From: Omnitrophica bacterium GWA2_41_15
GTDB lineage: Bacteria; Omnitrophota; Gorgyraeia; Ghiorseimicrobiales; Ghiorseimicrobiaceae
Direction: 5' to 3'
Length of the DNA stretch: 64,000 bases
NCBI GenBank assembly: GCA_919902105.1
Contig: CAKKQO010000017.1
Span: 3,305-67,304 of the forward strand
Part shown: positions 1 through 64,000 of the stretch, piece by piece
How positions within the stretch are numbered: position 1 is the stretch's first letter
How the letters are laid out: each line of letters starts with the position of its first letter
Made by a program: the position numbers and the translations under genes
Notes under the pieces: model-generated
The model's input: only the letters and a program-made list of their open reading frames with translations
The model's database searches: none
Told to the model about the DNA's origin: nothing

Positions 1-18
1 TGATTTTGGAAAGATAAT

Positions 19-2130
19 ATGCAGAATATAAAACTAAAAATAGAAAACCAGCTTGCCTTTATTGAGTTTGACCAGCCGGATTCTAAAGCTAATGTTCTCT
101 CCGCTCCGGTAATGGCCGAATTTAAAGAAATTATTTTACAGTTGGAAGAGAGAAAAGATTTAAAAGGGGCGATTATCTTAAGTGCCAAGCCTGATATCTT
201 TATTGCCGGAGCAGATATTAAGGAGATTGAAAATATAACCGCAGTAAGCGAGGCGTGTGCCAAAGCCAAAGCAGGACAATACATTTTAAATTCACTGGAA
301 AATTTGCCTTTTCCGACCCTTGCCTTAATTAACGGTGCCTGCCTCGGCGGTGGCTTAGAACTGGCGCTTTCCTGCGACTGGCGGCTGGCAGGTTTTAGCG
401 AAAAAGTAAAAATAGGGCTTCCCGAAGTAAAACTCGGAGTTATCCCCGGCTTTGGCGGCACAAAGCGCCTTGCGCGCCTGACAGGTTTGCGCAAAGGGCT
501 GGAGCTTATCTTATCCGGGGAAGCGGTTTCGGCGGAGAGCGCTTTTAAAATCGGTTTAGTAGACGGCTTAGTTTCTCAAAGCAGGATGTCTTCCGAAGGA
601 ATAGAATTTTTAAAGAATAAAAAGAAGCGCAAGATTTTTAGGCCGAAACTAAAAGGCTTTTTAAATAAATTTTTCGACAAAACGCCTCTCGGACGAGCTA
701 TCCTGGAAAATGAATCTAGGAAATTTATTTTAAAGACGACGCACGGCCAGTACCCGGCGGTTTTGGCGGCACTTGCGGCAGTTACGCAAAATTATACTGC
801 CTCGCTTAAGGCGGCCCTTGCAAGAGAAGCGCAAGTTTTTGCTAAATTATGCGTAGGGGAAGTGTCTAAAAACTTAATCAGTGTTTTTTATCTGGTTGAG
901 AAGTATAAAAAGGCAAGCTGGGTAGACGCACAGCCCAGAAAAATTAATAAATGCGCAGTATTAGGCGCAGGGGTAATGGGCGGAGGCATAGCGCAGCTTT
1001 TTAGTTTTTTTAGATTACCTGTGCGGATGAAAGATTTAAATTATTCCGCCTTAGGCCGCGGGTTAAAGCAGGCAAGAGAAGTTTTTAGCTACTCCCTTAA
1101 GAAAAGAAAGATTAGAGCCAGCCAGCTAAATTTAGGCATGGCGCTTATTTCACCGACTACCGATTACAGCGGCTTTAACAGCGCTGATTTAATTGTGGAA
1201 GCCGTGCTTGAAGATATGCAGATTAAAAAGAAAGTCTTTAGCGAATTAGGCAGTATCGCAAAACCCGATGCTATCCTTGCCTCTAATACATCCTGCCTTT
1301 CAATTAGAGAGATGGGCGAGGGTATAAAAAATAAGGCTCGGCTTATCGGGATGCACTTTTTTAATCCTGTGCACAGGATGCCGCTGATTGAATTTATCCG
1401 CACGCAAGAGACAAGCCCAGAAACAATCGCCACGATGGTTGAATTTTCCAAAAGATTAGGCAAGACCCCAATAGTCGTAAAAGATTCCTGCGGATTTCTC
1501 ATTAACCGAATCCTGCTTCCCTATCTTATTGAGGCAGTATTTATTTTAGAAGAGGGAGCGAGTTTTGAAAGGATAGATAAGATTTGTTTAGCTTTCGGCC
1601 TGCCCATGGGGCCGTTTAGCTTGGTAGATGAAATCGGCCTTGATGTCGGCTATAAAGTGGCTTTGCTTTTGGAGGAGAGCTTCGGTCCGCGTATGGCGGT
1701 GCCTGAGATTTTGAAGAAAGTTTATGAGAAAAAGTGGTTCGGTAAGAAAACGCAGAAGGGATTCTATGTTTATAAAGGGGAAAATAAAATTGCTAATAAA
1801 GAAATCTATAATTTTATCGCTAAGCCTGATTGCCGCTATCATAGCGATGAGGAAATTTTACAGCGTATGCTTTACCGCATGATAAATGAGGCGGCAATGT
1901 GCTTAGAGGAAAAAGTTTGCGATGAGCCGTCTTGCGTAGATATCGGAATGATTATGGGCACCGGCTTCCCGCCTTTCCGAGGCGGGCTCCTGCGTTACGC
2001 CGACTCTCTCGGCTGTGAAAATATCTTAGAAAAATTAGAGAAATTTAAAAAGGAAGTAAATGAGGCGCGATTTTCTCCTTCGGATTATTTAATTTCATTA
2101 GCTAAGGAGAAAAAGGGGTTTTATAAATGA
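19..2130 (+). CDS. Fatty-acid oxidation multifunctional protein: enoyl-CoA hydratase + 3-hydroxyacyl-CoA dehydrogenase (FadB/FadJ-like)
   Basis: 703-aa ORF. N-terminal crotonase motifs (FIAGADIKE, GACLGGGLELALSCD), central Rossmann GAGVMGGGIA, C-terminal 3HCDH-like region. Confidence 0.85.
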   Translation: MQNIKLKIENQLAFIEFDQPDSKANVLSAPVMAEFKEIILQLEERKDLKGAIILSAKPDIFIAGADIKEIENITAVSEACAKAKAGQYILNSLENLPFPTLALINGACLGGGLELALSCDWRLAGFSEKVKIGLPEVKLGVIPGFGGTKRLARLTGLRKGLELILSGEAVSAESAFKIGLVDGLVSQSRMSSEGIEFLKNKKKRKIFRPKLKGFLNKFFDKTPLGRAILENESRKFILKTTHGQYPAVLAALAAVTQNYTASLKAALAREAQVFAKLCVGEVSKNLISVFYLVEKYKKASWVDAQPRKINKCAVLGAGVMGGGIAQLFSFFRLPVRMKDLNYSALGRGLKQAREVFSYSLKKRKIRASQLNLGMALISPTTDYSGFNSADLIVEAVLEDMQIKKKVFSELGSIAKPDAILASNTSCLSIREMGEGIKNKARLIGMHFFNPVHRMPLIEFIRTQETSPETIATMVEFSKRLGKTPIVVKDSCGFLINRILLPYLIEAVFILEEGASFERIDKICLAFGLPMGPFSLVDEIGLDVGYKVALLLEESFGPRMAVPEILKKVYEKKWFGKKTQKGFYVYKGENKIANKEIYNFIAKPDCRYHSDEEILQRMLYRMINEAAMCLEEKVCDEPSCVDIGMIMGTGFPPFRGGLLRYADSLGCENILEKLEKFKKEVNEARFSPSDYLISLAKEKKGFYK

Positions 2131-2133
2131 GGG

Positions 2134-4005
2134 GTGTCTATGGAGATATTCGATAAAAAGATGAGCCAGGAAAAAAAGGCAGCGCTGGAATTAGCCGAGG
2201 CCTCACGCCAGGCACAGTGGGATTACCCCAGTTTTGTGCGCGAGATTTTTCACGGTAAAGTCCCTTGGCATTTAATCAGCCCTTTTCCGAGGCAGTCCGA
2301 AGAAGATAAAAAAATCGGGACTGAATACCTGAATAAACTCAAAAGTTTTTTAGAAAAGAACCTTAATCCCGACGAGGTGGATAAAACCGGTGAAATCCCA
2401 GAAGCCGTGGTTAAGGGTTTAGCGGATTTAGGGGCCTTTGCCATAAAAATCCCTAAGGAATACGACGGTTTGGGTTTTAGCCAGGTAAATTATAACCGGG
2501 CAATCCACTTGGTGGCAAGTTACTGCGGCTCAACCGCAGTATTGCTTTCGGCCCATCAGAGCATCGGCGTTCCCTACCCTTTGACTGTTTTTGGAAATGA
2601 GGAACAGAAGAAAAAATACCTCCCCCGTTTTAGGAAAGGGGCGATTTCCGGATTTGCGCTTACAGAGCCCTCGGCAGGCTCAGACCCGCATGAGATGAAG
2701 ACAACTGCTACGCCCACTGAAGACGGAAAATATTACTTGATTAACGGCGAAAAATTATGGATTTCAAACGGAAACATCGCCGATATCTTAATTGTGATGT
2801 GCCTGACGTCTCCTAAGATAGAGAGAGGCAAGGAAAGAAAGCAGATTACTGCTTTTATCGTTGAGACAAATACGCCGGGATTTGAGGCGGCATACCGTTG
2901 TAGTTTTATGGGATTACACGGGGTAAAACTCGGCCTTTTAAAATTCAATAATGTAAGAGTGCCTAAGGAAAATATTTTATGCGCTGAAGGCCAAGGGTTA
3001 AAGCAGGCCTTTGTCACGCTAAATACCGGCCGGCTTACCGTGCCTGCGGCTGTAACCGGAATGAGCAAGTGGTGCCTTTCGGTTGCGCGGCATTGGGCGA
3101 AGGAAAGAAGGCAGTGGGGTGCGCCTGTAGGTGAGCACGAAGCAGTAGCCGTAAAACTTGCCAATATCGCCGCAAGCACCTTTGCCATGGATGCGGTTAC
3201 TTGGCTTACCTCGCATATGGCAGACGAGAAAAAGTTAGATATCCGGCTTGAGGCGGCGATGGCAAAGTTATTCTGCACCGAAGAGAGCTGGAGGGTGATT
3301 GACGATACTCTTCAAATCCGCGGCGGGCGCGGTTTTGAGACGGGGCCTTCGCTAGCGGGGCGCGGTGAAAAGGGTTATGCGGTGGAGAGAACTTTTCGCG
3401 ATGCCCGGGTAAACTTGATTATTGAAGGGACGAGCCAGATTATGCGGCTTTTTATCGCCCGCGAGGCGTTAGACCCGCATTTAAGAAGGGTACAGTCGGT
3501 TTTAAATCCCAAGAGGGATATATTCAGCCGACTAAAGAATGCCTTTTCGCTAGGTTTTTATTATGCCTTTTGGTTTCCTAAATTGTGGTTTCCTTCTTTT
3601 GGGCTAGGCACAAGCCGAGATTTACCTATTATCCTAAGCAGGCACTTGCGTTTTGTGCGAGCTGCAAGCAAGAGATTGGCCCGCGAGTTATTTTTGCAGA
3701 TGATGATTTATCAGCAGCGTTTAGAATCAAAGCAGAATGTTTTACAAAGATTTGTCGATATCGGGACAGATTTATTTGTTATCTCGACCGTTTGTTCTTA
3801 CGCGGCAAGTTTAGAGAAGGGAAAAAGCGCCCAATATGACGGCTCAGCGATAGAATTAGCGGATTTATTTTCTCGTCAGGCAAGGACGCGTATTATGCGG
3901 AATTTTAAAGACGCATGGCGTAACCACGACAAGATGTTAAACCATGTCGCCAAGCAGATTGTAGCCGGAAAGTTTGAATGGTTAGAAAACGAGATTATTA
4001 AGTAA
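2134..4005 (+). CDS. Acyl-CoA dehydrogenase, long form with C-terminal extension
   Basis: 623-aa ORF. ACAD blocks GFALTEPSAGSDP, KLWISNG, LQIRGGRGF, IIEGTSQIMRLFIAREAL. Start is GTG 2134 or ATG 2140. Follows the FadB-like gene by 3 nt. Confidence 0.85.
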   Translation: MSMEIFDKKMSQEKKAALELAEASRQAQWDYPSFVREIFHGKVPWHLISPFPRQSEEDKKIGTEYLNKLKSFLEKNLNPDEVDKTGEIPEAVVKGLADLGAFAIKIPKEYDGLGFSQVNYNRAIHLVASYCGSTAVLLSAHQSIGVPYPLTVFGNEEQKKKYLPRFRKGAISGFALTEPSAGSDPHEMKTTATPTEDGKYYLINGEKLWISNGNIADILIVMCLTSPKIERGKERKQITAFIVETNTPGFEAAYRCSFMGLHGVKLGLLKFNNVRVPKENILCAEGQGLKQAFVTLNTGRLTVPAAVTGMSKWCLSVARHWAKERRQWGAPVGEHEAVAVKLANIAASTFAMDAVTWLTSHMADEKKLDIRLEAAMAKLFCTEESWRVIDDTLQIRGGRGFETGPSLAGRGEKGYAVERTFRDARVNLIIEGTSQIMRLFIAREALDPHLRRVQSVLNPKRDIFSRLKNAFSLGFYYAFWFPKLWFPSFGLGTSRDLPIILSRHLRFVRAASKRLARELFLQMMIYQQRLESKQNVLQRFVDIGTDLFVISTVCSYAASLEKGKSAQYDGSAIELADLFSRQARTRIMRNFKDAWRNHDKMLNHVAKQIVAGKFEWLENEIIK

Positions 4006-4135
4006 GCCCCGTTAGAGATGACGCTTTTCTTATAACAAGCGGGGTTTGGTAATTATAGAAGCAGAAATTTTATCAGCAGGATTACGAAGAGTAGACGGTC
4101 GTCGATGACGACCTATCTCTAACGGGGTAAGCCCC
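4002..4135. mobile_element. Candidate MITE-like palindromic element E0 filling the whole intergenic gap
   Basis: 13-bp inverted repeat CCCCGTTAGAGAT (4007-4019) / ATCTCTAACGGGG (4115-4127). Internal hairpin GTCGTC-gat-GACGAC. 9-bp direct repeat GTAAGCCCC at 4002-4010 and 4127-4135. Confidence 0.4.
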
Positions 4136-4137
4136 TT

Positions 4138-6192
4138 ATGGATATTCCTTTTCATATTTTTAAAAAAGACCCGGATAAATCTTTCATTGTTGATTACGCC
4201 CCGATTTTTTCCGGGCTCAATATTCTCGAGAAAAACCTTATCATTGAAAAAAGCAAAGTAGTGGAATATAAAAAAGACGATTTGATTTATAAAGAACTTG
4301 ACCCTCCGGACGGATTCTATTGCGTAATTACCGGCAGGATAAAAATTGCTACCGGAAAGAAAACACTGGAATACCTCCACTGCGGAAATTATTTCGGGAT
4401 TATCTCGCTTTTAACCGGGGATGCGCATTCGGTAAATGCCATAGCCGCCAACGACTCTAAAATCCTAAAAATAGAAAAAGATGATTTTGGCGAGATTTTA
4501 AAGCGCATTCCGCACTTAGCTATTGATTTAAGCAAGACCCTTTCGCGCCGTCTGCGCAAAAAAGAGGTTAAAGAAAAAAGGATTTTTGAAAGCAATATCA
4601 TTTCGGTCTTTAGCGCCGCAGGCGTTGGCGGGCGCACGATGTATGCGGCAGACTTGGCGGTTAATTTAAGGAAAGAAACCGAAAGGAACGTTATTTTAGT
4701 TGATATAAGCAAAAACCCGGTTGGCGTATGCCGGGCATTAGGGATTATCCCGCGGGATGACTTACAGCTTCCCGCGATTAAATTAGATACGCCGTTTTTT
4801 ACCGGAGGAATAATCCAAAAGGCAATTATTAAAGACGAGGCGAAAGGTGTAGATATTTTAAATGTGGCGCATGAAAGCGCTGAAGGGAAATTCGCAGCAA
4901 ACCTAAGCGCGCTACTAACCCACCTTGCCAGCGAATACCACTACATCATTGTTGACTTACCTTGCGAAGTTGACGCTGTGGTAAACCAAGCGCTGAGGCA
5001 ATCAGACAGCATTAATATAATTACTGATAATCTCAGCGCCAACCTTATAAAAACCGAGACGTTAATTTCCGAATTAGAGACGAAGATAAATTCTGCCTTT
5101 GACAAAATAAAAATAATTTTAAATGTCAGGGCTGGCGAGAACCGCGTTAATTACGAAGAAACCCTTAGTGCGCTTAAATATAAGATATATGCTACTCTGC
5201 CGGCATTTTGGGAGAAGGCTTTAGAAGGCGCATCGATGCCAGAGAGCCTCGAAGCTGAATATAAAAAAGCAATACGCCGGATTGCCAGGGAGGTCGGGGA
5301 TGTGCGCGTGGGTTTGGCTTTAAGCGGCGGGGCGGCTTTTGGCCTTGCGCATATCGGGGTAATCAGGGTATTAGAACGGGAGAATATTCCGGTGGATGTG
5401 GTAGTCGGCTCCAGTATGGGCGCTCTTATTGCCGCCTTCTGGGCGGTAGGATTGGATAATGATGAATTAGAGAAGGTCGCCTTGGAATTTAACAGCCGCA
5501 AAAAAGCATTTCATTTGATGATGGATTTTGGTTTTCCGAAGCTCTCTTTTGCCAAAGGAAGGAGAATAAAAAAATTGTTACATAAGGTTCTCGCAGATAA
5601 AACATTTGCCGATACAAAATTTCCGCTGAAAATCGTCGCCTGTAATATAAGCAAGCGCTCTAAATTTATCTTTGAGTCGGGCCCCCTTGTGGATGCGGTA
5701 ATGGCCAGTATTGCCATTCCCGGCCTATTTGCTCCAGTTAAAGTAAATGGGGATTTGTTGGTCGATGGCGGTATAATTGAGCCGGTCCCGGTGGGGACAT
5801 TAGTCAAAATGGGGATAAAAAAGATAATTGCGGTGGATACTTTGCCACGGCCGGAAAATATCTTAGAAAATTACGAATACTACTTGAAAATGGCAGAGGC
5901 GCAAAGTAAGCAGATGGAAGGGCGCAGTTTTTTAGACAGGATTATTTCCCGCATGAAAATGCGTTTTAATCAAATGTTTTTTCCTAATATCCTTGACATC
6001 ATCGTCAATAGCATACAGACATTAGAGTCTGCTGTTTCGGAGTCCGATTGCCAAATGGCTGATATCGTGTTGAGGCCTTTTGCCGTAGGAGTAGACTGGT
6101 TTGAGTTATATAAGTCGCAAGCATTAATAAAGAAAGGCATAGAAGAGGCAAGAAGGGCCATGCCTGATATTAAAAATCTCCTCAAAGAATAA
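4138..6192 (+). CDS. Three-domain protein: cyclic-nucleotide-binding domain + degenerate MinD/ParA-like domain + patatin-like phospholipase
   Basis: 684 aa. CAP_ED-like N-terminus (YFGIISLLTGDAHSVNAIA). Middle ISVFSAAGVGGRTM resembles a deviant Walker A lacking the Lys. Patatin motifs LSGGAAFG, GSSMG (GxSxG), DGG. Confidence 0.8.
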   Translation: MDIPFHIFKKDPDKSFIVDYAPIFSGLNILEKNLIIEKSKVVEYKKDDLIYKELDPPDGFYCVITGRIKIATGKKTLEYLHCGNYFGIISLLTGDAHSVNAIAANDSKILKIEKDDFGEILKRIPHLAIDLSKTLSRRLRKKEVKEKRIFESNIISVFSAAGVGGRTMYAADLAVNLRKETERNVILVDISKNPVGVCRALGIIPRDDLQLPAIKLDTPFFTGGIIQKAIIKDEAKGVDILNVAHESAEGKFAANLSALLTHLASEYHYIIVDLPCEVDAVVNQALRQSDSINIITDNLSANLIKTETLISELETKINSAFDKIKIILNVRAGENRVNYEETLSALKYKIYATLPAFWEKALEGASMPESLEAEYKKAIRRIAREVGDVRVGLALSGGAAFGLAHIGVIRVLERENIPVDVVVGSSMGALIAAFWAVGLDNDELEKVALEFNSRKKAFHLMMDFGFPKLSFAKGRRIKKLLHKVLADKTFADTKFPLKIVACNISKRSKFIFESGPLVDAVMASIAIPGLFAPVKVNGDLLVDGGIIEPVPVGTLVKMGIKKIIAVDTLPRPENILENYEYYLKMAEAQSKQMEGRSFLDRIISRMKMRFNQMFFPNILDIIVNSIQTLESAVSESDCQMADIVLRPFAVGVDWFELYKSQALIKKGIEEARRAMPDIKNLLKE

Positions 6193-6243
6193 CCCTACCT
6201 TTTTAATTTATTAACAGAGTTATAGCCCAGAATAGGGGGAGAA

Positions 6244-6834
6244 GTGGTTAAAGTTTTGAGAAAAATGTATGATTGGACAGTGCATTGGGCAAGGACAAAA
6301 AATGCCCCTTATGCGCTCTTCGGAGTGGCTTTTATAGAAAGTTCTGTTTTCCCTATTCCTCCGGATGTTTTATTAATTGCGATGGTAGTGGCGGATAATT
6401 CAAAATGGATACGCTATGCCTTTATCTGTACGCTCGGCTCAATTTTGGGCGCACTTTTCGGCTATTTTATCGGTTGGGGCCTGTATGAAACAGTAGGAAA
6501 AGTTATCGTAGATACTTATCATCTCCAGCAGATTGTAGAGTTAATCGGGCGCAACTATGCAGAGAATGCGTTCTTGACTATATTTACCGCCGCCTTTACC
6601 CCCATACCGTACAAGGCAATTACTATAACCGCCGGCCTTTTTAGAATATCGCTGACGGTGTTTATAGTTGCTTCAATCATCGGCCGTGCCGGGAGGTTTT
6701 TCTTAGTTGCCGGCTCATTACGTATATTCGGTAAAAAGATCGCTGACTCAATAGAAAAATATTTTGACATCCTTTCGCTTGTTCTTGCCGCGCTTTTAAT
6801 AATCGGGTTTTTATTCTTAAAGTACGTGTTTTAG
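6244..6834 (+). CDS. YqaA/DedA-family (SNARE-associated) inner-membrane protein
   Basis: 196 aa, multi-TM. N-terminal pattern FGVAFIESSVFPIPPDVLLIAM is typical of YqaA/DedA proteins. GTG start. Confidence 0.7.
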   Translation: MVKVLRKMYDWTVHWARTKNAPYALFGVAFIESSVFPIPPDVLLIAMVVADNSKWIRYAFICTLGSILGALFGYFIGWGLYETVGKVIVDTYHLQQIVELIGRNYAENAFLTIFTAAFTPIPYKAITITAGLFRISLTVFIVASIIGRAGRFFLVAGSLRIFGKKIADSIEKYFDILSLVLAALLIIGFLFLKYVF

Positions 6835-6837
6835 CTT

Positions 6838-7257
6838 ATGTTCTTAGTGTCCCCAGAGAAAGAAAAAAAGTTATTTGAGCGGATGAAGGCGTTGGGCGTG
6901 CGCCAGGTCGATATTGAGGAGAAATTTATCCGTTCATCCAGTCCCGGCGGCCAGAATGTCAATAAAACCTCGACCTGCGTCTATTTAAAACATATCCCTA
7001 CCGGATTGAGGGTTAAATGCCAAAGGGAACGCGCACAGAGCCTTAATCGATACTTAGCGCGCAGGCGGCTCCTCGATTTAATTGAGCAAAAAGAAAAAGG
7101 ATTTATCGCCGCCGAAAGAGAGCGCATTGAAAAAATCCGCAGGCAGAAGAAAAGGCGCTCACGGCGGGCAAAAGAGAAAATATTGCGCAATAAACATCTG
7201 TTGTCAGAGAAGAAAAGCCAGCGTATCGGTATTAAAGCGCATTTTATCGAGGACTAA
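6838..7257 (+). CDS. GGQ-motif peptidyl-tRNA hydrolase, ArfB-like ribosome rescue factor
   Basis: 139 aa. RF-1 domain core SPGGQNVNKTSTCVYLKHIPTG followed by a highly basic C-terminal tail, as in ArfB. Confidence 0.65.
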   Translation: MFLVSPEKEKKLFERMKALGVRQVDIEEKFIRSSSPGGQNVNKTSTCVYLKHIPTGLRVKCQRERAQSLNRYLARRRLLDLIEQKEKGFIAAERERIEKIRRQKKRRSRRAKEKILRNKHLLSEKKSQRIGIKAHFIED

Positions 7258-7261
7258 GTAT

Positions 7262-7582
7262 ATGATTACTTATGATGATTTTAGGAAGGTAGAGTTAAAA
7301 GTGGCGATAATTAAGGAAGTTACAATACATCCTGATGCCGATAAGCTCTATGTTTTAAAAATTGACGCAGGCGGCATAGAGAAACAGTTGGTTGCGGGTA
7401 TCCGTCCATATTATTTGCCTGATGAATTAATCGGACGCCAGGTTATTATCGTTGATAACTTAGAGCCCAGGGCCGTGCGCGGGATGATGAGCCAAGGCAT
7501 GCTTTTAGCCGCCTCCGATGACGAAGGCTTAAGCATTCTCACCTTAGACAAACCAAGAAAATCCGGAAGCATAGTAAAATAG
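7262..7582 (+). CDS. tRNA-binding domain protein (CsaA/Trbp111-like OB fold)
   Basis: ATG at 7262 inside the 7082 ORF. FRKVELKVAIIKEV...HPDADKLYVLKIDAG...QLVAGI matches the tRNA-binding OB domain. The upstream part of the track ORF overlaps the ArfB-like gene in another frame. Confidence 0.75.
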   Translation: MITYDDFRKVELKVAIIKEVTIHPDADKLYVLKIDAGGIEKQLVAGIRPYYLPDELIGRQVIIVDNLEPRAVRGMMSQGMLLAASDDEGLSILTLDKPRKSGSIVK

Positions 7583-8965
7583 ATGAATATCACGCAATTT
7601 ATCCCGCAGGATATATGTCTTAAATGCGACGGGTGTTGCCGCTTTAACTATCCAGACACCATCTGGGCGCCTTTGGGCAGAAAAACTGTTTCCTATCAAG
7701 ACTACTATATCTGTGAATGGTTTACCCCCAAGACACATAAATGTAAAGATTATAAAAATCGCCCGCTTGATTGTTTGTTCTATCCTTTCCTCCTGCCTAA
7801 AAAAAATGAAAAAATTTATCTTGCCGTACACTTAGCATGCCCATATATAAGCGAAAAAATAAATTCGCTGGAATTTAACAATTATGCAGAACATTTATCC
7901 AATTTTTTAAAGAGCAAAGACGGAAAAAAGTTACTAAAAGAAAACCTGCATATCTGTGCCGAATACGATGGAGACTTAAAGCTCATCGCGCGACTTGATA
8001 TTGAAGAAGAGCCGCTGGGTAAACCCCTTGAAGTTGAAGATAAAATAATCTTTGAAAAGTATCTTTCTAAAACAAGGCATGAACTTTCCATCTTTTCTTT
8101 TGCCAATATCCTTATCTGGCAGGCGCATTTTGATATCCGCTACAGGATTATAAAAGATAATCTCTGTGTATTTTTCAAAGACAGGATTGGTTGTTTTATG
8201 TGCCTTCCGCCATTAGGTAAAAATGTCGGCAAGGAAACGCTCGAAGGATGTTTTAAGATTATGAATAGCCAAAATGAAGACCAGCGCATTTCGCGCATAG
8301 AGAATATAGAAGAGGGACAAGCGGATTTTTACAAAAAGTTGGATTTTAAGCTTTACCCCAAAGATAAAGAATATATCTATGAAAGAAAAGATTTGGTTAC
8401 CTTAGCCGGAGATAAATTTAAAAGTAAAAGGGCAAATTATAATTATTTCATTAAGCATTATGATTATGAATTTTCTCTTTTAGAGAAGGCGGCGATTAAT
8501 GATTGCCTCAAGACTTTAGAAAATTGGAAAAAAGAACGCCTATCCCGCCCGAACGACCCGCCCGAACGACATCTGGTCGGGCGCGGCATTCAGTCGGGCG
8601 CGGCCCGCAATAAAGATGAATTATACCGAAATATTTTAGAAGATAATTTTTTGGCGCAGAAAGAAGCTCTTTTGAATTACGGTCATCTTGGTTTATCCGG
8701 GAGAGTTATTAGGATAGAGGGAGAGGTTAAGGCGTATACTTTGGGCTTTGAGTTAAATAAGGATATTTTCTGTATTTTAGCCGAAGTCTGCGACCTGAAG
8801 TTTAAAGGGATGCCTCAGTTTTTATTCCGTGAATTTTGCCGTATGTTAGATAAATATAAATATATAAATGTGATGGATGATTCAGGCCTCGTTAATTTAA
8901 GGACGGTAAAATTATCCTACCATCCTACAAAAGAGATAAATTCCTATATCGCTGAGTCACAATGA
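7583..8965 (+). CDS. Fusion of YkgJ-type Cys-cluster domain and DUF2156-like (phosphatidylglycerol lysyltransferase C-terminal-like) domain
   Basis: 460 aa. N-terminal CLKCDGCCRF...C...C cluster. The C-terminal 300 aa resemble the DUF2156/GNAT-like fold (tentative, by eye). Contains a GC-rich repeat insert at 8544-8608. Confidence 0.5.
   Translation: MNITQFIPQDICLKCDGCCRFNYPDTIWAPLGRKTVSYQDYYICEWFTPKTHKCKDYKNRPLDCLFYPFLLPKKNEKIYLAVHLACPYISEKINSLEFNNYAEHLSNFLKSKDGKKLLKENLHICAEYDGDLKLIARLDIEEEPLGKPLEVEDKIIFEKYLSKTRHELSIFSFANILIWQAHFDIRYRIIKDNLCVFFKDRIGCFMCLPPLGKNVGKETLEGCFKIMNSQNEDQRISRIENIEEGQADFYKKLDFKLYPKDKEYIYERKDLVTLAGDKFKSKRANYNYFIKHYDYEFSLLEKAAINDCLKTLENWKKERLSRPNDPPERHLVGRGIQSGAARNKDELYRNILEDNFLAQKEALLNYGHLGLSGRVIRIEGEVKAYTLGFELNKDIFCILAEVCDLKFKGMPQFLFREFCRMLDKYKYINVMDDSGLVNLRTVKLSYHPTKEINSYIAESQ
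8544..8608 (+). repeat. GC-rich repeat insert inside a CDS: 13-nt unit x2 followed by a partly complementary 17-nt-period unit x2
   Basis: CCCGCCCGAACGA at 8544 and 8557. GTCGGGCGCGGC at 8576 and 8593. Translated in-frame as RPNDPPERHLVGRGIQSGAAR. Confidence 0.7.
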
Positions 8966-9549
8966 GATTATCCGAATTAAAATTTGTGGTATTTGATGTA
9001 GAAACCACCGGCCTTGAACCGGAGTCCGGGGATAGGATTGTAGAAATCGCTGCTTTAAAGTCTAAGGGTGAAAAGGTCGTTGATAGATTCCATTCGTTAA
9101 TTAACCCAAAAGTTCCTGTATCGGCCGGGGCATTCGCAGTAAACGGGATAACCTTGGATATGCTTAAATCTGCGCCGAGGCCATCCGAGATTATTCCTAA
9201 ATTTGTTGATTTTATAAAGCGTGATGCGCTTTTTGCCTATAATGCCAATTTTGACGCGGCATTCCTTGCGCAGGAATTAAAATTATTGGGAGAAAATCTT
9301 CCGCAGGAATTAATCATTATTGATATTCTGGCAATGGCGCGCTCACTGGTCACAAATTTATTCAGTTATAAATTGGAGTCAGTGGCTAAGCATCTTGGCT
9401 ATGCGCAGGTACAAAAACACCGCGCCTTAGAAGATGTGAAAATGAGTTTCTTTATCCTGCAGAAATTATTCGCTATTTTAAAGACACGCGGCAGAGATGA
9501 TTTTTTACAGATTAAGAATTTATATGGAATATCTTTACAAAATATATAA
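8962..9549 (+). CDS. DnaQ-like 3'-5' exonuclease (DNA polymerase III epsilon family)
   Basis: 195 aa. Exo I FVVFDVETTGL, Exo II AYNANFDAAFL, Exo III HRALEDV. Confidence 0.8.
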   Translation: MRLSELKFVVFDVETTGLEPESGDRIVEIAALKSKGEKVVDRFHSLINPKVPVSAGAFAVNGITLDMLKSAPRPSEIIPKFVDFIKRDALFAYNANFDAAFLAQELKLLGENLPQELIIIDILAMARSLVTNLFSYKLESVAKHLGYAQVQKHRALEDVKMSFFILQKLFAILKTRGRDDFLQIKNLYGISLQNI

Positions 9550-10921
9550 GTACAATAAAGACCCTTTTAAGATTTTCTCTGCCTTGCGCGATAAAAAAAA
9601 TGTGTTTTTCCTCGATAGCGGGATTAACCTTGACGGTTTAGGCAGGTTTTCTTTTTTGGGGTTTGAGCCGGAATTTATTTTAAAAACAAAAGAAGAAGAA
9701 AGCCTTTTTTTGTTGTTGCGTCATAACTTAAATAAATTTAAACTTCCCGTTCAATTAAACAGACTTTCCCCTTTTTTAGGGGGGCTATGCGGCTACTTAT
9801 CTTACGATTTAGGTTTGTCCTTAGAGAAAATAAGAAGTAAAAATTTAAATGCTCTAGATGTTCCCGTTGCTTATCTTGGTTTTTATAATGCGGTGATAAT
9901 CATCGACCATTTAAAAAAGCGCTTAGCTATTTTTGCTTGCGGCTTTCCGGAGAAAAATTCAAGACTATCCAAGTTAAAGGCAAAAGAGCGCGTAAGAGAA
10001 ATCGAGGCATTGCTAGGGAAAAACCAACACCTAAAAGACCAAGCGCCTGAAATTAAAATTAGAGATTTAAAATCAAATTTTACGCACGAAAATTATATTA
10101 GAGCCATAAATAGGGCCAAAGAGTATATTGCCGCAGGAGAAATCTATCAGATTAACCTTTCTCAGCGTTTCGAGGCACAGTGTTCTGTGGGTGGCTTTTC
10201 CTTGTACCAGCGCCTGCGCCGGTTGTTTCCGGCGGCATTTTCGGCTTATTTTGACGCAGGCAGTTTTCAGATTATCAGTTCTTCCCCAGAAAGATTTTTA
10301 TCTTTAGAGAGAAATTTGGTAACAACGCGGCCGATGAAGGGCACGCGGCCGCGCGGCAGGATTGAGGATGAGGATTTATCTTTAAAGGAAGAATTATTGA
10401 ACTCGGAAAAAGATAAGGCAGAATTGTTAATGATTGTGGATTTAGAGCGTAATGATCTTGGACGGGTCTGTGAATATGAGAGTATCAAAGTAACTAAGCC
10501 GCGTATCTTGGAAACTTATACTACAGTATTTCAGACGACGGCCGAGATAGAAGGGAGATTACACAAAGATAAAGACAGAGTTGATTTATTACGCGCCTGT
10601 TTTCCCGGCGGCTCAATTACCGGCTGTCCCAAAATCCGGGCAATGCGGATAATTGATGAGCTTGAACCCACACGGCGCAATATCTATACCGGCGCGTTAG
10701 GGTATTTGGATTTAGCCGGCAATATGGATTTTAATATTTTAATCCGCACTCTTTTGTTAAAAGACGGTAAGGTTTATTTTCATGTTGGGGGCGGGATTGT
10801 CGCCGATTCTGATCCCGAGGCGGAATATCAAGAGACTTTGGTTAAAGCCAAGGCGATTTTTGAAGCGCTGGGAGTAGGAGATGAAAGTATTCTTGGACGG
10901 CAAGTGGCTTACGCTCGATAA
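9524..10921 (+). CDS. pabB: Aminodeoxychorismate synthase component I
   Basis: Chorismate-binding enzyme blocks (SSSPERFL, PMKGTRPRG, GGSITGCPKIRAM, ERNIYTGALGY). Adjacent overlapping pabC supports PabB over TrpE. Start is 9524 ATG, or 9497. Confidence 0.8.
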   Translation: MEYLYKIYKYNKDPFKIFSALRDKKNVFFLDSGINLDGLGRFSFLGFEPEFILKTKEEESLFLLLRHNLNKFKLPVQLNRLSPFLGGLCGYLSYDLGLSLEKIRSKNLNALDVPVAYLGFYNAVIIIDHLKKRLAIFACGFPEKNSRLSKLKAKERVREIEALLGKNQHLKDQAPEIKIRDLKSNFTHENYIRAINRAKEYIAAGEIYQINLSQRFEAQCSVGGFSLYQRLRRLFPAAFSAYFDAGSFQIISSSPERFLSLERNLVTTRPMKGTRPRGRIEDEDLSLKEELLNSEKDKAELLMIVDLERNDLGRVCEYESIKVTKPRILETYTTVFQTTAEIEGRLHKDKDRVDLLRACFPGGSITGCPKIRAMRIIDELEPTRRNIYTGALGYLDLAGNMDFNILIRTLLLKDGKVYFHVGGGIVADSDPEAEYQETLVKAKAIFEALGVGDESILGRQVAYAR

Positions 10922-11702
10922 GGCAAGGGCGCCTATTGATGAACCGGGGTTTTTATATGCCCAAGGCGTATTTGAGACAATGCGCGCGGATAATGAGAAA
11001 ATTTTCCGGCTGGAGGCGCATTTAGAGCGGCTGACAAACTCGTCTAAATTGGTAAAGATAAGTTTAGGCTATTCTAAAGCGCAATTAAAAGATATAATAG
11101 AAAGAACCGTTTCTTTAAACAACTATTCCTGTTTATGCCTGCGCCTGACAGTTTGGCAAGGGCTGAATAAGGCACATATATCTGTAATTAGCAGAAAATA
11201 TAGGCCTTATCCGCAGAAGAAATATATTTCAGGTTTTAAGGCCATCTTCAGCAGTATTACACAGAATGAAACCAATTTTTTAGCCAATATTAAGGCATCG
11301 GCGCGCCTGCATTTTTTATTGGCCGAAGAGGAAGCAAAAAGTAGAGGAATGGACGAGGCAATATTATTAAATACTAAAGGCGATATTGCCGAAGGCGCGC
11401 GCAGCAATATTTTTTTAGTAAAAGACGGCGCATTGCATACGCCGGATAAGGAATCGGGCCCCCTTTTGGGTATTACGCGTAACGCAGTCTTAGACATTGC
11501 CAAAGACCTTAAAATAAAAACTTACGAGAGAAAAATTAAACCCAGCGAACTATTTTCCGCAGATGAAGCATTCCTCACCAATTCTCTAATCGGCATTATG
11601 CCGCTCCCAGATGTAGAAAAGAAAAAAATCGGCAGCGGGAAAATAGGAAGATTAACAGCGGATTTTGCGAAAAGATATCAGGAAAACTTAAAGAAAGGCT
11701 AG
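10881..11702 (+). CDS. pabC: Aminodeoxychorismate lyase / class IV aminotransferase
   Basis: 273 aa. Fold-type IV PLP enzyme pattern (GFLYAQGVFETMR, EGARSNIFLVKDG, GITR). Overlaps the pabB end. Confidence 0.75.
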   Translation: MKVFLDGKWLTLDKARAPIDEPGFLYAQGVFETMRADNEKIFRLEAHLERLTNSSKLVKISLGYSKAQLKDIIERTVSLNNYSCLCLRLTVWQGLNKAHISVISRKYRPYPQKKYISGFKAIFSSITQNETNFLANIKASARLHFLLAEEEAKSRGMDEAILLNTKGDIAEGARSNIFLVKDGALHTPDKESGPLLGITRNAVLDIAKDLKIKTYERKIKPSELFSADEAFLTNSLIGIMPLPDVEKKKIGSGKIGRLTADFAKRYQENLKKG

Positions 11703-11704
11703 AA

Positions 11705-14041
11705 ATGAAAAAGAAAAAATTAATTATTGGGCTGTTGAGTTTGGTAATTATTGGTTTTTTAATTTTTCAACTTGCGCCTGCGGATTATTATGCCAAATTA
11801 GGCAGGGTTTTTTATAAAATAGCGCTAGAGAAATACAAAAAAGAAAATACCCAAATAAGCCGCATGAAATTAGGCAAATTGTATTTTGAGTTGGGCAAAT
11901 ACGAATTAGCATATGAGACACTTTCAGGGATAAATTCTCTGCCTGCCCAGAAGGCCAGCGCCTATGCTTTATTTAAATTGAATAAATTTACCGAAGCGCT
12001 CGCCATATTTAGCAAATTAGGCAGATTAAATGACCCCGAATACCTTTATTACTATGGTCTAACCTGCGAGAAGAGCAATCTCTATGATGAAGCAGAGAAA
12101 ATTTACCGCAAAATCAGCGCTGGCGCGTATAAGCTAAAAGCAGAGGAAAGACTTCTCGCTCTTTCTCATCTGGTGGAAGGTGAAGTAAGCGCGGATATCT
12201 TAACGCTCTTGGAAAGTTCTCCGGGGCAAGTTGATTATCCGGAAGCAGGGGCATTGATATTGTCTGTTAAAGAAGAATTAGAAATATTGCCGGATAATAC
12301 TTCAGTATCTACATCGCATATCTTGGTTAAAATTTTAAACGACCGCGGCAAAGACGCCTTTTCAGAGGTGGTTTTGGGGTATGATTCTACTTATGAAAGG
12401 GTAGAACTTGATTTTGCCCGCACGATTAAACCGGATGGTATGAGTATTTCGGTAGGAGATAAAAATATCCGTGATGTCTCAGTGTATTTAAACTTTCCGC
12501 TTTACAGTAATGCCCGGGCAAAGATTATTTCTATGCCGGAGGTCGTAAGCGGATGTGTTATCGAATATAAGGCGCGTGTTTATAATGGCAAATTAATGGC
12601 GGATAGGCATTTTTCTACTGCCTATTTTCTGCAGGAAGCCGAGCCGGTCGTTTATTCAAGTTTTAAGCTGGTTGTCCCGAAAGATAGAAAGCTAAATATA
12701 AAAGTTTTGAACAGCGGATACAACAAAATCGGCGCTGATCTTAATCCTAAGATTAGCCAAGAAAACGGAAAAACAATATATTTTTTAGAAATAAAAAACA
12801 TCCCGCAGATAATCCCTGAGCCAAGCATGCCGCCTAAAGCAGAAATAGATACGATTCTTTTGATTTCCAGCTTTACTTCCTGGGATGAGATGTTTAACTG
12901 GTGGAGCAAGTTATATAAAGATAAAATCATAGCCGATGAAAATATAAAAAACAAAGTTAAGGAGTTAACCAAAGGTCTTGTTTCGGATAAGGATAAAGCA
13001 GCGGCAATTTATAATTTTTGCGCTCAAGAAATAAGGTATGTAGCGGTAGAATACGGCGATGCCGGATATGAGCCGCATTATGCCTCAGAGATATTCTTAA
13101 ATAAATACGGCGACTGTAAAGATAAAGCCATGCTCTTGATTACAATGCTTAAAGAAGCGGGCCTTTTGGCATATCCGGTTTTAATCGGGACCGAAGGAAC
13201 CATTGTTTTGCAGGATGATTTTCCCATGTCGGTCTTTAATCACGCCATCGCTGTTTTAGAACTAAACGGAGAATATATCTTTCTTGATCCGACTGCCGAG
13301 ACAGTTTCCTTCGGGGATCTTCCTTCGGCCGACCAGGCAAGGAAAGTGCTGGTATTCTTTGAAGAGAAGTTTAAAATTATGACGACAGCGGATTTTGGGG
13401 TAGAGCGCAATTTCCTGCGGTCAGAGACAACGATTAAGATAAATAATGATGAATCTATATTGGCAGACCGCTCTGTTTCTGCATCAGGAATCTATGAGCA
13501 GGCGCAGAGATACTGGCTCATTTTTACTCCGCCGTCTTTAATCGAAGAGGCCATTAAGAATAAAGTGCAGGGTTTTTCGCCTAACGGCAGGCTGCTTGAT
13601 TATAAGATTGAAAACGCCCGGGATCTAAATAAAAAAGTAATCATTAATTATCGGTTTAGCGGAGACGATTTTTTGGCTAAGGCGGGGAAAGCCCGGATTT
13701 TATCAGAGTTTTCCGGAGGGGTTGATGTTTCTGCGATAGTAAAAGATGAGCGCGCCTACCCTATATATTTCGGCATACTCTCGCAGGGTGTCGATAGTAT
13801 AAAAATAAGCATACCCGAAAATTTGCGCTTTAAATACCTGCCGGATTCTGTGTATATCGATAATGAGTGGACGAAATTTTCCTCTGATTACATTGTTAAT
13901 GGCAGCACTCTAGAATATAGAAGCGAGTATTTACATAAGAAAAAATATATCCCTGTCAGCGAATATCAGCAGTATAAAAATTTTATAGAAGGTTTGGCGC
14001 GTAAGTTAAATCAGGCAATAATCTTAGAAGAGGTAAAATGA
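11705..14041 (+). CDS. TPR + DUF3857 + transglutaminase-like cysteine protease domain protein
   Basis: 778 aa. N-terminal TM and TPR-like repeats. Transglutaminase core YGDCKDKAMLL with downstream H and D. Confidence 0.7.
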   Translation: MKKKKLIIGLLSLVIIGFLIFQLAPADYYAKLGRVFYKIALEKYKKENTQISRMKLGKLYFELGKYELAYETLSGINSLPAQKASAYALFKLNKFTEALAIFSKLGRLNDPEYLYYYGLTCEKSNLYDEAEKIYRKISAGAYKLKAEERLLALSHLVEGEVSADILTLLESSPGQVDYPEAGALILSVKEELEILPDNTSVSTSHILVKILNDRGKDAFSEVVLGYDSTYERVELDFARTIKPDGMSISVGDKNIRDVSVYLNFPLYSNARAKIISMPEVVSGCVIEYKARVYNGKLMADRHFSTAYFLQEAEPVVYSSFKLVVPKDRKLNIKVLNSGYNKIGADLNPKISQENGKTIYFLEIKNIPQIIPEPSMPPKAEIDTILLISSFTSWDEMFNWWSKLYKDKIIADENIKNKVKELTKGLVSDKDKAAAIYNFCAQEIRYVAVEYGDAGYEPHYASEIFLNKYGDCKDKAMLLITMLKEAGLLAYPVLIGTEGTIVLQDDFPMSVFNHAIAVLELNGEYIFLDPTAETVSFGDLPSADQARKVLVFFEEKFKIMTTADFGVERNFLRSETTIKINNDESILADRSVSASGIYEQAQRYWLIFTPPSLIEEAIKNKVQGFSPNGRLLDYKIENARDLNKKVIINYRFSGDDFLAKAGKARILSEFSGGVDVSAIVKDERAYPIYFGILSQGVDSIKISIPENLRFKYLPDSVYIDNEWTKFSSDYIVNGSTLEYRSEYLHKKKYIPVSEYQQYKNFIEGLARKLNQAIILEEVK

Positions 14042-15147
14042 CTCCCGCAAAAAAATACCACCAGATAAAAAACTGGTTGTTTTTAGCGCATATTATTTTG
14101 TCTTTGGCCGGGCTGTCTTTGCTTTTATTTTCGGGGCTATCCTTATATCTAAAAGATAAAATTATATTATTCGCCCAAAGTAATTTTCTGGTTGTGGCAA
14201 TATATATTTTTATCGTCTACATTGTTTCTTTTTTATTGGGTTTTCCGCTGGCTTTTTACGAAGGCTATCGCCTTGAGCATAAGTTTAAGCTCTCCGTGCA
14301 AAAACTATCCGCATGGCTCAAAGACTTGTTTAAAAAACAATTTATCGAACTGATAGTCATTTTGGCGAGCTCCGAAGCCTTATACTTTTTTTTAAGAAAA
14401 GCTGGCAATAGCTGGTGGATATATGCGGCGCTATTCTGGATATTCTTAAGCATCGTTCTGGCAAAATTAACGCCGATTTTGCTTATTCCCTTGTTTTTTA
14501 AATCCTCGCCAGTTCAGGATGAAAATTTAAAACAAAAAATCATTTCTTTGGTAGATAAAGCCGGCGCCAATATCAAAAACATCTTTATCATCGATTTTTC
14601 CAAGAAGACTAAAAAGTCGAATGCTTGTGTCTGCGGTTTAGGCAGGAGCAGAAGGATTCTTTTAGCGGACAACTTAGTCAATGAATTTGATAGAGAAGAG
14701 GTTTGTTCCGTGGTTGCCCACGAATTAGGGCACGAAGTCCATAAAGATACCATAAGATTGCTTGTTGCCGCGAGTATATTTTCATTTTTCGCCTTTTATA
14801 TCTCCGATATATTTTTAAAAGGCAATTTAAAGTGGTTTGGCTTTAAAGAAGTTTATGATATCGCCGCATTTCCTTTAATCGCGCTAGGTATTTTTCTCGT
14901 AAGTTTCTTAATACTTCCTTTGCAGAACGGTTATACCAGGAGGCGTGAAAAATATGCGGATTTATTTGCCTTAGGCCTGACTAATGACCCGCTAAGTTTT
15001 ATTTCAATGATGAAAAAATTAGGCGAAAAAAACTTAGCTGATGTTGCGCCTAATAAGATAATTGAATTTTTATTATACGACCATCCGCCGATAGAGAAGA
15101 GAATTCAGGCGGCAGAAGGGTTTTACAATGGAGAAGAAGGATCTTAA
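14038..15147 (+). CDS. M48 family zinc metalloprotease (Ste24/HtpX-like), multi-TM
   Basis: 369 aa. Several TM helices, HELGHEVHKD (HExxH) and downstream EKYAD. Confidence 0.75.
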   Translation: MTPAKKYHQIKNWLFLAHIILSLAGLSLLLFSGLSLYLKDKIILFAQSNFLVVAIYIFIVYIVSFLLGFPLAFYEGYRLEHKFKLSVQKLSAWLKDLFKKQFIELIVILASSEALYFFLRKAGNSWWIYAALFWIFLSIVLAKLTPILLIPLFFKSSPVQDENLKQKIISLVDKAGANIKNIFIIDFSKKTKKSNACVCGLGRSRRILLADNLVNEFDREEVCSVVAHELGHEVHKDTIRLLVAASIFSFFAFYISDIFLKGNLKWFGFKEVYDIAAFPLIALGIFLVSFLILPLQNGYTRRREKYADLFALGLTNDPLSFISMMKKLGEKNLADVAPNKIIEFLLYDHPPIEKRIQAAEGFYNGEEGS

Positions 15148-15784
15148 AGCAATCTTTGATAAGCTTTTTAAGGCCTTTGGCCCGCAATACTGGTGGCCCG
15201 CGAATACTCCTTTTGAGGTTATAATAGGCACAATCCTTACGCAAAATACCAACTGGGGAAATGTAGAAAAGGCCATTAATAATTTAAGGGCCAGAGGCTG
15301 CCTTTCGGCGCATAAACTGCATCAGATGCCTGCTAAAGAAATAGCGCCCTTAATTAGGCCTAGCGGTTATTTTAATATCAAGGCTAAACGTTTAAAGAAC
15401 TTTATAAATTTTCTTTTTAACCACCATGGGGGGAGCCTTAAAAAAATGTTTAACCAGGATATAGATAGTTTACGCAGGGAGCTTCTTTCTGTAAATGGCA
15501 TAGGCAGGGAGACTGCTGACTCTATAATTTTATATGCGGCAGAGTTGCCTATTTTTGTTGTCGATGCCTATACCAAAAGAGCATTCAGCCGGCATAAATT
15601 TTTTGCTAAAGACTCCGATTATGACAACGTGCAAAAATTTTTTATGGAAAATCTAAGTAAAGATGTTAAAATATTTAATGAGTTTCATGCATTGCTCGTA
15701 AGATTGGGCAAAGACTTTTGCCTTAAAAATAAACCTAAATGCGAAGTTTGCCCTATTAAGCCCTTCCTAAAAGTAGATTTTTAG
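15128..15784 (+). CDS. Endonuclease III-related HhH-GPD DNA glycosylase-like protein
   Basis: 218 aa. HhH region LLSVNGIGRETADSIILYA and C-terminal FeS-type Cys loop CLKNKPKCEVCPI. Confidence 0.7.
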   Translation: MEKKDLKAIFDKLFKAFGPQYWWPANTPFEVIIGTILTQNTNWGNVEKAINNLRARGCLSAHKLHQMPAKEIAPLIRPSGYFNIKAKRLKNFINFLFNHHGGSLKKMFNQDIDSLRRELLSVNGIGRETADSIILYAAELPIFVVDAYTKRAFSRHKFFAKDSDYDNVQKFFMENLSKDVKIFNEFHALLVRLGKDFCLKNKPKCEVCPIKPFLKVDF

Positions 15785-15819
15785 GAAGCGGGGGGGTATG
15801 AATACGGAGGAAGGGCGGG

Positions 15820-16455
15820 GTGAAAATTATACCAGCAATATTAACGGAAGATAAAGTTGACTTTAATAATAAGCTCGCTCAATCAGAAAAATTTACCGAT
15901 TTCGCACAAATTGATATTATGGATGGAAAATTTGTCCCGTCTAAAAGCGTGGGCCTTGATGTTTTGTCTTCTATTAAGACGCATCTTGGCATAGAGTTCC
16001 ATTTAATGGTGGAAGACCCGCTTAAATATTTAGATGCGGCGCAGAAATCTAAGGTGAAGAGGGTGATTTTCCATTATGAAATAAAAGATGTTGAGCCAGG
16101 GAAAATAATCAAAGAAATCCGTGCTTTAGGCTTAGAGGCAGGTTTAGCCATTAATCCTGAAACAGGGCTTAGCGAGGTAAGGCATTTATTTAATTTGATA
16201 GATGTGTTATTATTACTTTCGGTTAACCCGGGATATTACGGCAGTCCTTTTATCCCCGGGGTATTGGAGAAGGCGAAAGAGCTTTCACAAGATAAACATA
16301 ATTTTATTATCGCCTTAGACGGCGGCGTAAAGCTCGATAATATTTTAGAGATTAAAAATTCCGGAGTTGAGCTTGCCTGTGTAGGCAGTAGCATCTTTAA
16401 AGGGAGCGCTTTAGAAAATTACCGCGCCCTGAATAAGAAGATATCTGAGAATTAA
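15820..16455 (+). CDS. rpe: Ribulose-phosphate 3-epimerase
   Basis: 211 aa. IIPAILT..., DIMDGKFVP, HLMV, SVNPGYYG, DGGV motifs of the Rpe TIM barrel. GTG start. Confidence 0.8.
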   Translation: MKIIPAILTEDKVDFNNKLAQSEKFTDFAQIDIMDGKFVPSKSVGLDVLSSIKTHLGIEFHLMVEDPLKYLDAAQKSKVKRVIFHYEIKDVEPGKIIKEIRALGLEAGLAINPETGLSEVRHLFNLIDVLLLLSVNPGYYGSPFIPGVLEKAKELSQDKHNFIIALDGGVKLDNILEIKNSGVELACVGSSIFKGSALENYRALNKKISEN

Positions 16456-16486
16456 TTAAACTTTAAAGGAGAAAAAATATAAAACA

Positions 16487-17209
16487 ATGGATATTGTCCC
16501 GCGCCAGAAAGATAATATAATAGTTTTATACTTAAGCGGAGATATAAATATTGACTCTGCCAATCTTATTGAATCCGTGGGTTACTATTTGGAAAATGGC
16601 ATAACCGATATACTCTGCGATTTTACTAATATAAATCTTGTGGATTATGCCGGCCTTTCGGTTTTAGCTATTGCCTATAAGGATGTAATGAATCATCACG
16701 GAAGGATGAAGTTTACGAACGTGCCTCTACACATCAGGAATATATTTTCGACAGTCTGTTTAGACAAGGTTTTTGAGCTCCATGAAAATGAGGATTTAGC
16801 ATTAAATAGTTTTAAGGAAGATAAAATTATAGAAGAAATAAAAAAGAAACAATTACGCCGCAGGTTCAAACGCCTGCCCATACTTATCCCGGCTTATTTT
16901 AAACTAAAAAGCTCCCTGGAAGATAAGATTCAAGACGGTAAGGTATATAACTTAAGCGCTATCGGCGCATACATTCTTTGCAAGAAGATATACGCCTTAG
17001 GCGATATTTTAGCGCTTACGATGAAACTTATGCCTAAGCCGGGCGAACTGGCCCTTGAGGGTAGGGTAATCTGGATCGCCCAAAAAGAACTTATGCCTCA
17101 GCTGTATCCGGGTATGGGAGTTGAGTTTTATAATATCAGCCCAAAAATGCAGGAGCAGGTGGTGCAATTTGTCGAGCGTAATCTGCCGCTTGAAAGCACG
17201 GCGGAATAA
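16487..17209 (+). CDS. STAS (anti-sigma-antagonist-like) domain fused to PilZ c-di-GMP-binding domain
   Basis: 240 aa. N-terminal STAS pattern (LVDYAGLSVL). C-terminal PilZ motifs RRRFKR (RxxxR) and NLSAIGA (D/NxSxxG). Confidence 0.7.
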   Translation: MDIVPRQKDNIIVLYLSGDINIDSANLIESVGYYLENGITDILCDFTNINLVDYAGLSVLAIAYKDVMNHHGRMKFTNVPLHIRNIFSTVCLDKVFELHENEDLALNSFKEDKIIEEIKKKQLRRRFKRLPILIPAYFKLKSSLEDKIQDGKVYNLSAIGAYILCKKIYALGDILALTMKLMPKPGELALEGRVIWIAQKELMPQLYPGMGVEFYNISPKMQEQVVQFVERNLPLESTAE

Positions 17210-17212
17210 ACT

Positions 17213-17230
17213 TGTCCCGCCGCAGGCGGA
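17213..17230 (+). repeat. GC-rich mini-hairpin of the CCGCC-GNA-GGCGG family (intergenic copy)
   Basis: GTCCCGCC-gca-GGCGGAC directly after the STAS-PilZ stop codon. Confidence 0.6.
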
Positions 17231-17253
17231 CTCTATTAGAGGAGATTCGTAAG

Positions 17254-17469
17254 ATGCCGAAAGCAAAAGAAAAGAATAAGAACAAACAATATAAATGCCA
17301 TATCTGCGGCAGGGGTATTGACGAAAAATGCGCGCTAATGCATGTTAAGACTGAAGAATACCTAATTGATTTAATCAAAAAAGACCATCCAAATTGGCGC
17401 AATGATTCTAGCGCTTGCAGCGAATGCATTGTTTATTACCGTAAATTGATAAAAGACGCCGAAATTTAA
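17254..17469 (+). CDS. Small Cys4 zinc-ribbon-like protein, function unknown
   Basis: ATG 17254 preceded by GAGGAG. CHIC...C...CSEC arrangement. The track ORF starts earlier at a TTG inside a hairpin. Confidence 0.4.
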   Translation: MPKAKEKNKNKQYKCHICGRGIDEKCALMHVKTEEYLIDLIKKDHPNWRNDSSACSECIVYYRKLIKDAEI

Positions 17470-17471
17470 TT

Positions 17472-17840
17472 ATGGATGATTTTATTCAGAAGCTGGATAT
17501 GATCGCCGATAAAGACAAACGTTATAAGCTCGACGCTTATGATTTTGTATTGGAGGCGCTTTCTTATATTCAGAAGAAAACCAAAAAGAAAGGCCACATC
17601 AGCGGCCAGGAATTGCTTTTAGGAATAAGGGAATATGCGCTTTCGCAATTCGGCGGCTTAAGCAAAGTGGTGTTTGAACACTGGGGAGTAAGATCGACGG
17701 AAGATTTCGGAGAAATAGTGTTTAATATGGTCAATGAGAATCTGTTGTATAAGACCGAAGGCGACTCTAAAGAAGATTTTAAGGGTTTCTATGATTTTGA
17801 AGAGGCCTTTAAGGTAAAATTCGACGCAGATCCCGTCTAA
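17472..17840 (+). CDS. Conserved hypothetical protein
   Basis: 122-aa ORF tightly coupled to the previous gene. No motif recognised. Confidence 0.4.
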   Translation: MDDFIQKLDMIADKDKRYKLDAYDFVLEALSYIQKKTKKKGHISGQELLLGIREYALSQFGGLSKVVFEHWGVRSTEDFGEIVFNMVNENLLYKTEGDSKEDFKGFYDFEEAFKVKFDADPV

Positions 17841-17879
17841 ATTAATTTTCTAAACTATCCTGCCTAAATTAGAAAATCT

Positions 17880-18977
17880 ATGAAGAGATATCTTACTGAG
17901 CCTCCGATAAATAATGGGCACATTGGAGGCTTAGGTTTGAGCCAGATGCAAGGCGCGACGACGAAGGCGTGCCCAATGTGGCACGCAGAGGAGGAGCAAC
18001 GAAGCAGCAGGCCAAAGATAAGCCTCCCCTTCGGGGCTGGCCGCTTTTGGGCTGCGACTGCGTCGTTCGTCCTTGGCGTAGTGCATAGACTACGCCGGCG
18101 TCCTCACTTCTTGTCTCGCTCCAAAATCGTCACAGCCAATGTACTCATTATTTATCGGAGGCTCAGTAGCATAATTATTACATTAGGTTTGCTGCTGGCA
18201 GGCCTAAGTAGTTATGCAACGGGCAAAACCCATAGCGTTATTTACGTTACTGCCAAATCCGCTGTGGTTGTTGATGCTCGGACGAATAAAATCTTATATG
18301 CAAAGAATATTAATTTGCATATACCGCCAGCATCTTGCGCAAAAATAATGACAGCGTTACTTGTTTTAGAAAAAATAGAGCTTGATAAACTAATAACCGT
18401 TTCTAAAAGGGCGGCAAGTATTGAGCCGAGTAAGGCGGGGCTTAGATGGGGTAGTCAATATCGCTCGGCTGACCTATTAGCTGCCTGCCTAATGTCCTCT
18501 GCTAATGATGCTTCTATCGCTCTTGCCGAAGAAATTTGCGGGTCAGAAAGCGAATTTGTGAAGCTGATGAATGAAAAGGCAAAAAAAATTGGGATGGAAA
18601 ACACCCGTTTCGCCAATGCTACGGGCCTGCCTTCTAAAAAAATAGAACAATATTCTACGGTTTACGATTTAGCGCGGATGATGCGCTATGCCTTAAATAA
18701 GCCGCAAATAGTCGAACTTATGAATAAAAAAGAGAAGTTCATTTCCGGCAGTGACGGCCGCAAGATTTATTTACGGAATCATAATAAAATGCTCTGGAAA
18801 AAACCCAAGTCTATAATCGGCAAAACCGGATATACCATAAAGTCTCGGCATTGCTTTACGGGCGCTGCTGGTTCTGGCAGCAGGCAGAAAGTCGTCTTTG
18901 CCATTCTTTCTTCAAGAAGACTCTGGCAGGACATAAGCATCCTTGTTAATCACGGATTGTATTTGAAAGGGGAATAG
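17880..18977 (+). CDS. Serine-type D-Ala-D-Ala carboxypeptidase (peptidase S11, PBP5/DacA-like) carrying a 93-codon in-frame insertion in its signal peptide
   Basis: SxxK (SCAK), SxN (SAND), KTG (KTGYT) motifs. Removing 17892-18170 gives MKRY-IIITLGLLLAGLSSYA, a canonical signal peptide. Confidence 0.75.
   Translation: MKRYLTEPPINNGHIGGLGLSQMQGATTKACPMWHAEEEQRSSRPKISLPFGAGRFWAATASFVLGVVHRLRRRPHFLSRSKIVTANVLIIYRRLSSIIITLGLLLAGLSSYATGKTHSVIYVTAKSAVVVDARTNKILYAKNINLHIPPASCAKIMTALLVLEKIELDKLITVSKRAASIEPSKAGLRWGSQYRSADLLAACLMSSANDASIALAEEICGSESEFVKLMNEKAKKIGMENTRFANATGLPSKKIEQYSTVYDLARMMRYALNKPQIVELMNKKEKFISGSDGRKIYLRNHNKMLWKKPKSIIGKTGYTIKSRHCFTGAAGSGSRQKVVFAILSSRRLWQDISILVNHGLYLKGE
17892..18170 (+). 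mobile_element. 279-bp GC-rich element E1 with about 34-bp terminal inverted repeats, inserted in-frame in the dac-like gene
   Basis: Arms 17893-17926 and 18136-18169 pair at 33 of 34 positions on the + strand (31 Watson-Crick, 2 G-U). Internal hairpins GGCGTAGT-gcatag-ACTACGCC, GCGTGCC/GGCACGC, CCCC-UUCG-GGG. Length is exactly 93 codons with no stop. Confidence 0.55.
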
Positions 18978-19006
18978 ATGTATAATATAAAAATAGGGGG
19001 GTGTCT

Positions 19007-19459
19007 ATGTTAGAAGAAAAGATTTTAGCTGATTATAAGCAGGCAATGAAAAATAGGGATAGATTGCGTTCCTCTGTGCTTAGTTTCTTACGTTCAAGCC
19101 TAAAAAATTTAGCTATAGATAAAAGAAAAGATATGCTCTCTGATGAAGAGGTTATTTCAGTCATAAAAAAACAGATTAAGCAGAGGGAAGATTCTATTGA
19201 ACAGTTTAAGCGGGGCGGCAGGACTGATTTATCCGAAAAAGAAACAAAAGAGAAAGAAATTTTGGAATCATACCTTCCGGAGCAGTTAGGCGAAGAGAAA
19301 ATCCGCGCCATCGTTGACGAGATAGTTGTCTCTTTGGGCGGTACTGCCTCAATGGTAGATATGGGCAAGGTAATGAAAGAAGTGATGGCCAAAGTCGGCG
19401 CCTCTAGCGACGGGAAAATTGTAAGTTCTATTGTCAAAGATCGCCTGCAGAAGAAGTAA
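19007..19459 (+). CDS. GatB/YqeY domain protein
   Basis: About 150 aa. LEEKILADYKQAMKNRD...LSDEEVISVIKKQIKQREDSIEQF...LPEQL pattern typical of YqeY. Confidence 0.8.
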   Translation: MLEEKILADYKQAMKNRDRLRSSVLSFLRSSLKNLAIDKRKDMLSDEEVISVIKKQIKQREDSIEQFKRGGRTDLSEKETKEKEILESYLPEQLGEEKIRAIVDEIVVSLGGTASMVDMGKVMKEVMAKVGASSDGKIVSSIVKDRLQKK

Positions 19460-19528
19460 TTAATAATAACTGCCTGCCGCGTGATATCAAAAAGGATAGC
19501 ATTTATCTAAAAAATATTGGAGGTGACA

Positions 19529-19918
19529 ATGGGCAATAGAATTTTGGTATTAATTTTGATAAGTTTTTTGTTAATGAATGTATGCGGTTGTGTGGCAATT
19601 TTAGCCGGCACTGCCGGAGGCGTAGGCACAGCGGCTTGGCTTTCGGGAAAATTGACGCAGGATGTAAATGCGCCGTTTGAGCACGTTATTAAAGCCGCCA
19701 AATCTGCCTTAGAGTCGCTTAAATTGACGGTTGAAAAAGAAACTGTTGAGAAAAACTCCGGCCAGATTATCAGTAAATATTCTGACGGGAAAAATATCTG
19801 GATTGATATACACCGTCTTACTCCTACCAGGTCAAGGATTGAAATCCGTGTAGGTGTAGTCAGCCCGGACAAAGAAGCCGCCGATAAAATACTAAAGGCA
19901 ATAATTAAATATTTATAA
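19529..19918 (+). CDS. Lipoprotein, DUF3568-like
   Basis: ATG 19529 after GGAGG. Signal peptide with lipobox-like NVCGC. C-terminal IEIRVG pattern. Confidence 0.55.
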   Translation: MGNRILVLILISFLLMNVCGCVAILAGTAGGVGTAAWLSGKLTQDVNAPFEHVIKAAKSALESLKLTVEKETVEKNSGQIISKYSDGKNIWIDIHRLTPTRSRIEIRVGVVSPDKEAADKILKAIIKYL

Positions 19919-19922
19919 TATT

Positions 19923-20108
19923 GAGAAACGTAAAACTAATGGAACTTCTTCGCACACGAAATTTTTTGCCGTCTATTTCGGTTTACGTCTTTAGGTGTTA
20001 CGCTCCATAGAAGATTGTCGCTACACCTTCGCCGTAATTCCTCATAGACTTTTGCCAAAAGATTTCTTATTGTGTGCTTTCAGAAATTCCATTAGTTTTG
20101 CGTACCTC
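19923..20108. mobile_element. 186-bp rod-like palindromic element E2 (MITE-like), intergenic
   Basis: Arms GAGAAACGTAAAACTAATGGAACTTCT...GCACAC (19923-19957) and GTGTGC...AGAAATTCCATTAGTTTTGCGTACCTC (20072-20108). Pairing continues inward (GTCTAT/ATAGAC, GGTGT/ACACC). Confidence 0.45.
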
Positions 20109-20127
20109 TATAGATAGTTTAATCAGC

Positions 20128-21252
20128 ATGATTAAAAAAGAAAGGTTAATTAAGCTCACGCGGGATTTAATCCGCATAAATTCCGAAAATCCGCCAGGAA
20201 ATGAAGTAATTATTGCTGAGTTTGTAAAGAGGCACTTAGAAAAATCTGGATTAAAAACCAAGGTTTACGAGTTTAAGAAAAACAGATCTAACGTGCTGGC
20301 AAATTTAGGCGGCAAGAGCGATAAAACCCTGCTGATTTCTCCGCATTTAGATACGGTCCCAGCAGGTAAAAATTGGAAACACGAGCCATTTTCTGCAACG
20401 ATAGAGAAAGGCAGAATTTATGGCCAGGGCGCGACAGATTGTAAATGCAACTTAGCTATTGCACTTGAGGCAATAAGAAGCCTTTGTGAAGAAAAAATAA
20501 AGCCGCAATGCAATCTACTTTTTGTGGCATCGGCTGACGAAGAAGCCGGCAGTAAATACGGCCTAATACCTTTATTAGAGAAAAAAATAATTAGCCCGGA
20601 TTTTGCCTTAGCATTGGATTCCGATGAATTTAATATTGTGGTTTCACAGAAAGGCCTGATGCATTTTAAGGTAAAGATATTTGGTAAAACTGCTCACGGC
20701 GCATATCCTGAAAGGGGCATAAATGCAATTGAAATTGCCAGCCGCATAATCTGCGCTTTAAAGGAAAACAAATTTAAGTACAAGGCATTCCCATTACTTA
20801 AAGGCCCGACGGTAAATATCGGTAAGATTTCCGGCGGGGAAAAGGTAAACATCGTCGCTGGCTTCTGTGAGTTTGAAGTGGACTTAAGGTATTTGCCCGG
20901 GATGAACAAGGATGAAATTATAGGCCAGATAGAAAAGATAATCGCAAAATTCGCAAAGAGGTTTCGTATTGAATTTGACGATATTCAAAATCCTTATACA
21001 ATAGATAAAAAACATCCTTTAGTGTATTCGTTAATCGCGGCGGCAGGAGAGATAGAAATCAAGCCGCAGATAAAGGGTTCAGCAGGGGCAACAGTTATTA
21101 CTTTTTTTCGCCAGCACAATATACCGGCAATCAGTTTTGGCTGCGGCAATTCCGGATGCGCGCATGCAAGCGATGAATATGTAAAAATCGATAATCTTTA
21201 CAAAGGAGCAAAAATATTGGAGGTTTTCCTAAAAAATGGTTTGCTGAGGTAA
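20128..21252 (+). CDS. M20 family metallopeptidase (ArgE/DapE-type deacylase)
   Basis: ATG 20128. LISPHLDTVPAG, GRIYGQGATDCKCNLA and ADEEAGS motifs. The upstream part of the track ORF lies on element E2. Confidence 0.8.
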   Translation: MIKKERLIKLTRDLIRINSENPPGNEVIIAEFVKRHLEKSGLKTKVYEFKKNRSNVLANLGGKSDKTLLISPHLDTVPAGKNWKHEPFSATIEKGRIYGQGATDCKCNLAIALEAIRSLCEEKIKPQCNLLFVASADEEAGSKYGLIPLLEKKIISPDFALALDSDEFNIVVSQKGLMHFKVKIFGKTAHGAYPERGINAIEIASRIICALKENKFKYKAFPLLKGPTVNIGKISGGEKVNIVAGFCEFEVDLRYLPGMNKDEIIGQIEKIIAKFAKRFRIEFDDIQNPYTIDKKHPLVYSLIAAAGEIEIKPQIKGSAGATVITFFRQHNIPAISFGCGNSGCAHASDEYVKIDNLYKGAKILEVFLKNGLLR

Positions 21253-21255
21253 GAA

Positions 21256-21933
21256 ATGAGAAAGACAATATTATTTTTATCCTGGTTAATTTTTTACGTA
21301 GGTTCTGCCTATGCCGTGCCGATGAAAGGGCCGTATTTTTTAAAACAAGGCCAAATTGAGGTAGGCGTTGAGGCAAATTTTGTCGCCAGGCGCGATATTG
21401 AGGATATTACTACAAACATCCAAAGCAGCCAATTTTTTTATTGCATGGCCTTTGGTTTGTTTGACTGGTTAAATATCGAGGCAAAGTATGGCTCAGGCGA
21501 TATTAAGAACGATCAATATAATGACCAGAAATTTTATTATAATTACAACTGGGGCGGCGGATACGGCTTAAGAATAAAGGCATATGAAAACCATAAAATG
21601 AAAATTATCTTAGGGGCTCATCATATTAGTATCCATCCTGACCCGAACAAAAATACGGATAATTCAACCCATCGCGTAATTTTAGACGAAACGCAGTCCG
21701 ATATAACTTTAAGCCTAAAAGGAGAAAGGTTTAGCCCATACGCAGGCGCAAAAGTCGGGCATACCCGCCTTATCCGGCGCATAAATTCTGAGCGCGCGAC
21801 ATTACGCTCGGAAGAAAATTACGGTTTTGCTTTAGGGTTTGATTATATGTTTAAGAAAAACGTGCGTTTTAATTTTGAAGGCCGCTTCGTCGATGAATAC
21901 GCTTTGACCTCGAGCGTAAGCTACATATTTTAA
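21256..21933 (+). CDS. Putative outer-membrane beta-barrel protein
   Basis: 225 aa. Signal peptide (..GSAYA), alternating amphipathic strands, C-terminal ...SVSYIF. Confidence 0.5.
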   Translation: MRKTILFLSWLIFYVGSAYAVPMKGPYFLKQGQIEVGVEANFVARRDIEDITTNIQSSQFFYCMAFGLFDWLNIEAKYGSGDIKNDQYNDQKFYYNYNWGGGYGLRIKAYENHKMKIILGAHHISIHPDPNKNTDNSTHRVILDETQSDITLSLKGERFSPYAGAKVGHTRLIRRINSERATLRSEENYGFALGFDYMFKKNVRFNFEGRFVDEYALTSSVSYIF

Positions 21934-22047
21934 ATGAAGCCACAAGTTAGGGAACGTAAGTCGACATAACTTGTCTGGCTGAATTTATCCCGCCGAATAC
22001 CATAAAATTCTCTATTGATAATTTTATGGTATCTTATGAGGCGGGAG
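21934..22047 (-). repeat. Nested-hairpin boundary element (BH family), copy G, stop-codon-abutting orientation
   Basis: TAAATGAAG + AGCCACAAGTTA...TAACTTGTCTGGCT hairpin + GAATTT + ATCCCGCC[ACCATAAAATT...AATTTTATGGT]GGCGGGA. Confidence 0.7.
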
Positions 22048-22076
22048 AGCGTTTTATGTTCCGCTAATCCTAAAAT

Positions 22077-22673
22077 ATGCAAATAATTATAATTTTAGGC
22101 ATCCTTCTGGCGTTAGTGAGCTTAGCTTTGCTGAAGCTATTGATGTTACGGCGCAGGTTCTGGATAGGAGTTTGTTTTATCCTTATTTTATTGCTTGGGT
22201 TAGTGTTAAGTTTTATCGGCTATTTGTTTAGCCCATACCGTATATTTGACGAAAATAAACCCGTAGCTTTAATTGAGTCAACGCCAGTCAAGGCCGAGAT
22301 TTATGACGCAGTGCTGGCAATAAAACACCTAACTAATCCTAAAAGCCGCAGGCCAGAAAAATTTCTGCTTACGGGGAATCGATGGATAATTGAGGGTAAT
22401 ATTCTAAAAGTAAAATTAAATAAAGGTGAGATTAATTTATATAGAATAGCGCGCATAAGAAGCGGCTATATTAATCCGGGAAACCTTAGGCCTTTTCCGG
22501 AATTAGCTTATAATTTATCTAAGCGCAGAGATATATTGGGGGATTTTTTAAATAAGCAAAAATTAGATTTTATAGAAGCATTTACCGGGACAGTTAGCTA
22601 TCGCAGCGGCGATGAAAAAGCCGAGTTTTATTTGTATGCTGCAGATAGCGGATTCAGGCTAGAGAAGGAATGA
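22077..22673 (+). CDS. Hypothetical membrane protein
   Basis: 198-aa ORF with two N-terminal TM helices. No motif recognised. Confidence 0.35.
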   Translation: MQIIIILGILLALVSLALLKLLMLRRRFWIGVCFILILLLGLVLSFIGYLFSPYRIFDENKPVALIESTPVKAEIYDAVLAIKHLTNPKSRRPEKFLLTGNRWIIEGNILKVKLNKGEINLYRIARIRSGYINPGNLRPFPELAYNLSKRRDILGDFLNKQKLDFIEAFTGTVSYRSGDEKAEFYLYAADSGFRLEKE

Positions 22674-23302
22674 TTACGCAAAAAACAGGAATAGAGATTA
22701 AGGCGATATTGTTTGATCTAGGTAATGTCACGGTAAATTTTAACCATTATTTAGCCGTTGAAAGGATAAAAAATTTTACGGATAAAAGCGGCGATGAAAT
22801 TTATCGGTTATTTTTTGATTCTGACCTTACCGGCTTATTTGAAGAAGGAAAACTTAAGCCTTATGAATTTTACCGTAAGGTAAAGGAACTTCTAAAAGTT
22901 AAAATTAGCTACGAAGAATTTGTGCCTATCTGGAATGAGATATTTTTTATTAGCGAAGATAACCTAAAAATGCACGCCCTGATTAAAAAATTCAGAGAAA
23001 AATTTACGGTGGTGTTAATTTCCAATATCAATAAGTTGCACTATGATTATTTGATAAAAAAATATGATATATTTGAAGAGTTTGATAAACATATACTTTC
23101 CTACGAAGTAGGTGCGCGTAAGCCGGCTACTTTAATTTATAAAGCAGCACTTAGGGATGCAGACGCAGATATTAAAGATGTGGTTTATATCGACGATAGG
23201 GAAGATTTAGTCAAGCAGGGTAACGCCTTGGGGATAAAGAGCATATGTTTTAAAAATTATCCGGCCCTTGTAGAAAGTTTAGGCGCCCTGGGGTTAATAT
23301 AA
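22670..23302 (+). CDS. HAD-superfamily hydrolase (subfamily IA-like)
   Basis: 210 aa. Motif I AILFDLGNV, motif II ISN, C-terminal YIDDRE. Confidence 0.7.
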   Translation: MITQKTGIEIKAILFDLGNVTVNFNHYLAVERIKNFTDKSGDEIYRLFFDSDLTGLFEEGKLKPYEFYRKVKELLKVKISYEEFVPIWNEIFFISEDNLKMHALIKKFREKFTVVLISNINKLHYDYLIKKYDIFEEFDKHILSYEVGARKPATLIYKAALRDADADIKDVVYIDDREDLVKQGNALGIKSICFKNYPALVESLGALGLI

Positions 23303-23304
23303 GG

Positions 23305-23440
23305 ATTTGCGGCATCGAGAAAAATCTAATCGCCAGCCGGCAGATTTTTCTTGCGTCGCAAAAGTATTTGCGACATCAAGCAAAAAATTTACGCCAGTTG
23401 GCATTTTTTGCTTGACAACAACTATATCTTGTGTTAACTT
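23305..23440 (+). promoter_or_regulatory. Promoter-carrying hairpin repeat (P family), copy P1 with duplicated unit; TTGACA-17-TAACTT
   Basis: GAAAAATCT-aatcgccagccggc-AGATTTTTC, TCGCAAA-agta-TTTGCGA, CATC, GCAAAAAAT-ttacgccagttggc-ATTTTTTGC, then TTGACA 23412-23417 and TAACTT 23435-23440. Confidence 0.55.
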
Positions 23441-23531
23441 TAAAGTATAAACGCAAGAAATAGTTGTGGAAAACTATAAGTATAAATAAACGGGGGTAAG
23501 AAGACAAAATTGAAAAACGAGTAAATTTTAA

Positions 23532-23562
23532 AGAGGCCAAAAAATAAAGGGCCTCTTTTTTT
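23532..23562 (+). terminator. Intrinsic terminator-like hairpin inside the leader between promoter P1 and the ATP-grasp gene
   Basis: AGAGGCC-aaaaaataaag-GGCCTCT followed by a T run. Confidence 0.7.
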
Positions 23563-23621
23563 GTGATACTTTGGCTTTAGTTAGAATGGTTTGCTACTAA
23601 GAAAGAGAGAATCTTGCAATT

Positions 23622-24620
23622 ATGGCTTTAAAAGTTGGCTTAACTTACGATTTAAGAATTGATCGTCCTGTCCAGAAGGGAGAGCCACAGGATATTAACG
23701 CGGAATTTGATTTCGAAGAAACAGTTAATAATATCGCCGCCTCCATCGAGACGGGCGGCCATAAAGTGATTAAGATAGGCGGAGTGAAAAACCTGCTGAA
23801 TATGTCCGATGGCATTAAAAATAAAGTCGATATAGTTTTTAATATTTGCGAAGGCTATCTTGGCAGAAACAGGGAAGCGCAGGTTCCGGTAATTTTAGAG
23901 ATGTTGGGCGTGCCTTTTGTGGGGTCGGATGGTTTGACCTTAAGTCTTGCTTTGGATAAAGTAATGACGAAAAAAGTGCTTATATCTGAAGGGATTCCTA
24001 CGCCTAAGTATTTTGTGGTAAACAGCTACGATAGTGCATATAATTTAGACCATCTAAACTTTCCATTGATTGCAAAATTAAGATATGAAGGGGCATCAAA
24101 AGGCATAACAGAAAAATCACGCGTAGAAGATACTAAAGAATTAAAAACGCAGATAGATTACCTTGTTTCTAATTATAAGCAGGCGGTATTGGTAGAAGAG
24201 TTTATCAGGGGCCTTGAATTTACGGTGCCGATTATCGGCAATGAAAAGGCGGAAGTTTTCCCGCCCGCGCAGGTGCATATCGATAACAATGTTGATTTGG
24301 GAGACCAGTTTTACACTTTTGATTTTATCGCCTCAGATAGGTTAGGCTATGTTTATCCGGCAAAGATTCCTAAAAAATTGCAAGAGAAGTTATGCAGTTT
24401 AGCGCTAGCGACCTATAAAGCAGTAGACTGCCGCGATTTCGGCAGGGTGGATTTCCGCCTAGACTATGAAGGCAATCCTTATGTTTTAGAGATTAACCCA
24501 TTACCATCGCTTGCATTGAAAGATGTGTATAAGTTGGTTGCGGATTATAAAAGAGTTCCATATCAAAAGATAATTAACCGTATATTGGATGCGGGGATTA
24601 AAAGATATAATTTAAATTAG
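23622..24620 (+). CDS. ATP-grasp ligase of the D-alanine--D-alanine ligase family
   Basis: 332 aa. Ddl-like layout (GVPFVGS, PLIAKLRYEGASKGI, LVEEFIRG.EF, DFGRVDFRLD, LEINPLP). Confidence 0.75.
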   Translation: MALKVGLTYDLRIDRPVQKGEPQDINAEFDFEETVNNIAASIETGGHKVIKIGGVKNLLNMSDGIKNKVDIVFNICEGYLGRNREAQVPVILEMLGVPFVGSDGLTLSLALDKVMTKKVLISEGIPTPKYFVVNSYDSAYNLDHLNFPLIAKLRYEGASKGITEKSRVEDTKELKTQIDYLVSNYKQAVLVEEFIRGLEFTVPIIGNEKAEVFPPAQVHIDNNVDLGDQFYTFDFIASDRLGYVYPAKIPKKLQEKLCSLALATYKAVDCRDFGRVDFRLDYEGNPYVLEINPLPSLALKDVYKLVADYKRVPYQKIINRILDAGIKRYNLN

Positions 24621-24626
24621 AATGTA

Positions 24627-24767
24627 CTCCGCCTCATAGGATGCCCTAAAATTTTCGTGCGATAATTTTAGGGCATTCGGCGGAGTTAATCCCGCGAGAA
24701 GCGGGATCAATTCCGGCATATAACTTATGAGCGCTTCGTTCCATAAGTTATGCCGTCATTGAGGAGG
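24627..24767 (+). repeat. Nested-hairpin boundary element (BH family), copy A, start-codon-abutting orientation
   Basis: CTCCGCC[ATGCCCTAAAATT...AATTTTAGGGCAT]GGCGGAG, ATCCCGC-gagaa-GCGGGAT, CAATTCC, GGCATATAACTTATG...CATAAGTTATGCC, GTCATTGAGGAGG, then TTG start 24773. Confidence 0.75.
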
Positions 24768-24772
24768 ATAAA

Positions 24773-25957
24773 TTGGCCAATAACCAGCAGGTTTTAGAAA
24801 AACCGCAGGCACAAACAGAAAATATTTCTGCGCTTCCTAGCCGGCGCAGGACTTTTCCCATCGATTATAGCGAGCTCAGCCTTTTTAAAGATGTCTCCCC
24901 TTTAGAATGGGAAGATTGGCATTGGCAGATAAAAAATAGTATTCATACCAAAGACCATCTTTCTCAGATTATTCAATTGACGCCACAGGAAGAAGAAGGT
25001 ATACGCCGCAGCCGCGGCCGCTTAGCGGTTTCCATTACTCCTTATTGGGCAACGTTGATAGATTCAGAAGATCCGCAGTGCCCAATAAGGCGCCAGGCCG
25101 TTCCTTTAGCCGATGAATTTAATATCGGCCCGCATGAGATGGCGGACCCTTGCGCAGAAGACAGGGATTCCCCTGTGCCCGGCTTAGTCCATCGTTATCC
25201 GGACAGAGTTCTATTGCTGGTAACTGAGCAGTGCGCAATGTATTGCCGGCATTGCACACGACGCAGGATTGTCGGCGAGAAAGAACACAGAGGCCTTGAT
25301 TTAAATAAGGCAGTAGAATATATCAAAGCAAACCATAAAATCCGCGATGTGCTTATTTCCGGCGGAGACCCTTTTATGCTTGAGGATGATGATTTGGAAA
25401 AAGTTATTCAAGCCGTCCGCGGCATCTCGCATGTGGAATTTTTGCGTATCGGAACACGTGTTCCGGTAACGCTTCCCCAGCGGATTAGCGAAAAATTAGT
25501 CATAATGCTTAAGAAATACTCGCCCCTATGGATAAGCCTGCATTTTAATCATCCCCGCGAAATCACTAAAAGAGTTAAGCAGGCAATGGCGATGCTGGCG
25601 GATTCCGGCTTTCCTTTAGGGTCGCAGACGGTGCTATTAAAAGGGATTAATGATAAACCGTATATTATGCGCAAGCTTATGCATGAATTGCTGAAAGTGA
25701 GGGTGCGGCCATATTATATTTATCAGTGTGACCCTGTCAAAGGCACTGCGCATTTTAGGACGCCCGTTGCCGTGGGCATAAACATAATTGAAAAGATGCG
25801 CGGCTATACCTCAGGATATGCAGTTCCTACCTATGTGGTAGACGCACCCGGCGGAGGCGGAAAAATACCCGTCGGGCCGAATTACCTTCTTTCTCAGGAT
25901 AAAGGGCGTTATACCCTAAGAAACTACAAAGGCAAAATATATACTTATATTGAATAA
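24773..25957 (+). CDS. kamA: Lysine 2,3-aminomutase (KamA-family radical SAM enzyme)
   Basis: 394 aa. CAMYCRHCTRR radical-SAM cluster, WEDWHWQ N-terminal block, ITPYWATL and SGGDPF blocks as in KamA. TTG start. Confidence 0.85.
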   Translation: MANNQQVLEKPQAQTENISALPSRRRTFPIDYSELSLFKDVSPLEWEDWHWQIKNSIHTKDHLSQIIQLTPQEEEGIRRSRGRLAVSITPYWATLIDSEDPQCPIRRQAVPLADEFNIGPHEMADPCAEDRDSPVPGLVHRYPDRVLLLVTEQCAMYCRHCTRRRIVGEKEHRGLDLNKAVEYIKANHKIRDVLISGGDPFMLEDDDLEKVIQAVRGISHVEFLRIGTRVPVTLPQRISEKLVIMLKKYSPLWISLHFNHPREITKRVKQAMAMLADSGFPLGSQTVLLKGINDKPYIMRKLMHELLKVRVRPYYIYQCDPVKGTAHFRTPVAVGINIIEKMRGYTSGYAVPTYVVDAPGGGGKIPVGPNYLLSQDKGRYTLRNYKGKIYTYIE

Positions 25958-26007
25958 ATCAAGATACTTTATAGGTGTATTTTTTGTTTTATAGCTACAT
26001 TTATTTA

Positions 26008-26036
26008 TTGACTCCTGCCAAGCTTTGTTTTATAAT
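26008..26036 (+). promoter_or_regulatory. Sigma-70-type promoter TTGACT-17-TATAAT upstream of the EF-G-like gene
   Basis: TTGACT 26008-26013, TATAAT 26031-26036. Confidence 0.6.
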
Positions 26037-26134
26037 ATTAACAGTTTCTTAGTAAGCTCATCATTGAATTAAATCCCGCATTGGACTAAATAAACACACC
26101 AAAAATTTTGGTTTAAAATGAGGGTTTAAGTAAA

Positions 26135-28090
26135 ATGGATGCGAAGCTAAAGCGAAACTTTATCTTGCTGGGTCATGCCTCCAGTGGTAAAACTACGCTT
26201 GCGGAAAGCATCCTTTTTCTTTGTCAGGCAACTGTGCGTAAGGGGGATGTGGCAGGAGGGACTACTGCCAGCGACTATAATCCCGACGAGATAGAAAGAA
26301 AAATATCGATTAACTTAAGCCTACTCTTTTGCAATTATAAAGGCGCGAGATTCCAGCTTATCGATACTCCCGGATATGCCGATTTTATCGGAGAAGTAAT
26401 CAGCGGTTTGCGAGCCGTAGACGGCGCAGTGGTAGTAGTAGATTCCTCAAGCGGCATAGAATTAGGCACGGAAAGGGCCTGGGAATTGTTAGATGAACAA
26501 AATATACCCCGGCTTATTTTCATCAATAAATTAGATAAAGAAAATACTAGCGAAGAAAAAATAATTCTTGAGTTTAAAGAGCGGTTTTCTAATAAATGTT
26601 TACCTCTCAAAGCAATAAATAGCCAAGAGATTATTGAAGCGGCGGCTGAGCTCGACGATGCTTTGTTGGAGAAATATCTGGAAGGCAAGGAGTTATCCAG
26701 CGAAGAGGTAAAAGGCGCATTGCATAAGGGGGTTTTATCCGGAAAGATTTTCCCGATAATCTCCGGCTCAGCCTTGCAAGATAAAGGGGTTAAGGAATTG
26801 CTGGATGCCATAATAGATTTCTTGCCCAATCCTTTAGAGCGAGCGCCAATTTTAGTTGCCAGAGCTGATAGCAAAGAAGAAAAAGAGCTTATTTTTGGCG
26901 AGGATAAAAGTTTTTCCGCTTTTGTTTTTAAGACAGTATCCGACCCTTATATCGGGCAACTGACGTTATTAAGGTTATTTTCCGGAAGGCTGGCAGCTAA
27001 TAGCGCTGTTTATAATGCCACTGCCAATATAAGAGAGAGGATAGGTTCTATTTACATGTTGAAAGGAAAAGACCAGACCCTCTTGGATTATGCATCCTGC
27101 GGAGATATCGTAGCGCTGGCAAAGCTTAAGAGTACCCATGCCTCAGACTCATTGACAGACGAGAAAGAAACTTACCTGTTTAAGCCGCTGGTATTGCCTG
27201 AGCCGGTGATGTCTGCATCGATTAAGCCGAAAACCAGGGCTGATGAAGAAAAGATTTCTCTGGCACTGGCAAAGTTGATGGCGGATGATAAAAGCCTAAA
27301 GGTCAGCCGTGATAACCAAACTAAGGAGGAAATTCTCTCCGGCGTAGGAAGCCTGCACTTAGAGGTAATGGTGGCGCGCTTGCGCAGCCGTTTCCATGTA
27401 GATTTAGAGTTAGGCAAGCCCAAAGTCCCTTATAAAGAAACTATTAAAGGCCGCGCTAAGGTTCAAGGAAGATATAAGAGGCAGTCGGGCGGCAGGGGCC
27501 AATACGGCGATGTTTGGATTGAGGTTGAGCCTTTGCCAAAGGGCACAGGAGATTTTGAATTTGTGAATAAGATTTTTGGCGGCGCTATCCCGCGCAATTA
27601 TATTCCGGCGGTAGAAAAAGGAGTGCGCCAAGCTTGTTCTGAGGGAGCAATTGCCGGTTACCCCTTGACGGGACTACGGGTTATTTTGTGCGATGGTTCA
27701 TATCATGCTGTAGATTCTTCAGACATGGCCTTTCAGATTGCCGGAGCAATGGCTTTAAGGAAAGCGGTGCACGAAGCAGCGCCAACTTTACTTGAGCCGA
27801 TTATGGACGTTGAGATCCTAGTTTGTGAAGAATTTATGGGGCAGATTTCAGGAGATGTTAATTCCCGCAGAGGTAAAGTTATGGGGATGGACACGAAAGG
27901 AAAATATCAGGTGATAAAAGCAAGGATTCCTTTGGCAGAGATGTTTCAATATGCTAATGACCTGCGTTCAATGACTGGCGGCCGAGGTACTTATACGATG
28001 CATCTTGCTGATTATGAAGAGGTCCCGCACAAAATCGCCTCAACAATAATTTCTCAATATAGCGCACAAAGACAACAACACGAGGAATAA
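26135..28090 (+). CDS. Elongation factor G paralogue (EF-G2-like)
   Basis: 651 aa. G1 GHASSGKTT (EF-G2-type rather than AHIDAGKTT), DTPGYADF, NKLD, and domain IV/V blocks. Confidence 0.8.
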   Translation: MDAKLKRNFILLGHASSGKTTLAESILFLCQATVRKGDVAGGTTASDYNPDEIERKISINLSLLFCNYKGARFQLIDTPGYADFIGEVISGLRAVDGAVVVVDSSSGIELGTERAWELLDEQNIPRLIFINKLDKENTSEEKIILEFKERFSNKCLPLKAINSQEIIEAAAELDDALLEKYLEGKELSSEEVKGALHKGVLSGKIFPIISGSALQDKGVKELLDAIIDFLPNPLERAPILVARADSKEEKELIFGEDKSFSAFVFKTVSDPYIGQLTLLRLFSGRLAANSAVYNATANIRERIGSIYMLKGKDQTLLDYASCGDIVALAKLKSTHASDSLTDEKETYLFKPLVLPEPVMSASIKPKTRADEEKISLALAKLMADDKSLKVSRDNQTKEEILSGVGSLHLEVMVARLRSRFHVDLELGKPKVPYKETIKGRAKVQGRYKRQSGGRGQYGDVWIEVEPLPKGTGDFEFVNKIFGGAIPRNYIPAVEKGVRQACSEGAIAGYPLTGLRVILCDGSYHAVDSSDMAFQIAGAMALRKAVHEAAPTLLEPIMDVEILVCEEFMGQISGDVNSRRGKVMGMDTKGKYQVIKARIPLAEMFQYANDLRSMTGGRGTYTMHLADYEEVPHKIASTIISQYSAQRQQHEE

Positions 28091-28112
28091 CACCACTCCC
28101 TAAAATAATCAA

Positions 28113-28823
28113 ATGGTAAAAATTGGAATATTCGGTTTAGAAAATATTTTTTCCGGCACAAAAGCCGCTGTCGCTGATAAACGCATCGATAAGCTAAAGG
28201 ATTTATTTAAATCCGCCAAAAAAGTCTATATAGAAACAGAGTTAATTTATGAACAAGCAAACCTATCTGAGGCAGACGGAATAATTATAAATAAGGATTC
28301 GAAACTGGATTTAATCTTATCCGACTTAGAGTTTGTCGAAACAAGGTTATCCCGGACAGAAGATAGAGGAGAAAAAGAATTACTCGCTAGATTTAAAATA
28401 AGCTTAGAAAAAGAAGAGTTTCTTTCTTTTGAGCCGTTAAACGATGCCGAGAAAAAGATTATTGCCCCATTCCAGTTGTTCACCATCAGGCCGATATATT
28501 TAGTAGATACAAGTAAAGAAGTGGATAAGGATGCCATTTTACTTAACGCTTATAATGAGTTTGGGTATATTTCTTTTTTTACCGTTGGCGATAAAGATTC
28601 GCATGGCTGGCCGCTAAAAAAAGGTTTGACTGCTTGGGATGCCGCAGGAGTAATCCATTCGGATATCCAGCGCGGCTTTATCCGCGCCGAAGTAGTGCAT
28701 TATGATGATTTAATTAAGGCGGGGCACTTAAACGAGGCGCGCAATAACGGGCTTTTAAAATTAGAAAATAAAGAATATGTAGTGCAAGACGGGGATTGGA
28801 TGCTCTTTAGGTTTAATAAATGA
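28113..28823 (+). CDS. YchF-like protein retaining the C-terminal DUF933/TGS-like domain but lacking a recognisable P-loop
   Basis: 236 aa. The C-terminus FFTVGDKDSHGWPLKKGLTAWDAAGVIHSDIQRGFIRAEV matches the YchF C-terminal domain. The N-terminus KIGIFGLENIFSGTKA replaces GxxGxGKST. Confidence 0.6.
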   Translation: MVKIGIFGLENIFSGTKAAVADKRIDKLKDLFKSAKKVYIETELIYEQANLSEADGIIINKDSKLDLILSDLEFVETRLSRTEDRGEKELLARFKISLEKEEFLSFEPLNDAEKKIIAPFQLFTIRPIYLVDTSKEVDKDAILLNAYNEFGYISFFTVGDKDSHGWPLKKGLTAWDAAGVIHSDIQRGFIRAEVVHYDDLIKAGHLNEARNNGLLKLENKEYVVQDGDWMLFRFNK

Positions 28824-28895
28824 CGGCACAACTTATAGAGCCGTAAGGCGATATAAGTTGTATGCCGGAATTTATCCCGACCGAAGCGTCGGGAT
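28821..28895 (-). repeat. BH family copy B1, stop-codon-abutting orientation
   Basis: AAATGAC (the TGA is the stop of the upstream gene) + GGCACAACTTATA...TATAAGTTGTATGCC + GGAATTT + ATCCCGAC-cgaagc-GTCGGGAT. Confidence 0.75.
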
Positions 28896-28952
28896 AAGTG
28901 AGGGTTCAGCCAAGAAGTATCAGTGGGATTGAACGTTGAGATTTATTAATAC

Positions 28953-29070
28953 TTGCTCCTTGCTTTAACGCTTGTAAATTTCTTCGAAATTTACTACGCA
29001 AGCTTCGGAGTCAATTCAGCCGGATAACTTATGGCATTCTGCGAATTCCATAAGTTATGGCTTCATTGAC
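28953..29070 (+). repeat. BH family copy B2: Q module + terminal hairpin, abutting the purH start
   Basis: The 65-nt Q module (28953-29017) is about 90 percent identical to 42711-42775. Then ATAACTTATGG...CCATAAGTTAT hairpin and TTCATTGAC before ATG 29071. Confidence 0.75.
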
Positions 29071-30633
29071 ATGATTAGAGTAAAACGCGCGCTTATAAGC
29101 GTATCAGATAAGCAGGGGATATTGGAATTTGCTAGAACACTCCAAAGTTTGGATGTTGAGATAATTTCAACCGGGGGGACAGCAAAGATATTATCCGACG
29201 GCGGAGTAAAAGTTATTGAGGTTTCGGATTATACTGGTTTTCCGGAAATGCTCGATGGCAGGGTTAAAACCTTGCATCCCAAGATACACGCAGGGCTTTT
29301 GGCTGTACGGGATAAGCCCGAGCATATGAAGCAATTAGCCGAACACAAGATAGGGCTGATTGATATGGTGGTAGTAAATTTATATCCTTTCGAGAAAACC
29401 ATACAAAAAAAAGGCGTGACACTTAGCACGGCAATTGAAAATATAGATATCGGCGGGCCTTCAATGTTAAGGTCTGCTGCGAAAAATTACCGTTCGGTAG
29501 CTGTGGTCTCTAATCCGGCCAGATACGAAGAGATTTTACGGGAATTAAAAAACAATAACGGCATATTATCAGATGCGGTTTTGACCCAGCTTGCTTTGGA
29601 TGTTTTTAATCTTACCTCTTATTATGACAAAGCAATTTTTAATTATTTAAAAGGCACTTTTTCTTTGGGGGAGCTTGAAAAAATCACCTTTCCAGAAACG
29701 ATAGAGCTTAGTTTTAAAAAGCTCCAGGACTTAAGATATGGCGAAAACCCGCATCAGAAGGCGGCATTTTATGCTAATAAAAATGGCGATTTAAGAGGGT
29801 TAGCGGGCGCCAAGCAATTAAGCGGCAAAGAGCTGTCTTTTAATAACATCTTAGATTTGAATTCTGCTTGGGGATTGGCTTGCGAGTTCGATAAACCTGC
29901 GGCAGTAATCGTTAAGCATAATAACCCTTGTGGCGCGGCCGAAGATGAAAATTTGCTTAAGGCATATCAGAATGCCTATAAGTGTGATCCGTTTTCTGCT
30001 TTTGGCGGGATTATCGCCTTAAACCGGCCGGTGGATAGGGCGGTAGCACAGGCATTGGAAAAGAGCGGGTTTATTGAATGTGTCCTTGCCCCGAGTTTTA
30101 GCAAAGATGTGCTTAAGATTCTAGAAAAAAAGAAAAATCTCAGGATTTTAGAGCTAAAAGATAATGAGATAAAAGAGAGCATAGACTTTAAGAAAGTGTC
30201 CGGCGGCATGCTCTTGCAGGATAAGGATTCAAAAATTTATGCCCCGGATAATTTAAAAACAGTGACAAAAAAGAAGCCTTCTAAGAAAGAAATTGAATCT
30301 TTACTTTTTGCTTTTAAAGTGGCAAAACACGTCAAATCCAATGCCATCATTTTAGCTAAGGCCACTATGACCGTTGGTGTCGGCGCAGGCCAGATGTCGC
30401 GCGTGGACAGCGCATATATTGCCATAAAAAAGGCTGGGAAGTTAGCCAAAGGTGCAGTTGCAGCAAGCGATGCCTTTTTCCCTAAAGAGGATGCCGTTAT
30501 CCAGCTGGCCAAGGCTGGGATAAAGTCAATAATTCAACCCGGCGGTTCCATCGCCGATGCGCAAATTATTAAAACTGCGTCTAAATTAGGCGTCTCTATG
30601 GTCTTCTGCGGGATGCGGCATTTTAGGCACTAA
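29071..30633 (+). CDS. purH: Bifunctional AICAR transformylase / IMP cyclohydrolase
   Basis: 520 aa. RALISVSDK, GGTA, DGRVKTLHP, NLYPF, NIDIGGPSMLR, VIVKHNNPCG and GGSI blocks. Confidence 0.9.
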   Translation: MIRVKRALISVSDKQGILEFARTLQSLDVEIISTGGTAKILSDGGVKVIEVSDYTGFPEMLDGRVKTLHPKIHAGLLAVRDKPEHMKQLAEHKIGLIDMVVVNLYPFEKTIQKKGVTLSTAIENIDIGGPSMLRSAAKNYRSVAVVSNPARYEEILRELKNNNGILSDAVLTQLALDVFNLTSYYDKAIFNYLKGTFSLGELEKITFPETIELSFKKLQDLRYGENPHQKAAFYANKNGDLRGLAGAKQLSGKELSFNNILDLNSAWGLACEFDKPAAVIVKHNNPCGAAEDENLLKAYQNAYKCDPFSAFGGIIALNRPVDRAVAQALEKSGFIECVLAPSFSKDVLKILEKKKNLRILELKDNEIKESIDFKKVSGGMLLQDKDSKIYAPDNLKTVTKKKPSKKEIESLLFAFKVAKHVKSNAIILAKATMTVGVGAGQMSRVDSAYIAIKKAGKLAKGAVAASDAFFPKEDAVIQLAKAGIKSIIQPGGSIADAQIIKTASKLGVSMVFCGMRHFRH

Positions 30634-32079
30634 ATGACCCACCCCCAAGCAATCCGCTATTTAGAATCCTTAGTAAACTACGAGAAGAAATCCTATTATC
30701 ATTATAAACACGCATTTAAATTAGAGGGCATAAAGAATTTTTTAGAAATCTTGGGCAATCCGCAGGATTCTCTACGCTGTATTCATATTGCCGGCACTAA
30801 AGGTAAGGGTTCAACCTGTGCCTTTATTGCTCATATCTTAAGAGAGGCCGGACTTTCCGTCGGACTTTATACCTCGCCGCATTTATCGGATTTCCGCGAG
30901 CGCATTAGGATTTTAACCATACCACCTACTACCTATCACCTATCACCTGAATTTGAGGGGATGATTTCAAAACAAGCGTTATCGCGCTTGGCTTGGCGCC
31001 TAAAGCCGACAATAGATAAATTTAACCACAATTCTAAATACGGCCCGCTGACATTTTTTGAAGTTTATACGGCACTCGCCTTTATTTATTTTAAAGAAAA
31101 AAAAGTGGATTTTGCGGTTTTAGAGACGGGTTTGGGCGGAAGATTAGATGCCACAAATGTGATTAATCCTTTAGTCTGCGTAATTACCCCGATAAGTTTA
31201 GAGCATACTCAACTTTTGGGCAATACATTAACGAAAATTGCCCGCGAGAAGGTGGGTATTATCAAGAAGTTTCGCCCCTCGCCCCTCGCCCCTCGCCCCT
31301 CGGTAGTAATCAGCGCGCCGCAGGAGGAAGCAGCAGCTAGGGTGATTAGGGATAGATGTAGAAAAGTTGGCGCTAGATTATATGAAGTAGGGAAGGATAT
31401 AAGATACAAAAAATCCGAAATCCGAAATCCGAAATCCGAAATAAATCTAAAATCCAAAATCAAAAAATTTAAAATCCGCGGAATTTTTAATGAATATAAT
31501 AATTTAAAAATAAAACTTTTAGGTAAGCATCAGCTGGTGAATGCCGCCACGGCAGTGGGGGCAGTTGAGGCGTTAAAAAAATACGGCATTAGTGTAAATA
31601 TCGATGCGATAAGAAAAGGGCTTTATAATACGTTTTGGCCGGGCAGATGCGAAATTGTATCTAAGAAACCGTTAATTGTTTTAGACGGTGCGCAGAATGT
31701 TGCTTCAGCTAAGGCATTAAAAGAAACGATTAAAGAAAATTTTTCCACCGAAGGCGGATCCGCCTCCGGCGGAAAGTATAAAAAGTTAATTCTGGTTTTA
31801 GGGGCTTGTTGCGATAAAGATATTAAGGGAATATGTAATGAGTTGTGCTTGATGGCAGACGAAATCATCTTAACCAAAGCCAAAAACCCGCGGGCGGCGG
31901 AGCCGGAGCATATCAGGGTTCAGGGTTCAGGGTTAAGGGTTAAGGAAAAAATACATTTAACAGAAAATGTAGAGGAAGCGATTCAAAAAGCAGAAGAGCT
32001 TACTAGCAAAGAAGATTTAATCCTGATTACGGGGTCGTTGTTTGTGGTGGCAGAGGCGAGGGAAGTGTTGCAGAAATGA
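30634..32079 (+). CDS. folC: Folylpolyglutamate synthase / dihydrofolate synthase, with several low-complexity in-frame inserts
   Basis: 481 aa. HIAGTKGKGST P-loop, LETGLGGRLDATN, GKHQLVNAATA, LDGAQNV blocks. Start abuts the purH stop. Confidence 0.85.
   Translation: MTHPQAIRYLESLVNYEKKSYYHYKHAFKLEGIKNFLEILGNPQDSLRCIHIAGTKGKGSTCAFIAHILREAGLSVGLYTSPHLSDFRERIRILTIPPTTYHLSPEFEGMISKQALSRLAWRLKPTIDKFNHNSKYGPLTFFEVYTALAFIYFKEKKVDFAVLETGLGGRLDATNVINPLVCVITPISLEHTQLLGNTLTKIAREKVGIIKKFRPSPLAPRPSVVISAPQEEAAARVIRDRCRKVGARLYEVGKDIRYKKSEIRNPKSEINLKSKIKKFKIRGIFNEYNNLKIKLLGKHQLVNAATAVGAVEALKKYGISVNIDAIRKGLYNTFWPGRCEIVSKKPLIVLDGAQNVASAKALKETIKENFSTEGGSASGGKYKKLILVLGACCDKDIKGICNELCLMADEIILTKAKNPRAAEPEHIRVQGSGLRVKEKIHLTENVEEAIQKAEELTSKEDLILITGSLFVVAEAREVLQK
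30923..30950 (+). repeat. Heptanucleotide tandem array in folC (CACCTAT-type, 4 units)
   Basis: CACCTAC TACCTAT CACCTAT CACCTGA. Translated as PTTYHLSP. Confidence 0.85.
31272..31302 (+). repeat. Heptanucleotide tandem array in folC (TCGCCCC x4)
   Basis: TCGCCCC x4 then TCGG. Translated as RPSPLAPRPS. Confidence 0.9.
31411..31480 (+). repeat. Heptanucleotide tandem array in folC (AAATCCG x4 plus degenerate AAAATCC-type units)
   Basis: AAATCCG x4, then AAATAAATCT AAAATCC AAAATCA AAAAATTT AAAATCCGCGG. Translated as KSEIRNPKSEINLKSKIKKFKIRG. Confidence 0.9.
31742..31775. repeat. 34-bp GC-rich palindrome, folC copy (31/34 identical to the mnmE copy)
   Basis: TTTCCACCGAAGGCGGATCCGCCTCCGGCGGAAA. 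Two A-C mismatches in the stem. Translated as STEGGSASGGK. Confidence 0.85.
31923..31957 (+). repeat. Heptanucleotide tandem array in folC (TCAGGGT x3, TAAGGGT, TAAGGAA)
   Basis: Direct reading. Translated as RVQGSGLRVKE. Confidence 0.9.
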
Positions 32080-32108
32080 ACCCGGTAATTTTCTTTAGTT
32101 AAATTTAT

Positions 32109-32323
32109 GAGAATATCTTATGCCGTTTTCGCTCCAAATTGCAATTTTTTACGTCAGCTTCTCGATATTTTAAGGTGCCTGCGGAACTCCCCCACACCCA
32201 GTATGCTGGGTGTGGGGTCAGACAGTCCTCGGCACGCTTCCTCTTATTCATCGGAAGTGACCTTAAAATACCTGCGACTCCTGACTAAATTGCAAAATCG
32301 CTCAAACGACACAAGATATCCTC
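32109..32323 (-). ncRNA. Candidate rod-like structured RNA or MITE (element E3); strand assignment from wobble pattern
   Basis: 20-position outer helix 32109-32128 / 32304-32323 with three A-C mismatches on + that become G-U on -. Arms are similar for about 75 nt. Perfect 12-bp hairpin CCCCACACCCAG-tatg-CTGGGTGTGGGG (32190-32217). TAAATT direct repeat 3 nt outside each end. Confidence 0.4.
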
Positions 32324-32410
32324 CAATAAATTAGTTTAAAAATTACCAGTTTCATTTCTAAACTATTGCGAGGAGATAGGCGCAAAACGCAAAACTTTAA
32401 CTGGGAGGGG

Positions 32411-32929
32411 ATGATGAGGAAGGTATTATTAAAAGTCAGCGGTGTAATACTTATAATTTGGGGCTTAAGTTGGATTATCCCCTTATGTTTTATGCATGCA
32501 GAAAAGCGTCTATTACATACCGAAACGCGTGTTGTACATGACGTTATGCTCGGCATACCTTTATTAGGGGAAAGAATGCCCGTTATCCTGAGAAGATCCT
32601 TAAGGGTGACTGAGGAAATTATGCTATTCTTAGGTGGTCCTATCTTAATATTCGCGGGTATAAGATTATTTTCTTTTAAAAGATTGGCGCGGAAACTAGC
32701 CATATTTTCCTATTTAATAGTTTTAGCATACACTGTTTTTCTAAATATTTCTTGGTATATGTGTTCTACAGCGATAGACAACAGCGATGAAAGCCCATTT
32801 AGTATCGTAAGCATTATAGAATACTTTCGTTATTGGCCGCCACGTTATCTTATTGAGTTACTTATTCTTATGCTTATTCCCACATTTTTTATTGTTATTT
32901 TATTTAGGTATAAGGAACAATTTAAATAA
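32411..32929 (+). CDS. Hypothetical multi-TM membrane protein
   Basis: ATG 32411 after GGGAGGGG. Four or five predicted TM helices. No motif recognised. Confidence 0.4.
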   Translation: MMRKVLLKVSGVILIIWGLSWIIPLCFMHAEKRLLHTETRVVHDVMLGIPLLGERMPVILRRSLRVTEEIMLFLGGPILIFAGIRLFSFKRLARKLAIFSYLIVLAYTVFLNISWYMCSTAIDNSDESPFSIVSIIEYFRYWPPRYLIELLILMLIPTFFIVILFRYKEQFK

Positions 32930-33043
32930 CTTTACCTGCCCCAAAGTAAAGGCGCAGTTTTCTTCTGGAGGCGGATACGACTGCAGCAGTAATTAGCGGA
33001 AAGATATTAAGTATACTAAAGTAAACTTTAGATAACTTTTTTC

Positions 33044-33072
33044 TTGACAACCGGTATTTTCTGTGGTATATT
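33044..33072 (+). promoter_or_regulatory. Promoter TTGACA-17-TATATT (with TGn extended -10) for the toxin-antitoxin operon
   Basis: TTGACA 33044-33049, TGG-TATATT 33064-33072, GGAGGTG SD, ATG 33093. Confidence 0.65.
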
Positions 33073-33092
33073 TTTGTTGGAGGTGAAAGATA

Positions 33093-33320
33093 ATGCATAG
33101 AATATCTTACGCAGTTAAAATCGAGCCTTCTTTGATAAAAAAAGTAAGGGAATTTTGCCTGCAGCACGGGGTAAAACAAGGGTTTTTTATTGAAAAAGCG
33201 CTCAGGGAACAATTAGCCAGAGAGGAATTGATTGAAGACCTGATAGATTTTAAAAATCTGCGTATTCAGGAGGGTTCCGCGATTAGCTTTGAGGATTATT
33301 TGAAAAAGAGGGCTTCGTAA
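33093..33320 (+). CDS. Type II antitoxin (small DNA-binding protein upstream of a RelE/ParE toxin)
   Basis: 75 aa. Stop overlaps the toxin start (TAATG). Acidic C-terminal half. Confidence 0.6.
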   Translation: MHRISYAVKIEPSLIKKVREFCLQHGVKQGFFIEKALREQLAREELIEDLIDFKNLRIQEGSAISFEDYLKKRAS

Positions 33321-33571
33321 TGTATCGCCTCAAAATAATCGCCCATGCCCAGAAAGATCTCGATACTTTCCACGGGAAAGATTTTGAAAGCATAAAAAAG
33401 AAAATATTGAGCCTTTCGACTAATCCCCGTCCTTTTGGTGCAATAAAACTGACGCAAGAAGAAAGTTATCGTATTAGGGCAGGTGATTGGCGTATTTTAT
33501 ATAGAATAGACGATAAACAGAAAGAAGTAATTATATATCGTATCAAACATAGAAAAGAAGCCTACCGCTAA
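33320..33571 (+). CDS. RelE/ParE-family type II toxin
   Basis: 83 aa. Pattern KDLD....I...I..L..NP.P.G..KL......YRIR.GDWRILY.I.D....V.I..I.HRKEAY is typical of RelE/ParE. Confidence 0.75.
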   Translation: MYRLKIIAHAQKDLDTFHGKDFESIKKKILSLSTNPRPFGAIKLTQEESYRIRAGDWRILYRIDDKQKEVIIYRIKHRKEAYR

Positions 33572-33611
33572 AACCATTCTTAATTTTTTCGTTATTTATA
33601 GATAGTATTAT

Positions 33612-35099
33612 ATGATTGATACAAGGTTTAATCTAACCGACACAATCGCGGCGATGGGGACGGGGCTAGGGGAAGCCGGTATCGGAATTGTGCGCATTAG
33701 TGGAAAAGATGCGCTAAAGATTGCCGATAAGATTTTTGTTGGTAAAGACGGTAACAAACCGTCGCAATTTAAAACATATACGCTGCATTATGGGTGGATT
33801 GTGAATAGTCCACAGTCCATAGTCCGTAGTCCACAGAAAAAAAAGAAGAAACTACCGACTACCGACTACCGACTACCGACTAATATTATCGATGAAGTGC
33901 TTTTGACGGTAATGCGCGCGCCCAAGAGTTATACTAAGGAAGATGTAGTGGAGATAAATTGCCATGGAGGGATTGTGGCAATGCGGGCGGTATTAGATTT
34001 GGTTTTGGCGAATGGGGCGCGCCTTGCCTCTGGCGGTGAATTTACCAAGCGTGCCTTTTTAAACGGAAGGATTGATTTAAATCAGGCAGAGGCAGTTCTG
34101 GATATAATTCGCGCCAAAACAGATAGTGCGCTTAAAATAGGGACAGAGCAGTTAAGAGGGATATTGTCTTTGCAAATAAATAAACTGCATAAGGATTTGT
34201 TAGGCGTACTTACGATATTAGAAGCAAATATTGATTTTCCCGATGAAGAAATTGGCGCGGTTAATTTAAAAGAGGTTAATAAAAAGCTCAAGACCACAAA
34301 GAATAAACTAAAAGATATTGTAGATTTGGCAAAGCGCGGGCAAGTGCTGCGCGATGGTATTGGCGCGGTTATCTGCGGCAGGCCCAATGTGGGCAAATCC
34401 TCGCTTTTGAATGCGCTCTTAAGAAGGGAGCGCTCTATCGTTAGCCCGGTTGCCGGCACTACCCGTGACACAATAGAGGAAATTATCGATATAAAAGGCA
34501 TTCCAATTAGGATTGTAGATACTGCAGGAATTATTGAGCCGCGGGATTTAGTGGAAAAAAAGGCGGTTTCGCGCTCTAAGCGCGTTATTGATCTGGCGGA
34601 TTTGGTGATTTTGCTTTTTGACGGCAGCCAAAAATTAAACAAAGAAGATAGTGCGCTGATTAAAAAATTTCCTCCGAAGGCGGATCCGCCTTCGGAGGAA
34701 AGCAAAAAGCAAGTTATCGCGGTTATAAATAAAATAGACCTAAGGCAAAAAATAAAAAAAGAGAAACTAAATAAAGTATTTGAATGTGTAATTGAGCTTT
34801 CAGCGAAGAAAATAAAGAATATAAATTTATTAGAAGATGCGATTGCGGGTTTGGTGTTTGGCGGAAAAATCAATAAATCCGAGTCTCTACTGGTGAGTAA
34901 TTTAAGGCATATTGAGTTGCTTAGGGGAGCGCAAAAAACTCTTGGCCAGGCCTGCGATTCGCTGGATAATAAAGTGTCTCTTGAATTCATTGCCCAGGAT
35001 ATTAAGGCGGCCTTAGGTTATTTTGATGATATTTTAGGTAAGAAATTTTCCGAAGACCTATTGGATAAGATATTTGGGGAGTTTTGTATCGGTAAATGA
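33612..35099 (+). CDS. mnmE: tRNA modification GTPase MnmE with in-frame repeat inserts
   Basis: 495 aa. DTIAA..T, SYTKEDVVEINCHGG, GRPNVGKSSLLNAL, VAGTTRD, DTAG, C-terminal FCIGK. Confidence 0.85.
   Translation: MIDTRFNLTDTIAAMGTGLGEAGIGIVRISGKDALKIADKIFVGKDGNKPSQFKTYTLHYGWIVNSPQSIVRSPQKKKKKLPTTDYRLPTNIIDEVLLTVMRAPKSYTKEDVVEINCHGGIVAMRAVLDLVLANGARLASGGEFTKRAFLNGRIDLNQAEAVLDIIRAKTDSALKIGTEQLRGILSLQINKLHKDLLGVLTILEANIDFPDEEIGAVNLKEVNKKLKTTKNKLKDIVDLAKRGQVLRDGIGAVICGRPNVGKSSLLNALLRRERSIVSPVAGTTRDTIEEIIDIKGIPIRIVDTAGIIEPRDLVEKKAVSRSKRVIDLADLVILLFDGSQKLNKEDSALIKKFPPKADPPSEESKKQVIAVINKIDLRQKIKKEKLNKVFECVIELSAKKIKNINLLEDAIAGLVFGGKINKSESLLVSNLRHIELLRGAQKTLGQACDSLDNKVSLEFIAQDIKAALGYFDDILGKKFSEDLLDKIFGEFCIGK
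33806..33880 (+). repeat. Two heptanucleotide arrays joined by an A-run inside mnmE (TAGTCCA-type x4, ACTACCG x4)
   Basis: TAGTCCA CAGTCCA TAGTCCG TAGTCCA (33806-33833), A-rich linker, ACTACCG x4 (33851-33878). Translated as SPQSIVRSPQKKKKKLPTTDYRLPTN. Confidence 0.9.
34668..34701. repeat. Perfect 34-bp GC-rich palindrome inside mnmE
   Basis: TTTCCTCCGAAGGCGGATCCGCCTTCGGAGGAAA. Translated as FPPKADPPSEE. Confidence 0.9.
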
Positions 35100-35204
35100 A
35101 GACATAACTTATGGAGCGATAGCGAACATAAGTTATCTGTCTGAATTTATCCCGAAGCGTGTGCAGGAAATTTCAAAGAAATTTCCAAACGCTTACGCAA
35201 GGGA
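35095..35204 (-). repeat. BH family copy F, stop-codon-abutting orientation
   Basis: AAATGAA (the TGA is the mnmE stop) + GACATAACTTATG...CATAAGTTATCTGTC + TGAATTT + ATCCCGAAGCGT[GGAAATTTC-aaa-GAAATTTCC]ACGCTT..GGGA. Confidence 0.7.
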
Positions 35205-35216
35205 AAATGAGGGTTT

Positions 35217-35777
35217 ATGGATAAAAAGAAAATAGAAAAAGCGGTAAGGGATATATTAGAGGCGATAGGGGAGGACCCAAAGAGAAAAGATTTAGAGGAG
35301 ACGCCGCGGCGGGTAGCTGAGATGTATGAGGAGATATTCTCCGGTATTAAGCAAAATGCCGAGAAGGAATTAGAGGTTATTTTAGAGCAGAAGCATGAGG
35401 AAATCGTGCTTTTAAAGAATATCCCGCTTTATTCCGTGTGCGAGCATCACCTTTTGCCTTTTATCGGAAAGGCGCACGTTGCCTATATTCCTAAGCAGGG
35501 CAGGGTTACCGGCTTAAGTAAGCTTGCGCGGGTGGTAGATATCCTATCCAAGCGGCCGCAGGTGCAGGAGCGCCTGACTACCCAGATTGCCGAGATAATT
35601 ATGCATAAGCTAAAACCTCAAGGGTGTATGGTAGTCATTGAGGCAGAGCATTTATGTATGACCTTTAGGGGAGTGAAGAAGCCCGGAGTGCTTACGGTTA
35701 CTTCCGCAGTGCGAGGCGTTTTCAAGGAAAACCAAAAAACCAGGGCCGAAACCCTGGCTTTGATTAACGCTAGATAA
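35217..35777 (+). CDS. folE: GTP cyclohydrolase I
   Basis: 186 aa. [29 protein letters not shown] blocks. Confidence 0.9.
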
Positions 35778-35782
35778 TAAAA

Positions 35783-35813
35783 AACCCGCGCCAGATTCAC
35801 TTCGGCGCGGGTT
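35783..35813 (+). terminator. Terminator-like hairpin after folE
   Basis: AACCCGCGCC-agattcacttc-GGCGCGGGTT. A-run upstream and a weak T-run downstream. Confidence 0.55.
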
Positions 35814-35972
35814 AAATGTTTATTATTCTGTTAACAGCCACACGGTTTTTAGGTCCTCTTTACAGCTTTGGCAGGTTGCTTCATCTAACTTTAACTCCGG
35901 CAGTTTTTTATGTAACTTGTTGATTAGCAAATAGTTAAGTAAATAAACACTTAAAAGACGGAAATAGCGCGA

Positions 35973-36018
35973 ATATATATATATATATATTGACAAAAAT
36001 ACCCCTAACTACTACAAT
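35973..36018 (+). promoter_or_regulatory. (AT)9 tract + promoter TTGACA-17-TACAAT giving a probably leaderless transcript
   Basis: (AT)9 35973-35990, TTGACA 35990-35995, TACAAT 36013-36018, ATG at 36024 (5 nt after the -10, no SD). Confidence 0.6.
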
Positions 36019-36023
36019 AAATC

Positions 36024-36368
36024 ATGGAGCATTCTAAAATACAATTAGCCGACAAACAAGCCGACGGCTATTGTATTAACTTACGCCCTTCCTCTAAAGG
36101 TATAAGGAAGGCGTATCCTACTGGATTAGGCGCGGTTAATTTAGTCTTTATGGTTACGAATAAGGGAATGTTAGGGTGCGGCGCCTTTAATGTAGCGGTG
36201 CTGGATAAATTTAACTACCCTACCGCTGTTGTGCGTTCAACTTCCGGCTCGCCTATTGCAACCATTGACGAACTTCTCTCTGGCGTAGTCAAAGAGGCAA
36301 ATGCCTCTGCCATCAAACTTGGCGTAAAAGCCGGTATGCCGGCTAAAAATGCCTTGGAAAAATTATAA
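36024..36368 (+). CDS. DUF1805 (YunC-like) family protein
   Basis: 114 aa. NLVFMVTNKGMLGCGAF pattern resembles DUF1805. Tentative. Confidence 0.5.
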   Translation: MEHSKIQLADKQADGYCINLRPSSKGIRKAYPTGLGAVNLVFMVTNKGMLGCGAFNVAVLDKFNYPTAVVRSTSGSPIATIDELLSGVVKEANASAIKLGVKAGMPAKNALEKL

Positions 36369-36371
36369 CCT

Positions 36372-36902
36372 ATGCGGATATTTAAAATTATAATTATTCC
36401 CCTATTTATTTTTTCTTCTGTTTATCTCCATGCCCTCTATGCCGAGGAAGACAGGGCGCTTTATACGCAGGCAATGAGGGCGGTAAAAGAGAAAAATTTT
36501 AATTCTGCCTTTATGGATTTTAAGATTTTTTTAGAAGAAAACCCGGAATCGAAACTGGCGGAAGGCGCACTTTTTGCTGTCGCCGAATATTATTTTGAAA
36601 ATTCAGATTATTATGACGCTTTTTATGCATTTAATCGTTTTCTTAAAGAACATCCGCAGTCAAAAGCAAGGATTTTTGCGCTTGTTTATCTTTCAGAGAT
36701 TGCCCGTAAGCAGAATAACCAAGAGCTCGCAGAAAAATTAGAAAAGGCCATCATTTCCTCAGAGCAAATAGCCCTCTTATTCCGTGAGTCTAAGGAGTTC
36801 CGCTTCCGCTCGCCTTTTTTAAAGAAATACCTGGCCGTTTATTTTATAGACCGGGTAGAATTTTATATCGATGGCACGCCCTTTGCGCAAATACATTATT
36901 AG
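36372..36902 (+). CDS. Secreted TPR-repeat protein (YbgF/BamD-like, tentative)
   Basis: 176 aa. Signal peptide, then two or three TPR-like repeats (AEGALFAVAEYYFENSDYYDAFYAFNRFLKEHP). Confidence 0.45.
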   Translation: MRIFKIIIIPLFIFSSVYLHALYAEEDRALYTQAMRAVKEKNFNSAFMDFKIFLEENPESKLAEGALFAVAEYYFENSDYYDAFYAFNRFLKEHPQSKARIFALVYLSEIARKQNNQELAEKLEKAIISSEQIALLFRESKEFRFRSPFLKKYLAVYFIDRVEFYIDGTPFAQIHY

Positions 36903-38871
36903 GTTTTTATTATCCGTAGTTTTCCTTTTCCTGATTGCCTCAGTTGCTTTTAATAGAATAAATAATTTCTTAGAAGATAAAAAGAGAGATATAGAAAATG
37001 CGGTTTCCTCATATCTTAATTGCCAGGCTAAAATTGACGACATAAAATATATATTCCCCGCCTCCCTGCGTATTAATAATTTCCATATTCTCCAAAACAA
37101 TTATTTTAAAAAAAAGCAAGTTCTTTACTTCAAAAAAGTAAAGCTCACATTTTCAATTCTTGCCGTGGCTAGCCGAAGCAATGCATTCATCAGCCGTGTC
37201 AACGTAGAAGACGCCTCTTTTGATTATGCAGAATGTTTTTCCTTAGCTAAAGAACATTATGCAGACATCGTTAGTTTTATAAGCAGCCTTCCCAAGGATG
37301 CTGTTTTTTCATTATTATTTAAAGAGGCCTCCTTAACTTTTTCATCAAAGGATAGTTGTAGTCTATCCTTTGGTTTAAAAATAAAAAGGGGCACATTCTT
37401 TAGTTGCGGGTTGATTAAAATCGGCCCTCTAAAAGAGCATGGTTTAAATCTTTGGCGGTATAACCTTAAGGGCTATCTTACTAACGAGGGCTTAGCCATA
37501 GATAATTTGGAAATAAGGCGAAAAAATTTCTATTCACTGATCCGGGGAGTGGCAGAAGATAATGCGTTGCGTTTTAATGGCTTTTTGTCTTTAAGCAGCC
37601 ATTGGAAAGAGCTCGCGGAAAATTTTGAAGATTTTAATATTCCCCATGCTCTTAATTCATTGATAAAACGAAAAAAGACCGAATACGAATATATAATCAG
37701 GAATACAATTAGCGGGTTGAATTTATATGAATTAAGCGCAACGGTAAAGTTTAATTTGCCGCAGATAGATATTGAGAGGTCAAGGTTTATATTAAATAAC
37801 GTTCCAATCTCTTTGCAGGGGAAGGTTGTTTTTGGGCCTAAGATTTCAGTTGATGCCAGCGCAAATAGTTATCCAGATAAATCACCTGATGAGCGCCAAA
37901 AGAATCCGTTAAGTTTTGATTTATCAATAATGGGCAGGTTAGAAAAGTCTGAGTTTAACGGCGAAATGGGTTTGAATTTCAGCCGAAACATAAAAAATAA
38001 AATTGTGCAGCAAAAATTAAATTTACGCCTTAGTGATGCCTATTTTGATTTAAGCTGTCCGGAATACTTAAAGATTGATGCAGGTGAGATGAAAACAGAA
38101 TACCACTCAGGAGAAAACCAGCATAAAATTTTGCTTAGAGACGCAAATATTTTATTCTTCGTCAAAGATAATTTTCTGCGTTTAGTCAATTTAAATTGTA
38201 AAGTATACGACGGAAATCTATCGGGCACCGGCCAGATTAATCTGGCAAATATGCCTCCTAAATGCGATTTTAATTTTCTCATAAGCAATGCAGGCGCCGG
38301 AAAATTTAAAGATTTATTAGAGTATTTTTCAAAAGTGGAAGGCACATTAGAGAGCAGCATTCGTTATAAAAATTACCCGTATTCGACTTTAAGCGGAAGA
38401 ATGGATATCTCTAACGGATACTTAAATAATTTCGAGTTTTTTAAATGGCTGGCAGATTTTTTTGTGCTTCCGTCATTAAGGCGCATAGATTTTGATAAAG
38501 TTTCATTTGATTTTTTCGTAAATGGTGATGCAGCAAAAATGGAGAATATTAAATTAGTTGCTAAGGACGTTGCGGCAGGCGGTTATTTCGGAATTTATAG
38601 CGGCGATTTAGTTAAAAGCGCCGTCTCCCTAACTTTATCTAAGGATATTGTAAATCAATCCGAAAAACTTAAACCTTTAATTCGGCTTTTAAGGGAAAAT
38701 TTTACGAGTCTGGACTTTGATTTTCAGCTTTCGGGAATATTTAAGGCGATGAATTTTCAGTGGTTAAAATCTGATTTTAAGAATAAAGTCCAGGATGCCC
38801 TGCCCGGTTTTATCGAAAGAGGTATTGAGAGAAAAGTAGAAGAGGCAATAGAAGCTATTGGCGAGGAGTGA
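36871..38871 (+). CDS. Large membrane-anchored hypothetical protein (AsmA-like, tentative)
   Basis: 666-aa ORF with an N-terminal TM helix and beta-rich repetitive body. No catalytic motif. Confidence 0.35.
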   Translation: MARPLRKYIIRFLLSVVFLFLIASVAFNRINNFLEDKKRDIENAVSSYLNCQAKIDDIKYIFPASLRINNFHILQNNYFKKKQVLYFKKVKLTFSILAVASRSNAFISRVNVEDASFDYAECFSLAKEHYADIVSFISSLPKDAVFSLLFKEASLTFSSKDSCSLSFGLKIKRGTFFSCGLIKIGPLKEHGLNLWRYNLKGYLTNEGLAIDNLEIRRKNFYSLIRGVAEDNALRFNGFLSLSSHWKELAENFEDFNIPHALNSLIKRKKTEYEYIIRNTISGLNLYELSATVKFNLPQIDIERSRFILNNVPISLQGKVVFGPKISVDASANSYPDKSPDERQKNPLSFDLSIMGRLEKSEFNGEMGLNFSRNIKNKIVQQKLNLRLSDAYFDLSCPEYLKIDAGEMKTEYHSGENQHKILLRDANILFFVKDNFLRLVNLNCKVYDGNLSGTGQINLANMPPKCDFNFLISNAGAGKFKDLLEYFSKVEGTLESSIRYKNYPYSTLSGRMDISNGYLNNFEFFKWLADFFVLPSLRRIDFDKVSFDFFVNGDAAKMENIKLVAKDVAAGGYFGIYSGDLVKSAVSLTLSKDIVNQSEKLKPLIRLLRENFTSLDFDFQLSGIFKAMNFQWLKSDFKNKVQDALPGFIERGIERKVEEAIEAIGEE

Positions 38872-38877
38872 ATTTAA

Positions 38878-40443
38878 ATGTTGGCAAAGGTATTTTCTTC
38901 TTGTGTTTTTGGTTTAGAGGTCTATCCAATAGATATTGAAGTAGATATTGCGCAAGGGCTGCCGTCAGTAACGGTGGTCGGGCTTCCGGATACGGCAGTT
39001 AAGGAAAGCAAAGACCGCGTCAAATCCGCTATAAAAAATTCCGGCTACCATTATCCAGCAGAACGCATTACCGTTAATCTTGCTCCCGCAGATATAAAAA
39101 AAGAAGGCCCTTGTTTTGATTTGCCCATTGCTTTAGGGGTATTAGCCGCTTCTGGGCAGCTCAATAATGAGAAACTAAACGAGTATGTTATCTTAGGCGA
39201 ACTTGCTTTAGAGGGAAAAGTAAGGCCGATAAAGGGGGCGTTGCCTGTCGCCCTAAGCCTTAGGAAAAATAAAAAAAGAAAATTCCTTCTGCCGCAAGAA
39301 AATGCTCAAGAAGCAGCGGCAGTTACGGATATAGAAGTTTATGCAATAGAGAATTTAGCCCAGGCAGTGGGTTTTATCAGCGGCGATGTTAATCTTTCGG
39401 CTTATAAGGTAGACCTAAAGGCATTATTAGAAGGGGCCGTAAGATATGATGTGGATTTTTGCGATGTCAAGGGCCAGATTTTAGTAAAGAGGGCTTTAGA
39501 AATTGCCGCAAGCGGCGCCCACAACATCCTAATGATTGGTCCGCCCGGTGCGGGCAAGACTATGTTGGCGAAAAGGTTTACCTCTATACTTCCGGATATG
39601 ACATTTGAGGAGATATTAGAGGTAACCAAGCTTTATAGTGTCAGCGGCCTGCTTTGCGCTCATCAGGCTTTGGTGGTAACACGTCCATATCGCTCCCCGC
39701 ATCATACGGCAAGCGACATCGCCCTTGTCGGCGGGGGAACTTTCGCCCGCCCCGGAGAAATAAGCCTGGCTCATAACGGAGTGTTATTCCTGGATGAATT
39801 GCCGGAGTTCCATCGCGATGTATTAGAGGTATTGAGGCAGCCCTTAGAAGACGGTTATATTAATATCTCACGTATTGCTAAATCAACGCGTTATCCCAGC
39901 CGTTTTTTATTGATAGCGGCGATGAACCCCTGCCCCTGCGGCTATTTTGGCGGCGGCTCGCATTCCCGGAGTTGTCATTGCAGCCCCGCGTCAATTCAGC
40001 GCTACCGGGCTAAAATCTCAGGGCCTCTGTTAGATAGGATTGATATACATATTGAAGTCCCGGTATTAAAATCAGAGGTGTTAATGGGAGAGGCCAGAGC
40101 CGAGACCTCAAAACAAGTTAAACAAAGGGTAAATAAAGCAAGGAAAATCCAGCTTGAAAGATTTTCCGCTGAAGGCGCAGGCGTTGGCGGAAAAAATGAG
40201 AGCACTTTCTTTAACTCTCAGATGAATCATAAGCAGATTAAGAAATATTGCGCATTAGGCAAAGAGGCAGAGGAATTATTGAAAGCAGCCATAAATGAGC
40301 TAGGATTTAGCGCCCGGGCATATGATAAGATATTGAAAGTTTCAAGGACCATAGCGGATTTAGCCGATTCAGGCGAAATCCTTGCTGAGCATGTATCGGA
40401 GGCAATACAATACCGCTCTCTGGATAGGCAGTTATGGGTCTAA
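38878..40443 (+). CDS. YifB/ComM-family Mg-chelatase-like AAA+ ATPase
   Basis: 521 aa. Lon-like N-domain, Walker A GPPGAGKTMLA, LFLDELPEF, CPCGY zinc motif, C-terminal ARAYDKILKVSRTIADL. Confidence 0.85.
   Translation: MLAKVFSSCVFGLEVYPIDIEVDIAQGLPSVTVVGLPDTAVKESKDRVKSAIKNSGYHYPAERITVNLAPADIKKEGPCFDLPIALGVLAASGQLNNEKLNEYVILGELALEGKVRPIKGALPVALSLRKNKKRKFLLPQENAQEAAAVTDIEVYAIENLAQAVGFISGDVNLSAYKVDLKALLEGAVRYDVDFCDVKGQILVKRALEIAASGAHNILMIGPPGAGKTMLAKRFTSILPDMTFEEILEVTKLYSVSGLLCAHQALVVTRPYRSPHHTASDIALVGGGTFARPGEISLAHNGVLFLDELPEFHRDVLEVLRQPLEDGYINISRIAKSTRYPSRFLLIAAMNPCPCGYFGGGSHSRSCHCSPASIQRYRAKISGPLLDRIDIHIEVPVLKSEVLMGEARAETSKQVKQRVNKARKIQLERFSAEGAGVGGKNESTFFNSQMNHKQIKKYCALGKEAEELLKAAINELGFSARAYDKILKVSRTIADLADSGEILAEHVSEAIQYRSLDRQLWV
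40163..40194 (+). repeat. GC-rich hairpin of the TTTCCGC...GCGGAAA family inside the ComM-like gene
   Basis: TTTTCCGC-tgaaggcgcaggcgttg-GCGGAAAA. Translated as FSAEGAGVGGKN. Confidence 0.6.
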
Positions 40444-40497
40444 TTTTCTTGCTTTTTTGTGATTTTATAATATAATAAGGTTAATTTGAAGTGAGAA

Positions 40498-41130
40498 ATG
40501 GCGGAAATTGGGAGGGCGAGCAAAATGAAAGGGAAGACGGAAATATTTGTTTTAATCATAATCTTCCTCTGCGGCTTGGCAGGCTTTTCTTTATATAAGT
40601 ACGCAGGGATAAATATAGATTTAGGCCGCGAGAAGAAGCAGTTGATAGAGTTAGAAGCAAGAAATAATGCAATAACTCAAGAATTAGGAGAACAGAAAGT
40701 GCGCCTTAGCCAAGTAAACGAGGAGAAGAAAAACCTTGAAGAAGAAGTAACTCTCGGCAGGCAAAATTTAGGCCAGCTGAAGCTAGAATTAGCGGATAGC
40801 CGCAAGTCACTGGCAAGTTTACAAAGGACGGTCGAAGAATTAACTGCCGTTAATCAGAATTTAAATCAGGAACAGGCTGCTCTAAAGGCAAAAATCGAAG
40901 AATTAACCAGCCGAAAAAATACTTTAGAGGCGAAGATAAGTTCTGTAGAAGAACTTAAACAGATGTTGAAAGATTTAATAAAGTCAAAAAGAACCCAGCG
41001 CCACAGGAAGGCGAGAGCAAAGATAAACACAGAACAAGAATCAAAAGATAAAAACCATGGTTATATCATTTATCAGGGAAAACCTACCTTTAAGCCTAAG
41101 ATTTCTATACAGGTAAGACCCGTCCTTTAA
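40498..41130 (+). CDS. Membrane-anchored coiled-coil protein
   Basis: 210 aa. One TM helix, then a long heptad-rich segment (LEEEV..LKLELADSRKSLASLQ..). The start could be ATG 40525. Confidence 0.4.
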   Translation: MAEIGRASKMKGKTEIFVLIIIFLCGLAGFSLYKYAGINIDLGREKKQLIELEARNNAITQELGEQKVRLSQVNEEKKNLEEEVTLGRQNLGQLKLELADSRKSLASLQRTVEELTAVNQNLNQEQAALKAKIEELTSRKNTLEAKISSVEELKQMLKDLIKSKRTQRHRKARAKINTEQESKDKNHGYIIYQGKPTFKPKISIQVRPVL

Positions 41131-41216
41131 AGGTATCAGGACGGTCTACCCTTGTAGGGTAAGACCCGTCCTTTAAAGGTATCAGGACGGTCTACCCTTG
41201 TAGGGTAATACCCGCC
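41112..41216 (+). repeat. 46-nt tandem duplication (2.3 copies) spanning the gene end; each unit forms a hairpin
   Basis: GGTAAGACCCGTCCTTTAAAGGTATCAGGACGGTCTACCCTTGTAG at 41112 and 41158, with a partial third copy. Contains AGACC(C)GTCCT/AGGACGGTCT and TACCC/GGGTA stems and a GTAG motif. Confidence 0.85.
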
Positions 41217-41234
41217 CAATAAAAAGGATAAACA

Positions 41235-41684
41235 GTGCAGGAATTTTTTACCGCTGTCTTTAACAATAAGGTGTTAGTTACAACTATCTGGGGATGGTTT
41301 ATCGCCCAGAGTATTAAGGTTTTTATCGGCGTTATTGTAAAAAGGAAATTTGATTTCCGCTGGTTCGTAGGCACAGGAGGAATGCCTTCTGCCCATGCTT
41401 CAGGGGCAAGCGCTTTAGCTACGGCTACCGGTATGCATTTTGGTTTCGATTCGCCTTTATTTGCTTTAGCGGTGATGTTTGCCTTGGTGACAATGTTTGA
41501 TGCCCAAGGGGTAAGGCGTTCTACTGGCAAGCAGGCAGAGATTCTTAATAAAATAATGGAAGACCACTGGTCAGGCAAAGCAGGAGAAGATAGGCTCAAG
41601 GAACTTATTGGGCATACGCCGTTACAGGTGATCATTGGTTCTATCTTAGGGATAACTATTGCGCTTTTGATGAGTGCAAGATAA
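41235..41684 (+). CDS. Divergent PAP2 family membrane protein (DUF212)
   Basis: 149 aa. GGMPSAHAS and FDAQGVRR motifs of DUF212. GTG start. Confidence 0.7.
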   Translation: MQEFFTAVFNNKVLVTTIWGWFIAQSIKVFIGVIVKRKFDFRWFVGTGGMPSAHASGASALATATGMHFGFDSPLFALAVMFALVTMFDAQGVRRSTGKQAEILNKIMEDHWSGKAGEDRLKELIGHTPLQVIIGSILGITIALLMSAR

Positions 41685-41694
41685 TGTTTACTTT

Positions 41695-41815
41695 ATCCCG
41701 TTTCGTAAGATGCGTCAAAATTCTATTCTACAATTTTGACGCACTCAACGGGATCAATTCCGACATATAATTTACGTAAACTTTGTTTACGTAAATTATG
41801 TCGTCATTTAGGAGC
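41695..41815 (+). repeat. BH family copy D, start-codon-abutting orientation
   Basis: ATCCCGTT[GCGTCAAAATT...AATTTTGACGC]AACGGGAT, CAATTCC, GACATATAATTTACGTAAA...TTTACGTAAATTATGTC, GTCATTTAGGAGC, then ATG 41820. Confidence 0.75.
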
Positions 41816-41819
41816 AGAT

Positions 41820-42641
41820 ATGAATAAAAAATTAATTTTCATTATTTCCATCTCTATACTTATTACGGCAGGCCTTTATATACTTATAAAGAATGTTTCG
41901 TTTAAATCTAATAAATCAGCGCCTAATGCAGCATCCGCCCGTCAACTTTTTGAGTTAGCCAAGGGCCAAGAATTAAATAATGAATTGCTTCTTGCAAAAG
42001 CCACGTATCGAGAAATTATTAATAATTATCCTGATTATCGAGAAATACAAGATGTCGAGAAAAAAATAGAAGATTTGAATACAAGGATTATTTTTTTACC
42101 TACGCTTATTGCGCCTACAAGCATATTCTACTTCGTCGCACCCGGAGATAGCCTAAACAAGATTGCCAGAGAATTTAATACTACCGTCGAATTAATCTCG
42201 AAAATAAATATGCTTAAGTCTGGGATAATCCGGCCGGGAATAAAGCTTAAGATTTGGACGGGTAAGTTTAGCGTATTGGTGGATAAATCTCAGAATATAC
42301 TAATGCTTAAGTCTGATAATGAGATAATCAAGGTCTATACGGTTTCAACGGGTATAAATAACTCTACCCCGGTCGGGGCTTTTAAGATTAAGGATAGAAT
42401 TGTTAACCCTCCTTGGTTTAAGCCGGGGGCGCCTAAGCCTATTCCGGCAGGGAACCCGGAAAATATTTTGGGCACGCGCTGGCTGGGTTTTGATTTACCT
42501 AGTTATGGAATACACGGGACTATTGATCCCAAAACGCTGGGTCAGCAGGTTACTAATGGCTGCGTCAGGATGAAGAACGAAGATGTGGAGGAGCTATTCT
42601 CTTTGTTGCCGCCAGATACGGAAGTAACGATTATCGATTAA
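41820..42641 (+). CDS. LysM domain + YkuD-type L,D-transpeptidase
   Basis: ATG 41820 (MNKKLIF, TM/signal). LysM YFVAPGDSLNKIAREF. YkuD catalytic HGT...GCVRM. Confidence 0.8.
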   Translation: MNKKLIFIISISILITAGLYILIKNVSFKSNKSAPNAASARQLFELAKGQELNNELLLAKATYREIINNYPDYREIQDVEKKIEDLNTRIIFLPTLIAPTSIFYFVAPGDSLNKIAREFNTTVELISKINMLKSGIIRPGIKLKIWTGKFSVLVDKSQNILMLKSDNEIIKVYTVSTGINNSTPVGAFKIKDRIVNPPWFKPGAPKPIPAGNPENILGTRWLGFDLPSYGIHGTIDPKTLGQQVTNGCVRMKNEDVEELFSLLPPDTEVTIID

Positions 42642-42710
42642 GGCATATCCCACCTCAGAAGGCATAGTAAGTCCTATCCTTATTATTAGGATTAGGCGAG
42701 AACAGAAATC

Positions 42711-42826
42711 TGCTCCTTGCTTGAGCGCTAGTAAATTTCTTACGAAATTTACTACGCAAGCTGCGGAGTCAATTCGCGCAAAATAATTTACATCAGCTTC
42801 GCTTCTGTAAATTATGCGCTCATTGA
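42711..42826 (+). repeat. BH family copy C: Q module + terminal hairpin, abutting the accA start
   Basis: Q module 42711-42775, GCGCAAAATAATTTACA...TGTAAATTATGCGC hairpin, then TCATTGA directly fused to ATG 42827. Confidence 0.75.
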
Positions 42827-43792
42827 ATGGCTAATTTAGATTTTGAACGGCCTATAAAAGAATTAGAAAAAAAAATAGAAGAGTTAAAGCATTTTTCTTC
42901 CGAGCGCAAGGTTGATTTATCTACAGAGATTAAAACCTTAGAAGAGAAGTTATTAAAATTACGTAAAGAAACCTACCAGAATCTAACTGCTTGGCAGAGG
43001 GTGCAGATTGCCCGCCATCCTAGGCGGCCATATACTATAGATTATATAAAACTCATTACTACAGATTTTATTGAACTGCACGGTGACAGGCTTTTTGGCG
43101 ACGATAAAGCTATAATTTCTGGCTTTGCAAAGATAGAACCGTATAAAGTTTTGATTATCGGCCAGCAAAAAGGCCGCGATATCAAGGAAAATATTTTACG
43201 TAACTTTGGCTGCGCGCATCCAGAGGGTTTTAGAAAAAGTATGCGCCTGATGAAGCTTGCCGCACAGTTTAATCTGCCTATTGTGGTTTTTATTGATACG
43301 CCAGGCGCCTATCCGGGAATCGGCGCAGAAGAAAGAGGCCAGGCGCAGGCAATTGCAGAAAACCTGCGCGATATGACAAAAATAAATGTGCCGATAGTGG
43401 TGATTGTAATCGGCGAGGGGGGCTCAGGCGGTGCACTCGGTATAGGCGTTGGGGACAGGGTCTGTATTTTAGAAAACGCCTACTATTCGGTTATCTCTCC
43501 TGAGGGGTGCGCGGCTATCCTCTGGAAAGATAGCGCAAAGGCGCCACTTGCGGCTGAGGCGCTTAAGCTGACCTCAGAAGATTTGTTTAAGGCAGGTTTA
43601 ATCGACGAAATTATCCCTGAGCCGTTAGGGGGGGCGCATAACAATCCCCAAGAGACAGCTCGGAGTATCAGACAAACCATCCTTAAATATCTAAAAGAGC
43701 TAAACTTGATTCCTGAAGATAAACTGCTGGAATTAAGATACGAAAAGTTTAGAAAAGTAGGCAGAATTAGCCCTTCGACTCCTTCGGGGTAA
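42827..43792 (+). CDS. accA: Acetyl-CoA carboxylase carboxyltransferase alpha subunit
   Basis: 321 aa. [41 protein letters not shown] blocks. Short GC-rich C-terminal tail ISPSTPSG. Confidence 0.9.
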
Positions 43793-43821
43793 CCCCCCTT
43801 CCTAAAAACCGCTTTAACAAA

Positions 43822-44844
43822 ATGGAAAAACAAGATATAAAAAATCTGTCTTTGGCAGAATTAAAGGCAGATTTACTTGCCTTATCTTTTGCTCCTTATG
43901 TAGCAGAGCAAATTTTCACTTGGCTCTATAAAAAGAGAATAAGTAGTTTTTCTGGAATGTCCAATATCTCTAAGGGCAATATTTCTAAATTAAAAAATAA
44001 ATTTTATATCGGTGATATAGCCTTGAAAGATAAGTTGATATCCAAAGACGGAACAATAAAATTTCTCTTTGGATTAATAGATAAAGAGGCGGTAGAGACC
44101 GTATTTATTCCCGCCAAAAACAGGAATACCCTTTGCCTTTCTTCACAGGTAGGCTGTAAATTCAGGTGTTTATTTTGCGCCAGCGGCAAGAGTTTTGTCA
44201 GAAATTTATCCGTTTCTGAAATCACTTCGCAGTTATCCAGAATAATTGAGATTACAGGCGCCGCGGTAAGCCACCTCGTATTTATGGGAATAGGCGAGCC
44301 GTTGGATAATTATGATAATGTATTTAAAGCCGTACGGATTTTTAACGCTCCTTCGGCTTTTAATATCGGCGCGCGCCGCATTACCATTTCTACCTGCGGC
44401 ATAATCCCTGCGATTGAAAATTTAGCACGGCAAGGCCTGCAGGTAGAATTATCCATATCTTTACATGCGGCAGATAATGAGCTAAGGAATAAGCTTATGC
44501 CCGTGAATAAAAGGTACCCTTTGGATAAATTAATTTCCTGCGTGCGCGAGTATATAAAACAAACTAACCGCCAGATTACCTTCGAGTATATTTTAATAAA
44601 AGGATTAAATGATAGTTTATCTTGCGCCGATAAATTGTCTAAGCTTTTATCCGGGCTAAATTTTAAAGTTAACCTTATTCTATTTAATCTGCAGGAAGGG
44701 TCTTGTTTTCAGCCGCCAGACAAAAAACTTGTCTTAGGTTTTAAAGAGCGGCTGATAAAAAATGGCACTCATGCAACTACAAGAGCATCACGCGGCCAGG
44801 ATATTCGTGCTGCCTGCGGGCAATTAAGAATAGCGCATAATTAG
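43822..44844 (+). CDS. rlmN: 23S rRNA/tRNA (adenine-C2)-methyltransferase RlmN (radical SAM)
   Basis: 340 aa. CLSSQVGCKFRCLFCASG, MGIGEPLDN, C-terminal IRAACGQL. Confidence 0.85.
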   Translation: MEKQDIKNLSLAELKADLLALSFAPYVAEQIFTWLYKKRISSFSGMSNISKGNISKLKNKFYIGDIALKDKLISKDGTIKFLFGLIDKEAVETVFIPAKNRNTLCLSSQVGCKFRCLFCASGKSFVRNLSVSEITSQLSRIIEITGAAVSHLVFMGIGEPLDNYDNVFKAVRIFNAPSAFNIGARRITISTCGIIPAIENLARQGLQVELSISLHAADNELRNKLMPVNKRYPLDKLISCVREYIKQTNRQITFEYILIKGLNDSLSCADKLSKLLSGLNFKVNLILFNLQEGSCFQPPDKKLVLGFKERLIKNGTHATTRASRGQDIRAACGQLRIAHN

Positions 44845-44880
44845 GGACACATCCCATTTTTAAAAAATGGGATGTGTCCC
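44844..44880. repeat. Perfect 18-bp-arm palindrome between rlmN and the deacetylase gene
   Basis: GGGACACATCCCATTTTT / AAAAATGGGATGTGTCCC with no spacer. Overlaps the last base of the rlmN stop codon. Confidence 0.85.
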
Positions 44881-44891
44881 TAATAAATAAT

Positions 44892-45797
44892 ATGCACATA
44901 ATTTACTCTCCCAAATACGAAGTGGATATTGGCGGTCATGTTTTTCCGACGGCAAAATACCGCCTGATAAAAGAAAGGTTGGCCAAGGAAGGCATAGCGG
45001 CTAAGCAAGATTTTATCCAACCGCAAAAGGCAACGGATGACGAGGTGGGCTTGGCACATACTTCCGCCTATATTGAGAAGTTAAAAACAGGAACGTTAAC
45101 TTACGTTGAGATGTTAAAACTAGAACTACCGTATTCTAAAGATTTGGTTGATGCATCATATCTTTGCGCCGGAGGGACTATTTTAGCTGCGCGCCAGGCG
45201 CTCAAAGAAAAAATAGCCGTGCATTTAGGCGGGGGATTTCATCATGCGTATGCCGACCACGGCGAAGGATTTTGTGTTTTTAATGATGCAGCCATTGCGA
45301 TAAAGGTTTTACAAAGTGAACATTTGATTAAAAAAGCAGTAGTTATTGATGTGGATTTACATCAGGGAAACGGAACGGCAAAAATTTTTCAGGGAGATAA
45401 AAACGTTTTTACTTTTTCTATCCATCAGGAAAATCTTTATCCCTACCCTAAGGGAAAAAGCAATTGGGATATCGGCCTTGAAGATGGATGTGGCGATAAA
45501 GAGTATTTAGGGTTTTTGAAGGAAGCAGTCGAAAAAATAATTAGAGAGTTTAAGCCTGATTTTGCTATCTATTTGGCCGGAGCTGACCCCTATCAAGATG
45601 ACCAATTGGGTAGTTTGGATATTTCACTTGCAGGATTAAAAGAAAGGGATGAATTTACCTTAAGGTCCCTATATAAAAACAATGTCCCTGTGGCAATTGT
45701 CTTAGGCGGAGGGTATGCCTGTGACATAGAAGATACGGTTACAATACATGCCAATACCGTAAAATCCGCTTTAAATTTGCCCAAAATTACACCTTAA
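44892..45797 (+). CDS. Histone deacetylase-family (class II/AcuC-like) zinc deacetylase
   Basis: ATG 44892. GGGFHHA, GFCVFND, DVDLHQGNGT, GADPY motifs. Confidence 0.8.
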   Translation: MHIIYSPKYEVDIGGHVFPTAKYRLIKERLAKEGIAAKQDFIQPQKATDDEVGLAHTSAYIEKLKTGTLTYVEMLKLELPYSKDLVDASYLCAGGTILAARQALKEKIAVHLGGGFHHAYADHGEGFCVFNDAAIAIKVLQSEHLIKKAVVIDVDLHQGNGTAKIFQGDKNVFTFSIHQENLYPYPKGKSNWDIGLEDGCGDKEYLGFLKEAVEKIIREFKPDFAIYLAGADPYQDDQLGSLDISLAGLKERDEFTLRSLYKNNVPVAIVLGGGYACDIEDTVTIHANTVKSALNLPKITP

Positions 45798-45806
45798 CAT
45801 GGGCAA

Positions 45807-45836
45807 ATTTACCCTGAGCGTATTCGAAGGGTAAAT
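45807..45836. terminator. Hairpin between convergent genes (possible bidirectional terminator)
   Basis: ATTTACCCT-gagcgtattcga-AGGGTAAAT. Confidence 0.55.
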
Positions 45837-45851
45837 ATCGCAATAAATAAC

Positions 45852-46139
45852 TTATTTTGTTTTTTTCGCTTTACTTGAAGACTTGGCAGGTTTTTCTGGT
45901 TTTATATTGATAAGGGTGTGTATGTTACTTTTTCTGTAGGCGCTTCTTTTCTTGGTAAAATAGACTGTCCCGTCTGCCTTAGCAAAAAGCGTGCCTTCGC
46001 CCGCAACATTTAGGCCCCTTTTCCACTTGTCGCCTTGACGGGTTAGAATTGAGCCGCTTCTCACAAATTGTCCCGCATTGACTTTTAAACCCCGCGTTTC
46101 TTTATAATGTATATGGGATAACCCCCCGCGTTGTGCCAT
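45852..46139 (-). CDS. rpmA: Ribosomal protein L27, divergent N-terminus and extended basic C-terminus
   Basis: 95 aa. GSILTRQ.....G.NV..G.GTLFAKADGTVYF aligns by eye with the E. coli L27 core. The canonical N-terminal AHKKAGGSTRNG is replaced by AQRGGLSHIHYK. Confidence 0.7.
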   Translation of the reverse strand: MAQRGGLSHIHYKETRGLKVNAGQFVRSGSILTRQGDKWKRGLNVAGEGTLFAKADGTVYFTKKRSAYRKSNIHTLINIKPEKPAKSSSKAKKTK

Positions 46140-46147
46140 AGTAAAAT

Positions 46148-46269
46148 CCTCCTCAATGACGACACGACTTATGGAAATCGTAGATTGATATAAGTCGTAT
46201 GTCGGAATTGATACCGAAAGCTGCGATAAAAATTTGGAACAAATTTTTGAAGCGTTTTACTTTCGGTAT
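46148..46269 (-). repeat. BH family copy E (minus orientation), abutting the rpmA start
   Basis: On the - strand: ATACCGAAAG[...AAAAATTT..AAATTTTT...]CTTTCGGTAT, CAATTCC, GACATACGACTTAT...ATAAGTCGTGTC, GTCATTGAGGAGG, 8 nt, ATG. Confidence 0.75.
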
Positions 46270-46348
46270 TAATGCTAAAAATTTCTAATTTTATTCACTG
46301 ATTCAAAGCGCCATATTATATGTAATTTGAGCCATTTTGTCAATGGGC

Positions 46349-46377
46349 TTGACATTTAATGTTTCTTAGGTTATACT
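46349..46377 (+). promoter_or_regulatory. Promoter TTGACA-17-TATACT for the marR-efflux operon
   Basis: TTGACA 46349-46354, TATACT 46372-46377. Confidence 0.65.
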
Positions 46378-46426
46378 TCTTAATAGAGTTAATAGTTAAT
46401 ATACTTAAATATTATGGGGATTAAAT

Positions 46427-46882
46427 ATGCCAGAGATTTCACTCTCGGAATTTGCCGATAAATTAAACCAGCTTATGCCAGCTATTATCAAGGAATTTGC
46501 CCGCAGGCAGACAAATGAATTATATAAAGGAAAGATTACCCTGCCGCAATTTTTGATTCTTGGTTTTTTAGAGAGAGGGGGCGAGTCTAGGATGACCGAT
46601 ATTGCCCGTTTTATGGGGATAACTACTGCCGCTTCAACCGGTATCGTAGATAGATTAGTAAGGGCAGGTTATACTGTAAGAAGCTATGATATTAATGACC
46701 GGCGGATTATCCGGATGAAACTGACTCAATCAGGCAGTATCTTGGTAAAAAAGGTAAATAAAGAGCGTAGAGCGATGATTATCGATATCTTTGGAAAAAT
46801 CTCACAAGCTGAACGCGAGAAATACTTAGAGATATTGACGCATATTTATAGTATTTTAACAGCGCATCAAACAAGGGCGTAA
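46427..46882 (+). CDS. MarR-family transcriptional regulator
   Basis: 151 aa. Winged-helix pattern LPQFLILGFL...MTDIARFMGITTAASTGIVDRLV..GY..R.....DRR. Confidence 0.8.
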   Translation: MPEISLSEFADKLNQLMPAIIKEFARRQTNELYKGKITLPQFLILGFLERGGESRMTDIARFMGITTAASTGIVDRLVRAGYTVRSYDINDRRIIRMKLTQSGSILVKKVNKERRAMIIDIFGKISQAEREKYLEILTHIYSILTAHQTRA

Positions 46883-46888
46883 GGTTAG

Positions 46889-48154
46889 ATGAATAAAATA
46901 GGCCTGTGTCTAATAATTTTTACCCTTTTTGCTTCTCGGTTAGCTTTGGCGGAAGAAGTGACTCTTTCTTTGGAGGAGGCAGTGGTTTTGGCTTTAAGGG
47001 ACAACAGCGATATTTTACTAAAAGCCGAAGAAATAGAAAAAGCAAAGGCAAAAATTGCCGAGGCCAATGCCGCGCTTTTTCCGACACTGAATTTTACCAG
47101 CACTTATTCTCAAACCCTAGGGTTATACTCAAATAATTTAAGCCAAGACAGCTTCCAACTTACGCTGAAAGAATATTTATATAAGGGCGGCAAGATTATT
47201 AATACTATTGAGCAGAATAAACAAAAATTAGTTGTCGCATCTCTCTTATTGGAAAAAGCGAGATTAGAGACGGTTTTAAAAGTAAAGAAGGCGTTTCTTA
47301 CGCTTTTATTATCGCAAGAATTTACAAAGTTAAACAAGGAGATATTGGATAATACAGAAAAACACCTCGATTCGTTAAAAGAACGTTACAAAAAAGGTGA
47401 GGCATCGGAATCAGATATTTTACGCATTGAGTCACCTTTTGCTGCAGCAAAGGAGGCTTTTGAAGCGGCGCTTAGCGATGTAGATGCAACTCGCGAATTA
47501 TTACGTAATTTATTGTATTTGAGTGAAGAGGTAAATATCAAGCCCAAAGGCGAATTTATCTATTCCGGCCGGCAGATTGCCTTAAGCGAAGCCTTTTTAA
47601 AGGCGCTTAAGGAGCGCCCTGAGATAAAACAGTACGCAGCGCAAGAAGAGGCGGATAAAAAAGCCATCGAGATTGCAAAAGCGGATGCGCGGCCGTCTAT
47701 TTATGTCTCAGGAGATTATTATAATCGTTCGCATCTTAGTGCGACAGAGGCGCGTAACCGCAACGATTATGCTGTCGCGGGTATAACTTTGTCTTGGCCG
47801 ATATTCGACGGATGGCTGACTAAGGCAAAGATAGAGCAGGCTATTTCTGATTTAAGACAGACTCAACTGACAAAAGAAAAAATAATTAAAGATATTGCTT
47901 TAGAATTAAGGCAGGCCTATTTGGGATTAAAGGATGCGCTTGCTAAAATTAGGACTAAATTTTCAGAATTATTATTTTTTAAAGATAATTTTTCTGTAGT
48001 AAAACAAAAGTATGAAGAAGGGTTGGCGAGCTCTTTAGATTTAGAGGATACCGCTTTAAAATATAACCTATCATTATTTAATCAAAAGCAGGCAATTTAT
48101 GATTATTTATTGGCAAGCGCCGACTTTGAAAAGGCAAGCGGCGAATCGAGGTGA
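46889..48154 (+). CDS. TolC-family outer-membrane efflux channel
   Basis: 421 aa. Signal peptide and two-repeat OEP architecture (LSLEEAVVLAL..N.D.., repeated coiled segments). Confidence 0.8.
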   Translation: MNKIGLCLIIFTLFASRLALAEEVTLSLEEAVVLALRDNSDILLKAEEIEKAKAKIAEANAALFPTLNFTSTYSQTLGLYSNNLSQDSFQLTLKEYLYKGGKIINTIEQNKQKLVVASLLLEKARLETVLKVKKAFLTLLLSQEFTKLNKEILDNTEKHLDSLKERYKKGEASESDILRIESPFAAAKEAFEAALSDVDATRELLRNLLYLSEEVNIKPKGEFIYSGRQIALSEAFLKALKERPEIKQYAAQEEADKKAIEIAKADARPSIYVSGDYYNRSHLSATEARNRNDYAVAGITLSWPIFDGWLTKAKIEQAISDLRQTQLTKEKIIKDIALELRQAYLGLKDALAKIRTKFSELLFFKDNFSVVKQKYEEGLASSLDLEDTALKYNLSLFNQKQAIYDYLLASADFEKASGESR

Positions 48155-49074
48155 AGAAAATGAAAAAAATAACCATATTTATAGGGTTGCTTTTGGCCGG
48201 CTTTATTCTTTTTAAGCTGTTTTATCAGAGGCCTGCTTTAAAAGAAGAGGCTTTGCCTAAGGGCCTAACCCAAAGTATAGCAGTTAAGGCCACGCAAGTT
48301 AAAAAAGAGGATTTGAATCTTATGCTCTCCTATGCCGGGACCATTAAGGCAAAAGAAGAGGTCAGGGTTTATTCAAAAGTTACGGGTAAATTAGCAGAAT
48401 ATCTGGTCAGAGAGGGCGAGCATATAGAAAAAGGCCAGACGATTGCCCTTGTCGACAGGGATGAAACCGGCCTTAAATATGAATTGGCTAAAGTAGAATC
48501 CCCCATATCCGGTATTGTCGGAGAAACCATGCTGGATAAGGGGGCTGTGGTTTTACCTACTTCAGGGATAGTCCCCGGAACCACCTTAGCTATAGTTGTA
48601 GACATGGATAAGATGACTGTAAAATTAGACATCCCGGAAGTGGACGTGCCTTATTTTAAGAATGGCCTAAAGGCAAAGGTGCAGGCAGACGCCTATCCGA
48701 ATGAAGATTTTTTAGGCGAGGTTTCTAAGGTGAGCGAGGTAGTGGATACGGCGACGCGTACGCTACCCGTGGAAATAACTATTTCTAATGATGAACATCG
48801 CCTTAAGTCCGGGATGTTTGCCCGGATAAAAATATACGCCGCAGAGTTAAAAGACAGGTTGGTCCTGCCGCAGGACGCCCTGATTCAGGAATTAGGGCAG
48901 AATTATGTTTTTCTGGTAGAGGATAACACTGCCAAGAAGAAAAAAGTAACTTTAGGCGTGCACGATGATGGCAATGTGGAAATAACCGAAGGCGTAAGTT
49001 TCGGCGACAAGATAATTGTCTTTGGGCAGCAGGGTTTAAAAGACGGCACACCTGTGGAACTAAGAGAGGAATAG
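48151..49074 (+). CDS. RND efflux periplasmic adaptor (HlyD/MFP family)
   Basis: 307 aa. TM anchor, then lipoyl and beta-barrel segments (SPISGIV, LPQDALI, VFLVEDN.AKKK.V.LG). Confidence 0.8.
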   Translation: MKKMKKITIFIGLLLAGFILFKLFYQRPALKEEALPKGLTQSIAVKATQVKKEDLNLMLSYAGTIKAKEEVRVYSKVTGKLAEYLVREGEHIEKGQTIALVDRDETGLKYELAKVESPISGIVGETMLDKGAVVLPTSGIVPGTTLAIVVDMDKMTVKLDIPEVDVPYFKNGLKAKVQADAYPNEDFLGEVSKVSEVVDTATRTLPVEITISNDEHRLKSGMFARIKIYAAELKDRLVLPQDALIQELGQNYVFLVEDNTAKKKKVTLGVHDDGNVEITEGVSFGDKIIVFGQQGLKDGTPVELREE

Positions 49075-49076
49075 GT

Positions 49077-52000
49077 ATGAAATTACCCCAATTTGGCGTA
49101 AAATTTCCGGTTACTAATATTATGATTTTCTTCGCGGTGTTAGTATTGGGGCTGGTAGCGTTGTCTAAACTGCATATCGATCTTATGCCTGAGATTGAGC
49201 CGCCGGTGATCTCGGTAATTACCGTTTATGAAGGGGCGGGCGCCGAAGACGTTGAGACAAAGGTCACGGAAATTATCGAGAATAATTTAGCCACCGTTTC
49301 AAACTTAGATAAGATAACATCGCGTTCGCTGGAAGGCCTTTCTGTTGTCAGCTGCCGTTTTAATTGGGGGACAAACCTTGATGAGGCATCCAACGATGTG
49401 CGCGATAAATTAGAATTTGCCAAGCGGCTCTTACCCGAAGAGATAGAAACGCCCATAGTATTTAAGTTTAATACCGCGATGATTCCGATATTATTTGTCG
49501 GGGTAAGTTCTCCAGCTGAAAAATACCCCCAGCTGTATCATTTAGTAGATAAAGAGGTTAGCGACGAACTAAAAAGAATCCCGGGAGTGGGCGCAGTACA
49601 GATGTACGGAGGCCTGGAGCGCCAGATTAACGTTAAGCTCGACCGCGCGCGCATGGAAGCATATAACCTCTCTACCCAAAAAATAATAGAAAGGCTATCG
49701 CAGGAAAATATCACCCTGCCGGCGGGTAATCTAAAAACCGGATATCTCGATTATACTTTAAGGCTTATCGGAGAATTCCGCAGCCCCGCGCAATTAAGAG
49801 ATGTTATTTTGGCGCAGGCAGGCGAGAAGAAGGTCTATTTAAAAGACGTAGCGGAAATAGAGGATTCCTACAAAGAAGAAACCATGGTCCTAAGGACCAA
49901 CGGTAAGCCAGGTGTAATGATGATGGTGCAGAAGCGCTCCGGAGCAAATACCGTAGATATAGCCCGGAAAATAAAAGCCGAGCTGAAAAAAATAGAAAAA
50001 CGTCTTCCACAAGACATAAAATTTTCTATTCTTATGGACAGCTCAGAGCATATTATTCAGTCTATCAGGGATTTAACACAGACACTTTACTGGGGCGGCA
50101 TATTCGTTGTTTTGGTAGTGTATATATTTTTACGCCAAATCCGCCCGAGCTTGATTATCGCCCTGACTATACCGTTTTCCCTGATTATTTCTTTTATCTT
50201 TATGTATTTTTTCGGCTACACGCTTAATATTCTTTCACTTTCCAGTCTTGCCATTGCTATCGGTATGGTGGTAGATAATGCTATTGTTATTGTAGATAAC
50301 GCCTATCGCCATCGTGAGCGCGGGGAAAGCCCGCATGATGCGGCGATAAACGGCGCCTCCGAGGTAGGGCTGGCAGTTTCCGCCTCAACATTTACCACGG
50401 TAGTCGTATTTCTTCCTATGATTTTTTTAAGCGGTATTACCGGCATAATGTTTAAACAGCTGGCGATAGTTATTACGGTAACGCTTCTGGCGTCACTTTT
50501 TACTGCTTTAACTTTTAGCGCAATGCTCTGCTCAAAATTATTAACCGTTCCTCCGCCCGAGAGATTTAACAATAAAAATAAATCATTATATCAGCGGTTT
50601 TACGCAATAAGCGGCAAGTTATTTACTTCTTTAGAGAGCGCCTATGGAAGGCTTTTAAACTGGGCGCTAAAACATAAAAAAACTACTGTTTTTATTGCTC
50701 TCGGAGTTTTTGTCTTGAGCCTAGCTTTGGTGCCGAAAATAGGCACGGAATTTATCCCTGAGGAAGATACAGGCGACTTAAATATCCAGATAGAGCTTCC
50801 TGTCGGGACTCGGGTTGAGGAGACGGATAAAATCGCAAAACAAGTAGAGGGAATTTTTAAAGAAGATGTTCCCGAGACAAGGACGATTTTTTCCCGGGTC
50901 GGCTATTCCAGCACCTCGCGTTTCGGCTCTGCTTTTGGGCAGAAATTAGGCTCTAATATTATTACGGTGGGAGCAAAGTTATCTTCCTTAACCGAGCGTA
51001 AGCGCACGGTGAAAGAAATCGCCGAAAATATCCGCCCTAAGATCCGTTCTCTTTTAGGTGTAAAGAAAATAAATATACAGGCAGGCAGCCCATTTTCTAG
51101 GATTTTATTCGGAGGAGGAAAGCCGATTTTAATAGAAATCTTAGGCCATGATTTAGAGATTACCGATAACATCGCCTATAAATTAAGGGATGAAATATCT
51201 CAAATAAAAGGCGTAACCGATGCGACCATTTCGCGCGAATTGGGTAAGCCGGAATTACAGGTAGATGTAGACAGGCTAAAGGCCGCGTCTTTGGGCCTGA
51301 ATATGGATTTGATTACAGATACACTGCGGACTTATTTTTACGGCAAAGCCGCTACCAAATACCGGGAGGCAGGCGATGAATACGATATCTTCGTGCGCTT
51401 AAAAGATTCCGACCGCAGGACTGTCAAAGATATAGAAGATATCCCGATAATCTCGGCAGGCGGTAAGATTGTCCGTTTAAATAACGTTGCCCAAGTGATA
51501 CACCGCACCGGCCCTATTGAAATTGAACGCCAGAACCAGGATAGAATTGTTAGGGTGGAAGCAAATACTTTCAAACGTTCTTTAGGCCAGATTACCAAAG
51601 ACATAAAAGAAGTTATCGTAAAAACCAATATCCCGTATGATGTCAGGATTAATTTAGGGGGCGATATAGAAGAGCAGGCTAAATCATTCCGCGATTTATT
51701 CGTGCTTTTTATTTTAGGCGGGATTTTGGTTTATATGGTAATGGCATCACAATTTGAGTCAATGCTTGACCCTTTTGTCGTAATATTCTCTGTGCCTTTC
51801 GCCTTCTGCGGCACTGCCTTCGGGCTTTTTTTAACCGGTATCCCCTTAAGCATAAATGCCTTTATCGGGCTGATTATGCTCGTCGGTATCGTAGTCAATA
51901 ACGCCATTGTTTTGGTGGACTATATTAATATCTTACGTAAGCGCGGCCTTTCAATACAAGAGGCAGTTACCATCGGCGGAGCAAATCGCCTGCGCCCCAT

Positions 52001-52196
52001 CCTCATGACTACCATCACTACTATATTCGGTATGCTTCCCTTGGCTTTATCCCGCGGCGAGGGTTCAGAACTCTGGCGGCCATTAGGTATCAGCATGCTC
52101 AGCGGACTAAGTCTATCAACCTTGGTTACTCTGGTGCTTGTGCCTGTAATTTACACACTTTTTAAACAGAAATCACAATTGCAGAAAATAAAATAG
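49077..52196 (+). CDS. RND-family efflux permease (AcrB/HAE1-like)
   Basis: 1039 aa with 12-TM two-lobe architecture and the conserved AIGMVVDNAIVIVDN and LVGIVVNNAIVLVDY motifs. Confidence 0.9.
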   Translation: MKLPQFGVKFPVTNIMIFFAVLVLGLVALSKLHIDLMPEIEPPVISVITVYEGAGAEDVETKVTEIIENNLATVSNLDKITSRSLEGLSVVSCRFNWGTNLDEASNDVRDKLEFAKRLLPEEIETPIVFKFNTAMIPILFVGVSSPAEKYPQLYHLVDKEVSDELKRIPGVGAVQMYGGLERQINVKLDRARMEAYNLSTQKIIERLSQENITLPAGNLKTGYLDYTLRLIGEFRSPAQLRDVILAQAGEKKVYLKDVAEIEDSYKEETMVLRTNGKPGVMMMVQKRSGANTVDIARKIKAELKKIEKRLPQDIKFSILMDSSEHIIQSIRDLTQTLYWGGIFVVLVVYIFLRQIRPSLIIALTIPFSLIISFIFMYFFGYTLNILSLSSLAIAIGMVVDNAIVIVDNAYRHRERGESPHDAAINGASEVGLAVSASTFTTVVVFLPMIFLSGITGIMFKQLAIVITVTLLASLFTALTFSAMLCSKLLTVPPPERFNNKNKSLYQRFYAISGKLFTSLESAYGRLLNWALKHKKTTVFIALGVFVLSLALVPKIGTEFIPEEDTGDLNIQIELPVGTRVEETDKIAKQVEGIFKEDVPETRTIFSRVGYSSTSRFGSAFGQKLGSNIITVGAKLSSLTERKRTVKEIAENIRPKIRSLLGVKKINIQAGSPFSRILFGGGKPILIEILGHDLEITDNIAYKLRDEISQIKGVTDATISRELGKPELQVDVDRLKAASLGLNMDLITDTLRTYFYGKAATKYREAGDEYDIFVRLKDSDRRTVKDIEDIPIISAGGKIVRLNNVAQVIHRTGPIEIERQNQDRIVRVEANTFKRSLGQITKDIKEVIVKTNIPYDVRINLGGDIEEQAKSFRDLFVLFILGGILVYMVMASQFESMLDPFVVIFSVPFAFCGTAFGLFLTGIPLSINAFIGLIMLVGIVVNNAIVLVDYINILRKRGLSIQEAVTIGGANRLRPILMTTITTIFGMLPLALSRGEGSELWRPLGISMLSGLSLSTLVTLVLVPVIYTLFKQKSQLQKIK

Positions 52197-52227
52197 CCTA
52201 ACTTTCAACAACGAGTTAGGCTATTTT
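52194..52227 (+). terminator. Intrinsic terminator after the RND gene
   Basis: TAGCCTAAC-tttcaacaacga-GTTAGGCTA + TTTT. Confidence 0.8.
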
Positions 52228-52231
52228 AGAT

Positions 52232-52317
52232 TGGTGCCGAAGAAGGGAGTTGAACCCTTACGAGCTTACGCTCATCGGTTTTTGAGACCGACGTGTATGC
52301 CATTCCACCACTTCGGC
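52232..52317 (-). tRNA. tRNA-Leu (anticodon CAA), class II with long variable arm, CCA encoded
   Basis: Reverse complement GCCGAAG-TG-...TCGGT-CTCAAAA-ACCGA...AAGGGTTCAACTCCCTT-CTTCGGC-ACCA folds as a cloverleaf with anticodon loop CU-CAA-AA. Confidence 0.9.
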
Positions 52318-52322
52318 AGTAT

Positions 52323-52736
52323 TTATTTAAATTTTTCTTTTACGCGATTACGCGTAAAGTAGAGTATAATGATGCTGTGGTAGATTATAGAAATTATATG
52401 TTTTACCGGGCTAGGTATAGTTGTTTCCAGCGCGCCGTTGATACTAATAATTTTAGCAAAGATCAAGATTTTACTTAAAACAATTATACTGGAAAAGTAA
52501 AGTAATAACCTGTAACAATTTAAGTTATGCCTTAGTATGCCGATGCCTATGCCTAATGAGGTTAAGGCAGTAAATAAGACAAATAAAAGCACATTCAGCG
52601 GTTTTGCGGATTTGCCTTGGATAAGGCTTAAAACCACCGCAAAAAGTGTAACCGCGCCGATAAAAATTTCTATCAAGCCAAATAGTCTTATGCCCAAATT
52701 ACGTTTCATTCTCAAATAAGATTTAGTTGACGCCAC
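52323..52736 (-). CDS. Hypothetical four-TM membrane protein
   Basis: 137-aa ORF, hydrophobic throughout, directly upstream of tRNA-Leu on the same strand. Confidence 0.35.
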   Translation of the reverse strand: MASTKSYLRMKRNLGIRLFGLIEIFIGAVTLFAVVLSLIQGKSAKPLNVLLFVLFTALTSLGIGIGILRHNLNCYRLLLYFSSIIVLSKILIFAKIISINGALETTIPSPVKHIISIIYHSIIILYFTRNRVKEKFK

Positions 52737-52893
52737 CTATTTTATATTCTAAAATATCAAAGGTCAAGAGGTTAATTTGTCATTGGGGCTTGGTCATTAG
52801 AATTTTTAAGATGGGGCTGTCCCGAATGTTGTAAACTGATAATGTTTAACTTCGGGACGCCCCGAAGAGACACTTGGATAGCAAACTACATTC

Positions 52894-52969
<76 letters not shown>

Positions 52970-52973
52970 TTAC

Positions 52974-53005
52974 AGGGCGCTGAATAAGTAAAGCAGCGCC
53001 TTTTT
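52974..53005 (+). terminator. Intrinsic terminator after tRNA-Ala
   Basis: GGCGCTG-aataagtaaag-CAGCGCC + TTTTT. Confidence 0.8.
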
Positions 53006-53040
53006 AATTCTACGATAAATTTTTCGTCGGGAGGCCGCCC

Positions 53041-53069
53041 TTGAAAGAAGCCAGATTCTGTGTTATACT
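53041..53069 (+). promoter_or_regulatory. Promoter TTGAAA-17-TATACT with extended -10 TG, driving the candidate sRNA
   Basis: TTGAAA 53041-53046, TGT-TATACT 53061-53069. Shares the TTGAAA...TTCTGTGTTA core with the promoter at 53266. Confidence 0.6.
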
Positions 53070-53075
53070 ATAAGT

Positions 53076-53240
53076 AGCCGATAAAGGTAGGCCGTCAAAA
53101 AGTGCGGAGAAGAAGGTGAGGCACAACTCCTAAAGCACATGTAACTTAAGGAACGGCCGGAAGTTAGATGAAGGTGAGTTGTAAAGTTATCGCCTTTGTC
53201 GGCGTTTCTTATTAATCCCAACAGATTGTTGGGATTTTTT
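53076..53240 (+). ncRNA. Candidate structured small RNA or cis-regulatory leader of about 165 nt with its own promoter and terminator
   Basis: Closing helix GCCGAUAAAGG (53077-53087) / CCUUUGUCGGC (53192-53202). Internal GGCCGU/ACGGCC and ACAACUC/GAGUUGU pairings. Duplicated GAAGGUGAG motif. Terminator AATCCCAACA-gat-TGTTGGGATT + T run (53214-53240). Confidence 0.5.
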
Positions 53241-53265
53241 GTTGGCTTGGAACGCAAAATCTGGA

Positions 53266-53293
53266 TTGAAAATATTCGTTTCTGTGTTAAAAT
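53266..53293 (+). promoter_or_regulatory. Promoter TTGAAA-16-TAAAAT with extended -10 TG for the ybjQ-like operon
   Basis: TTGAAA 53266-53271, TGT-TAAAAT 53285-53293, SD AAGGAGG, ATG 53319. Confidence 0.6.
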
Positions 53294-53318
53294 AGTCTAA
53301 AAAGAAAGGAGGCAAAGT

Positions 53319-53633
53319 ATGCTGCTTACGAATATTGAGTCAATACCGGGTAAAAGAATTGTGGAGCATTTTGGCTTGGTTGCCGGTAGTACAGTAAGGG
53401 CTAAAAATGCTTTTAAGGATTTCGGCGCTGGCCTAAAAAATATTTTTGGCGGTGAACTGAAGAGCTACACTGCGTTATTAGAAGAATCCCGTAATCAGGC
53501 CATTGAGCGCATGGTAAAACAGGCAGAGCAATTGGGGGCAAATACGGTGGTAAATGTGCGTTTTGCTACTTCCAATATTGCCCAAGGCGCTTCAGAATTA
53601 TACGTCTATGGCACGGCAGTAAGAATAGAATAA
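53319..53633 (+). CDS. YbjQ/UPF0145 family protein
   Basis: 104 aa. IPGK.I....G.V.G..VRAKN.F.D..AG.KNIFGGEL..Y...L...R..A..RM...A...GANTVVNVRF....I..G..E...YGTAV. Confidence 0.75.
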   Translation: MLLTNIESIPGKRIVEHFGLVAGSTVRAKNAFKDFGAGLKNIFGGELKSYTALLEESRNQAIERMVKQAEQLGANTVVNVRFATSNIAQGASELYVYGTAVRIE

Positions 53634-53644
53634 AAGGGGGAATA

Positions 53645-54073
53645 ATGGGTGAATTAATATACCTTATTATTTTAATCGCGTTGGGCTATTTTGTGGGAAC
53701 AAGGGTTGAAAGGCGGCACTACCGGTTGATAGAAGAGCGCGAGAGGAACTTATTGCATCTTCCTGCTGTCTGCGGCAAGGATTTTTTAGAAGATAGAGCC
53801 ATAAGCGAGAGCCGGTTAGTTTATGGAAGCGTAGTGGTTTCTACTGATTATTTTAAATTGATTCTGGCAGGGTTAAGGAATCTGTTGGGAGGAGAAATTT
53901 CTGCCTATGAGAGTATTCTTGACCGCGGCAGAAGGGAATCAGTCCTGCGCATGAAAGAAAAGGCCGTTGGTGCAGACATAATACTGAACCTGCGCATTGA
54001 AACTTCACGGATTACCGAAATGGGCTCTATGGAAGTTTTTGCCTACGGCACAGCGGTTTATTACAACAGATAA
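53645..54073 (+). CDS. YbjQ/UPF0145-like protein with N-terminal TM anchor
   Basis: 142 aa. One TM helix, then a second, more divergent YbjQ-like domain (LLGGEISAYE...FAYGTAV). Confidence 0.6.
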   Translation: MGELIYLIILIALGYFVGTRVERRHYRLIEERERNLLHLPAVCGKDFLEDRAISESRLVYGSVVVSTDYFKLILAGLRNLLGGEISAYESILDRGRRESVLRMKEKAVGADIILNLRIETSRITEMGSMEVFAYGTAVYYNR

Positions 54074-54888
54074 TGAAATATACCGCCCGGGAAATCAAGG
54101 GTAATGATAATATATCGGCCAGTTCGCCTGTTAAAGATTTTTTTGAGCTGATATTTAAGATTCTGGGAATCCTTTTGGCTGTATATATAGGGTTAGGATT
54201 TTTAGTTGATTATCTTGCCCCGCGGATTTCCTCAAGTTTAGAATTAAAATTAGGCAGGGCCTTTTCTAAAAAATTCGACGAAAAGCCGCTTTCAAAGGAA
54301 GAAAAAGAACTACAAAGAATTTTGGAAAATCTGCTAAAACACGCCGATTCCCTGCCGAAATTTGATTATAAAGTAAATATAGAGGAGTCTAAACAAGTTA
54401 ACGCCTTCGTTCTTCCGGGAGGCCGTATTGTCGTCTTAAACGCTTTATTAAAAAAAGTAGGTTCCGAAAATGAAATTGCTATGGTCCTCGGGCATGAATT
54501 GGGGCATTTTGCCTACCGTGACCATTTGCGCGGCCTCGGTCGTAACCTAATAGCTCTATTAATTTCTTCTTTCTTATTCGGCTCAGACAGCTCTATCAGC
54601 CAAGCCGTAAGTAATTCTATCACCAATGCCGAAATGAGATTTTCGCAAAGCCGGGAAAGGGCCGCAGACATTTATGGTTTAGAGTTATTAAATAAAGCCT
54701 ACGGGAATGTTTCCGGGGCAACGGATTTTTTTGAAAAGATGGGTGCAGAGGAAAAAGCGGGATGGTTTTTTTATATTTTTGCCAGCCATCCTTATCCGAA
54801 AAGCCGGGTAGCGGCGCTAAAGGAAGCGATTAAGACAAAAAGATACAGCATAGCCCAGAAGATACCTTGGCCCGGCTCAGGAGAATAA
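54073..54888 (+). CDS. M48 family zinc metallopeptidase
   Basis: 271 aa. TM helix, HELGHFAYRDH (HExxH), downstream ERAAD. Start overlaps the previous stop (ATAATG). Confidence 0.75.
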   Translation: MKYTAREIKGNDNISASSPVKDFFELIFKILGILLAVYIGLGFLVDYLAPRISSSLELKLGRAFSKKFDEKPLSKEEKELQRILENLLKHADSLPKFDYKVNIEESKQVNAFVLPGGRIVVLNALLKKVGSENEIAMVLGHELGHFAYRDHLRGLGRNLIALLISSFLFGSDSSISQAVSNSITNAEMRFSQSRERAADIYGLELLNKAYGNVSGATDFFEKMGAEEKAGWFFYIFASHPYPKSRVAALKEAIKTKRYSIAQKIPWPGSGE

Positions 54889-54898
54889 TTGAGGAAAA

Positions 54899-55393
54899 AT
54901 GGCGAATTTTTCTTTTGATATTGTTTCAGAAGTAGATATGCAGGAAGTGGATAACGCCATAAATCAGGCCAAAAAAGAGCTTGTCCAGCGCTATGATTTT
55001 AAGGGCAGTAAGTCTTCGATTGAATTTGACCGTAGCGAAAAAAAATTGACCCTAATCGGAGATGATGATTTTAAACTGCGCGCCTTAAGGGATATTTTAG
55101 CAGGGCGCCTTGCCAAAAGAGGAGTCTCGTTTAAATTTCTTACTTTTAAAGAGCCGGAAAAGGCATTTGAGGGGACCTTGCGCCAGCAGGTGGAAATTGT
55201 AAGCGGCATAGACAAAGAAAAAGCCAGAGATTTAAATAAGATTATAAAGGAGTTAGGGCTAAAGGTGCAGACGCAGATTGAGGGAGAAAAAATCCGGGTA
55301 ATATCAGCAAAAAAAGACGACTTGCAGACAGTGATTGCGCATTTAAGAAGCATTGATTTTCCGCTCCCGCTTTCCTTTTGTAATTATAGGTAA
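54899..55393 (+). CDS. YajQ family nucleotide-binding protein (UPF0234)
   Basis: 164 aa. SFDIVSEVDMQEVDNAINQAKKE...RYDFKGS pattern is diagnostic of YajQ. Confidence 0.8.
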   Translation: MANFSFDIVSEVDMQEVDNAINQAKKELVQRYDFKGSKSSIEFDRSEKKLTLIGDDDFKLRALRDILAGRLAKRGVSFKFLTFKEPEKAFEGTLRQQVEIVSGIDKEKARDLNKIIKELGLKVQTQIEGEKIRVISAKKDDLQTVIAHLRSIDFPLPLSFCNYR

Positions 55394-55397
55394 GCCT

Positions 55398-57833
55398 ATG
55401 CAATACGATTTTTCCCAAATAGAAGCTAAATGGCAGAAGTTCTGGCAGAAAAACAAGAGCTTTCGCGCCGCCATCGATAAAACCCGCAAAAAGTTTTACT
55501 GCCTTGAGATGTTTCCTTATCCCTCAGGTAGGATACATATGGGCCATGTGCGTAATTATACTATCGGTGATGTAATTGCCCGCTATAAGTGGATGCAGGG
55601 TTTTAATGTGCTGCATCCAATGGGCTTTGACGCCTTTGGCCAGCCGGCAGAAAACGCCGCGATAAAGAATAATTCCGACCCCAAAGAATGGACCTATAAA
55701 TGCATAGATTGGATGAAGGCTCAACTTAAGAAGATGGGGTTTTCCTATGATTGGGAAAGGGAAGTTGTGACCTGTGGCCCCGCATATTATCGCTTCAACC
55801 AGTGGATATTTTTAAAGATGCTCGAGCGCGGGCTTGCTTATAAGAAGGCATCAACCGTTAACTGGTGCCCGAGCTGCGAGACAACGCTCGCCAATGAAGA
55901 AGTTATTGACGGCGCATGCTGGCGCTGCAAGAACGCTGTAGCCCAAAAAGATTTAGAGCAGTGGTACCTTAAAATTACCGCCTATCAGGAAAGGTTATTG
56001 GAAGATTTAAAGCAATTAGCGCATTGGCCCGAACAAGTAATTGCGATGCAAGAGAATTGGATAGGCAAGAGCTCCGGGTGCGAAATTTATTTTAAGCTTC
56101 GCGATAGCGGGGAGATTATCCCGGTTTTTACCACCCGCGCAGACACTATTTTTGGCGTAACTTATATCGTGCTGGCGCCGGAGCATACAATAATATCAAA
56201 AATTTCTGCCGAAGGCGGAAAAGGCCATATATCAAACCTCAAAGAAGTTGAGCAATATATTGAAGCAGCGAAAAAGAAAACAAAATTAGAAAGAATTGAA
56301 AGAGATAAAACCGGCATACAGTTAAAAGGTATTACAGCCATAAACCTGGTAAACAACGAAGAAATACCTGTTTTTATTGCCGACTATGTGCTTATGGAAT
56401 ATGGCACCGGCGCAATTATGGCTGTCCCTACGCACGACCAGCGGGATTTTCTCTTTGCCAAAGAGCATAATCTGCCGATGCGGATTGTAATTCAGGCTCC
56501 AGGCTCCAGGCTGCAAGCTCCAAGCGAAATGAAAGAAGCATACGAGGGCGATGGGGTGCAAGTTAATTCTGGAGAATTTGACGGTTTACCTAACCAAGAA
56601 GCGAAGATAAAGATTGCGCAGTGGATAGAAGATAAGGGTATGGGAAAAATCTCCACCCAATGGCGCCTAAAGGATTGGCTGATTTCCCGCCAGCGTTATT
56701 GGGGGACACCCATTCCGGTGATTTACTGTCCAAAGTGCGGTATTGTCGGTGTGCCTTACGAAGACCTGCCGGTTGAGTTACCTGAAAAAGTAAAGATTAC
56801 AGGCGTTGGCGGAAGCCCGCTTTCTAAGGTAAAGGAATTTGTTGTGGTAAAATGCCCGAAATGTAGCGGCCGCGCCCTTCGGGAAACTGATACTATGGCG
56901 ACTTTTATTGATTCTTCGTGGTATTTCTTAAGATACTGCTCGCCGGATTTTGACAAGGCGCCGTTTGATAAAGACGAGGCGGCCTATTGGATGAAGGTGG
57001 ATCAGTATATCGGCGGCATTGAGCATGCGGTCCTGCATTTATTATATTCGCGTTTTTTTACCAAATTTTTTAAGGATTTAGGGATGCTTGATTTTTCCGC
57101 CGAAGGCGGAGATGAGCCGTTTGATAAATTGCTTACCCAGGGGATGGTGCTTAAAGACGGCGAGGTAATGTCAAAATCACGCGGCAATATAGTGGATCCG
57201 GATGAGATTATTAATAAATATGGCGCAGACACCCTGCGGCTTTTTATTCTTTTTGCCGCACCACCCGAAGCGGAACTTGAATGGAACGATACAGCCATAG
57301 ACGGCTCTTTTAAATTTTTAATGCGCATCTTTCGCCTTTTAGAAAAAGCCGCTGATAAAACTCCGAGCGCCGAACTCTTGCGCCGCCTGCATAGTACGAT
57401 TAAAAAAGTTACTGAAGATATGGAGGGCGGTTTTAAGTTTAACACTGCGATTAGCGCAATTATGGAATTAGTCAACGAAATCTATAAAAGTGATTCCGTA
57501 AACAAGGAAATTCTAAAGACGCTTACGATTTTAATCTCGCCGTTTGTCCCGCATATGGCAGAAGAGATGTGGCAGGCACTCGGTGCAAAAGAAAGCATCT
57601 TAAAAGTCCGCTGGCCTGAGTTTAAGCCTGAGTTTTTAAAATTAGACAAAGTTACGCTGGTTGTGCAGATTAACGGCAAGGTGCGCGAAAAAATAGAAGC
57701 AGAAGTTGATATAGATAAAGAAAGCCTAAAAGAATTAGTTTTAGCCAGCAATACTGTAAAGAAATGGATTGAAAATAAGCCGGTCAAAAATTTTGTAATT
57801 GTGCCGAATAAATTAGTAAATATCGTAGTTTAA
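55398..57833 (+). CDS. leuS: Leucyl-tRNA synthetase
   Basis: ATG 55398. FPYPSGRIHMGHVRNY (HIGH), KMSKSRGN-type VMSKSRGN (KMSKS), and CP1/zinc motifs. Confidence 0.9.
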   Translation: MQYDFSQIEAKWQKFWQKNKSFRAAIDKTRKKFYCLEMFPYPSGRIHMGHVRNYTIGDVIARYKWMQGFNVLHPMGFDAFGQPAENAAIKNNSDPKEWTYKCIDWMKAQLKKMGFSYDWEREVVTCGPAYYRFNQWIFLKMLERGLAYKKASTVNWCPSCETTLANEEVIDGACWRCKNAVAQKDLEQWYLKITAYQERLLEDLKQLAHWPEQVIAMQENWIGKSSGCEIYFKLRDSGEIIPVFTTRADTIFGVTYIVLAPEHTIISKISAEGGKGHISNLKEVEQYIEAAKKKTKLERIERDKTGIQLKGITAINLVNNEEIPVFIADYVLMEYGTGAIMAVPTHDQRDFLFAKEHNLPMRIVIQAPGSRLQAPSEMKEAYEGDGVQVNSGEFDGLPNQEAKIKIAQWIEDKGMGKISTQWRLKDWLISRQRYWGTPIPVIYCPKCGIVGVPYEDLPVELPEKVKITGVGGSPLSKVKEFVVVKCPKCSGRALRETDTMATFIDSSWYFLRYCSPDFDKAPFDKDEAAYWMKVDQYIGGIEHAVLHLLYSRFFTKFFKDLGMLDFSAEGGDEPFDKLLTQGMVLKDGEVMSKSRGNIVDPDEIINKYGADTLRLFILFAAPPEAELEWNDTAIDGSFKFLMRIFRLLEKAADKTPSAELLRRLHSTIKKVTEDMEGGFKFNTAISAIMELVNEIYKSDSVNKEILKTLTILISPFVPHMAEEMWQALGAKESILKVRWPEFKPEFLKLDKVTLVVQINGKVREKIEAEVDIDKESLKELVLASNTVKKWIENKPVKNFVIVPNKLVNIVV
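56203..56221 (+). repeat. GC-rich mini-hairpin TTTCTGCC-GAA-GGCGGAAA inside leuS
   Basis: Direct reading. Translated as SAEGGK. Confidence 0.6.
56493..56527 (+). repeat. Heptanucleotide tandem array in leuS (CAGGCTC-type, 5 units)
   Basis: CAGGCTC CAGGCTC CAGGCTG CAAGCTC CAAGCGA. Translated as QAPGSRLQAPSE. Confidence 0.85.
57094..57110 (+). repeat. GC-rich mini-hairpin TTTCCGCC-GAA-GGCGGA inside leuS
   Basis: Direct reading. Translated as FSAEGGD. Confidence 0.6.
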
Positions 57834-57861
57834 TATAAATTAATAGCTATACGCTGTATAT

Positions 57862-58209
57862 ATGTTTCAGCTTAACCTTACCCGTCAGGAAAAGAATGTA
57901 ATTTTAGTGGTTATTCTTGCAGCACTTGTTGGCATCGGCATAAGTTATTTATTTAAAGCAATACCTAAGGCAGACGAGGCATATAATGCCTCTTTTGATA
58001 AGCCGTTAAAGGTAAATATCAACACCGCCTCGTTCGATGAGTTAATTAAGCTTCCTGAAATCGGCCCTAAGACCGCAGAAAGAATCATAAACTTCCGCGG
58101 CAAAAACGGAAAATTTTCTGAAATAGACCAATTAAAACAAATCCAAGGCATTACAGATAAAAAATTAACGCGCATAAAAGAATTCCTTGTTCTTGAAGAG
58201 CCAAAATAA
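57862..58209 (+). CDS. comEA: ComEA-family helix-hairpin-helix DNA-binding protein
   Basis: 115 aa. TM anchor, then VNINTASFDELIKLPEIGPKTAERII..R...G.F..I..L..I.GI. Confidence 0.75.
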   Translation: MFQLNLTRQEKNVILVVILAALVGIGISYLFKAIPKADEAYNASFDKPLKVNINTASFDELIKLPEIGPKTAERIINFRGKNGKFSEIDQLKQIQGITDKKLTRIKEFLVLEEPK

Positions 58210-59632
58210 AAAAATAAATTTTGTTCTTGTCCCTATCGCTGTTTGCTTTTCTTTGGGGATATCGGCGGCGAGTTTCACTAATATCCCTTTTTTTATTTGT
58301 TATCCGCTTTCTGCCATTCTGCTCATTGTTTGTTTATTCCTAAGAGATGATGAGGCGTTTAGCATAAATTTATTGGGCCTGGCTTTTTTTATCGGGGCAG
58401 CGCATTTATCCTCTTATCAGACCCTACCTAAAAATCACATTGCTGATGCTAATAATCGCTGGATATTTTGGCAGGATGGTATTTTGGCAAGGGGTCTTAT
58501 TATCGATGAGCCGCAAATTAAAGAGGGAAGAGCTAAGTTTATATTATATTTGTCAGAGATAAAGGTTGGGGGTGGGGAACAAAAAGCAACAGTAAGGGGA
58601 AAAATTTTAGTTACGGTTTTTGACGGAGAAGTATTGCCAAAAATATCTTACGGCGATGAGGTAATTTTGGAGGGAAAATTTTTCAGGCCGCATAATTTTG
58701 GTAAAAAAAGCAATTTCGACTATCGCCGTTATTTAACGCGCCGAGGCATATACGGTGCATTAAATGTCAGAAAAGGCGCGCCTTTTAAAATAACCGCGCA
58801 TAATAGAGGGAATTTTATTAAGCAATTGGCGATTAAATTTAAAAATAAAATAGAGTCTGGCTTTTACGCTAATATGCCTGAAAGCTACGCGGCGGTCTTA
58901 TCAACAATGTTATTAGGGGATAGGTCGAGTTTACCTAAAGGGATTTTAGAAGTATTTGTCAGGACCGGCACCGCCCATATTCTGGCTATAAGCGGCATGA
59001 ATATCGCGATAACCGCTTTTATTCTGCTTGTATTTCTAAAAGTAATGCGCATTCCCAGAAAGCCGCGTTATATTTTAACCATCCTGCTCCTTGTATTTTA
59101 TAATTTTATTACCGGCGCACAGCCGTCTGTAAGCCGAGCAGTGATTATGGGCTCGGTTTTGTTAGTCGGATTGTTGCTTGAGAGGGAGGTAAATATCTAT
59201 AATTCTCTGGCTTTGGCAGCGTTAATCCTACTGGCACAAAATCCCTTGCAAATACAAGAGATAGGGTTTCAACTGTCTTTTGTCAGCGTTATCTCAATAG
59301 TTTATCTTTCCCCAAAGATAGAAAGGTTTTTACGCCTGAATAATTTTATTCTAAAATCTTTTTCTGTATCGCTGGCGGCGTGGCTTGGCACATTCCTATT
59401 CATAATTTATTACTTTAAGATTATTTCGCCGGTGACTATTTTGGCTAATTTAGTTATTGTGCCTTTGGTAACGGTGCTTACGGTGGCAGGGTTTATTTTG
59501 ATGTTGGGGATATTTATTCTACCGGCTTTTGTTCACGTATTTGGCCTGACTGCGGGTGCAAGCGTTTATCTCTTGATTAAATCCGCTGAACTTTTCTCCC
59601 TCATCCCCGGCGCATATTTTTATTTAAAATAA
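58187..59632 (+). CDS. comEC: ComEC/Rec2 DNA internalisation channel (DUF4131 + competence domain; no metallo-beta-lactamase domain)
   Basis: 481 aa, multi-TM. Conserved GTAHILAISGMNI and SRAVIMG blocks. TTG start uncertain. Confidence 0.7.
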   Translation: MFLKSQNKKINFVLVPIAVCFSLGISAASFTNIPFFICYPLSAILLIVCLFLRDDEAFSINLLGLAFFIGAAHLSSYQTLPKNHIADANNRWIFWQDGILARGLIIDEPQIKEGRAKFILYLSEIKVGGGEQKATVRGKILVTVFDGEVLPKISYGDEVILEGKFFRPHNFGKKSNFDYRRYLTRRGIYGALNVRKGAPFKITAHNRGNFIKQLAIKFKNKIESGFYANMPESYAAVLSTMLLGDRSSLPKGILEVFVRTGTAHILAISGMNIAITAFILLVFLKVMRIPRKPRYILTILLLVFYNFITGAQPSVSRAVIMGSVLLVGLLLEREVNIYNSLALAALILLAQNPLQIQEIGFQLSFVSVISIVYLSPKIERFLRLNNFILKSFSVSLAAWLGTFLFIIYYFKIISPVTILANLVIVPLVTVLTVAGFILMLGIFILPAFVHVFGLTAGASVYLLIKSAELFSLIPGAYFYLK

Positions 59633-59633
59633 A

Positions 59634-59729
59634 TTTTTCTTGCGCCACAAAAGTCTTTGCGGCATCGCGCAAAAAATTTACGCCAGAAGGCATTTTTTGC
59701 TTGACAAACAAAATCGGATTGATTAAAAT
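59634..59729 (+). promoter_or_regulatory. P-family hairpin repeat copy P2 with TTGACA-17-TAAAAT; leaderless start
   Basis: CTTGCG, CCACAAA-agtc-TTTGCGG, CATC, GCGCAAAAAAT-ttacgccagaaggc-ATTTTTTGC, TTGACA 59701-59706, TAAAAT 59724-59729, ATG 59737. Confidence 0.6.
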
Positions 59730-59736
59730 ATTGCAT

Positions 59737-60651
59737 ATGGTCAAAAAGAGCTTAATCATCTTAGCTATTTTTAATTGTTTTGTATTTCCTGCCTTTGCGT
59801 TAGACTCCGAAGAGTCCTCAGATAAACAAACTACTTCACAAGCGCTAGATAATCAACAAGACATACCTGACTGGCTAACGCGCACGAGCTTCGGCCTAGA
59901 GGGCGGATCGGACAAGAAACTAAAATATTTCATTGAAACCGTTCAGCCGCTTTTAGGCACAGAGGAAGAAATTATCACATTATTTAACCACACCCGTCTT
60001 TCACTGCAAGACGAAAGGCAAATCTTTAACACCGGTTTTGGCATAAGAAAAATATTTAACGAAAGTTACCTCTTGGGTATCAATGCCTTTTACGACTACC
60101 AGGATTTAAACAAGCATAGCCGGGGAGGAATTGGCTTTGAAGCAGTAAATGACTTTGGCCTTGAAGCGCGCCTAAATACGTATTTTAGAATTTCCCATGA
60201 ACAGATTGTAGAAGACGCAGGCGCTAGCCAGTTTTATGAAAAAGTGGCAAATGGCTTTGATTGGGAAGTAGGCTGTCCCATTCCTTATTTATCAGCCATA
60301 CGCCTTTATGGAGGCGGCTATCTCTACGACTTTGAGCATTTCCGGAATAAAGCGGGATGGAAGTCAAGAATGGAATACACCCCTATTAAGAATTCTCGTC
60401 TCGTCCTTGAGATGTTCGATGATAACAAGCGCGATGATATCGGCTTCCGCGTAGAAGGCGTAATTACCTTGGCATTTACGTCGTTTAATTGGAAGGATAT
60501 CTTAAAAGACTTGAAATTAGCAAAAGAGCCTTTCTCTAAAATTGATCTAAATAATAGAAAATTAGACAGGGTAGTCAGGGATTTTGATATTACGGTAATA
60601 AAGTCTACTAAATCCGGCGGTTTGGTAATAGAGGGCGGCAGGAGCAATTAA
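59737..60651 (+). CDS. Stand-alone inverse-autotransporter (intimin/invasin-type) beta-barrel domain protein
   Basis: ATG 59737 with signal peptide. Blocks VQPLLG, TLFNHTRLS, NTGFGIRK, LLGINAFYDYQ, HSRGGIGFE, NTYFRIS, ANGFDWE and EYTP match the IAT_beta pattern as I remember it. Confidence 0.7.
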   Translation: MVKKSLIILAIFNCFVFPAFALDSEESSDKQTTSQALDNQQDIPDWLTRTSFGLEGGSDKKLKYFIETVQPLLGTEEEIITLFNHTRLSLQDERQIFNTGFGIRKIFNESYLLGINAFYDYQDLNKHSRGGIGFEAVNDFGLEARLNTYFRISHEQIVEDAGASQFYEKVANGFDWEVGCPIPYLSAIRLYGGGYLYDFEHFRNKAGWKSRMEYTPIKNSRLVLEMFDDNKRDDIGFRVEGVITLAFTSFNWKDILKDLKLAKEPFSKIDLNNRKLDRVVRDFDITVIKSTKSGGLVIEGGRSN

Positions 60652-61256
60652 TGAAAAATAGACATATTATCTCTATTATTTTAGCAATTTTAGCATTTTT
60701 TACATCTTCAGCTTTTGCCGATACGAGCGTTACAAACAAATACCAGGTATCTCTTACTAAATTTGAGCTTTTTAACAGCGGCACAAATCAATGGGTTACC
60801 TTATATGAGGGTAACAGTGTCACGTTAGACATTGCTTCGGTTTCAGTAAATCAGGCCGTGGGTAATTTTATGTCCGGCTTAAGCGTTCCAGACGGAACAT
60901 ACACAAAGGCGAGGGCGACACCATCTACAACTTTCGTAATAAAAGGGAGCGTGACATCCGGCGGAACCACCTATTATACTACCGCCACAACTCTGGCTAG
61001 CGGCGGCAGGACAGTTTCCTCTGCTTCGACCACCGCGTCTGATGAGGCCGACTGCACCATAGCGATACTTACCACGGATGTAGCCCCAAACACTGACGGC
61101 GTGAGCTTTAGCTCGCCGCTTACAATTACCGATGGAAACCCAAATAAAAAAATACGTGTTAAATTTGATTTAAGCAACACCTTGGTTTATGTAGCAGCCG
61201 GGCCGAATAATCTAGTCTATCCCGGGCCACCGACCGTAACAATGACATTGGAGTAG
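60651..61256 (+). CDS. Secreted Thr/Ser-rich beta-sandwich-like protein (DUF4382-like, tentative)
   Basis: 201 aa. Signal peptide ..SSAFA. Motifs VPDGTYTKAR and IRVKFDLSNTL. ATG overlaps the upstream TAA by 1 nt. Confidence 0.45.
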   Translation: MKNRHIISIILAILAFFTSSAFADTSVTNKYQVSLTKFELFNSGTNQWVTLYEGNSVTLDIASVSVNQAVGNFMSGLSVPDGTYTKARATPSTTFVIKGSVTSGGTTYYTTATTLASGGRTVSSASTTASDEADCTIAILTTDVAPNTDGVSFSSPLTITDGNPNKKIRVKFDLSNTLVYVAAGPNNLVYPGPPTVTMTLE

Positions 61257-61273
61257 GCGTCAAAAGATTTTAT

Positions 61274-61301
61274 TTGACTTTTTTTATTTTTGTGGTATAA
61301 T
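61274..61301 (+). promoter_or_regulatory. Promoter TTGACT-16-TATAAT with extended -10 TG
   Basis: TTGACT 61274-61279, TGG-TATAAT 61293-61301. Confidence 0.55.
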
Positions 61302-61341
61302 TAAAATGTAAGCGCGAAGCAGCGCTTAAAAGACAAGGCAG

Positions 61342-61369
61342 TCCGCAAAAGATAATTTTGCGGATTTTT
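61342..61369 (+). terminator. Intrinsic terminator-like hairpin
   Basis: TCCGCAAAA-gataa-TTTTGCGGA + TTTTT. Confidence 0.7.
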
Positions 61370-61370
61370 A

Positions 61371-61451
61371 TTGAGGCCACAACTTATGGAGCGAATGCGC
61401 TCATAAGTTGTATGGCCGAAATAATCCCGCGGATAGTTTACGAAGCGGGAT
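61371..61451 (-). repeat. BH family copy H
   Basis: TTATTGAG + GGCCACAACTTATG...CATAAGTTGTATGGCC + GAAATAA + TCCCGC-ggatagtttacgaa-GCGGGA. Confidence 0.7.
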
Positions 61452-61469
61452 AGAAGAATGAAGGGAGTA

Positions 61470-61506
61470 AAGGCGCTCCGGTAAAACGGAGCGCCTTTTT
61501 ATTTTT
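61470..61506 (+). terminator. Strong intrinsic terminator
   Basis: AAGGCGCTCCG-gtaaaa-CGGAGCGCCTT + TTTATTTTT. Confidence 0.85.
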
Positions 61507-61556
61507 AATGAGTGCATAACTTAGAGAGCTCGATAGAGCGATATAAGTTATATACA
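61507..61556 (-). repeat. Solo BH-type terminal hairpin (copy I)
   Basis: TAATGAG + GTGCATAACTTA-gagagctcgatagagcgata-TAAGTTATATACAC. Confidence 0.55.
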
Positions 61557-61627
61557 CGAATTAACTTCGAAGTTTACCGTGAAAATATCGTAAGAAATTT
61601 TCATGGTGTTTAAACGAGGAGTAGATC

Positions 61628-62152
61628 ATGGAATTTAGTGAATTTATCAGCCAATTTAAATCCGGGATTAGGGCTATAGCCAATAAGCATATGCCGCAAT
61701 GCGGGTTTCTTGACGCAGACGACCTTGTGCAGGAGGCACTGCTTTCCATCTGGCTTAAATGGAAGAAAGACGGCCTTAAAGACAAGAATAAAAGCTATGT
61801 CCTTAAAGGCTGTTACTTTGAAATGAAGAATTTCCTGCGCAAGTCTCTGGATAGGGTTACGCCGGTAAGTTTAGATATGCCAATAGATGAAGAAGGCGCA
61901 ACTTTAGAAGAAGTTATTCCGGATGCACGTTTCTATAGCAATAGTCGGGATATGGAGGCAAATCATTTGATAGATACGATTAGGAATGACGGTTTAACTC
62001 TGCGTGAAAAAGATGTATTTGAATACTTTCTACAAGGTTTGAATACCCGCCAGATAGGGAAAAAATTAGGCATTTCACATGTGCGGGTGGTAAAGATAGA
62101 GAAGAGCATCTGGACTAAGACGCGCGCTAAAATAGGACAGAATGATCGATAA
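61628..62152 (+). CDS. Sigma-70 family (ECF-like) RNA polymerase sigma factor
   Basis: 174 aa. Region 2 DADDLVQEALLSIWLKW. Region 4 HTH LTLREKDVFEYFLQGLNTRQIGKKLGISHVRV. Confidence 0.7.
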   Translation: MEFSEFISQFKSGIRAIANKHMPQCGFLDADDLVQEALLSIWLKWKKDGLKDKNKSYVLKGCYFEMKNFLRKSLDRVTPVSLDMPIDEEGATLEEVIPDARFYSNSRDMEANHLIDTIRNDGLTLREKDVFEYFLQGLNTRQIGKKLGISHVRVVKIEKSIWTKTRAKIGQNDR

Positions 62153-62252
62153 TATTTTAGTCTTACAGCATATTGAATGTGAACCGCTTGGCATCTTGGA
62201 AGACCTAGATTCAAAAGGCGCCCTATTCTTTAACAAATTCCTTAACCTCTAA
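62142..62252 (+). pseudogene. Possible truncated remnant of a class I glutamine amidotransferase gene
   Basis: The 36-codon ORF MIDNILVLQHIECEPLGILEDLDSKGA... looks like the first beta-alpha unit of GATase1 proteins and stops just before the P3 repeat. Confidence 0.3.
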
Positions 62253-62274
62253 GCATGTAAGGATAGGCCTTTTT

Positions 62275-62376
62275 CCTTGCGTCGTAAAAGTTTTTACGAC
62301 ATCAGCAAAATCTAATCGCAAGTTTGTAGATTTTGTTTGACAGAACAAGTCTAATAAAGTATATTAGTGTATACTT
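62275..62376 (+). promoter_or_regulatory. P-family hairpin repeat copy P3 with TTGACA-17-TATATT and an overlapping 7-6-7 inverted repeat (candidate ArsR operator)
   Basis: CTTGCG, TCGTAAA-agtt-TTTACGA, CATC, CAAAATCT-aatcgcaagtttgt-AGATTTTG, TTGACA 62337-62342, TATATT 62360-62365, AAGTATA-ttagtg-TATACTT 62357-62376. Confidence 0.55.
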
Positions 62377-62401
62377 AATTAGTTTAATTCTTGAGATAAT
62401 T

Positions 62402-62728
62402 ATGCAAGAGACAGCGGAATTATTTAAAATACTATCGGTTGATAAAAGAATAGGGATTCTGGAATTGCTTAAAAAAGGAGTGATGAGCGTTAATGCTATA
62501 GCTAAGGCTTTGGCAGTAACACAATCGGCAGTATCTCAGCATTTAAGAGTGCTTAAAAACGCCGGCTTTGTAAATGGCCAGAGGCGGGGATATTGGATAT
62601 ATTATTCATTAGACCGCAATACGCTTGAAAAATGCCGCCAAAGGCTTAATCGTATCTGTGTCTGCGGATGCTTGAATAAAGAGGCAGGCATGGGAATAAA
62701 CCAGAAAGAGCGGCTGCGAGCAAAGTAG
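62402..62728 (+). CDS. ArsR/SmtB-family metalloregulator with C-terminal Cys cluster
   Basis: ATG 62402. HTH LFKILSVDKRIGILELL...VNAIAKALAVTQSAVSQHLRVLKNAGFV. C-terminal CVCGC. Confidence 0.75.
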   Translation: MQETAELFKILSVDKRIGILELLKKGVMSVNAIAKALAVTQSAVSQHLRVLKNAGFVNGQRRGYWIYYSLDRNTLEKCRQRLNRICVCGCLNKEAGMGINQKERLRAK

Positions 62729-62793
62729 CGTTTTTTAAAACCTATTTATTTAAGTAAATACGCATATACTTAAACAGAAAGGAGATGATAACA

Positions 62794-62907
62794 ATGACAA
62801 GAGGAAAAAGAAAGATAGGCAAGGGTTTTCTGAAACAGCCGCAAGGTAAAAATAAAGCAAAGAACTTCTGCGGTTGCGGCTGTGTTCCGCATGGAAAAAA
62901 GAAATAA
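62794..62907 (+). CDS. Small basic Cys-rich peptide (37 aa), not in the ORF track
   Basis: AAAGGAG SD 8-9 nt upstream. MTRGKRKIGKGFLKQPQGKNKAKNFCGCGCVPHGKKK. Lies between arsR and the membrane gene on the same strand. Confidence 0.35.
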   Translation: MTRGKRKIGKGFLKQPQGKNKAKNFCGCGCVPHGKKK

Positions 62908-62934
62908 GAATCGGTTTAAACAAGGGGAGGGGAA

Positions 62935-63408
62935 GTGAGAGGATTAATATTGATAGTGTCGTATTGGATACATCTTGTTGCTTCGGTTATCTGGATCGGC
63001 GGAATTGCCTTTGTCCTTTTTATCGCAATACCGAAAGCAAAACAAGTCTTAGGAGCAGAGGCGTCCAAACTAATGGTTGAATTTGGGAAAAGGTTTACTC
63101 TATTGGTAAATTACAGCATTGCCTTTCTAGCGCTTACCGGAATTGCCCTGATATCGTTAAACAGGGCTCCTTTGGCCGGTGAGATTTTTGAAAAGAGGTG
63201 GATGATTATAGCCATAAAGCATATTGTATTTCTGGCAATGATTATTATTCATTTCTACAGGGGCCTTGTTTTGGCGCCGAAGATTGGCAAAGCCGCCTCT
63301 AGCGCGGAAAAGGCAAATTTGCAGAAATTATCCCTTAGTTTGGTTAAGGTAAATTTTGGATTGGGATTAATCACACTATTATTAAGCGGAATTTTACATA
63401 TTGCCTGA
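62935..63408 (+). CDS. Four-TM membrane protein, CopD-like (tentative)
   Basis: 157 aa. GTG start after GGGGAGGGG. WIHLVASVIWIGG pattern resembles the CopD/DUF2269-type helix 1. Confidence 0.4.
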   Translation: MRGLILIVSYWIHLVASVIWIGGIAFVLFIAIPKAKQVLGAEASKLMVEFGKRFTLLVNYSIAFLALTGIALISLNRAPLAGEIFEKRWMIIAIKHIVFLAMIIIHFYRGLVLAPKIGKAASSAEKANLQKLSLSLVKVNFGLGLITLLLSGILHIA

Positions 63409-63456
63409 AATTTTTAAAGCACAGCCGAGAGGAAGGAAAAAACATCAATTAAAAAC

Positions 63457-63506
63457 TTGACAAATGACGCTTGGCTTGCTATGTTTATAATTGAGCAACT
63501 GTTCAA
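63457..63506 (+). promoter_or_regulatory. Promoter TTGACA-17-TATGTT followed by imperfect palindrome TTGAGCAACTGTTCAA (candidate ArsR/SmtB operator)
   Basis: TTGACA 63457-63462, TATGTT 63480-63485, palindromic skeleton TTGAnCAnnTGnTCAA 63491-63506. Confidence 0.4.
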
Positions 63507-63528
63507 GTGAATAAAGGGAGTTTTTATT

Positions 63529-63891
63529 ATGTTGGGAAAGCATACCGATGTATGTGAATTATTTTGCTACAATAAAGCAAAGGTAAATATTCTTAAGAAG
63601 TTCCTACCTTCGGCTAATAAACTTACTAAACTTGCAGAAATATTTAAGGTGTTGGGTGATACAACGCGTGCAAAGATATTGCTTTCTCTATCAAAAGGCG
63701 AGCTCTGCGTATGTGATATAGCCCATGTCTTGGGCTTAAGTATTTCTGCGGTTTCTCATCAGCTCAGACTATTGCGCAGTTTGGGATTGGTAAAATATCG
63801 CAGCGAAGGCAGGATGGCTTTTTATACTTTAGATAATGAGCATGTTATGAGATTGATCGATGAAGGCATAAGGCATATCGGAAAGGAATAA
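63529..63891 (+). CDS. ArsR/SmtB-family metal-sensing repressor (CadC/SmtB-like)
   Basis: 120 aa. LAEIFKVLGDTTRAKILLSL..GELCVCDIAHVLGLSISAVSHQLRLLR. The ELCVCD metal site is present. Confidence 0.8.
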   Translation: MLGKHTDVCELFCYNKAKVNILKKFLPSANKLTKLAEIFKVLGDTTRAKILLSLSKGELCVCDIAHVLGLSISAVSHQLRLLRSLGLVKYRSEGRMAFYTLDNEHVMRLIDEGIRHIGKE

Positions 63892-64000
63892 TTCTATAGT
63901 GAAGGATAAATTTAGAAAAGCACTAATAACTCTATCAACATTCATAATAGTCTTTATTCTGCATATTTTCTATTTTAAAGTTACCGAGGGAGGATGTGGA

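Follow-up and report, generated by a model that had tools for sequence, protein, structure and literature searches.

Two heptamer arrays in mnmE of an Omnitrophota bacterium form a predicted hairpin of conserved length whose arms change together

The window analyzed here, a 64,000-nt stretch of DNA from Omnitrophica bacterium GWA2_41_15, carries an open reading frame at positions 33612 to 35099 whose product contains the Pfam domains TrmE_N, MMR_HSR1, and MnmE_helical, matches solved MnmE structures with an E value of 1e-82, and is 100% identical to a Candidatus Omnitrophota MAG protein (NCBI/ENA). In translation, the segment HYGWIV is followed by NSPQSIVRSPQKKKKKLPTTDYRLPTN and then by IIDEVLLTVMRAPKSYT; the intervening 81 nt constitute an in-frame insert in which two heptamer arrays flank an A-rich spacer. 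The features of the locus are as follows.

33612-35099, plus strand: mnmE, tRNA U34 modification GTPase of 495 residues, carrying the insert (basis: open reading frame, Pfam, and structure matches)
33804-33884, plus strand: in-frame insert of 27 codons, residues 65-91, NSPQSIVRSPQKKKKKLPTTDYRLPTN, flanked by the strands HYGWIV and IIDEVLLTV (basis: alignments and loop-length census)
33807-33836, plus strand: arm 1, AGTCCAC AGTCCAT AGTCCGT AGTCCAC AG, imperfect; period 7, 4.3 copies, 82% matches (Tandem Repeats Finder)
33837-33850, plus strand: A-rich spacer, AAAAAAAAGAAGAA
33851-33882, plus strand: arm 2, four copies of ACTACCG plus ACTA, perfect; period 7, 4.6 copies, 100% matches (Tandem Repeats Finder)
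33806-33810 with 33878-33882, 33814-33817 with 33871-33874, 33820-33824 with 33864-33868, and 33826-33831 with 33857-33862, plus strand: predicted helices (RNA fold prediction)

Compared with the basal loop of 7 residues found among relatives, the insert represents a surplus of approximately 23 codons, and its spacer AAAAAAAAGAAGAA encodes the lysine run of the insert peptide. The mnmE repeats exceed chance. Exact tandem arrays of at least three copies with periods of 4 to 12 were found four times in the window, every one of them with period 7, and both mnmE arms consist of head-to-tail units in the 5- to 11-nt range repeated over longer-than-chance lengths, as do the heptanucleotide long SSRs (LSSRs) of other bacteria. 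No further occurrence of either arm unit was detected in the 64-kb window, nor was a second copy of the units or of the whole insert detected in the other fetched loci beyond homologous sites. Separately, the window contains a dispersed palindrome of 28 nt at 34671-34698 within mnmE, a copy of which lies at 31745-31772 within folC.

The insert recurs in independently obtained sequences. L081, from an independent Logan assembly with 88% nucleotide identity in the flanking gene, carries the window's insert with two point substitutions, both in arm 2, and with equal copy numbers despite the 12% nucleotide divergence. L082 and L164 are replicate assemblies of another organism, and their related inserts are identical; the architecture as such is seen across NCBI, ENA, JGI, and Logan assemblies. 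Misassembly of the insert is excluded, since L081 carries it and the L082/L164 replicates agree.

Judging from the alignments, the insert occupies the tip of a β-hairpin loop in the N-terminal domain of MnmE. An alignment of 25 Omnitrophota MnmE proteins shows near-invariant flanks around a stretch whose length ranges from about 4 to about 50 residues; the basal state of the loop among relatives is approximately 7 residues, and the Nostoc MnmE structure (3GEH) features a short turn at the insert site. An AlphaFold2 model built from the 25-sequence alignment had a mean pLDDT of 58.9 and is usable for the strand-coil-strand layout only, with strands at 53-63 and 93-102 and a low-confidence coil between them. 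An earlier note on this DNA had described a composite mnmE insert of two heptamer arrays encoding about 27 residues, and the sequence, Tandem Repeats Finder, and translation bear this out; the A-run comprises eight A's, not the nine given there, which is trivial. Its placement of the insert in a short loop of the N-terminal domain agrees with the basal loop length, the Nostoc turn, and the near-invariant flanks, and the orthologue alignment confirms that the segment is an insertion. The misassembly that the note had raised as an objection is disposed of by L081 and the replicates.

Loop length was surveyed in the 114 MnmE cluster representatives nearest to the window, counting residues after HYG. 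Loops of 30 residues were found in 42/114 proteins, their sequences all different, and loops of 7, 16, and 23 residues in 16, 10, and 7 of the 114, respectively. A ladder of loop lengths in steps of 7 residues, weak in the first DNA set, is clear in this census. In the 30-residue class the peptide period is mostly common to both arms, being 7/7 in 14 proteins and 8/8 in 18. From these data, 42 of 114 related Omnitrophota MnmE proteins appear to hold a two-armed element of equal length in the same loop, each with its own 7- or 8-nt unit; because of this census we regard the element as old and length-conserved, with coordinated unit lengths in its arms. Other relatives have a single arm or arms that are not complementary (L031, L129, and L045).

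Within the window's insert, the two arms are complementary in register at five of the seven positions of each unit. TAGTC in arm 1 pairs with GACTA in arm 2, resulting in the four helices listed above, which are 4 to 6 bp long, are separated by 2-nt mismatches, and are closed by an A-rich loop; this loop is composed of the spacer and the inner arm ends and is predicted to be unpaired from 33832 to 33856. The minimum free energy of the RNA is -21.6 kcal/mol, compared with -8.9 ± 2.8 kcal/mol in dinucleotide shuffles (z = -4.46, 0/200), and folding as DNA gave z values of -4.2 for the minus strand and -1.9 for the plus strand. Under nulls that preserve the arrays, applied to the window only, p was 0.013 for a permuted unit and 0.10 for random heptamers of census composition. 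The window by itself thus suggests complementary arms without being decisive, and the relatives settle the matter. A search of Rfam gave no match for the insert at E ≤ 1.

DNA of relatives was taken from GTDB genomes, JGI metagenomes, and exact-protein look-ups. Alignment places the inserts of L081, L166, L102, and L126 as homologous to that of the window. Arm 1 of L166 is identical to the window's arm 1 at 27 of 30 positions, while the MnmE proteins are only 66% identical, and its arm 2, which is (GTGGACT)-like, reads as arm 1 in reverse complement (fold z -3.0). In the alignment, the ACTACCG array of the window falls on arm 2 of L166, L102, and L126, which is of the (GTGGACT) type, with the GAC columns kept; the window's array is therefore the re-homogenized descendant of an arm that was once fully complementary. 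Inserts of the AGTCCAC type occur in distant MnmE lineages and are absent from the closest ones, L082 and L083. Further lineages combine the window's architecture and its 96-nt span with quite different units.

L082: arm 1 GCTGCAA, arm 2 AAGCCTG
L167: arm 1 GTCATGC, arm 2 CAAGACA
L169: arm 1 AGGTCAC, arm 2 GMAGCCT
L171: arm 1 GGTTCAT, arm 2 ATGAACC; near-perfect hairpin
L004: arm 1 CCGGTAAG, arm 2 CCGGCACA; fold z -6.3
L168: 8-nt unit in arm 1, 8-nt unit in arm 2
L170: 8-nt unit in arm 1, 8-nt unit in arm 2
L084: arm 1 ATCCCGTT, arm 2 CGGGCAA; fold z -5.7 (-6.7 in the insert scan)

The A-rich spacer is found in most relatives, and arm 2 is plainly the reverse complement of arm 1 in L166, L171, and L084. 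Copy numbers of the arms are 3.3 and 5.3 in L082 versus 4.3 and 4.6 in the window, which, together with the series of 16, 23, and 30 residues among the loops, suggests that lengths change in unit steps.

In a comparison of nine lineages, the two arms of one insert are complementary at a mean of 21.0 of 33 positions; when arm 1 is set against the arm 2 of another lineage, even the best register gives 14.9 ± 3.1. For the same nine lineages RNAalifold returned a helix of 13 pairs, all 13 of which show compensatory double changes; 80.3% of the cells pair, versus 48.6 ± 3.7% when partners are shuffled (0/500) and 25 to 33% in slid registers, values to be read with the caveat that the helix was derived from the sequences on which it was scored. 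A 28-pair version of the helix reached 67.5% pairing against 48.9%. The median fold z of 26 distinct loop inserts was -1.5, while control segments taken from the same genes gave 0.06 (Wilcoxon p = 5e-4). By these measures the two arms change together across lineages. Compensatory changes of this kind are expected of a structured cis-regulatory RNA, and a templated mutational process predicts an equal signal. In either case the statement of the earlier note that the two arrays are mutually unrelated is refuted by their pairing as hairpin arms, by the reverse-complementary arms in L166, L171, and L084, and by the covariation.

Arrays of period 7 also occur beyond mnmE. They were counted in a sample restricted to loci around mnmE, with 820 kb from Omnitrophota and, as controls, 329 kb from other phyla. 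With a threshold of three exact copies, the Omnitrophota loci contained 37 arrays of period 7, four of period 8, and no more than one at periods 5, 6, and 9 to 12, and the control loci yielded 1 exact period-7 array. Almost all of the arrays were situated in long open reading frames; period 7 thus predominates in the sampled loci, as it does among LSSRs. Tandem Repeats Finder reported 109 heptamer arrays with 90 distinct units, so that, some recurrence notwithstanding, they are not a fixed dispersed heptamer of the kind represented by the cyanobacterial STRR. No core motif common to the heptamer units was found; the only trinucleotide enrichment was in A/C-rich words, and T-rich and stop-like words were depleted. 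A site-specific enzyme recognizing a core motif was considered as the source of the arrays and rejected, because the units have no such motif.

The majority of the period-7 arrays (107/136) lie within stop-free frames of at least 600 nt, with the other 29 being non-coding; the arrays are therefore not located mainly outside coding sequence, as would be expected for LSSRs with non-triplet units. Lengths of the coding arrays peak at 30 to 34 nt (52/107), pass through a trough extending to 52 nt, and reappear at 53 and 56 nt, and the non-coding arrays are more spread. These peaks fit a seed of 9 to 13 nt plus 21 or 42 nt, 21 nt corresponding to three units. Coding units are A/C-rich on the sense strand. 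Units with cyclic stops account for 11/107 in the sense and 42/107 in the antisense direction, and for 17/29 of the non-coding arrays. As far as these counts indicate, arrays at recurrent variable coding sites persist free of stops on the sense strand and at lengths that preserve the frame. Addition of 21 nt only was rejected as the cause of the conserved total length, as the versions with 8-nt units also give a 30-residue loop.

The window itself contains eight arrays with eight different units according to Tandem Repeats Finder, distributed over mnmE, folC (five sites), and leuS (one site). In folC orthologues of 70 to 78% identity, arrays are present at matching sites. At several of these sites the arrays are equal in length and no two copies share a unit: at site 5 the unit reads TCAGGGT, GCAGGCT, or GCAAGCT depending on the copy, and at site 2 TCGCCCC is found versus TCGTCYY. 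On this comparison the folC arrays undergo concerted evolution with their length unchanged. An (ATCCAGC) array of 4.9 copies is identical in two genes of L100, and AAAAGTC occurs twice in L036. The same unit is repeated at different genes of one genome (L100, L036, L003, and L164), and units also recur across genomes, with CARGCTS-type units being present in folC site 5 (L164 and L165), in the mnmE arms (L082/L164), and in leuS of the window.

Eleven pairs of adjacent arrays occur in the loci. Four of them have inverted cores of 6 nt or more, for which the null probability is 0.009, and two of these four, in L001 and L007, are perfect inverted heptamer arrays in intergenic DNA, directly upstream of a folC-like start codon; L129 has a weakly complementary pair (inverted core of 3) upstream of such a start codon. 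The assumption that every adjacent pair forms a hairpin was rejected: in the arrays at 31411 and 31443 of the window's folC, and likewise in the L031 and L036 pairs, both members are variants of a single unit in direct orientation.

These results also qualify the mechanism put forward in the earlier note, namely one that generates or tolerates arbitrary 7-mers amplified to about four copies, rather than the spread of one repeat sequence. The comparison of units agrees with its statement that the mnmE arrays are unlike the window's folC arrays in sequence, and the generation or tolerance of near-arbitrary units stands, given 90 units in 109 arrays and no core. The figure of about four copies does not characterize the generator; it is largely an effect of the reading-frame filter, which passes a seed plus 21 nt. 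The contrast with spread was too strongly drawn, as units recur between genes (L100, L036, and L003) and between genomes.

Heptanucleotide repeats are the most abundant class of long SSRs in many bacteria, and polymerase slippage has been proposed as their origin (Mrazek 2007, as relayed in PMC4692102 and PMC4679880). It has likewise been proposed in print that the 7-nt period reflects the footprint of the polymerase, and inverted array pairs have been noted in Xanthomonas as well. As far as these accounts describe them, the heptanucleotide LSSRs (Mrazek, Guo and Shah 2007; cyanobacterial STRR; GGGAATC/GGGGAYT of Xanthomonas/Nostoc) resemble the present arrays in their head-to-tail 7-nt units, the prominence of period 7, and turnover of both length and sequence between relatives. 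LSSRs as portrayed there lie mostly between genes and fall into a few unit families in each genome, whereas the arrays described here are mostly located in housekeeping genes, with near-arbitrary units and frame-preserving lengths, and the mnmE site differs further by its conserved pair of co-evolving complementary arms. The arrays are therefore heptanucleotide long SSRs that are distinguished by being coding, frame-quantized and, at mnmE, paired and co-evolving; STRR membership, RPE/MITE, contingency locus, and described RNA family do not apply. Within the paper library searched, Omnitrophota in combination with tandem or heptamer repeats gave no account of such arrays.

Other known systems share single traits with the insert. 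CCACAGT may resemble STRR1 and STRR3, reportedly described by Mazel in 1990. Quasipalindrome-templated mutagenesis, reportedly worked out by Ripley in 1982 and by the Lovett laboratory, involves intrastrand template switching in imperfect inverted repeats. The likeness lies in the copying of one hairpin arm into the other, with compensatory-looking changes arising without selection; that process is known from single reporter hotspots of E. coli, whereas here two arrays within a gene would have co-evolved over the long term by a putative mechanism. Rickettsia palindromic elements (RPEs) are said, after Ogata in 2000, to lie in frame in protein genes as dispersed copies of one sequence of 100 to 150 nt. 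With these and with palindromic MITEs the insert has in common that hairpin-forming DNA is accommodated in frame in a permissive surface loop of an essential protein, with a passenger peptide, but RPEs are dispersed copies, whereas no other copy of the mnmE insert, with its microsatellite arms, was found in the window or the fetched loci beyond homologous sites; the nearer analogue of an RPE is the 28-nt palindrome shared by mnmE and folC. In Borg genomes, tandem repeats in open reading frames are reported to give disordered protein regions, to have units whose length is a multiple of three, and to lack inverted arms that pair. They are likewise perfect, fast-evolving tandem repeats inside open reading frames at many independent sites, in contrast to which the Omnitrophota units are 7 or 8 nt long and are read in all three frames.

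In the account that we favor, and to which we give slightly better than even chances, the insert is a microsatellite hairpin with two arms, old and conserved in length, whose arrays are written and rewritten by replication errors and filtered by the reading frame, with the peptide as a passenger. Slipped or misaligned copying among neighboring units would homogenize each arm, with concerted evolution as the outcome; quasipalindrome correction, in which the template is switched within one strand across the hairpin, would copy changes from arm to arm and preserve complementarity; and purifying selection would discard outcomes that break the frame, create stops, or disturb the fold. Replication error, not selection on the peptide, would then rewrite the arrays, and the encoded peptide is probably a tolerated, lysine-rich, disordered surface loop. 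A polymerase footprint of 7 nt, a published idea, would account for the period, and paired arms could supply compensation for frameshifts during the birth of an array. Several observations weigh against this mutational account. No slippage or template-switch event was directly observed, the window and L081 have equal copy numbers at 12% nucleotide divergence, and the complementarity of the arms in the window alone is of moderate significance (p between 0.013 and 0.10, according to the null). For an array in an essential gene to grow from 1.x to 4.x copies, three unit steps must occur at once, or frameshifts must be tolerated or compensated. The 30-residue total at period 7 or 8 and the retention of 27 of 30 positions in arm 1 look more like nucleic-acid constraint or transfer than like neutral drift, and purely local processes would not be expected to place one unit at several genes of a genome, as seen in L100, L036, and L164.

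Selection on the hairpin as a cis-acting RNA or single-stranded DNA element inside the coding sequence is a possible, if rather unlikely, alternative, with an mRNA stability determinant, an RNase III site, a translational pause, or a site for a protein making periodic contacts as candidate roles. The compensatory changes in every one of the 13 consensus pairs speak for it, as do the conservation of symmetry center and total length in 42/114 lineages irrespective of a 7- or 8-nt unit, the 90% conservation of arm 1 between proteins that are 66% identical, and the perfect inverted arrays upstream of the folC-like start in L001 and L007, for which a regulatory role is plausible. Template switching, however, yields equal covariation without selection, the element is dispensed with in the 16/114 relatives that have a 7-residue loop, L031, L129, and L045 have single or non-complementary arms, and Rfam gave no match; selection also leaves unexplained why the arms are tandem repeats and why unpartnered single arrays occupy other loops of folC and leuS. 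Put more broadly, we consider it a tentative prospect that the site represents either such a selected element in mnmE, with similar ones upstream of folC, or the footprint of a dedicated or lineage-specific activity that writes templated repeats of 7 to 8 nt, inverted copies included, at fixed sites with their length unchanged. Repeat-writing activity would explain why one genome has identical units at different genes and why the length stays at 27 codons in the 7- and 8-nt versions.

It is improbable that a small element of the MITE, Rickettsia palindromic element, or REPIN type, mobile or copied, gave rise to the insert by spreading between sites and genomes as a ready-made hairpin. The recurrence of ATCCAGC, AAAAGTC, and CARGCTS-type units, the occurrence of the AGTCCAC type in distant MnmE lineages together with its absence from the closest ones, L082 and L083, and the genuine dispersed palindrome in the window's mnmE and folC would be in keeping with such spread; yet copies of the units or of the whole insert are absent from the window and the fetched loci beyond homologous sites, neither terminal inverted repeats nor target duplications are visible, and the 109 arrays comprise 90 distinct units. 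Inserts at one site share position and length, not sequence, and in-place rewriting fits this better than insertion at repeated occasions would. The proposal of the earlier note, two independent and unrelated heptamer expansions that came to be adjacent by chance in a tolerant loop, can draw on units that share only 2 nt in direct orientation, on the frequency of single arrays elsewhere, and on the p of 0.10 for pairing in the window against random heptamers of census composition, but we regard it as very unlikely in view of the in-register complementarity at 5/7 positions (fold z -4.5), the homologous inserts of L166 and L171 in which arm 2 is the reverse complement of arm 1, and the nine-lineage covariation. 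The least credible reading is a phase-variable contingency locus or a misassembly. It can appeal to the classic role of non-triplet SSRs in coding sequence as substrates of phase variation and to the susceptibility of repeats to assembly error, but copy numbers do not differ between the window and L081, replicate assemblies are identical, the architecture is common to four sources of assemblies (NCBI, ENA, JGI, and Logan), and all arrays preserve the frame in housekeeping genes. No frameshifting copy variants, as in contingency loci of surface or antigen genes, were found among the window, L081, and the replicates, all of which are in frame in a housekeeping gene.

Non-triplet microsatellites are supposedly excluded from essential coding sequence. 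In the sampled Omnitrophota loci they appear to be abundant there, long-lived as arrays, and continuously rewritten. The mnmE site provides a natural series, comprising dozens of lineages, for concerted evolution and hairpin-templated mutation in bacteria, and it may also illustrate how the reading frame quantizes repeat length and how disordered loops are added to conserved enzymes. For annotation it calls for caution, as a mutational mechanism, rather than a functional RNA, may lie behind compensatory covariation in coding regions. Should the hairpin prove to be under selection, it would represent a new class of regulatory elements embedded in coding sequence, in a phylum without cultivated members.

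The same heptamer array occurs at two separate places of one genome in three of the compared loci (L-numbers; mostly related Omnitrophota loci around mnmE, with positions counted within each locus): at 918-951 and 2216-2249 in L100, at 4187 and 5167 in L036, and at 4228 and 4366 in L003. In L100, the unit ATCCAGC is repeated 4.9 times in both a folC-like gene and the mnmE loop. Such identical arrays at separate places of one genome are not predicted by purely local slippage. The repeats and neighboring genes considered in the window and in the compared loci were the following.

Window 17217-17229 and 57097-57109 (leuS open reading frame [ORF]): two further CCGCC-NNN-GGCGG hairpins, CCGCCGCAGGCGG and CCGCCGAAGGCGG, respectively
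Window 30923-30948, 31272-31302, 31411-31476, and 31913-31945: five heptamer arrays at four variable sites of folC
Window 31745-31772: second, near-identical copy of the mnmE 28-nt palindrome, in frame in folC
Window 33093-33571: two-gene region between folC and mnmE, in which a small partner ORF lies upstream of a gene for a ParE-family toxin (33320-33571; Pfam match at E = 9.5e-11)
Window 34671-34698: perfect 28-nt palindrome CCTCCGAAGGCGGATCCGCCTTCGGAGG, in frame in mnmE (DNA fold z -7.9)
Window 35100-35216: mnmE-folE spacer of 117 nt with two inverted repeats, ACATAACTTAT...ATAAGTTAT and GGAAATTTC..GAAATTTCC
Window 41112-41214: 46-nt unit, 2.2 copies of 98% identity, between ORFs
Window 56493-56522: leuS array CAGGCTC CAGGCTC CAGGCTG CAAGCTC CAAGC
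L001 3544-3637, L007 3574-3670, and L129 76-146: intergenic heptamer-array pairs immediately upstream of the start codon of a folC-like gene
L041 2704-2733: array CCCCAGT CCCCAGT CCACAGT CCACAGT

Orthologous folC arrays are present in L164 and L165 at sites identical to those of the window, and at several of these sites the arrays are of equal length, each copy being built from a different unit. The unit family CARGCTS is found in the leuS array of the window, at folC site 5 of L164 and L165, and in the mnmE arms of L082; this recurrence hints at units common to different loci and genomes. The unit of the L041 array, which we take to be the cyanobacterial STRR1 heptamer, is one substitution apart from the unit of arm 1 in the window's mnmE loop; judged from a by-eye translation, we take its host gene to be purH-like.

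The intergenic array pairs of L001 (GTAACTC/GAGTTAC type) and L007 are perfectly inverted, and that of L129 shows weak complementarity. These pairs may form a terminator or a 5'-UTR hairpin; their units are similar to TAACTGA, which is repeated in Beggiatoaceae and in cyanobacteria. Every 46-nt unit of the window repeat contains inverted repeats, GACCCGTCC...GGACGGTC.

In L166, folC directly overlaps mnmE, and therefore the ParE cassette and the ORF at 32366-32929 are local insertions in the window. Compared with the 117 nt of the window, the mnmE-folE spacer is 6 nt long in L082, and its length in L083 is about 220 nt. The folE product of L166 (2961-4452; 512 aa) has two GTP cyclohydrolase I matches flanking a faint LAGLIDADG match and may therefore harbor an intein.

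The mnmE palindrome encodes part of PPKADPPSEE. Comparison of L081, L082, L083, L164, and L165 revealed its nested, stepwise enlargement: L082 carries CCGCCTTCGGCGG alone at this site, the window carries an inverted duplication of CCGCCTTCGGCGG, and L081 has an additional nested hairpin beyond the window's form; the palindrome is absent from more distant relatives. It looks like a dispersed palindrome resembling the Rickettsia palindromic element and enlarging via inverted duplication.

Including the folC copy, CCGCC-NNN-GGCGG has 3 matches in the window versus 0.08 expected. GC-rich palindromes nested within heptamer arrays were also observed in L015 (5178-5260) and in the mnmE loops of L126 (CCCCGACGTTTCAGTCGGGG) and L139 (a perfect 30-nt palindrome, CTGTAGTGGAGGTTTAAACCTCCACTACAG); the L139 loop has a nested hairpin, CCGCCGAAGC...GCGAAGGCGG, similar to the CCGCC-NNN-GGCGG hairpins.

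Either GC-rich palindromes seem to land preferentially in the heptamer arrays, or the arrays seem to be seeded by hairpins.

Follow-up and report, generated by a model that had tools for sequence, protein, structure and literature searches.

A 15-nt GC-rich hairpin repeat inserted in frame in folC, mnmE and leuS of an Omnitrophota genome and dispersed across bacterial phyla

Why should two genes of one genome carry nearly the same GC-rich palindrome and translate it in different reading frames? The window analysed here, a 64 kb stretch of a Candidatus Omnitrophota MAG, contains on its + strand folC (30634..32079; folylpolyglutamate/dihydrofolate synthase, Pfam FolC/Mur-ligase), mnmE (33612..35099; tRNA modification GTPase, Pfam MnmE) and leuS (55353..57833; leucyl-tRNA synthetase). 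As a sequence-only reading of this DNA had described, positions 34668..34701 in mnmE form a perfect 34-bp palindrome (TTTCCTCCGAAGGCGGATCCGCCTTCGGAGGAAA, identical to its own reverse complement; no strand is assigned to this or the other copies), and a copy that is identical at 31 of 34 positions, and is not a perfect palindrome, lies in folC at 31742..31775 (TTTCCACCGAAGGCGGATCCGCCTCCGGCGGAAA). The two frames are also as described, with the first base of the palindrome at codon position 1 in mnmE (FPPKADPPSEE) and at codon position 2 in folC (STEGGSASGGK). As DNA, the 34-mer folds with −18.1 kcal/mol (z −6.6), and its 22-mer core is found twice in the window with ≤3 mismatches, compared with 0.00 times in 100 dinucleotide shuffles.

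The size of 34 bp had to be revised. What repeats is a 15-nt GC-rich hairpin, TCCGCC-NNN-GGCGGA, with TCCGCC and GGCGGA as its stem and a 3-nt loop of the form RRA or, in complement, TYY. Each palindrome is made of two such units in inverted orientation, 30 nt in all, which is also the usual form of the element, while the outer TT(T) and (A)AA of the 34-mer are, as judged from the orthologues described below, target sequence outside the element. The element proper spans 34670-34699 in mnmE (TCCTCC-GAA-GGCGGA and TCCGCC-TTC-GGAGGA, translated PPKADPPSEE), with one stem mismatch per unit and the 34-mer palindrome still perfect, and 31744-31773 in folC (TCCACC-GAA-GGCGGA and TCCGCC-TCC-GGCGGA, translated STEGGSASGG). 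Single units are present in frame at two positions in leuS, one at 57096..57110 (TCCGCCGAAGGCGGA, translated SAEGG) and one, with a single mismatch and flanks ATT/AAA (slashes mark points of insertion), at 56205..56219 (TCTGCCGAAGGCGGA, SAEGG). A degenerate intergenic unit is located at 17216..17230 (CCCGCCGCAGGCGGA), 6 nt past the stop codon of a STAS/PilZ ORF (16487-17209). Five sites in the 64 kb thus hold seven units at ≤1 mismatch, six of them inside genes, where 0.16 units would be expected in the window.

The element is not confined to this genome. In the GTDB species genomes it is matched at no fewer than 119 loci, and 79 of the matches listed hold the complete 28-nt core within unrelated flanks. 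Long contigs that carry it include CAVYGQ010000001.1, JAHFLF010000001.1 and OY969815.1. The hosts of the matches listed include Omnitrophota, many Patescibacteria, PVC phyla, Chloroflexi and others, representing more than ten phyla, and the listed contigs with a full core range from 31 to 68% GC and include long-read-style contigs of 0.95-3.15 Mb. All 79 full copies listed come from MAGs. A further 28 variant units are found in 549 kb of listed loci, compared with 1.2 expected. Units do not accumulate into a CRISPR-like interspaced array, with approximately three abutting units at most, and no run of ≥4 abutting units (a master array) was found in 241 million metagenome records. The symmetric mnmE-type variant, TCCTCC...GGAGGA, was considered as a transposing subfamily, but only one other instance was found, in the short unrelated contig L128, and this is not decisive.

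Empty orthologous sites, which the sequence-only reading had suggested seeking, exist for both mnmE and folC, and reveal precise insertions of 15 or 30 nt at T-rich/A-rich junctions (TT/AA). For folC, the empty site reads AGC TTT/AAA TAT in L127 and TTT(30 nt)AAG when filled; for mnmE, it reads AAA TTA/AGG in L125, L126 and L127 and AAATT(15 nt)AAGC when filled. No MITE-type target-site duplication is present in either case (TTT(30)AAG vs TTT/AAA; ATT(15)AAG vs ATTA/AGG). The mnmE residues are missing from orthologues of ≤76% identity, whose DNA presents a clean empty site, and the folC copy is found in 19 of 25 Omnitrophota orthologues, the other six being precisely without the element. Because many further copies exist and orthologues are empty, the palindrome is neither unique to these two sites nor ancestral in its encoded residues, the two outcomes that had been named as fatal to the idea, and it is best regarded as a DNA-level element rather than an ancestral protein segment.

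The flanks of the 79 full copies among the matches listed agree with these junctions, with T at −1 in 97% and at −3 in 80%, and A at +1 in 99% and at +3 in 86%; positions further out are uninformative. Extension of the stem into the flanks was also considered, but the −2/+2 pairs (T-A 24, C-A 17, T-G 14, G-A 9) do not covary, and so the flanks reflect a target preference rather than a structural extension.

At a given site, the element varies in both state and unit number. In mnmE, the states are a decayed single unit (L003), one unit (L002), two (the window) and approximately three (L001), and folC orthologues have 0, 1, 2 or more than two units, with the empty ones scattered over the tree. 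One doublet, in L125, is direct rather than inverted, and among the units compared the loops are variable and the stems constant. Pristine, decayed and empty states exist side by side among the folC orthologues, which fits a repeat element and not an essential motif. With 19 of 25 Omnitrophota orthologues carrying it, the element at the folC site is either old or recurrent. No insertion was caught between near-identical genomes; the case for mobility comes from distant orthologues, among which repeated precise loss of an ancient folC insertion fits as well as repeated gain.

These changes in place raise an explanation without mobility, by which local slippage and template switching would build the repeat from GC-rich Ser-Ala/Gly-Gly codons, and the likeness between sites would be convergence. 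The shifts in unit number, the existence of both direct and inverted doublets, and the recurrence of TCCTCC...GGAGGA in the unrelated contig L128 are consistent with it, as are heptamer arrays that evolve in concert locally at the same sites (see below). We nevertheless consider it very unlikely, since identical 28-30-mers, loops included, are found in 79 unrelated contexts among the matches listed, in three frames and in non-coding DNA over a range of 31-68% GC, and since the empty sites TTT/AAA and TTA/AGG hold no GC-rich seed. In addition, no recurring GC-rich stem other than CCGCC was found in the window.

The element sites correspond to gaps in solved homologues. The mnmE insert is a 10-aa gap with respect to T. 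maritima MnmE (1XZP), the folC insert a 10-aa gap with respect to T. maritima FolC (1O5Z), and the leuS unit at 57096-57110 a gap of exactly 5 aa with respect to T. thermophilus LeuS (1H3N), while the unit at 56205-56219 sits within a 6-aa gap relative to the same structure. The host thus tolerates 5-10 extra residues at these positions. In an AF2 model of MnmE, which has low confidence (mean pLDDT 62) and was used solely to note that the insert lies in low-confidence coil, the insert is a coil between H344-352 and E367-373, with residues 357-363 at pLDDT <50. For the exact folC product, no other assemblies of the same strain are on record.

Of the 79 full copies listed, 42 lie in long ORFs, 14 look non-coding, since on one side their frame stays open for <60 nt, and 23 are indeterminate. 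Listed hosts of coding copies elsewhere include ORFs for E2 acyltransferase, TsaD, GatA, trigger factor, a class II aaRS, SMC, AroC, GuaA and the translational GTPase family. Frame use is not neutral: 39 of the 42 listed coding copies are in phase 0, the folC frame, and encode SAEGGSA(S/F)GG (p ~1e-15), so that the mnmE frame is the rare one; the other frames encode PPKADPPSAE and RRRRIRLRR. Variants with an asymmetric loop make up 31 of 42 coding and 4 of 14 non-coding copies listed (p = 0.004), and 23 of the 31 asymmetric coding copies have the Ser orientation (p = 0.005); the T-to-C change involved, Phe to Ser, is enriched in the listed coding copies. On the evidence of these sequence counts, coding copies are filtered at the peptide level. 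Because the unit equals five codons and the consensus doublet is stop-free in any frame, an ORF is never broken by it, although stop freedom in six frames is unremarkable in itself, being equalled by 38% of shuffled 30-mers. Genic inserts are always a multiple of three, and this, together with the absence of stops and the selection at the peptide level, suggests that the insert is simply translated. Translated inserts would be recognised by peptides such as ENFSTEGGSASGGK and FPPKADPPSEESK.

The peptide-level signal could in principle mean that a flexible linker, SAEGGSASGG, was selected and that the DNA likeness is a by-product. Most listed coding copies do encode a Gly/Ser/Ala-rich peptide, and the change from Phe to Ser is commoner among them, but identity extends codon for codon even into AT-rich genomes, 14 of the 79 listed copies look non-coding, and the other frames yield quite different peptides (PPKADPPSAE, RRRRIRLRR). 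Similarly, the restriction of all full copies listed to MAGs could be taken as a sign of assembly or sequencing artefact, but the matches listed come from many projects and assemblers and include contigs of 0.95-3.15 Mb, genic inserts keep to a multiple of three, coding copies bear signs of selection, and related strains represented in independent data sets do not have the same number of units. We regard either of these possibilities as hardly credible.

Conservation is most pronounced at the level of DNA, where the element is 90-100% identical in host genes that are 64-74% identical. In the folC orthologues (64-74% DNA identity), 27-29 of the 30 nt of the element are identical, and codon identity at conserved residues is 88-100% inside the element as opposed to 43-66% outside it. 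Two Saccharibacteria MAGs share all 30 nt at one site in a class II aaRS, although their proteins are 55% identical (p ~2e-4). As far as these alignments go, the DNA of the element clearly stays near constant while the host gene diverges.

Such constancy might also be expected of a functional cis-element under selection on the hairpin itself, of which the coding copies would be the tolerated ones. Candidates are a site for a widely shared protein (an uptake signal of competent ultra-small bacteria, a nuclease or a methylase) and a hairpin that protects or paces mRNA. The conserved stems and free loops are consistent with this explanation, as are synonymous sites that are far more conserved in the element than elsewhere in its host gene; moreover, several non-coding copies are located directly past stop codons (17216 in the window; 3931 and 8272 in L125), and the window contains comEA and comEC, which adjoin leuS. 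In Pasteurellaceae and Neisseria, uptake sequences are likewise found within genes, where they favour certain frames, and as inverted pairs. However, the density here is approximately 1 per 10 kb, versus approximately 1 per kb for uptake sequences, and the element arrives by insertion and not by point mutation. The pristine, decayed and empty states at one site and the scattered precise absences are also difficult to reconcile with selection for function. Finally, a single recognition sequence spanning 31-68% GC and many phyla would have no precedent among uptake signals, and the element has neither a T-run, and hence is no intrinsic terminator, nor an Rfam family. We therefore find a selected cis-element doubtful, if still worth serious consideration. 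With regard to the terminator, the sequence 3′ of the hairpin is rich in A and has no run of T, and ORFs enclose most of the window copies. With regard to RNA families, Rfam 15 at the gathering threshold gives only two tRNAs in the window, and the best sub-threshold match of the palindrome, to a miRNA model with E = 0.86, has no meaning.

A Pfam scan of approximately 52 of the 64 window ORFs of ≥70 aa gave matches only to housekeeping, efflux, ParE, ComEA/ComEC and regulator families; no transposase, RAYT, TnpA, Y1_Tnp or reverse transcriptase, and no parent element, was found among the ORFs scanned. Metagenome contigs likewise yielded no parent element. Carriage by plasmids or phages was considered, and no full match was found in 72,556 PLSDB plasmids or 50,697 INPHARED phage records. 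As for a viral vector, the single match in 2.9 million IMG/VR contigs (L124) has no outer arms and lies in GC-rich DNA, which indicates a chance match. With nothing beyond this chance match in the plasmid, phage and viral collections, the vehicle of the spread between phyla is unseen.

An enzyme encoded elsewhere in each genome might still move the element, as a minimal derivative of single-strand hairpin transposition of the IS200/IS605 TnpA or REP/REPIN-RAYT type, in which case the inverted doublet would be what is mobilised. Elements of the IS200/IS605 group leave no target duplication and prefer a short target, and the present insertions have both features, with copies dispersed and several per genome. 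An inverted-palindrome doublet within a larger hairpin is, in addition, the architecture of REPINs (PMC3116915). Nonetheless, we judge this origin to be improbable. The window ORFs scanned include no Y1 transposase or RAYT, and the flanks of the 79 copies listed show only the T/A preferences, with no tetranucleotide of the GTAG kind conserved beside the hairpin. REPs are overwhelmingly extragenic and lineage-specific, whereas 42 of the 79 copies listed here lie in long ORFs and the spread is across phyla. Known REPINs and PATEs are far larger than 15-30 nt.

On balance, the element is probably a dispersed non-autonomous hairpin micro-element that is remodelled by hairpin-driven replication errors, and our confidence in this reading is moderate. 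A small non-coding repeat would arrive as a precise insertion at TT/AA and would then be remodelled by slippage between its internal 6-nt direct repeats and by template switching across the quasi-palindrome, both of which we infer from the end states. Such remodelling would account for unit numbers of 0-3, for direct as well as inverted doublets, for loops that are flipped and for changes mirrored on the two arms; the mnmE copy of the window may best be explained by a single unit that had already mutated and was then duplicated once in inverted orientation. The near-identity across phyla suggests copying from pre-existing copies together with horizontal spread, possibly driven by a sequence-specific trans factor, which would be encoded outside the window (approximately 52 of 64 ORFs scanned), or by DNA uptake and illegitimate integration. 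Plausible routes of exchange are competence through ComEA/ComEC and gene exchange between Patescibacteria and Omnitrophota; this exchange, and competence in Patescibacteria, have been reported (PMC12455944). The element itself would be selfish or neutral, and not a device of its host genes. Further points against the micro-element reading are that copy density is modest (five sites in 64 kb) and that strong stem conservation could instead reflect selection for function.

The genes that carry the hairpin also carry heptamer arrays. Five in-frame arrays are present in folC (30923..31945, + strand): CACCTAT x3.7 (30923-30948), TCGCCCC x4.4 (31272-31302), AAATCCG x4.6 (31411-31442), AAATCTA x4.7 (31443-31476) and TCAGGGT x4.7 (31913-31945). 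In mnmE, a composite at 33807..33882 (+) consists of AGTCCAC x4.3, an A-rich spacer and ACTACCG x4.6, the second unit being by eye approximately 6/7 reverse complementary to the first; it is missing in L127, and lineages differ in their units at this site. A single array, CAGGCTC x4.3, is found in leuS at 56493..56522 (+; QAPGSRLQAPS). The array sites of folC are hot spots among the orthologues examined, with units that differ per lineage, and in L125 the site of 31411-31476 is occupied by a hairpin doublet and, after it, a short array. Hairpin units and the approximately 33-nt arrays have genes in common, one hot spot in common and a size of 30-33 nt, and a TRF-detectable array adjoins 9 of the 79 listed copies (11%), versus 2.6% of random positions. 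It is conceivable, although we think it unlikely, that the hairpin and the arrays are outputs of one undiscovered widespread process that writes ~30-nt modules into TT/AA sites, essential genes included. This process would be either enzymatic, as a dedicated insertion/repair system, or an enzyme-free spread of a "selfish oligonucleotide", with nuclease-resistant hairpin DNA taken up through ComEA/ComEC by competent ultra-small bacteria and integrated at replication forks. If such a common process exists, the hairpin would be a short, non-encoding DNA that propagates between bacterial phyla.

Should the micro-element reading hold, the element would rank with the smallest repeats so far seen to have entered essential genes, and, unlike RPEs, REPs or, as they are reportedly described, SDRs, it would be nearly constant from phylum to phylum. 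Spread of this kind would call for recognition machinery that many bacteria share, or else for a new path by which very short DNA moves between uncultivated, ultra-small bacteria. The 30-mer is directly searchable, and bears on the origin and co-location of heptamer arrays and tiny hairpin repeats. The inserts of 5-11 residues inflate and misalign conserved marker proteins of Patescibacteria and Omnitrophota and evolve in concert rather than by descent, and they also provide a natural catalogue of tolerated insertion sites in MnmE, FolC, LeuS, GatA and TsaD.

No description of the element was found by full-text search for its DNA strings or encoded peptides, nor in the literature on CPR/Omnitrophota and repeat elements. 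Several known systems are comparable in part. The cyanobacterial SDRs of Elhai et al. (2008, Genome Res 18:1484) are reportedly 21-27 nt in length, dispersed, built on a shared hairpin, often embedded in heptamer (STRR) arrays and sometimes nested; they are said to vary in presence between close genomes and to have no obvious transposase. SDR families are reportedly specific to Nostocales. Compared by this description, the present element is similar in size class, in its hairpin and in the lack of a target duplication, but differs in sequence and phyla, in its many in-frame copies in essential genes, and in that an array lies beside only 11% of the copies listed. The mobile GC clusters of yeast mitochondria and byps are GC-rich palindromes of 30-55 nt that spread in AT-rich genomes, with a preference for AT-rich targets, and can sit in coding genes, as do the optional GC clusters in var1 and the byps of Magnusiomyces. 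A byp disrupts the reading frame, and the ribosome jumps over it, whereas the copies described here, outside these organellar, eukaryotic systems, are a multiple of three, stop-free and apparently translated. DUS/USS are short conserved motifs of competent bacteria, present in genes in tolerated frames and as inverted pairs; they originate by point mutation, reach ~1 per kb and are family-specific. With seven units at five sites in 64 kb, the present element is much sparser, is inserted and crosses phyla, and it resembles them in having comEA/comEC in the window.

Heptamers are the commonest class of bacterial 5-11-nt repeats, with horizontal spread suspected by no known mechanism, and arrays of four to five heptanucleotide copies have been described in Geobacter metallireducens, along with the TAACTGA repeats of Beggiatoaceae and cyanobacteria (PMC4679880). 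Those reports concern arrays only, with no conserved hairpin module, while here arrays and hairpin doublets share genes. MITEs have the terminal inverted repeats of a parent IS and a length of roughly 50-500 bp; the whole of the present element is a 30-nt palindrome. REPs and REPINs are short GC-rich imperfect palindromes that form inverted doublets in a larger hairpin and are non-autonomous and dispersed (PMC3116915). The inverted doublet hairpin is shared, unit 2 being the reverse complement of unit 1, but REPINs are extragenic, several times larger and species-specific, with a flanking tetranucleotide and a RAYT gene, none of which was seen here in what was scanned (42 of the 79 listed copies are in long ORFs, and six of the seven window units are inside genes). 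RPEs, to which the sequence-only reading had likened the palindrome, are palindromic repeats in frame in unrelated housekeeping genes, absent from orthologues and encoding a fold-compatible extra peptide (PMC10969869). The likeness holds in that insertions in frame in unrelated ORFs, tolerated in loops and absent from some orthologues, are found in folC, mnmE and leuS, but fails in that the element is not host-specific and is nearly unchanged across many phyla. RPEs are ~100-150 bp long and form genus-restricted families, in Rickettsia, with a conserved peptide, whereas the element described here is 15-30 nt long, is hosted by an Omnitrophota genome and found in more than ten phyla, has about half of its 79 listed copies in long ORFs and some that are clearly non-coding, comes in a variable number of units, and occurs alongside heptamer arrays.

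The 34-bp palindrome in mnmE (TTTCCTCCGAAGGCGGATCCGCCTTCGGAGGAAA; 34668-34701) is perfect, and its imperfect copy in folC (31742-31775) matches it at 31 of 34 positions, as the sequence-only reading had described. The two frames it had claimed are likewise those found: the palindrome is translated from codon position 1 of the MnmE gene (33612-35099; 495 aa) as FPPKADPPSEE, and the copy from codon position 2 of the FolC gene (30634-32079; 481 aa) as STEGGSASGGK. For the 22-mer core, 0.00 occurrences are expected by chance (100 shuffles of the window). By its closest database proteins, the window belongs to a Candidatus Omnitrophota MAG. The proposed element length of 34 bp has to be revised, because its outer TTT...AAA belongs to the target; the repeating unit is a 15-nt hairpin, TCCGCC-NNN-GGCGGA, and two abutting units form a 30-nt doublet.

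The size of the unit follows from a graded series at the mnmE site in the DNA of the closest relatives. Taking the window protein as reference (100%; two units), the locus L003 (82% identical) has a single decayed unit, TTTCCGCCGCAGGCAAAA, L002 (87%) has a single clean 15-nt hairpin, TT[TCCGCC-TTC-GGCGGA]AA, and L001 (91%) has approximately three units in 52 nt. In relatives with ≤76% identity (L125, L126 and L127), AAA TTA/AGG is unbroken at this site. In the window mnmE copy the doublet is inverted: its second unit is the first one reverse-complemented, which flips nothing but the loop (GAA/TTC). The stem of either unit is mismatched once (TCCTCC/GGCGGA and TCCGCC/GGAGGA), but the 34-mer is nonetheless fully symmetric, and the outer arms are canonical in L001 and L002. 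We infer that the symmetry arose in one step, either when a single unit that was already mutated underwent inverted duplication or when a template switch corrected a quasi-palindrome; a pair of complementary substitutions, each independent of the other, is a less likely origin. The window contains seven units compared with 0.16 expected (query TCCGCCNNNGGCGGA, ≤1 mismatch): two in folC, two in mnmE, single units in leuS at 56205-56219 and 57096-57110 (each read SAEGG), and a degenerate intergenic unit directly 3' of a stop codon (17216-17230). No window genes other than folC, mnmE and leuS have hairpin units.

The folC orthologue of L127 is empty, with AGC TTT/AAA TAT, while filled sites (window, L125, L126 and L090, a locus of another genome) have TTT[TCCGCC...GGCGGA], then AAG, AGC, CAA or CGC, then TAY; the insert is exactly 30 nt, without duplication. 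At the mnmE site, L002 minus its 15 nt gives AAAAAATTAAGC, and empty sites have AAAAAATTAAGG. The flanks of 79 copies from other genomes, among the matches listed, are informative only at -3 (T, 80%), -1 (T, 97%), +1 (A, 99%) and +3 (A, 86%), and these flanks have no pairing covariation at -2/+2. Based on the empty/filled comparison and this profile, we take the outer TTT...AAA to be a T-rich/A-rich target outside the element. Alignments with solved structures have gaps at the element sites, of exactly 10 residues in T. maritima MnmE (1XZP) and FolC (1O5Z) and of exactly 5 residues in T. thermophilus LeuS (1H3N). An AlphaFold model of low confidence (mean pLDDT 62) gives the mnmE segment as coil, with a helix before it and a strand after it.

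At least 119 loci match CGAAGGCGGATCCGCCTYCG (one genome per GTDB species), and approximately 15 of the matches listed, bare cores in GC-rich isolates, look like chance matches. The full CCGCC...GGCGG 28-mer (consensus TCCGCCGAAGGCGGATCCGCCTYCGGCGGA) is present at 79 loci among the matches listed, with unrelated flanks. According to record titles, hosts among these matches are Omnitrophota, Planctomycetia, Kiritimatiellae, Lentisphaerae, Verrucomicrobia, Dehalococcoidia/Chloroflexi, Elusimicrobia, Ignavibacteria, Bacteroidota, Bdellovibrionales, proteobacterial MAGs and many lineages of Patescibacteria (Kaiser-, Sacchari-, Doudna-, Nomura-, Pacei-, Harrison-, Azam- and Taylorbacteria); the local GC content is 31-68%, and some contigs are 0.95-3.15 Mb long. 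The loci listed contain 28 extra variant units (1.2 expected), which have invariant stems and mainly RRA and TYY loop triplets. There are eight units in 21 kb of L125 and none in L127, and plasmid, phage and viral-contig collections contain no full copies.

Of the 79 full copies among the matches listed, 42 lie inside ORFs (open for ≥150 nt on both sides), 14 stay open for <60 nt on one side and were counted as non-coding, and 23 are indeterminate. Pfam matches were obtained for 17 of 20 host ORFs, among them E2 acyltransferase, heptosyltransferase, TsaD, O-antigen ligase, P-type ATPase, GatA (twice), trigger factor (twice), class II aaRS (twice), SMC, chorismate synthase, GMP synthase and a translational GTPase-family ORF. 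The SAEGGSA(S/F)GG phase is used by 39 of the 42 coding copies (p about 1e-15), a single loop transition distinguishes 31 of the 42 coding but 4 of the 14 non-coding copies (p = 0.004), and 23 of the 31 asymmetric coding copies have the Ser-for-Phe orientation (p = 0.005). The window folC copy is therefore of the usual coding type; the one in mnmE is read in the rare PPKADPP frame because it was inserted behind base 2 of a TTA codon.

Between folC orthologues with 64-74% DNA identity, the element is identical at 27-29 of 30 positions, and codon identity at conserved residues is 88-100% inside it versus 43-66% elsewhere. Two Saccharibacteria MAG aaRS genes, with proteins 55% identical, share 30 of 30 nt at the same site (p about 2e-4). 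The folC site is nevertheless unstable: among 25 Omnitrophota orthologues, six are precisely empty and dispersed in the folC tree, two have one unit (SAEGE, SAKGG), the majority have two, and some have more or decayed units, with substitutions clustering at both loop codons. In GatA and trigger factor, the element's position differs between genomes, and empty counterparts exist. L125 has a direct doublet (loops TCG/TTG). In Patescibacteria MAGs, L051 (~270-370) has a degenerate doublet, a 14-nt spacer and a second doublet, so that doublet and spacer are duplicated in tandem, and the orthologous region of L054 (~1060-1120) has one doublet.

The main rival explanation is a DNA or RNA hairpin motif under selection, which would account for the conserved stems, but copies come by insertion, their density is low, and pristine, decayed and empty states occur side by side. 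The hairpin fits better as a dispersed, non-autonomous micro-element, which would enter TT/AA sites, leave reading frames unharmed, have its coding copies filtered at the peptide level and be reshaped by its own hairpin. Its near-invariance would require copying that is frequent enough, or constraint that is strong enough. The sequence-only reading had proposed to look for RAYT/TnpA-like mobilising genes elsewhere in the genome; none of the ~52 window ORFs scanned encodes a transposase, a RAYT or a reverse transcriptase. Directly downstream of leuS are comEA (HHH_3; 57862-58209) and then comEC (Competence/DUF4131; 58187-59632), and thus the organism encodes DNA-uptake machinery. Groundwater Patescibacteria and Omnitrophota are reported to exchange genes, and competence is reported for Patescibacteria (PMC12455944). 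Several results contradict each of three other candidates: that the copies arose purely locally, that a linker peptide was selected, and that the copies are an artefact.

The genes with hairpin units also contain all eight period-7 arrays of ≥3.7 copies in the window (five in folC, two in mnmE, one in leuS). Over the ~1.03 Mb compared, more tandem repeats have period 7 than any other (92 arrays, most of them 27-36 nt long, with a median of 4.4 copies). In three syntenic relatives, arrays again lie nearly all within folC and mnmE, except for two weak L125 arrays, at the start of the 23S-rRNA-IVP gene next door and just past its end. Array sites behave as hot spots at which units vary by lineage (ACCTATC, ACCAATC, ACCTAGA and CCCGAGC at folC site 1) and length stays at ~33 nt, and the arrays undergo concerted evolution. 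FolC site 3 holds two arrays in the window and a hairpin doublet together with an array in L125; it is empty in L127 and L090. TRF-detectable arrays lie ≤60 nt from 9 of 79 doublets among the matches listed; for random positions the figure is 2.6% (p about 2e-4). In other genomes (loci L005, L022 and L119), the doublet often centres a longer imperfect palindrome with heptamer arrays as arms; the window mnmE composite has this architecture, but an A-rich centre. CAAGCTG arrays recur between Omnitrophota genomes, each time in another gene (L126 folC, 11275-11309; the L002 mnmE N-terminal array), and the window leuS array has a related unit, CAGGCTC, which suggests a limited repertoire of heptamer units. 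The leuS array (IQAPGSRLQAPSE; 56493-56522) aligns with ERPGEPLPEP of T. thermophilus LeuS with only a 2-aa gap, and so seems to have overwritten existing sequence instead of adding the full 33 nt. Four loci (L026, L072, L089 and L099; one Caldilineaceae MAG) have a second family that shares the core CGAAGGCGGATCCGCCTTCG, here as the centre of far longer palindromes with CAGGCT-repeat arms (e.g., ...GTAGCCTGAGCCTGTCGAAGGCGGATCCGCCTTCGACAGGCTCAGGCTAC...). Intragenic arrays of four to five heptamers were noted earlier without explanation (PMC2700814; PMC4679880).

The region around folC and mnmE is a variable slot. Between the genes, the window has two unknown ORFs, an antisense ORF and a ParE toxin (32107-33571; ParE at 33320-33571), L126 has an MNT/HepT pair (11658-12889), and L125 has an unknown ORF (11783-12148), with its 23S-rRNA-IVP gene just past mnmE (13568-13975); in L127 folC and mnmE overlap. 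Elsewhere in the window, a perfect 22+22-nt inverted repeat, the longest present (ATTAGGGACACATCCCATTTTT / AAAAATGGGATGTGTCCCTAAT; 44840-44884), lies exactly between rlmN and a deacetylase gene, and a 46-nt tandem repeat (41112-41214; 2.2 copies, 98% identity) spans the end of ORF 40498-41130 and the spacer 5' of a DUF212 gene. Two recurrent, apparently intergenic AT-rich inverted-repeat families, AYAACTTATRG...CYATAAGTTRT and ATRCCMTAAAATT...AATTTTAKGGYAT, are represented at 28828-28861, 29024-29058, 46164-46198 and 61516-61551, and also at 21997-22032, 22077-22102 and 24641-24676. Two tRNA genes (52235-52317, minus strand; 52894-52966, plus strand) are the only window matches to Rfam at the gathering threshold.

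With respect to known systems, cyanobacterial SDRs are similar to the element in size and heptamer association, and yeast mitochondrial GC clusters in compositional contrast. The element differs from MITEs in target duplication and parent IS, and from uptake sequences in density and origin; an intrinsic terminator, an Rfam family and an interspaced array each failed on the defining test. The likeness to Rickettsia RPEs drawn by the sequence-only reading holds for behaviour (PMC10969869), but not for size or taxon. In architecture the element resembles REPINs (PMC3116915), although unlike REP/REPIN sequences it often lies inside genes and is without a flanking motif, and no RAYT is among the ~52 window ORFs scanned. 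Full-text literature searches with its DNA and peptide strings gave no match. We place the element among the small palindromic repeats that genes tolerate in frame; none of the elements compared here matches it in constancy across phyla.

Follow-up and report, generated by a model that had tools for sequence, protein, structure and literature searches.

A predicted, independently transcribed small RNA gene with competing pairings upstream of yajQ-leuS in groundwater Omnitrophota

Is the structured stretch between a tRNA-Ala gene and a ybjQ-ybjQ-M48 operon in this Omnitrophota DNA a gene in its own right, a leader of the genes that follow it, or a known RNA in an unfamiliar form? Omnitrophota are a widespread phylum whose members are nearly all uncultured, and our literature search found no paper on non-coding RNAs of the phylum and no characterized sRNA. 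In the window, by which we mean the whole 64,000-nucleotide stretch that was analyzed, the original prediction had placed here a stand-alone structured RNA unit bracketed by a duplicated promoter and had left its nature undecided between a trans-acting or housekeeping RNA and a riboswitch-like leader. The features that it had listed are all present in the sequence, displaced by at most 1 nt. The parts to which we refer below are as follows, in window coordinates.

52323-52736, minus strand: gene for a small membrane protein with no Pfam domain, divergent and upstream
52894-52969: tRNA-Ala(GGC), upstream of the RNA, with its own terminator
53011-53031, plus strand: A/T-rich UP-element-like box TACGATAAATTTTTCGTCGGG, 5' of the -35 hexamer, found as TACGMTAAATTWYYCGTCGGG in 5/5 RNA copies
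53041-53069, plus strand: promoter P1, TTGAAA-17-TATACT with TG extension (promoter scan)
53076-53087, plus strand: predicted RNA 5' end (A53076) and segment R1, GCCGAUAAAGG, complementary to R3 and R4
53090-53095, plus strand: 5' strand of helix P2, GGCCGU, with its partner at 53153-53158
53096-53152, plus strand: variable interior with a purine-rich hairpin (alignment)
53112-53120, plus strand: first GAAGGUGAG copy, inside the variable interior
53123-53129, plus strand: ACAACUC, inside the variable interior
53153-53158, plus strand: 3' strand of helix P2, ACGGCC (covariation)
53159-53177, plus strand: conserved junction strand GGAAGUUAGAUGAAGGUGA (alignment)
53166-53177, plus strand: segment R2, within GGAAGUUAGAUGAAGGUGA, holding the second GAAGGUGAG copy and complementary to R3
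53178-53189, plus strand: loop of hairpin H3, variable (alignment)
53190-53203, plus strand: segment R3, UCGCCUUUGUCGGC, partner of R1 (closing helix P1) or of R2 (hairpin H3)
53214-53236, plus strand: hairpin H4, intrinsic-terminator stem-loop AAUCCCAACA-GAU-UGUUGGGAUU, a 10-bp stem followed by a U run
53237-53247, plus strand: U run and conserved tail R4 (UUUUGUUGGCU), complementary to A53076-G53086 (helix P0)
53266-53293, plus strand: second promoter, TTGAAA-16-TAAAAT with TG extension (promoter scan), outside the RNA
53306-54898, plus strand: ybjQ-ybjQ-M48 block, an indel in the comparison with the sister strain L258, within the yajQ leader

The unit carries its own signals for the start and the end of transcription. 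A start site at about 53076 is predicted from the position of the -10 hexamer, and between its predicted ends the RNA should be about 165-172 nt long. From its position, the box TACGATAAATTTTTCGTCGGG is a putative promoter element; in all five copies of the RNA that we describe below, 8-10 nt separate the end of its TACGMTAAATTWYYCGTCGGG form from the -35 hexamer. The scan also recovered promoter P1 in the related genome L260 and in both copies of L261, and the hexamers are invariant across the copies while the spacer differs. The H4 terminator was likewise detected by scan in L260 and L261. Downstream in the window, the gene order is two YbjQ_1 genes, an M48 peptidase, YajQ/DUF520 (Pfam), and then LeuRS (Pfam tRNA-synt_1). 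The two promoters have TTCTGTGTTA in common, and TGTGTTAWAMT occurs in the window at these two promoter sites only, against 0.1 expected. Inside the unit, GAAGGUGAG is found twice, at a spacing of 58 nt, and nowhere else in the 64-kb window (0.22 occurrences expected), and the longer form of this repeat is 13 nt with an identity of 12/13. The closing complementarity joins GCCGAUAAAGG at 53077-53087 to CCUUUGUCGGC at 53193-53203 with one U-G included, and GAGUUGU at 53176-53182 is complementary to ACAACUC at 53123-53129. Self-BLAST gave no second copy of the RNA in the window, where it is single copy. Folding of the 130-176-nt stretch yields z-scores of -4.5 to -5.1, with none of 200 shuffles folding as well. 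The scans, the folding z-scores, and the conservation in other genomes described next all bear out the original prediction of a stand-alone structured unit with its own promoter and terminator, and they point to a real and conserved, separately transcribed small RNA gene whose expression is predicted.

Homologues were reached by way of the relatives of the upstream membrane protein, a family that is apparently Omnitrophota-specific (186 matches). The search in related genomes returned five distinct copies in four related groundwater Omnitrophota genomes: one each in the window, L258, and L260, and two in L261. The L261 copies are in tandem, one close (L261b) and one divergent (L261a), each served by a promoter and a terminator of its own. 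All four genomes have the same order of membrane protein (minus strand), tRNA-Ala(GGC), RNA, promoter, and yajQ-leuS, and the amino-acid identity of their membrane proteins to that of the window is 90% for L258/L259, 74% for L260, and 70% for L261. The window and L258 copies of the RNA differ at ∼5 positions. Relatives of the membrane protein at 61-69% identity show neither the synteny nor the RNA. Searching with a covariance model of these copies brought up nothing more in any of the Omnitrophota loci examined, the next best match having E = 0.64; blastn against plasmids gave no match, and scans of viral contigs with a conserved 15-mer and 19-mer returned none or chance matches. Pattern scans for the duplicated GAAGGUGAG returned at least 120 matches in viral contigs and at least 120 in metagenome contigs; among the matches listed, the metagenome ones that were inspected are acidic or low-complexity tandem repeats with no RNA likeness outside the motif. 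The duplicated GAAGGUGAG is a poor search motif, its first copy not being conserved. Contigs of the same species carry the identical RNA in every case, and as the two SNPs of L009 fall within the promoter or 5' of it, these contigs are uninformative. The window belongs to a groundwater Omnitrophota MAG, with proteins listed as Candidatus Omnitrophota at NCBI, and the contigs identical to it come from Hainich well H51. As judged from these comparisons, the copies make up a new and narrow RNA family without described relatives, so far seen in a groundwater Omnitrophota clade only.

The copies are conserved in a mosaic pattern. As a neutral yardstick we used yajQ: when the window is compared with L260/L261, identity is 55-56% at its third codon positions and 86-87% in its protein. 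In the conserved blocks, namely the promoter, the 5' end, the 19-nt junction strand, the 3' strand, the terminator stem, and a 7-nt tail, the window has an identity of 96-100% to L260/L261b, and in the interior and loops the identity is 25-45%. The first 24 aligned columns, which run from 53070 and cover the 5' end and R1, have 21-24 identities in all copies; R3 with the next 3 nt (aligned columns 128-144) has 16-17 of 17 in all copies; the terminator stem with the tail UUUUGUUGGCU has 30-31 of 31, the H4 loop being variable. In aligned columns 89-115, which hold the 3' strand of P2 and GGAAGUUAGAUGAAGGUGA, identities number 24-27 of 27 in L258, L260, and L261b and 18 in L261a, a divergent paralogue whose R1 and junction strand are less well conserved. 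By comparison, the window agrees with L260 and L261a in 26-29 of the 62 columns of the P2 interior, and with L260 and L261 in 3-5 of the 12 columns of the H3 loop. The tail R4 is invariant in 5/5 copies, and conservation ends right after GGCU. Such a mosaic is typical of structured RNA and points to strong purifying selection.

Two motifs given weight by the original prediction fall partly in the variable interior. The duplication of GAAGGUGAG is present in the window, but its first copy, together with ACAACUC, is missing from L260 and L261a; L261b keeps this first copy and has ACAACUC deleted. The proposed pseudoknot ACAACUC/GAGUUGU exists as a complementarity in the window, but its ACAACUC strand is missing from three of the five copies (L260, L261a, and L261b), and in the single-sequence ensemble the two strands form a nested helix; the pairing is a pseudoknot only when GGCCGU/ACGGCC forms too. 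Both the duplicated GAAGGUGAG and the "pseudoknot" appear to be lineage-specific rather than family-defining.

The nested GGCCGU/ACGGCC pairing has fared best among the predicted helices. It corresponds to P2, the sole helix with compensatory changes, in which three of the six pairs are altered on both sides (GGCCCU/AGGGCC in L260; GGCCGU/GCGGCC in L261b). In the single-sequence ensemble of the window, this helix is not formed; a long rod is preferred there, as it is in L258, and the rod is built on lineage-specific helices. The covariation in P2 favors this nested helix over the minimum-energy fold of the single sequence. Helices P1, H3, P0, and H4 show no variation among the copies, so the alignment neither supports nor contradicts them, and the power to detect covariation is low with five copies from four related genomes, two of which (window and L258) are near-identical. 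The folding z-scores for the window, L260, L261a, and L261b lie between -3.9 and -4.6.

The 11-bp closing helix of the original prediction has both of its strands in place, including the U-G pair, but it is rivaled by a second invariant pairing, AGAUGAAGGUGA with UCGCCUUUGUC. Segment R3 can pair with R1 to give the closing helix P1 (11-12 bp) or with the adjacent R2 to give hairpin H3 (11 bp), and two purine changes in R2 of L260 preserve the R2:R3 pairing (G-U to A-U and A-U to G-U). R1 in turn has a second partner in R4, with which it would form the 11-bp helix P0 from the predicted first nucleotide to the last conserved one. RNAalifold returns P0, H3, and H4 from a plain MAFFT alignment and the full four-way junction of P0, P2, H3, and H4 from the model-based alignment, although the model itself is without P0. 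Constrained folding puts the four-way junction at the energy minimum for L260 and L261b and 0.3-0.8 kcal/mol above it for the window and L258; the minimum of L261a is H3 with a partial P0, and imposing the full P0 there raises the energy by 2.8 kcal/mol. For transcripts that end at the U run, the forms with helix P1 and with H3 are no more than 0.6 kcal/mol apart in L260, L261a, and L261b, whereas in the window and L258 the form with helix P1 is favored by ∼6.5 kcal/mol because of the lineage-specific helices. The strands with two partners may be invariant because satisfying both leaves little room to covary, and the invariance of all four of them is what a conformational switch would predict.

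The original prediction had linked the unit to the ybjQ-ybjQ-M48 operon that follows it in the window, and here the comparison with relatives led to a different view. Window positions 49630-52778, 52894-53305, and 54899-55396 (acrB, tRNA, RNA, and yajQ) are 92-96% identical to the sister strain L258 at the nucleotide level, and L258 is without 53306-54898, the block that holds all three genes; L260 and L261 are likewise without it. The left junction of this cassette lies in the leader just past the second promoter, and the right junction lies at the yajQ start. A recent insertion of ∼1.6 kb in the window lineage would explain this arrangement, a loss in three relatives being less parsimonious. 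The absence of the cassette from L258 therefore identifies the second promoter as the ancestral yajQ-leuS promoter and the link to ybjQ as incidental, and the conserved form of this promoter, TTGAAAATAGYCGTTTTTATGYTACAAT, stands immediately 5' of yajQ in L258, L260, and L261. Of the duplicated promoter said to bracket the unit, what stands is the TTCTGTGTTA common to both sites; the second site is the conserved yajQ promoter, present in the relatives as well. The ybjQ-ybjQ-M48 operon is also found in other Omnitrophota and in Nitrospirota, with M48 identities of 49-65%. Upstream of it in five operon-bearing relatives, within 30-200 nt and in different neighborhoods, there is no similar RNA, and therefore the RNA is not the leader of that operon. 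The space upstream of the operon in these relatives is often too small for such an RNA. A literature search for a ybjQ riboswitch found no paper. The tie to ybjQ-ybjQ-M48 was thus not borne out by synteny, which places the RNA 5' of yajQ-leuS in 4/4 genomes, and the three genes are best regarded as probable unrelated passengers within the yajQ leader. Caution is warranted with this type of arrangement, as both the apparent ybjQ/M48 link and the "duplicated promoter" arose from the insertion of a cassette into the yajQ leader.

We compared the unit with known RNA families. With Rfam 15 at the gathering score, the whole window contains two tRNAs only. A search of the 371-nt locus 52960-53330 at E ≤ 10 returned chance matches only (snoRNAs, a lncRNA, and a CRISPR repeat on the terminator), and the homologous loci of L260 and L261 had no family match at E ≤ 5. 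M-box, 6S, SRP, T-box, and all riboswitch models of Rfam gave no match at the window locus or its homologues, in keeping with the original description of an RNA that could not be named. Its suggestion of an M-box likeness was not sustained, as even at E ≤ 10 no Rfam model matched beyond chance. The string AGGUGAGGC is part of the M-box core, and the unit resembles the M-box (ykoK) Mg2+ riboswitch (RF00380) in this short string, in having a multihelix fold, and in size; it differs in the lack of a covariance-model match and in that AGGUGAGGC, missing from L260 and L261a, is not kept in the new family. The Mg2+ transport or homeostasis gene that follows an M-box is not here, where the downstream genes are YbjQ_1 twice, M48, YajQ, and LeuRS, or yajQ-leuS in the relatives. 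With 6S RNA and other end-paired stable RNAs, the unit shares a strong promoter, complementary 5' and 3' ends, a length of ∼170 nt, and adjoining tRNA genes. It is unlike 6S RNA (RF00013 and related models) in having no Rfam match, a poorly conserved interior, and a branched consensus, since 6S is a rod with a large central bubble; the rod folded from the single sequence has instead a one-sided 26-nt bulge. Small bacterial SRP RNA conserves its apical helix 8, GNRA tetraloop, and internal loops, whereas here the apical and interior parts are the least conserved and Rfam gives no match. A T-box leader is likewise unmatched in Rfam, and the unit has no UGGN-containing T-box sequence and no strong competitor of the H4 stem. 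That this is a divergent housekeeping RNA or riboswitch of a known class (6S, SRP, or M-box) overlooked by the Rfam models is, we believe, highly improbable. The stable-RNA-like promoter, the adjoining tRNA genes, the complementary ends, and the M-box string speak for it, but it would have to be reconciled with the failure of every model at these permissive thresholds, the loss of AGGUGAGGC in two copies, an apical domain that varies where that of SRP and 6S is conserved, and a consensus that is a branched junction without a central bubble.

The closest resemblance is to stand-alone sRNA genes, which also have their own sigma-70 promoter, a hairpin and U-run terminator, a length of 100-200 nt, and an intergenic position, and whose families also show conserved ends, a variable interior, and tandem paralogues in one genome. 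By the features generally expected of an sRNA, the unit has its own conserved promoter and terminator and is conserved above the neutral level. It is unlike described sRNAs in matching no described family and in the unusual invariance of the terminator stem and of the closing helices on both strands. We consider it somewhat better than an even bet that this is a stand-alone, independently transcribed small non-coding RNA gene of an undescribed family, probably bistable and acting in trans. A promoter and terminator accompany each copy, and the conserved promoter before the next gene would argue for a separate unit. Transcription would start at about 53076 from a strong sigma-70-type promoter (A/T-rich box, TTGAAA, and TG-extended -10), and most transcripts would end at the hairpin and U run at 53214-53242 to give a ∼165-nt RNA. 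The body of this RNA would be a multihelix junction in which P2 bears the fast-evolving purine-rich hairpin and the invariant strands around P2 adopt two mutually exclusive pairing modes. In one form, R3 would pair with R1 at the 5' end and close the molecule; in the other, R3 would fold onto R2 as hairpin H3 and R1 would be released. In read-through transcripts, the released R1 and the tail R4 could close a four-way junction of P0, P2, H3, and H4. We infer that such a stable, bistable RNA would act in trans, either by binding a protein or by base pairing through the strand freed by the switch. Predicted sRNA-target duplexes with the start regions of the neighboring genes are riddled with loops and uninformative. 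An efficient terminator would exclude R4 from the RNA, and no P0 would then form; R4 would then have to be conserved for another reason, for example as an upstream element that serves the next promoter in L260/L261b. A CsrA sponge was considered and rejected, the count of GGA motifs varying from 1 to 3 among the copies.

The reading that competes most directly is that the unit is a cis-acting leader or attenuator of yajQ-leuS, which in the window would be ybjQ-ybjQ-M48-yajQ-leuS. Transcripts from promoter P1 would stop at H4 or read through, the alternatives among R1, R2, R3, and R4 would decide this outcome or the fate of the mRNA, and the cue could perhaps be a ligand, a tRNA, or the YajQ/LeuRS proteins. 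The same-strand position 5' of yajQ-leuS in 4/4 genomes also suits a cis-acting leader. The unit resembles attenuators and riboswitch platforms in that R3 has two conserved partners and R1 a second partner in R4, that a terminator follows, and that an aminoacyl-tRNA synthetase operon lies downstream; invariant strands with alternative pairings recall attenuator logic. Further in favor are that the RNA lies directly upstream of yajQ-leuS on the same strand in all four genomes (the inserted cassette being discounted in the window), that the conserved and 5'-end-complementary R4 lies past the terminator and matters in read-through RNA only, that H3 in L260 and L261b is followed by GGCG and 7-8 U and was flagged by scan as terminator-like, and that YajQ carries RNP-like domains in tandem and forms cross-links with RNA in E. 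coli (PMC10201417). The linkage to yajQ-leuS that one expects of a leader is present in 4/4 genomes, but over four fairly close genomes synteny is weak evidence, and in every one of them a near-consensus, conserved promoter stands between the terminator and yajQ. The terminator hairpin lies outside the competition among the strands: the 10-bp H4 stem has no convincing competitor, the best alternatives reach 6-7 bp and contain wobbles or a mismatch. The window, L258, and L261a do not keep the U run that follows H3. Tandem copies that each have their own promoter, as in L261, are needless for a leader, and the locus has no leader peptide, T-box sequence, known aptamer, or match to a cis-regulatory Rfam family. 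Because a conserved promoter separates the terminator from the genes and we found no convincing antiterminator, we disfavor this reading and consider it unlikely, though worth keeping in view. The riboswitch-like leader of the original prediction accordingly falls away for ybjQ/M48 and survives only as this possible, disfavored leader of yajQ-leuS.

One may also ask whether the conserved element acts as DNA, with protein-binding boxes that control the flanking promoters and a transcript that has no function. There are boxes of the form TTT(C)GTYGG[GC] at 53021-53031, 53195-53203, and 53238-53246, with the inverted partner GCCGATAAA, and a perfect 10-3-10 palindrome at 53214-53236. Both arms of each "helix" are invariant rather than covarying, the 3-nt spacing of the palindrome is constant, and a similar box lies upstream of promoter P1, outside its transcript, all of which a DNA module would accommodate. 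This module we nevertheless think very unlikely: P2 covaries in the manner of RNA (G-C to C-G and U-A to U-G), the conserved stems with variable loops, the promoter reading across the element, the U run, and the wobble-tolerant changes in R2 fit RNA, and the window shows no excess of the box motif elsewhere, with 3 matches where 1.3 would be expected. An integron attC-like nature of the H4 palindrome was rejected, as the core sites misfit and the cassette junction lies elsewhere. It is scarcely credible, finally, that the transcript is the mRNA of a very small protein, the 15-codon ORF MKVSCKVIAFVGVSY at 53168-53215. This ORF does have an ATG at 53168 and a hydrophobic product, but no conserved coding signal was found among the RNA copies; the ATG is AUA in L260, frame and length vary by copy, alternative AUGs occur in 2/5 copies only, and the frame crosses the invariant RNA strands into the terminator and has no proper ribosome-binding site.

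A conserved, strongly promoted, structured RNA that is unmatched in Rfam offers a concrete entry point to the non-coding RNA of Omnitrophota. To our knowledge, no RNA partner is known for YajQ, an RNP-fold protein. The yajQ gene always adjoins the RNA, which suggests that a YajQ-RNA pairing is worth considering; the RNP fold of YajQ and its cross-linking to RNA in E. coli (PMC10201417) therefore make such a relationship a candidate only. A more ambitious and rather improbable version of this idea is that the RNA is a new, Omnitrophota-specific class of bistable four-way-junction RNA, either with a switch that couples termination, read-through, or maturation to yajQ-leuS or as a dedicated partner of YajQ. 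If true, it would be a housekeeping ribonucleoprotein or a regulatory device undescribed in any phylum, with the switch lying between R1:R3 on one side and R2:R3 with R1:R4 on the other. The invariant strands, each with two possible partners, make the RNA a candidate natural RNA switch.

A precise 1.6-kb difference separates the window from its sister strain, L258, with which it shares 92-96% DNA identity: the ybjQ-ybjQ-M48 block at window 53306-54898 is present in the former and missing from the latter. The block lies within the 5' leader of yajQ, so that a promoterless three-gene cassette is now served by the yajQ-leuS promoter. Neither flanking repeats nor a recombinase was seen for the block.

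The sequences AAGCCAGATTCTGTGTT and AACGCAAAATCTGGATT (window 53048-53064 and 53251-53267) form an imperfect inverted repeat of 17 nt that joins the spacer of the promoter of the predicted small RNA with a segment of ∼24 nt in front of the second promoter, that of yajQ-leuS. Only the window and L258 have this segment, which is lacking in the related contigs L260 and L261. A T-rich box occurs three times in direct orientation:

window 53021-53031, T-rich box TTTCGTCGGG
window 53195-53203, T-rich box TTTGTCGGC
window 53238-53246, T-rich box TTTGTTGGC

All three are complementary to the 5' end of the RNA. The first box precedes P1, the RNA promoter, at a place where transcription from P1 is not expected. 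The boxes may reflect either ancient duplications of the RNA unit or a function.

In two of the five RNA copies, hairpin H3 (the predicted R2:R3 pairing) is followed by GGCG and 7-8 U, and was flagged as terminator-like by the terminator scan:

L260 3440-3473, (-) strand, H3 with GGCG and U run
L261 3297-3328, (-) strand, H3 with GGCG and U run

The window, L258, and L261a, one of the tandem L261 copies, have a broken run of U after H3. The terminator-like H3 would provide the two copies listed with tandem terminators.

After the tRNA-Ala(GGC) gene, between one and three hairpins are inserted in the relatives (examples are AAGACCTTTCATTGATGAAAGGTCTT and GCCGAATTAATGTAATTCGGC); they are absent from the window at 52966-52972:

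L258 about 1135-1190, (-) strand, hairpins after the tRNA
L260 about 3640-3779, (-) strand, hairpins after the tRNA
L261 about 3790-3846, (-) strand, hairpins after the tRNA

On both sides of these hairpins stands a copy of the tRNA 3' end (CTCCAC ... CTCCACCA), an arrangement that explains why ARAGORN calls a 74-nt tRNA-Ala without CCA in the relatives; the CCA-bearing end lies 50-130 nt beyond the called end. With its acceptor-like 3' end, the hairpin resembles either a tRNA minihelix or a short insertion that duplicated its target.

Several independent Logan assemblies of the window's species break within tRNA-Ala:

window 52906, start of contigs L007, L009, and L010
window 52937, start of contig L008

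These breaks suggest that co-occurring strains differ in the sequence left of the tRNA, in agreement with window 52778-52894, which is not alignable to L258. Further upstream lies one small gene:

window 52323-52736, (-) strand, small predicted membrane protein (128-137 aa)

The protein has no Pfam domain; its family comprises 186 database matches (55-100% identity), and every source-named match carries an Omnitrophota or Omnitrophica label.
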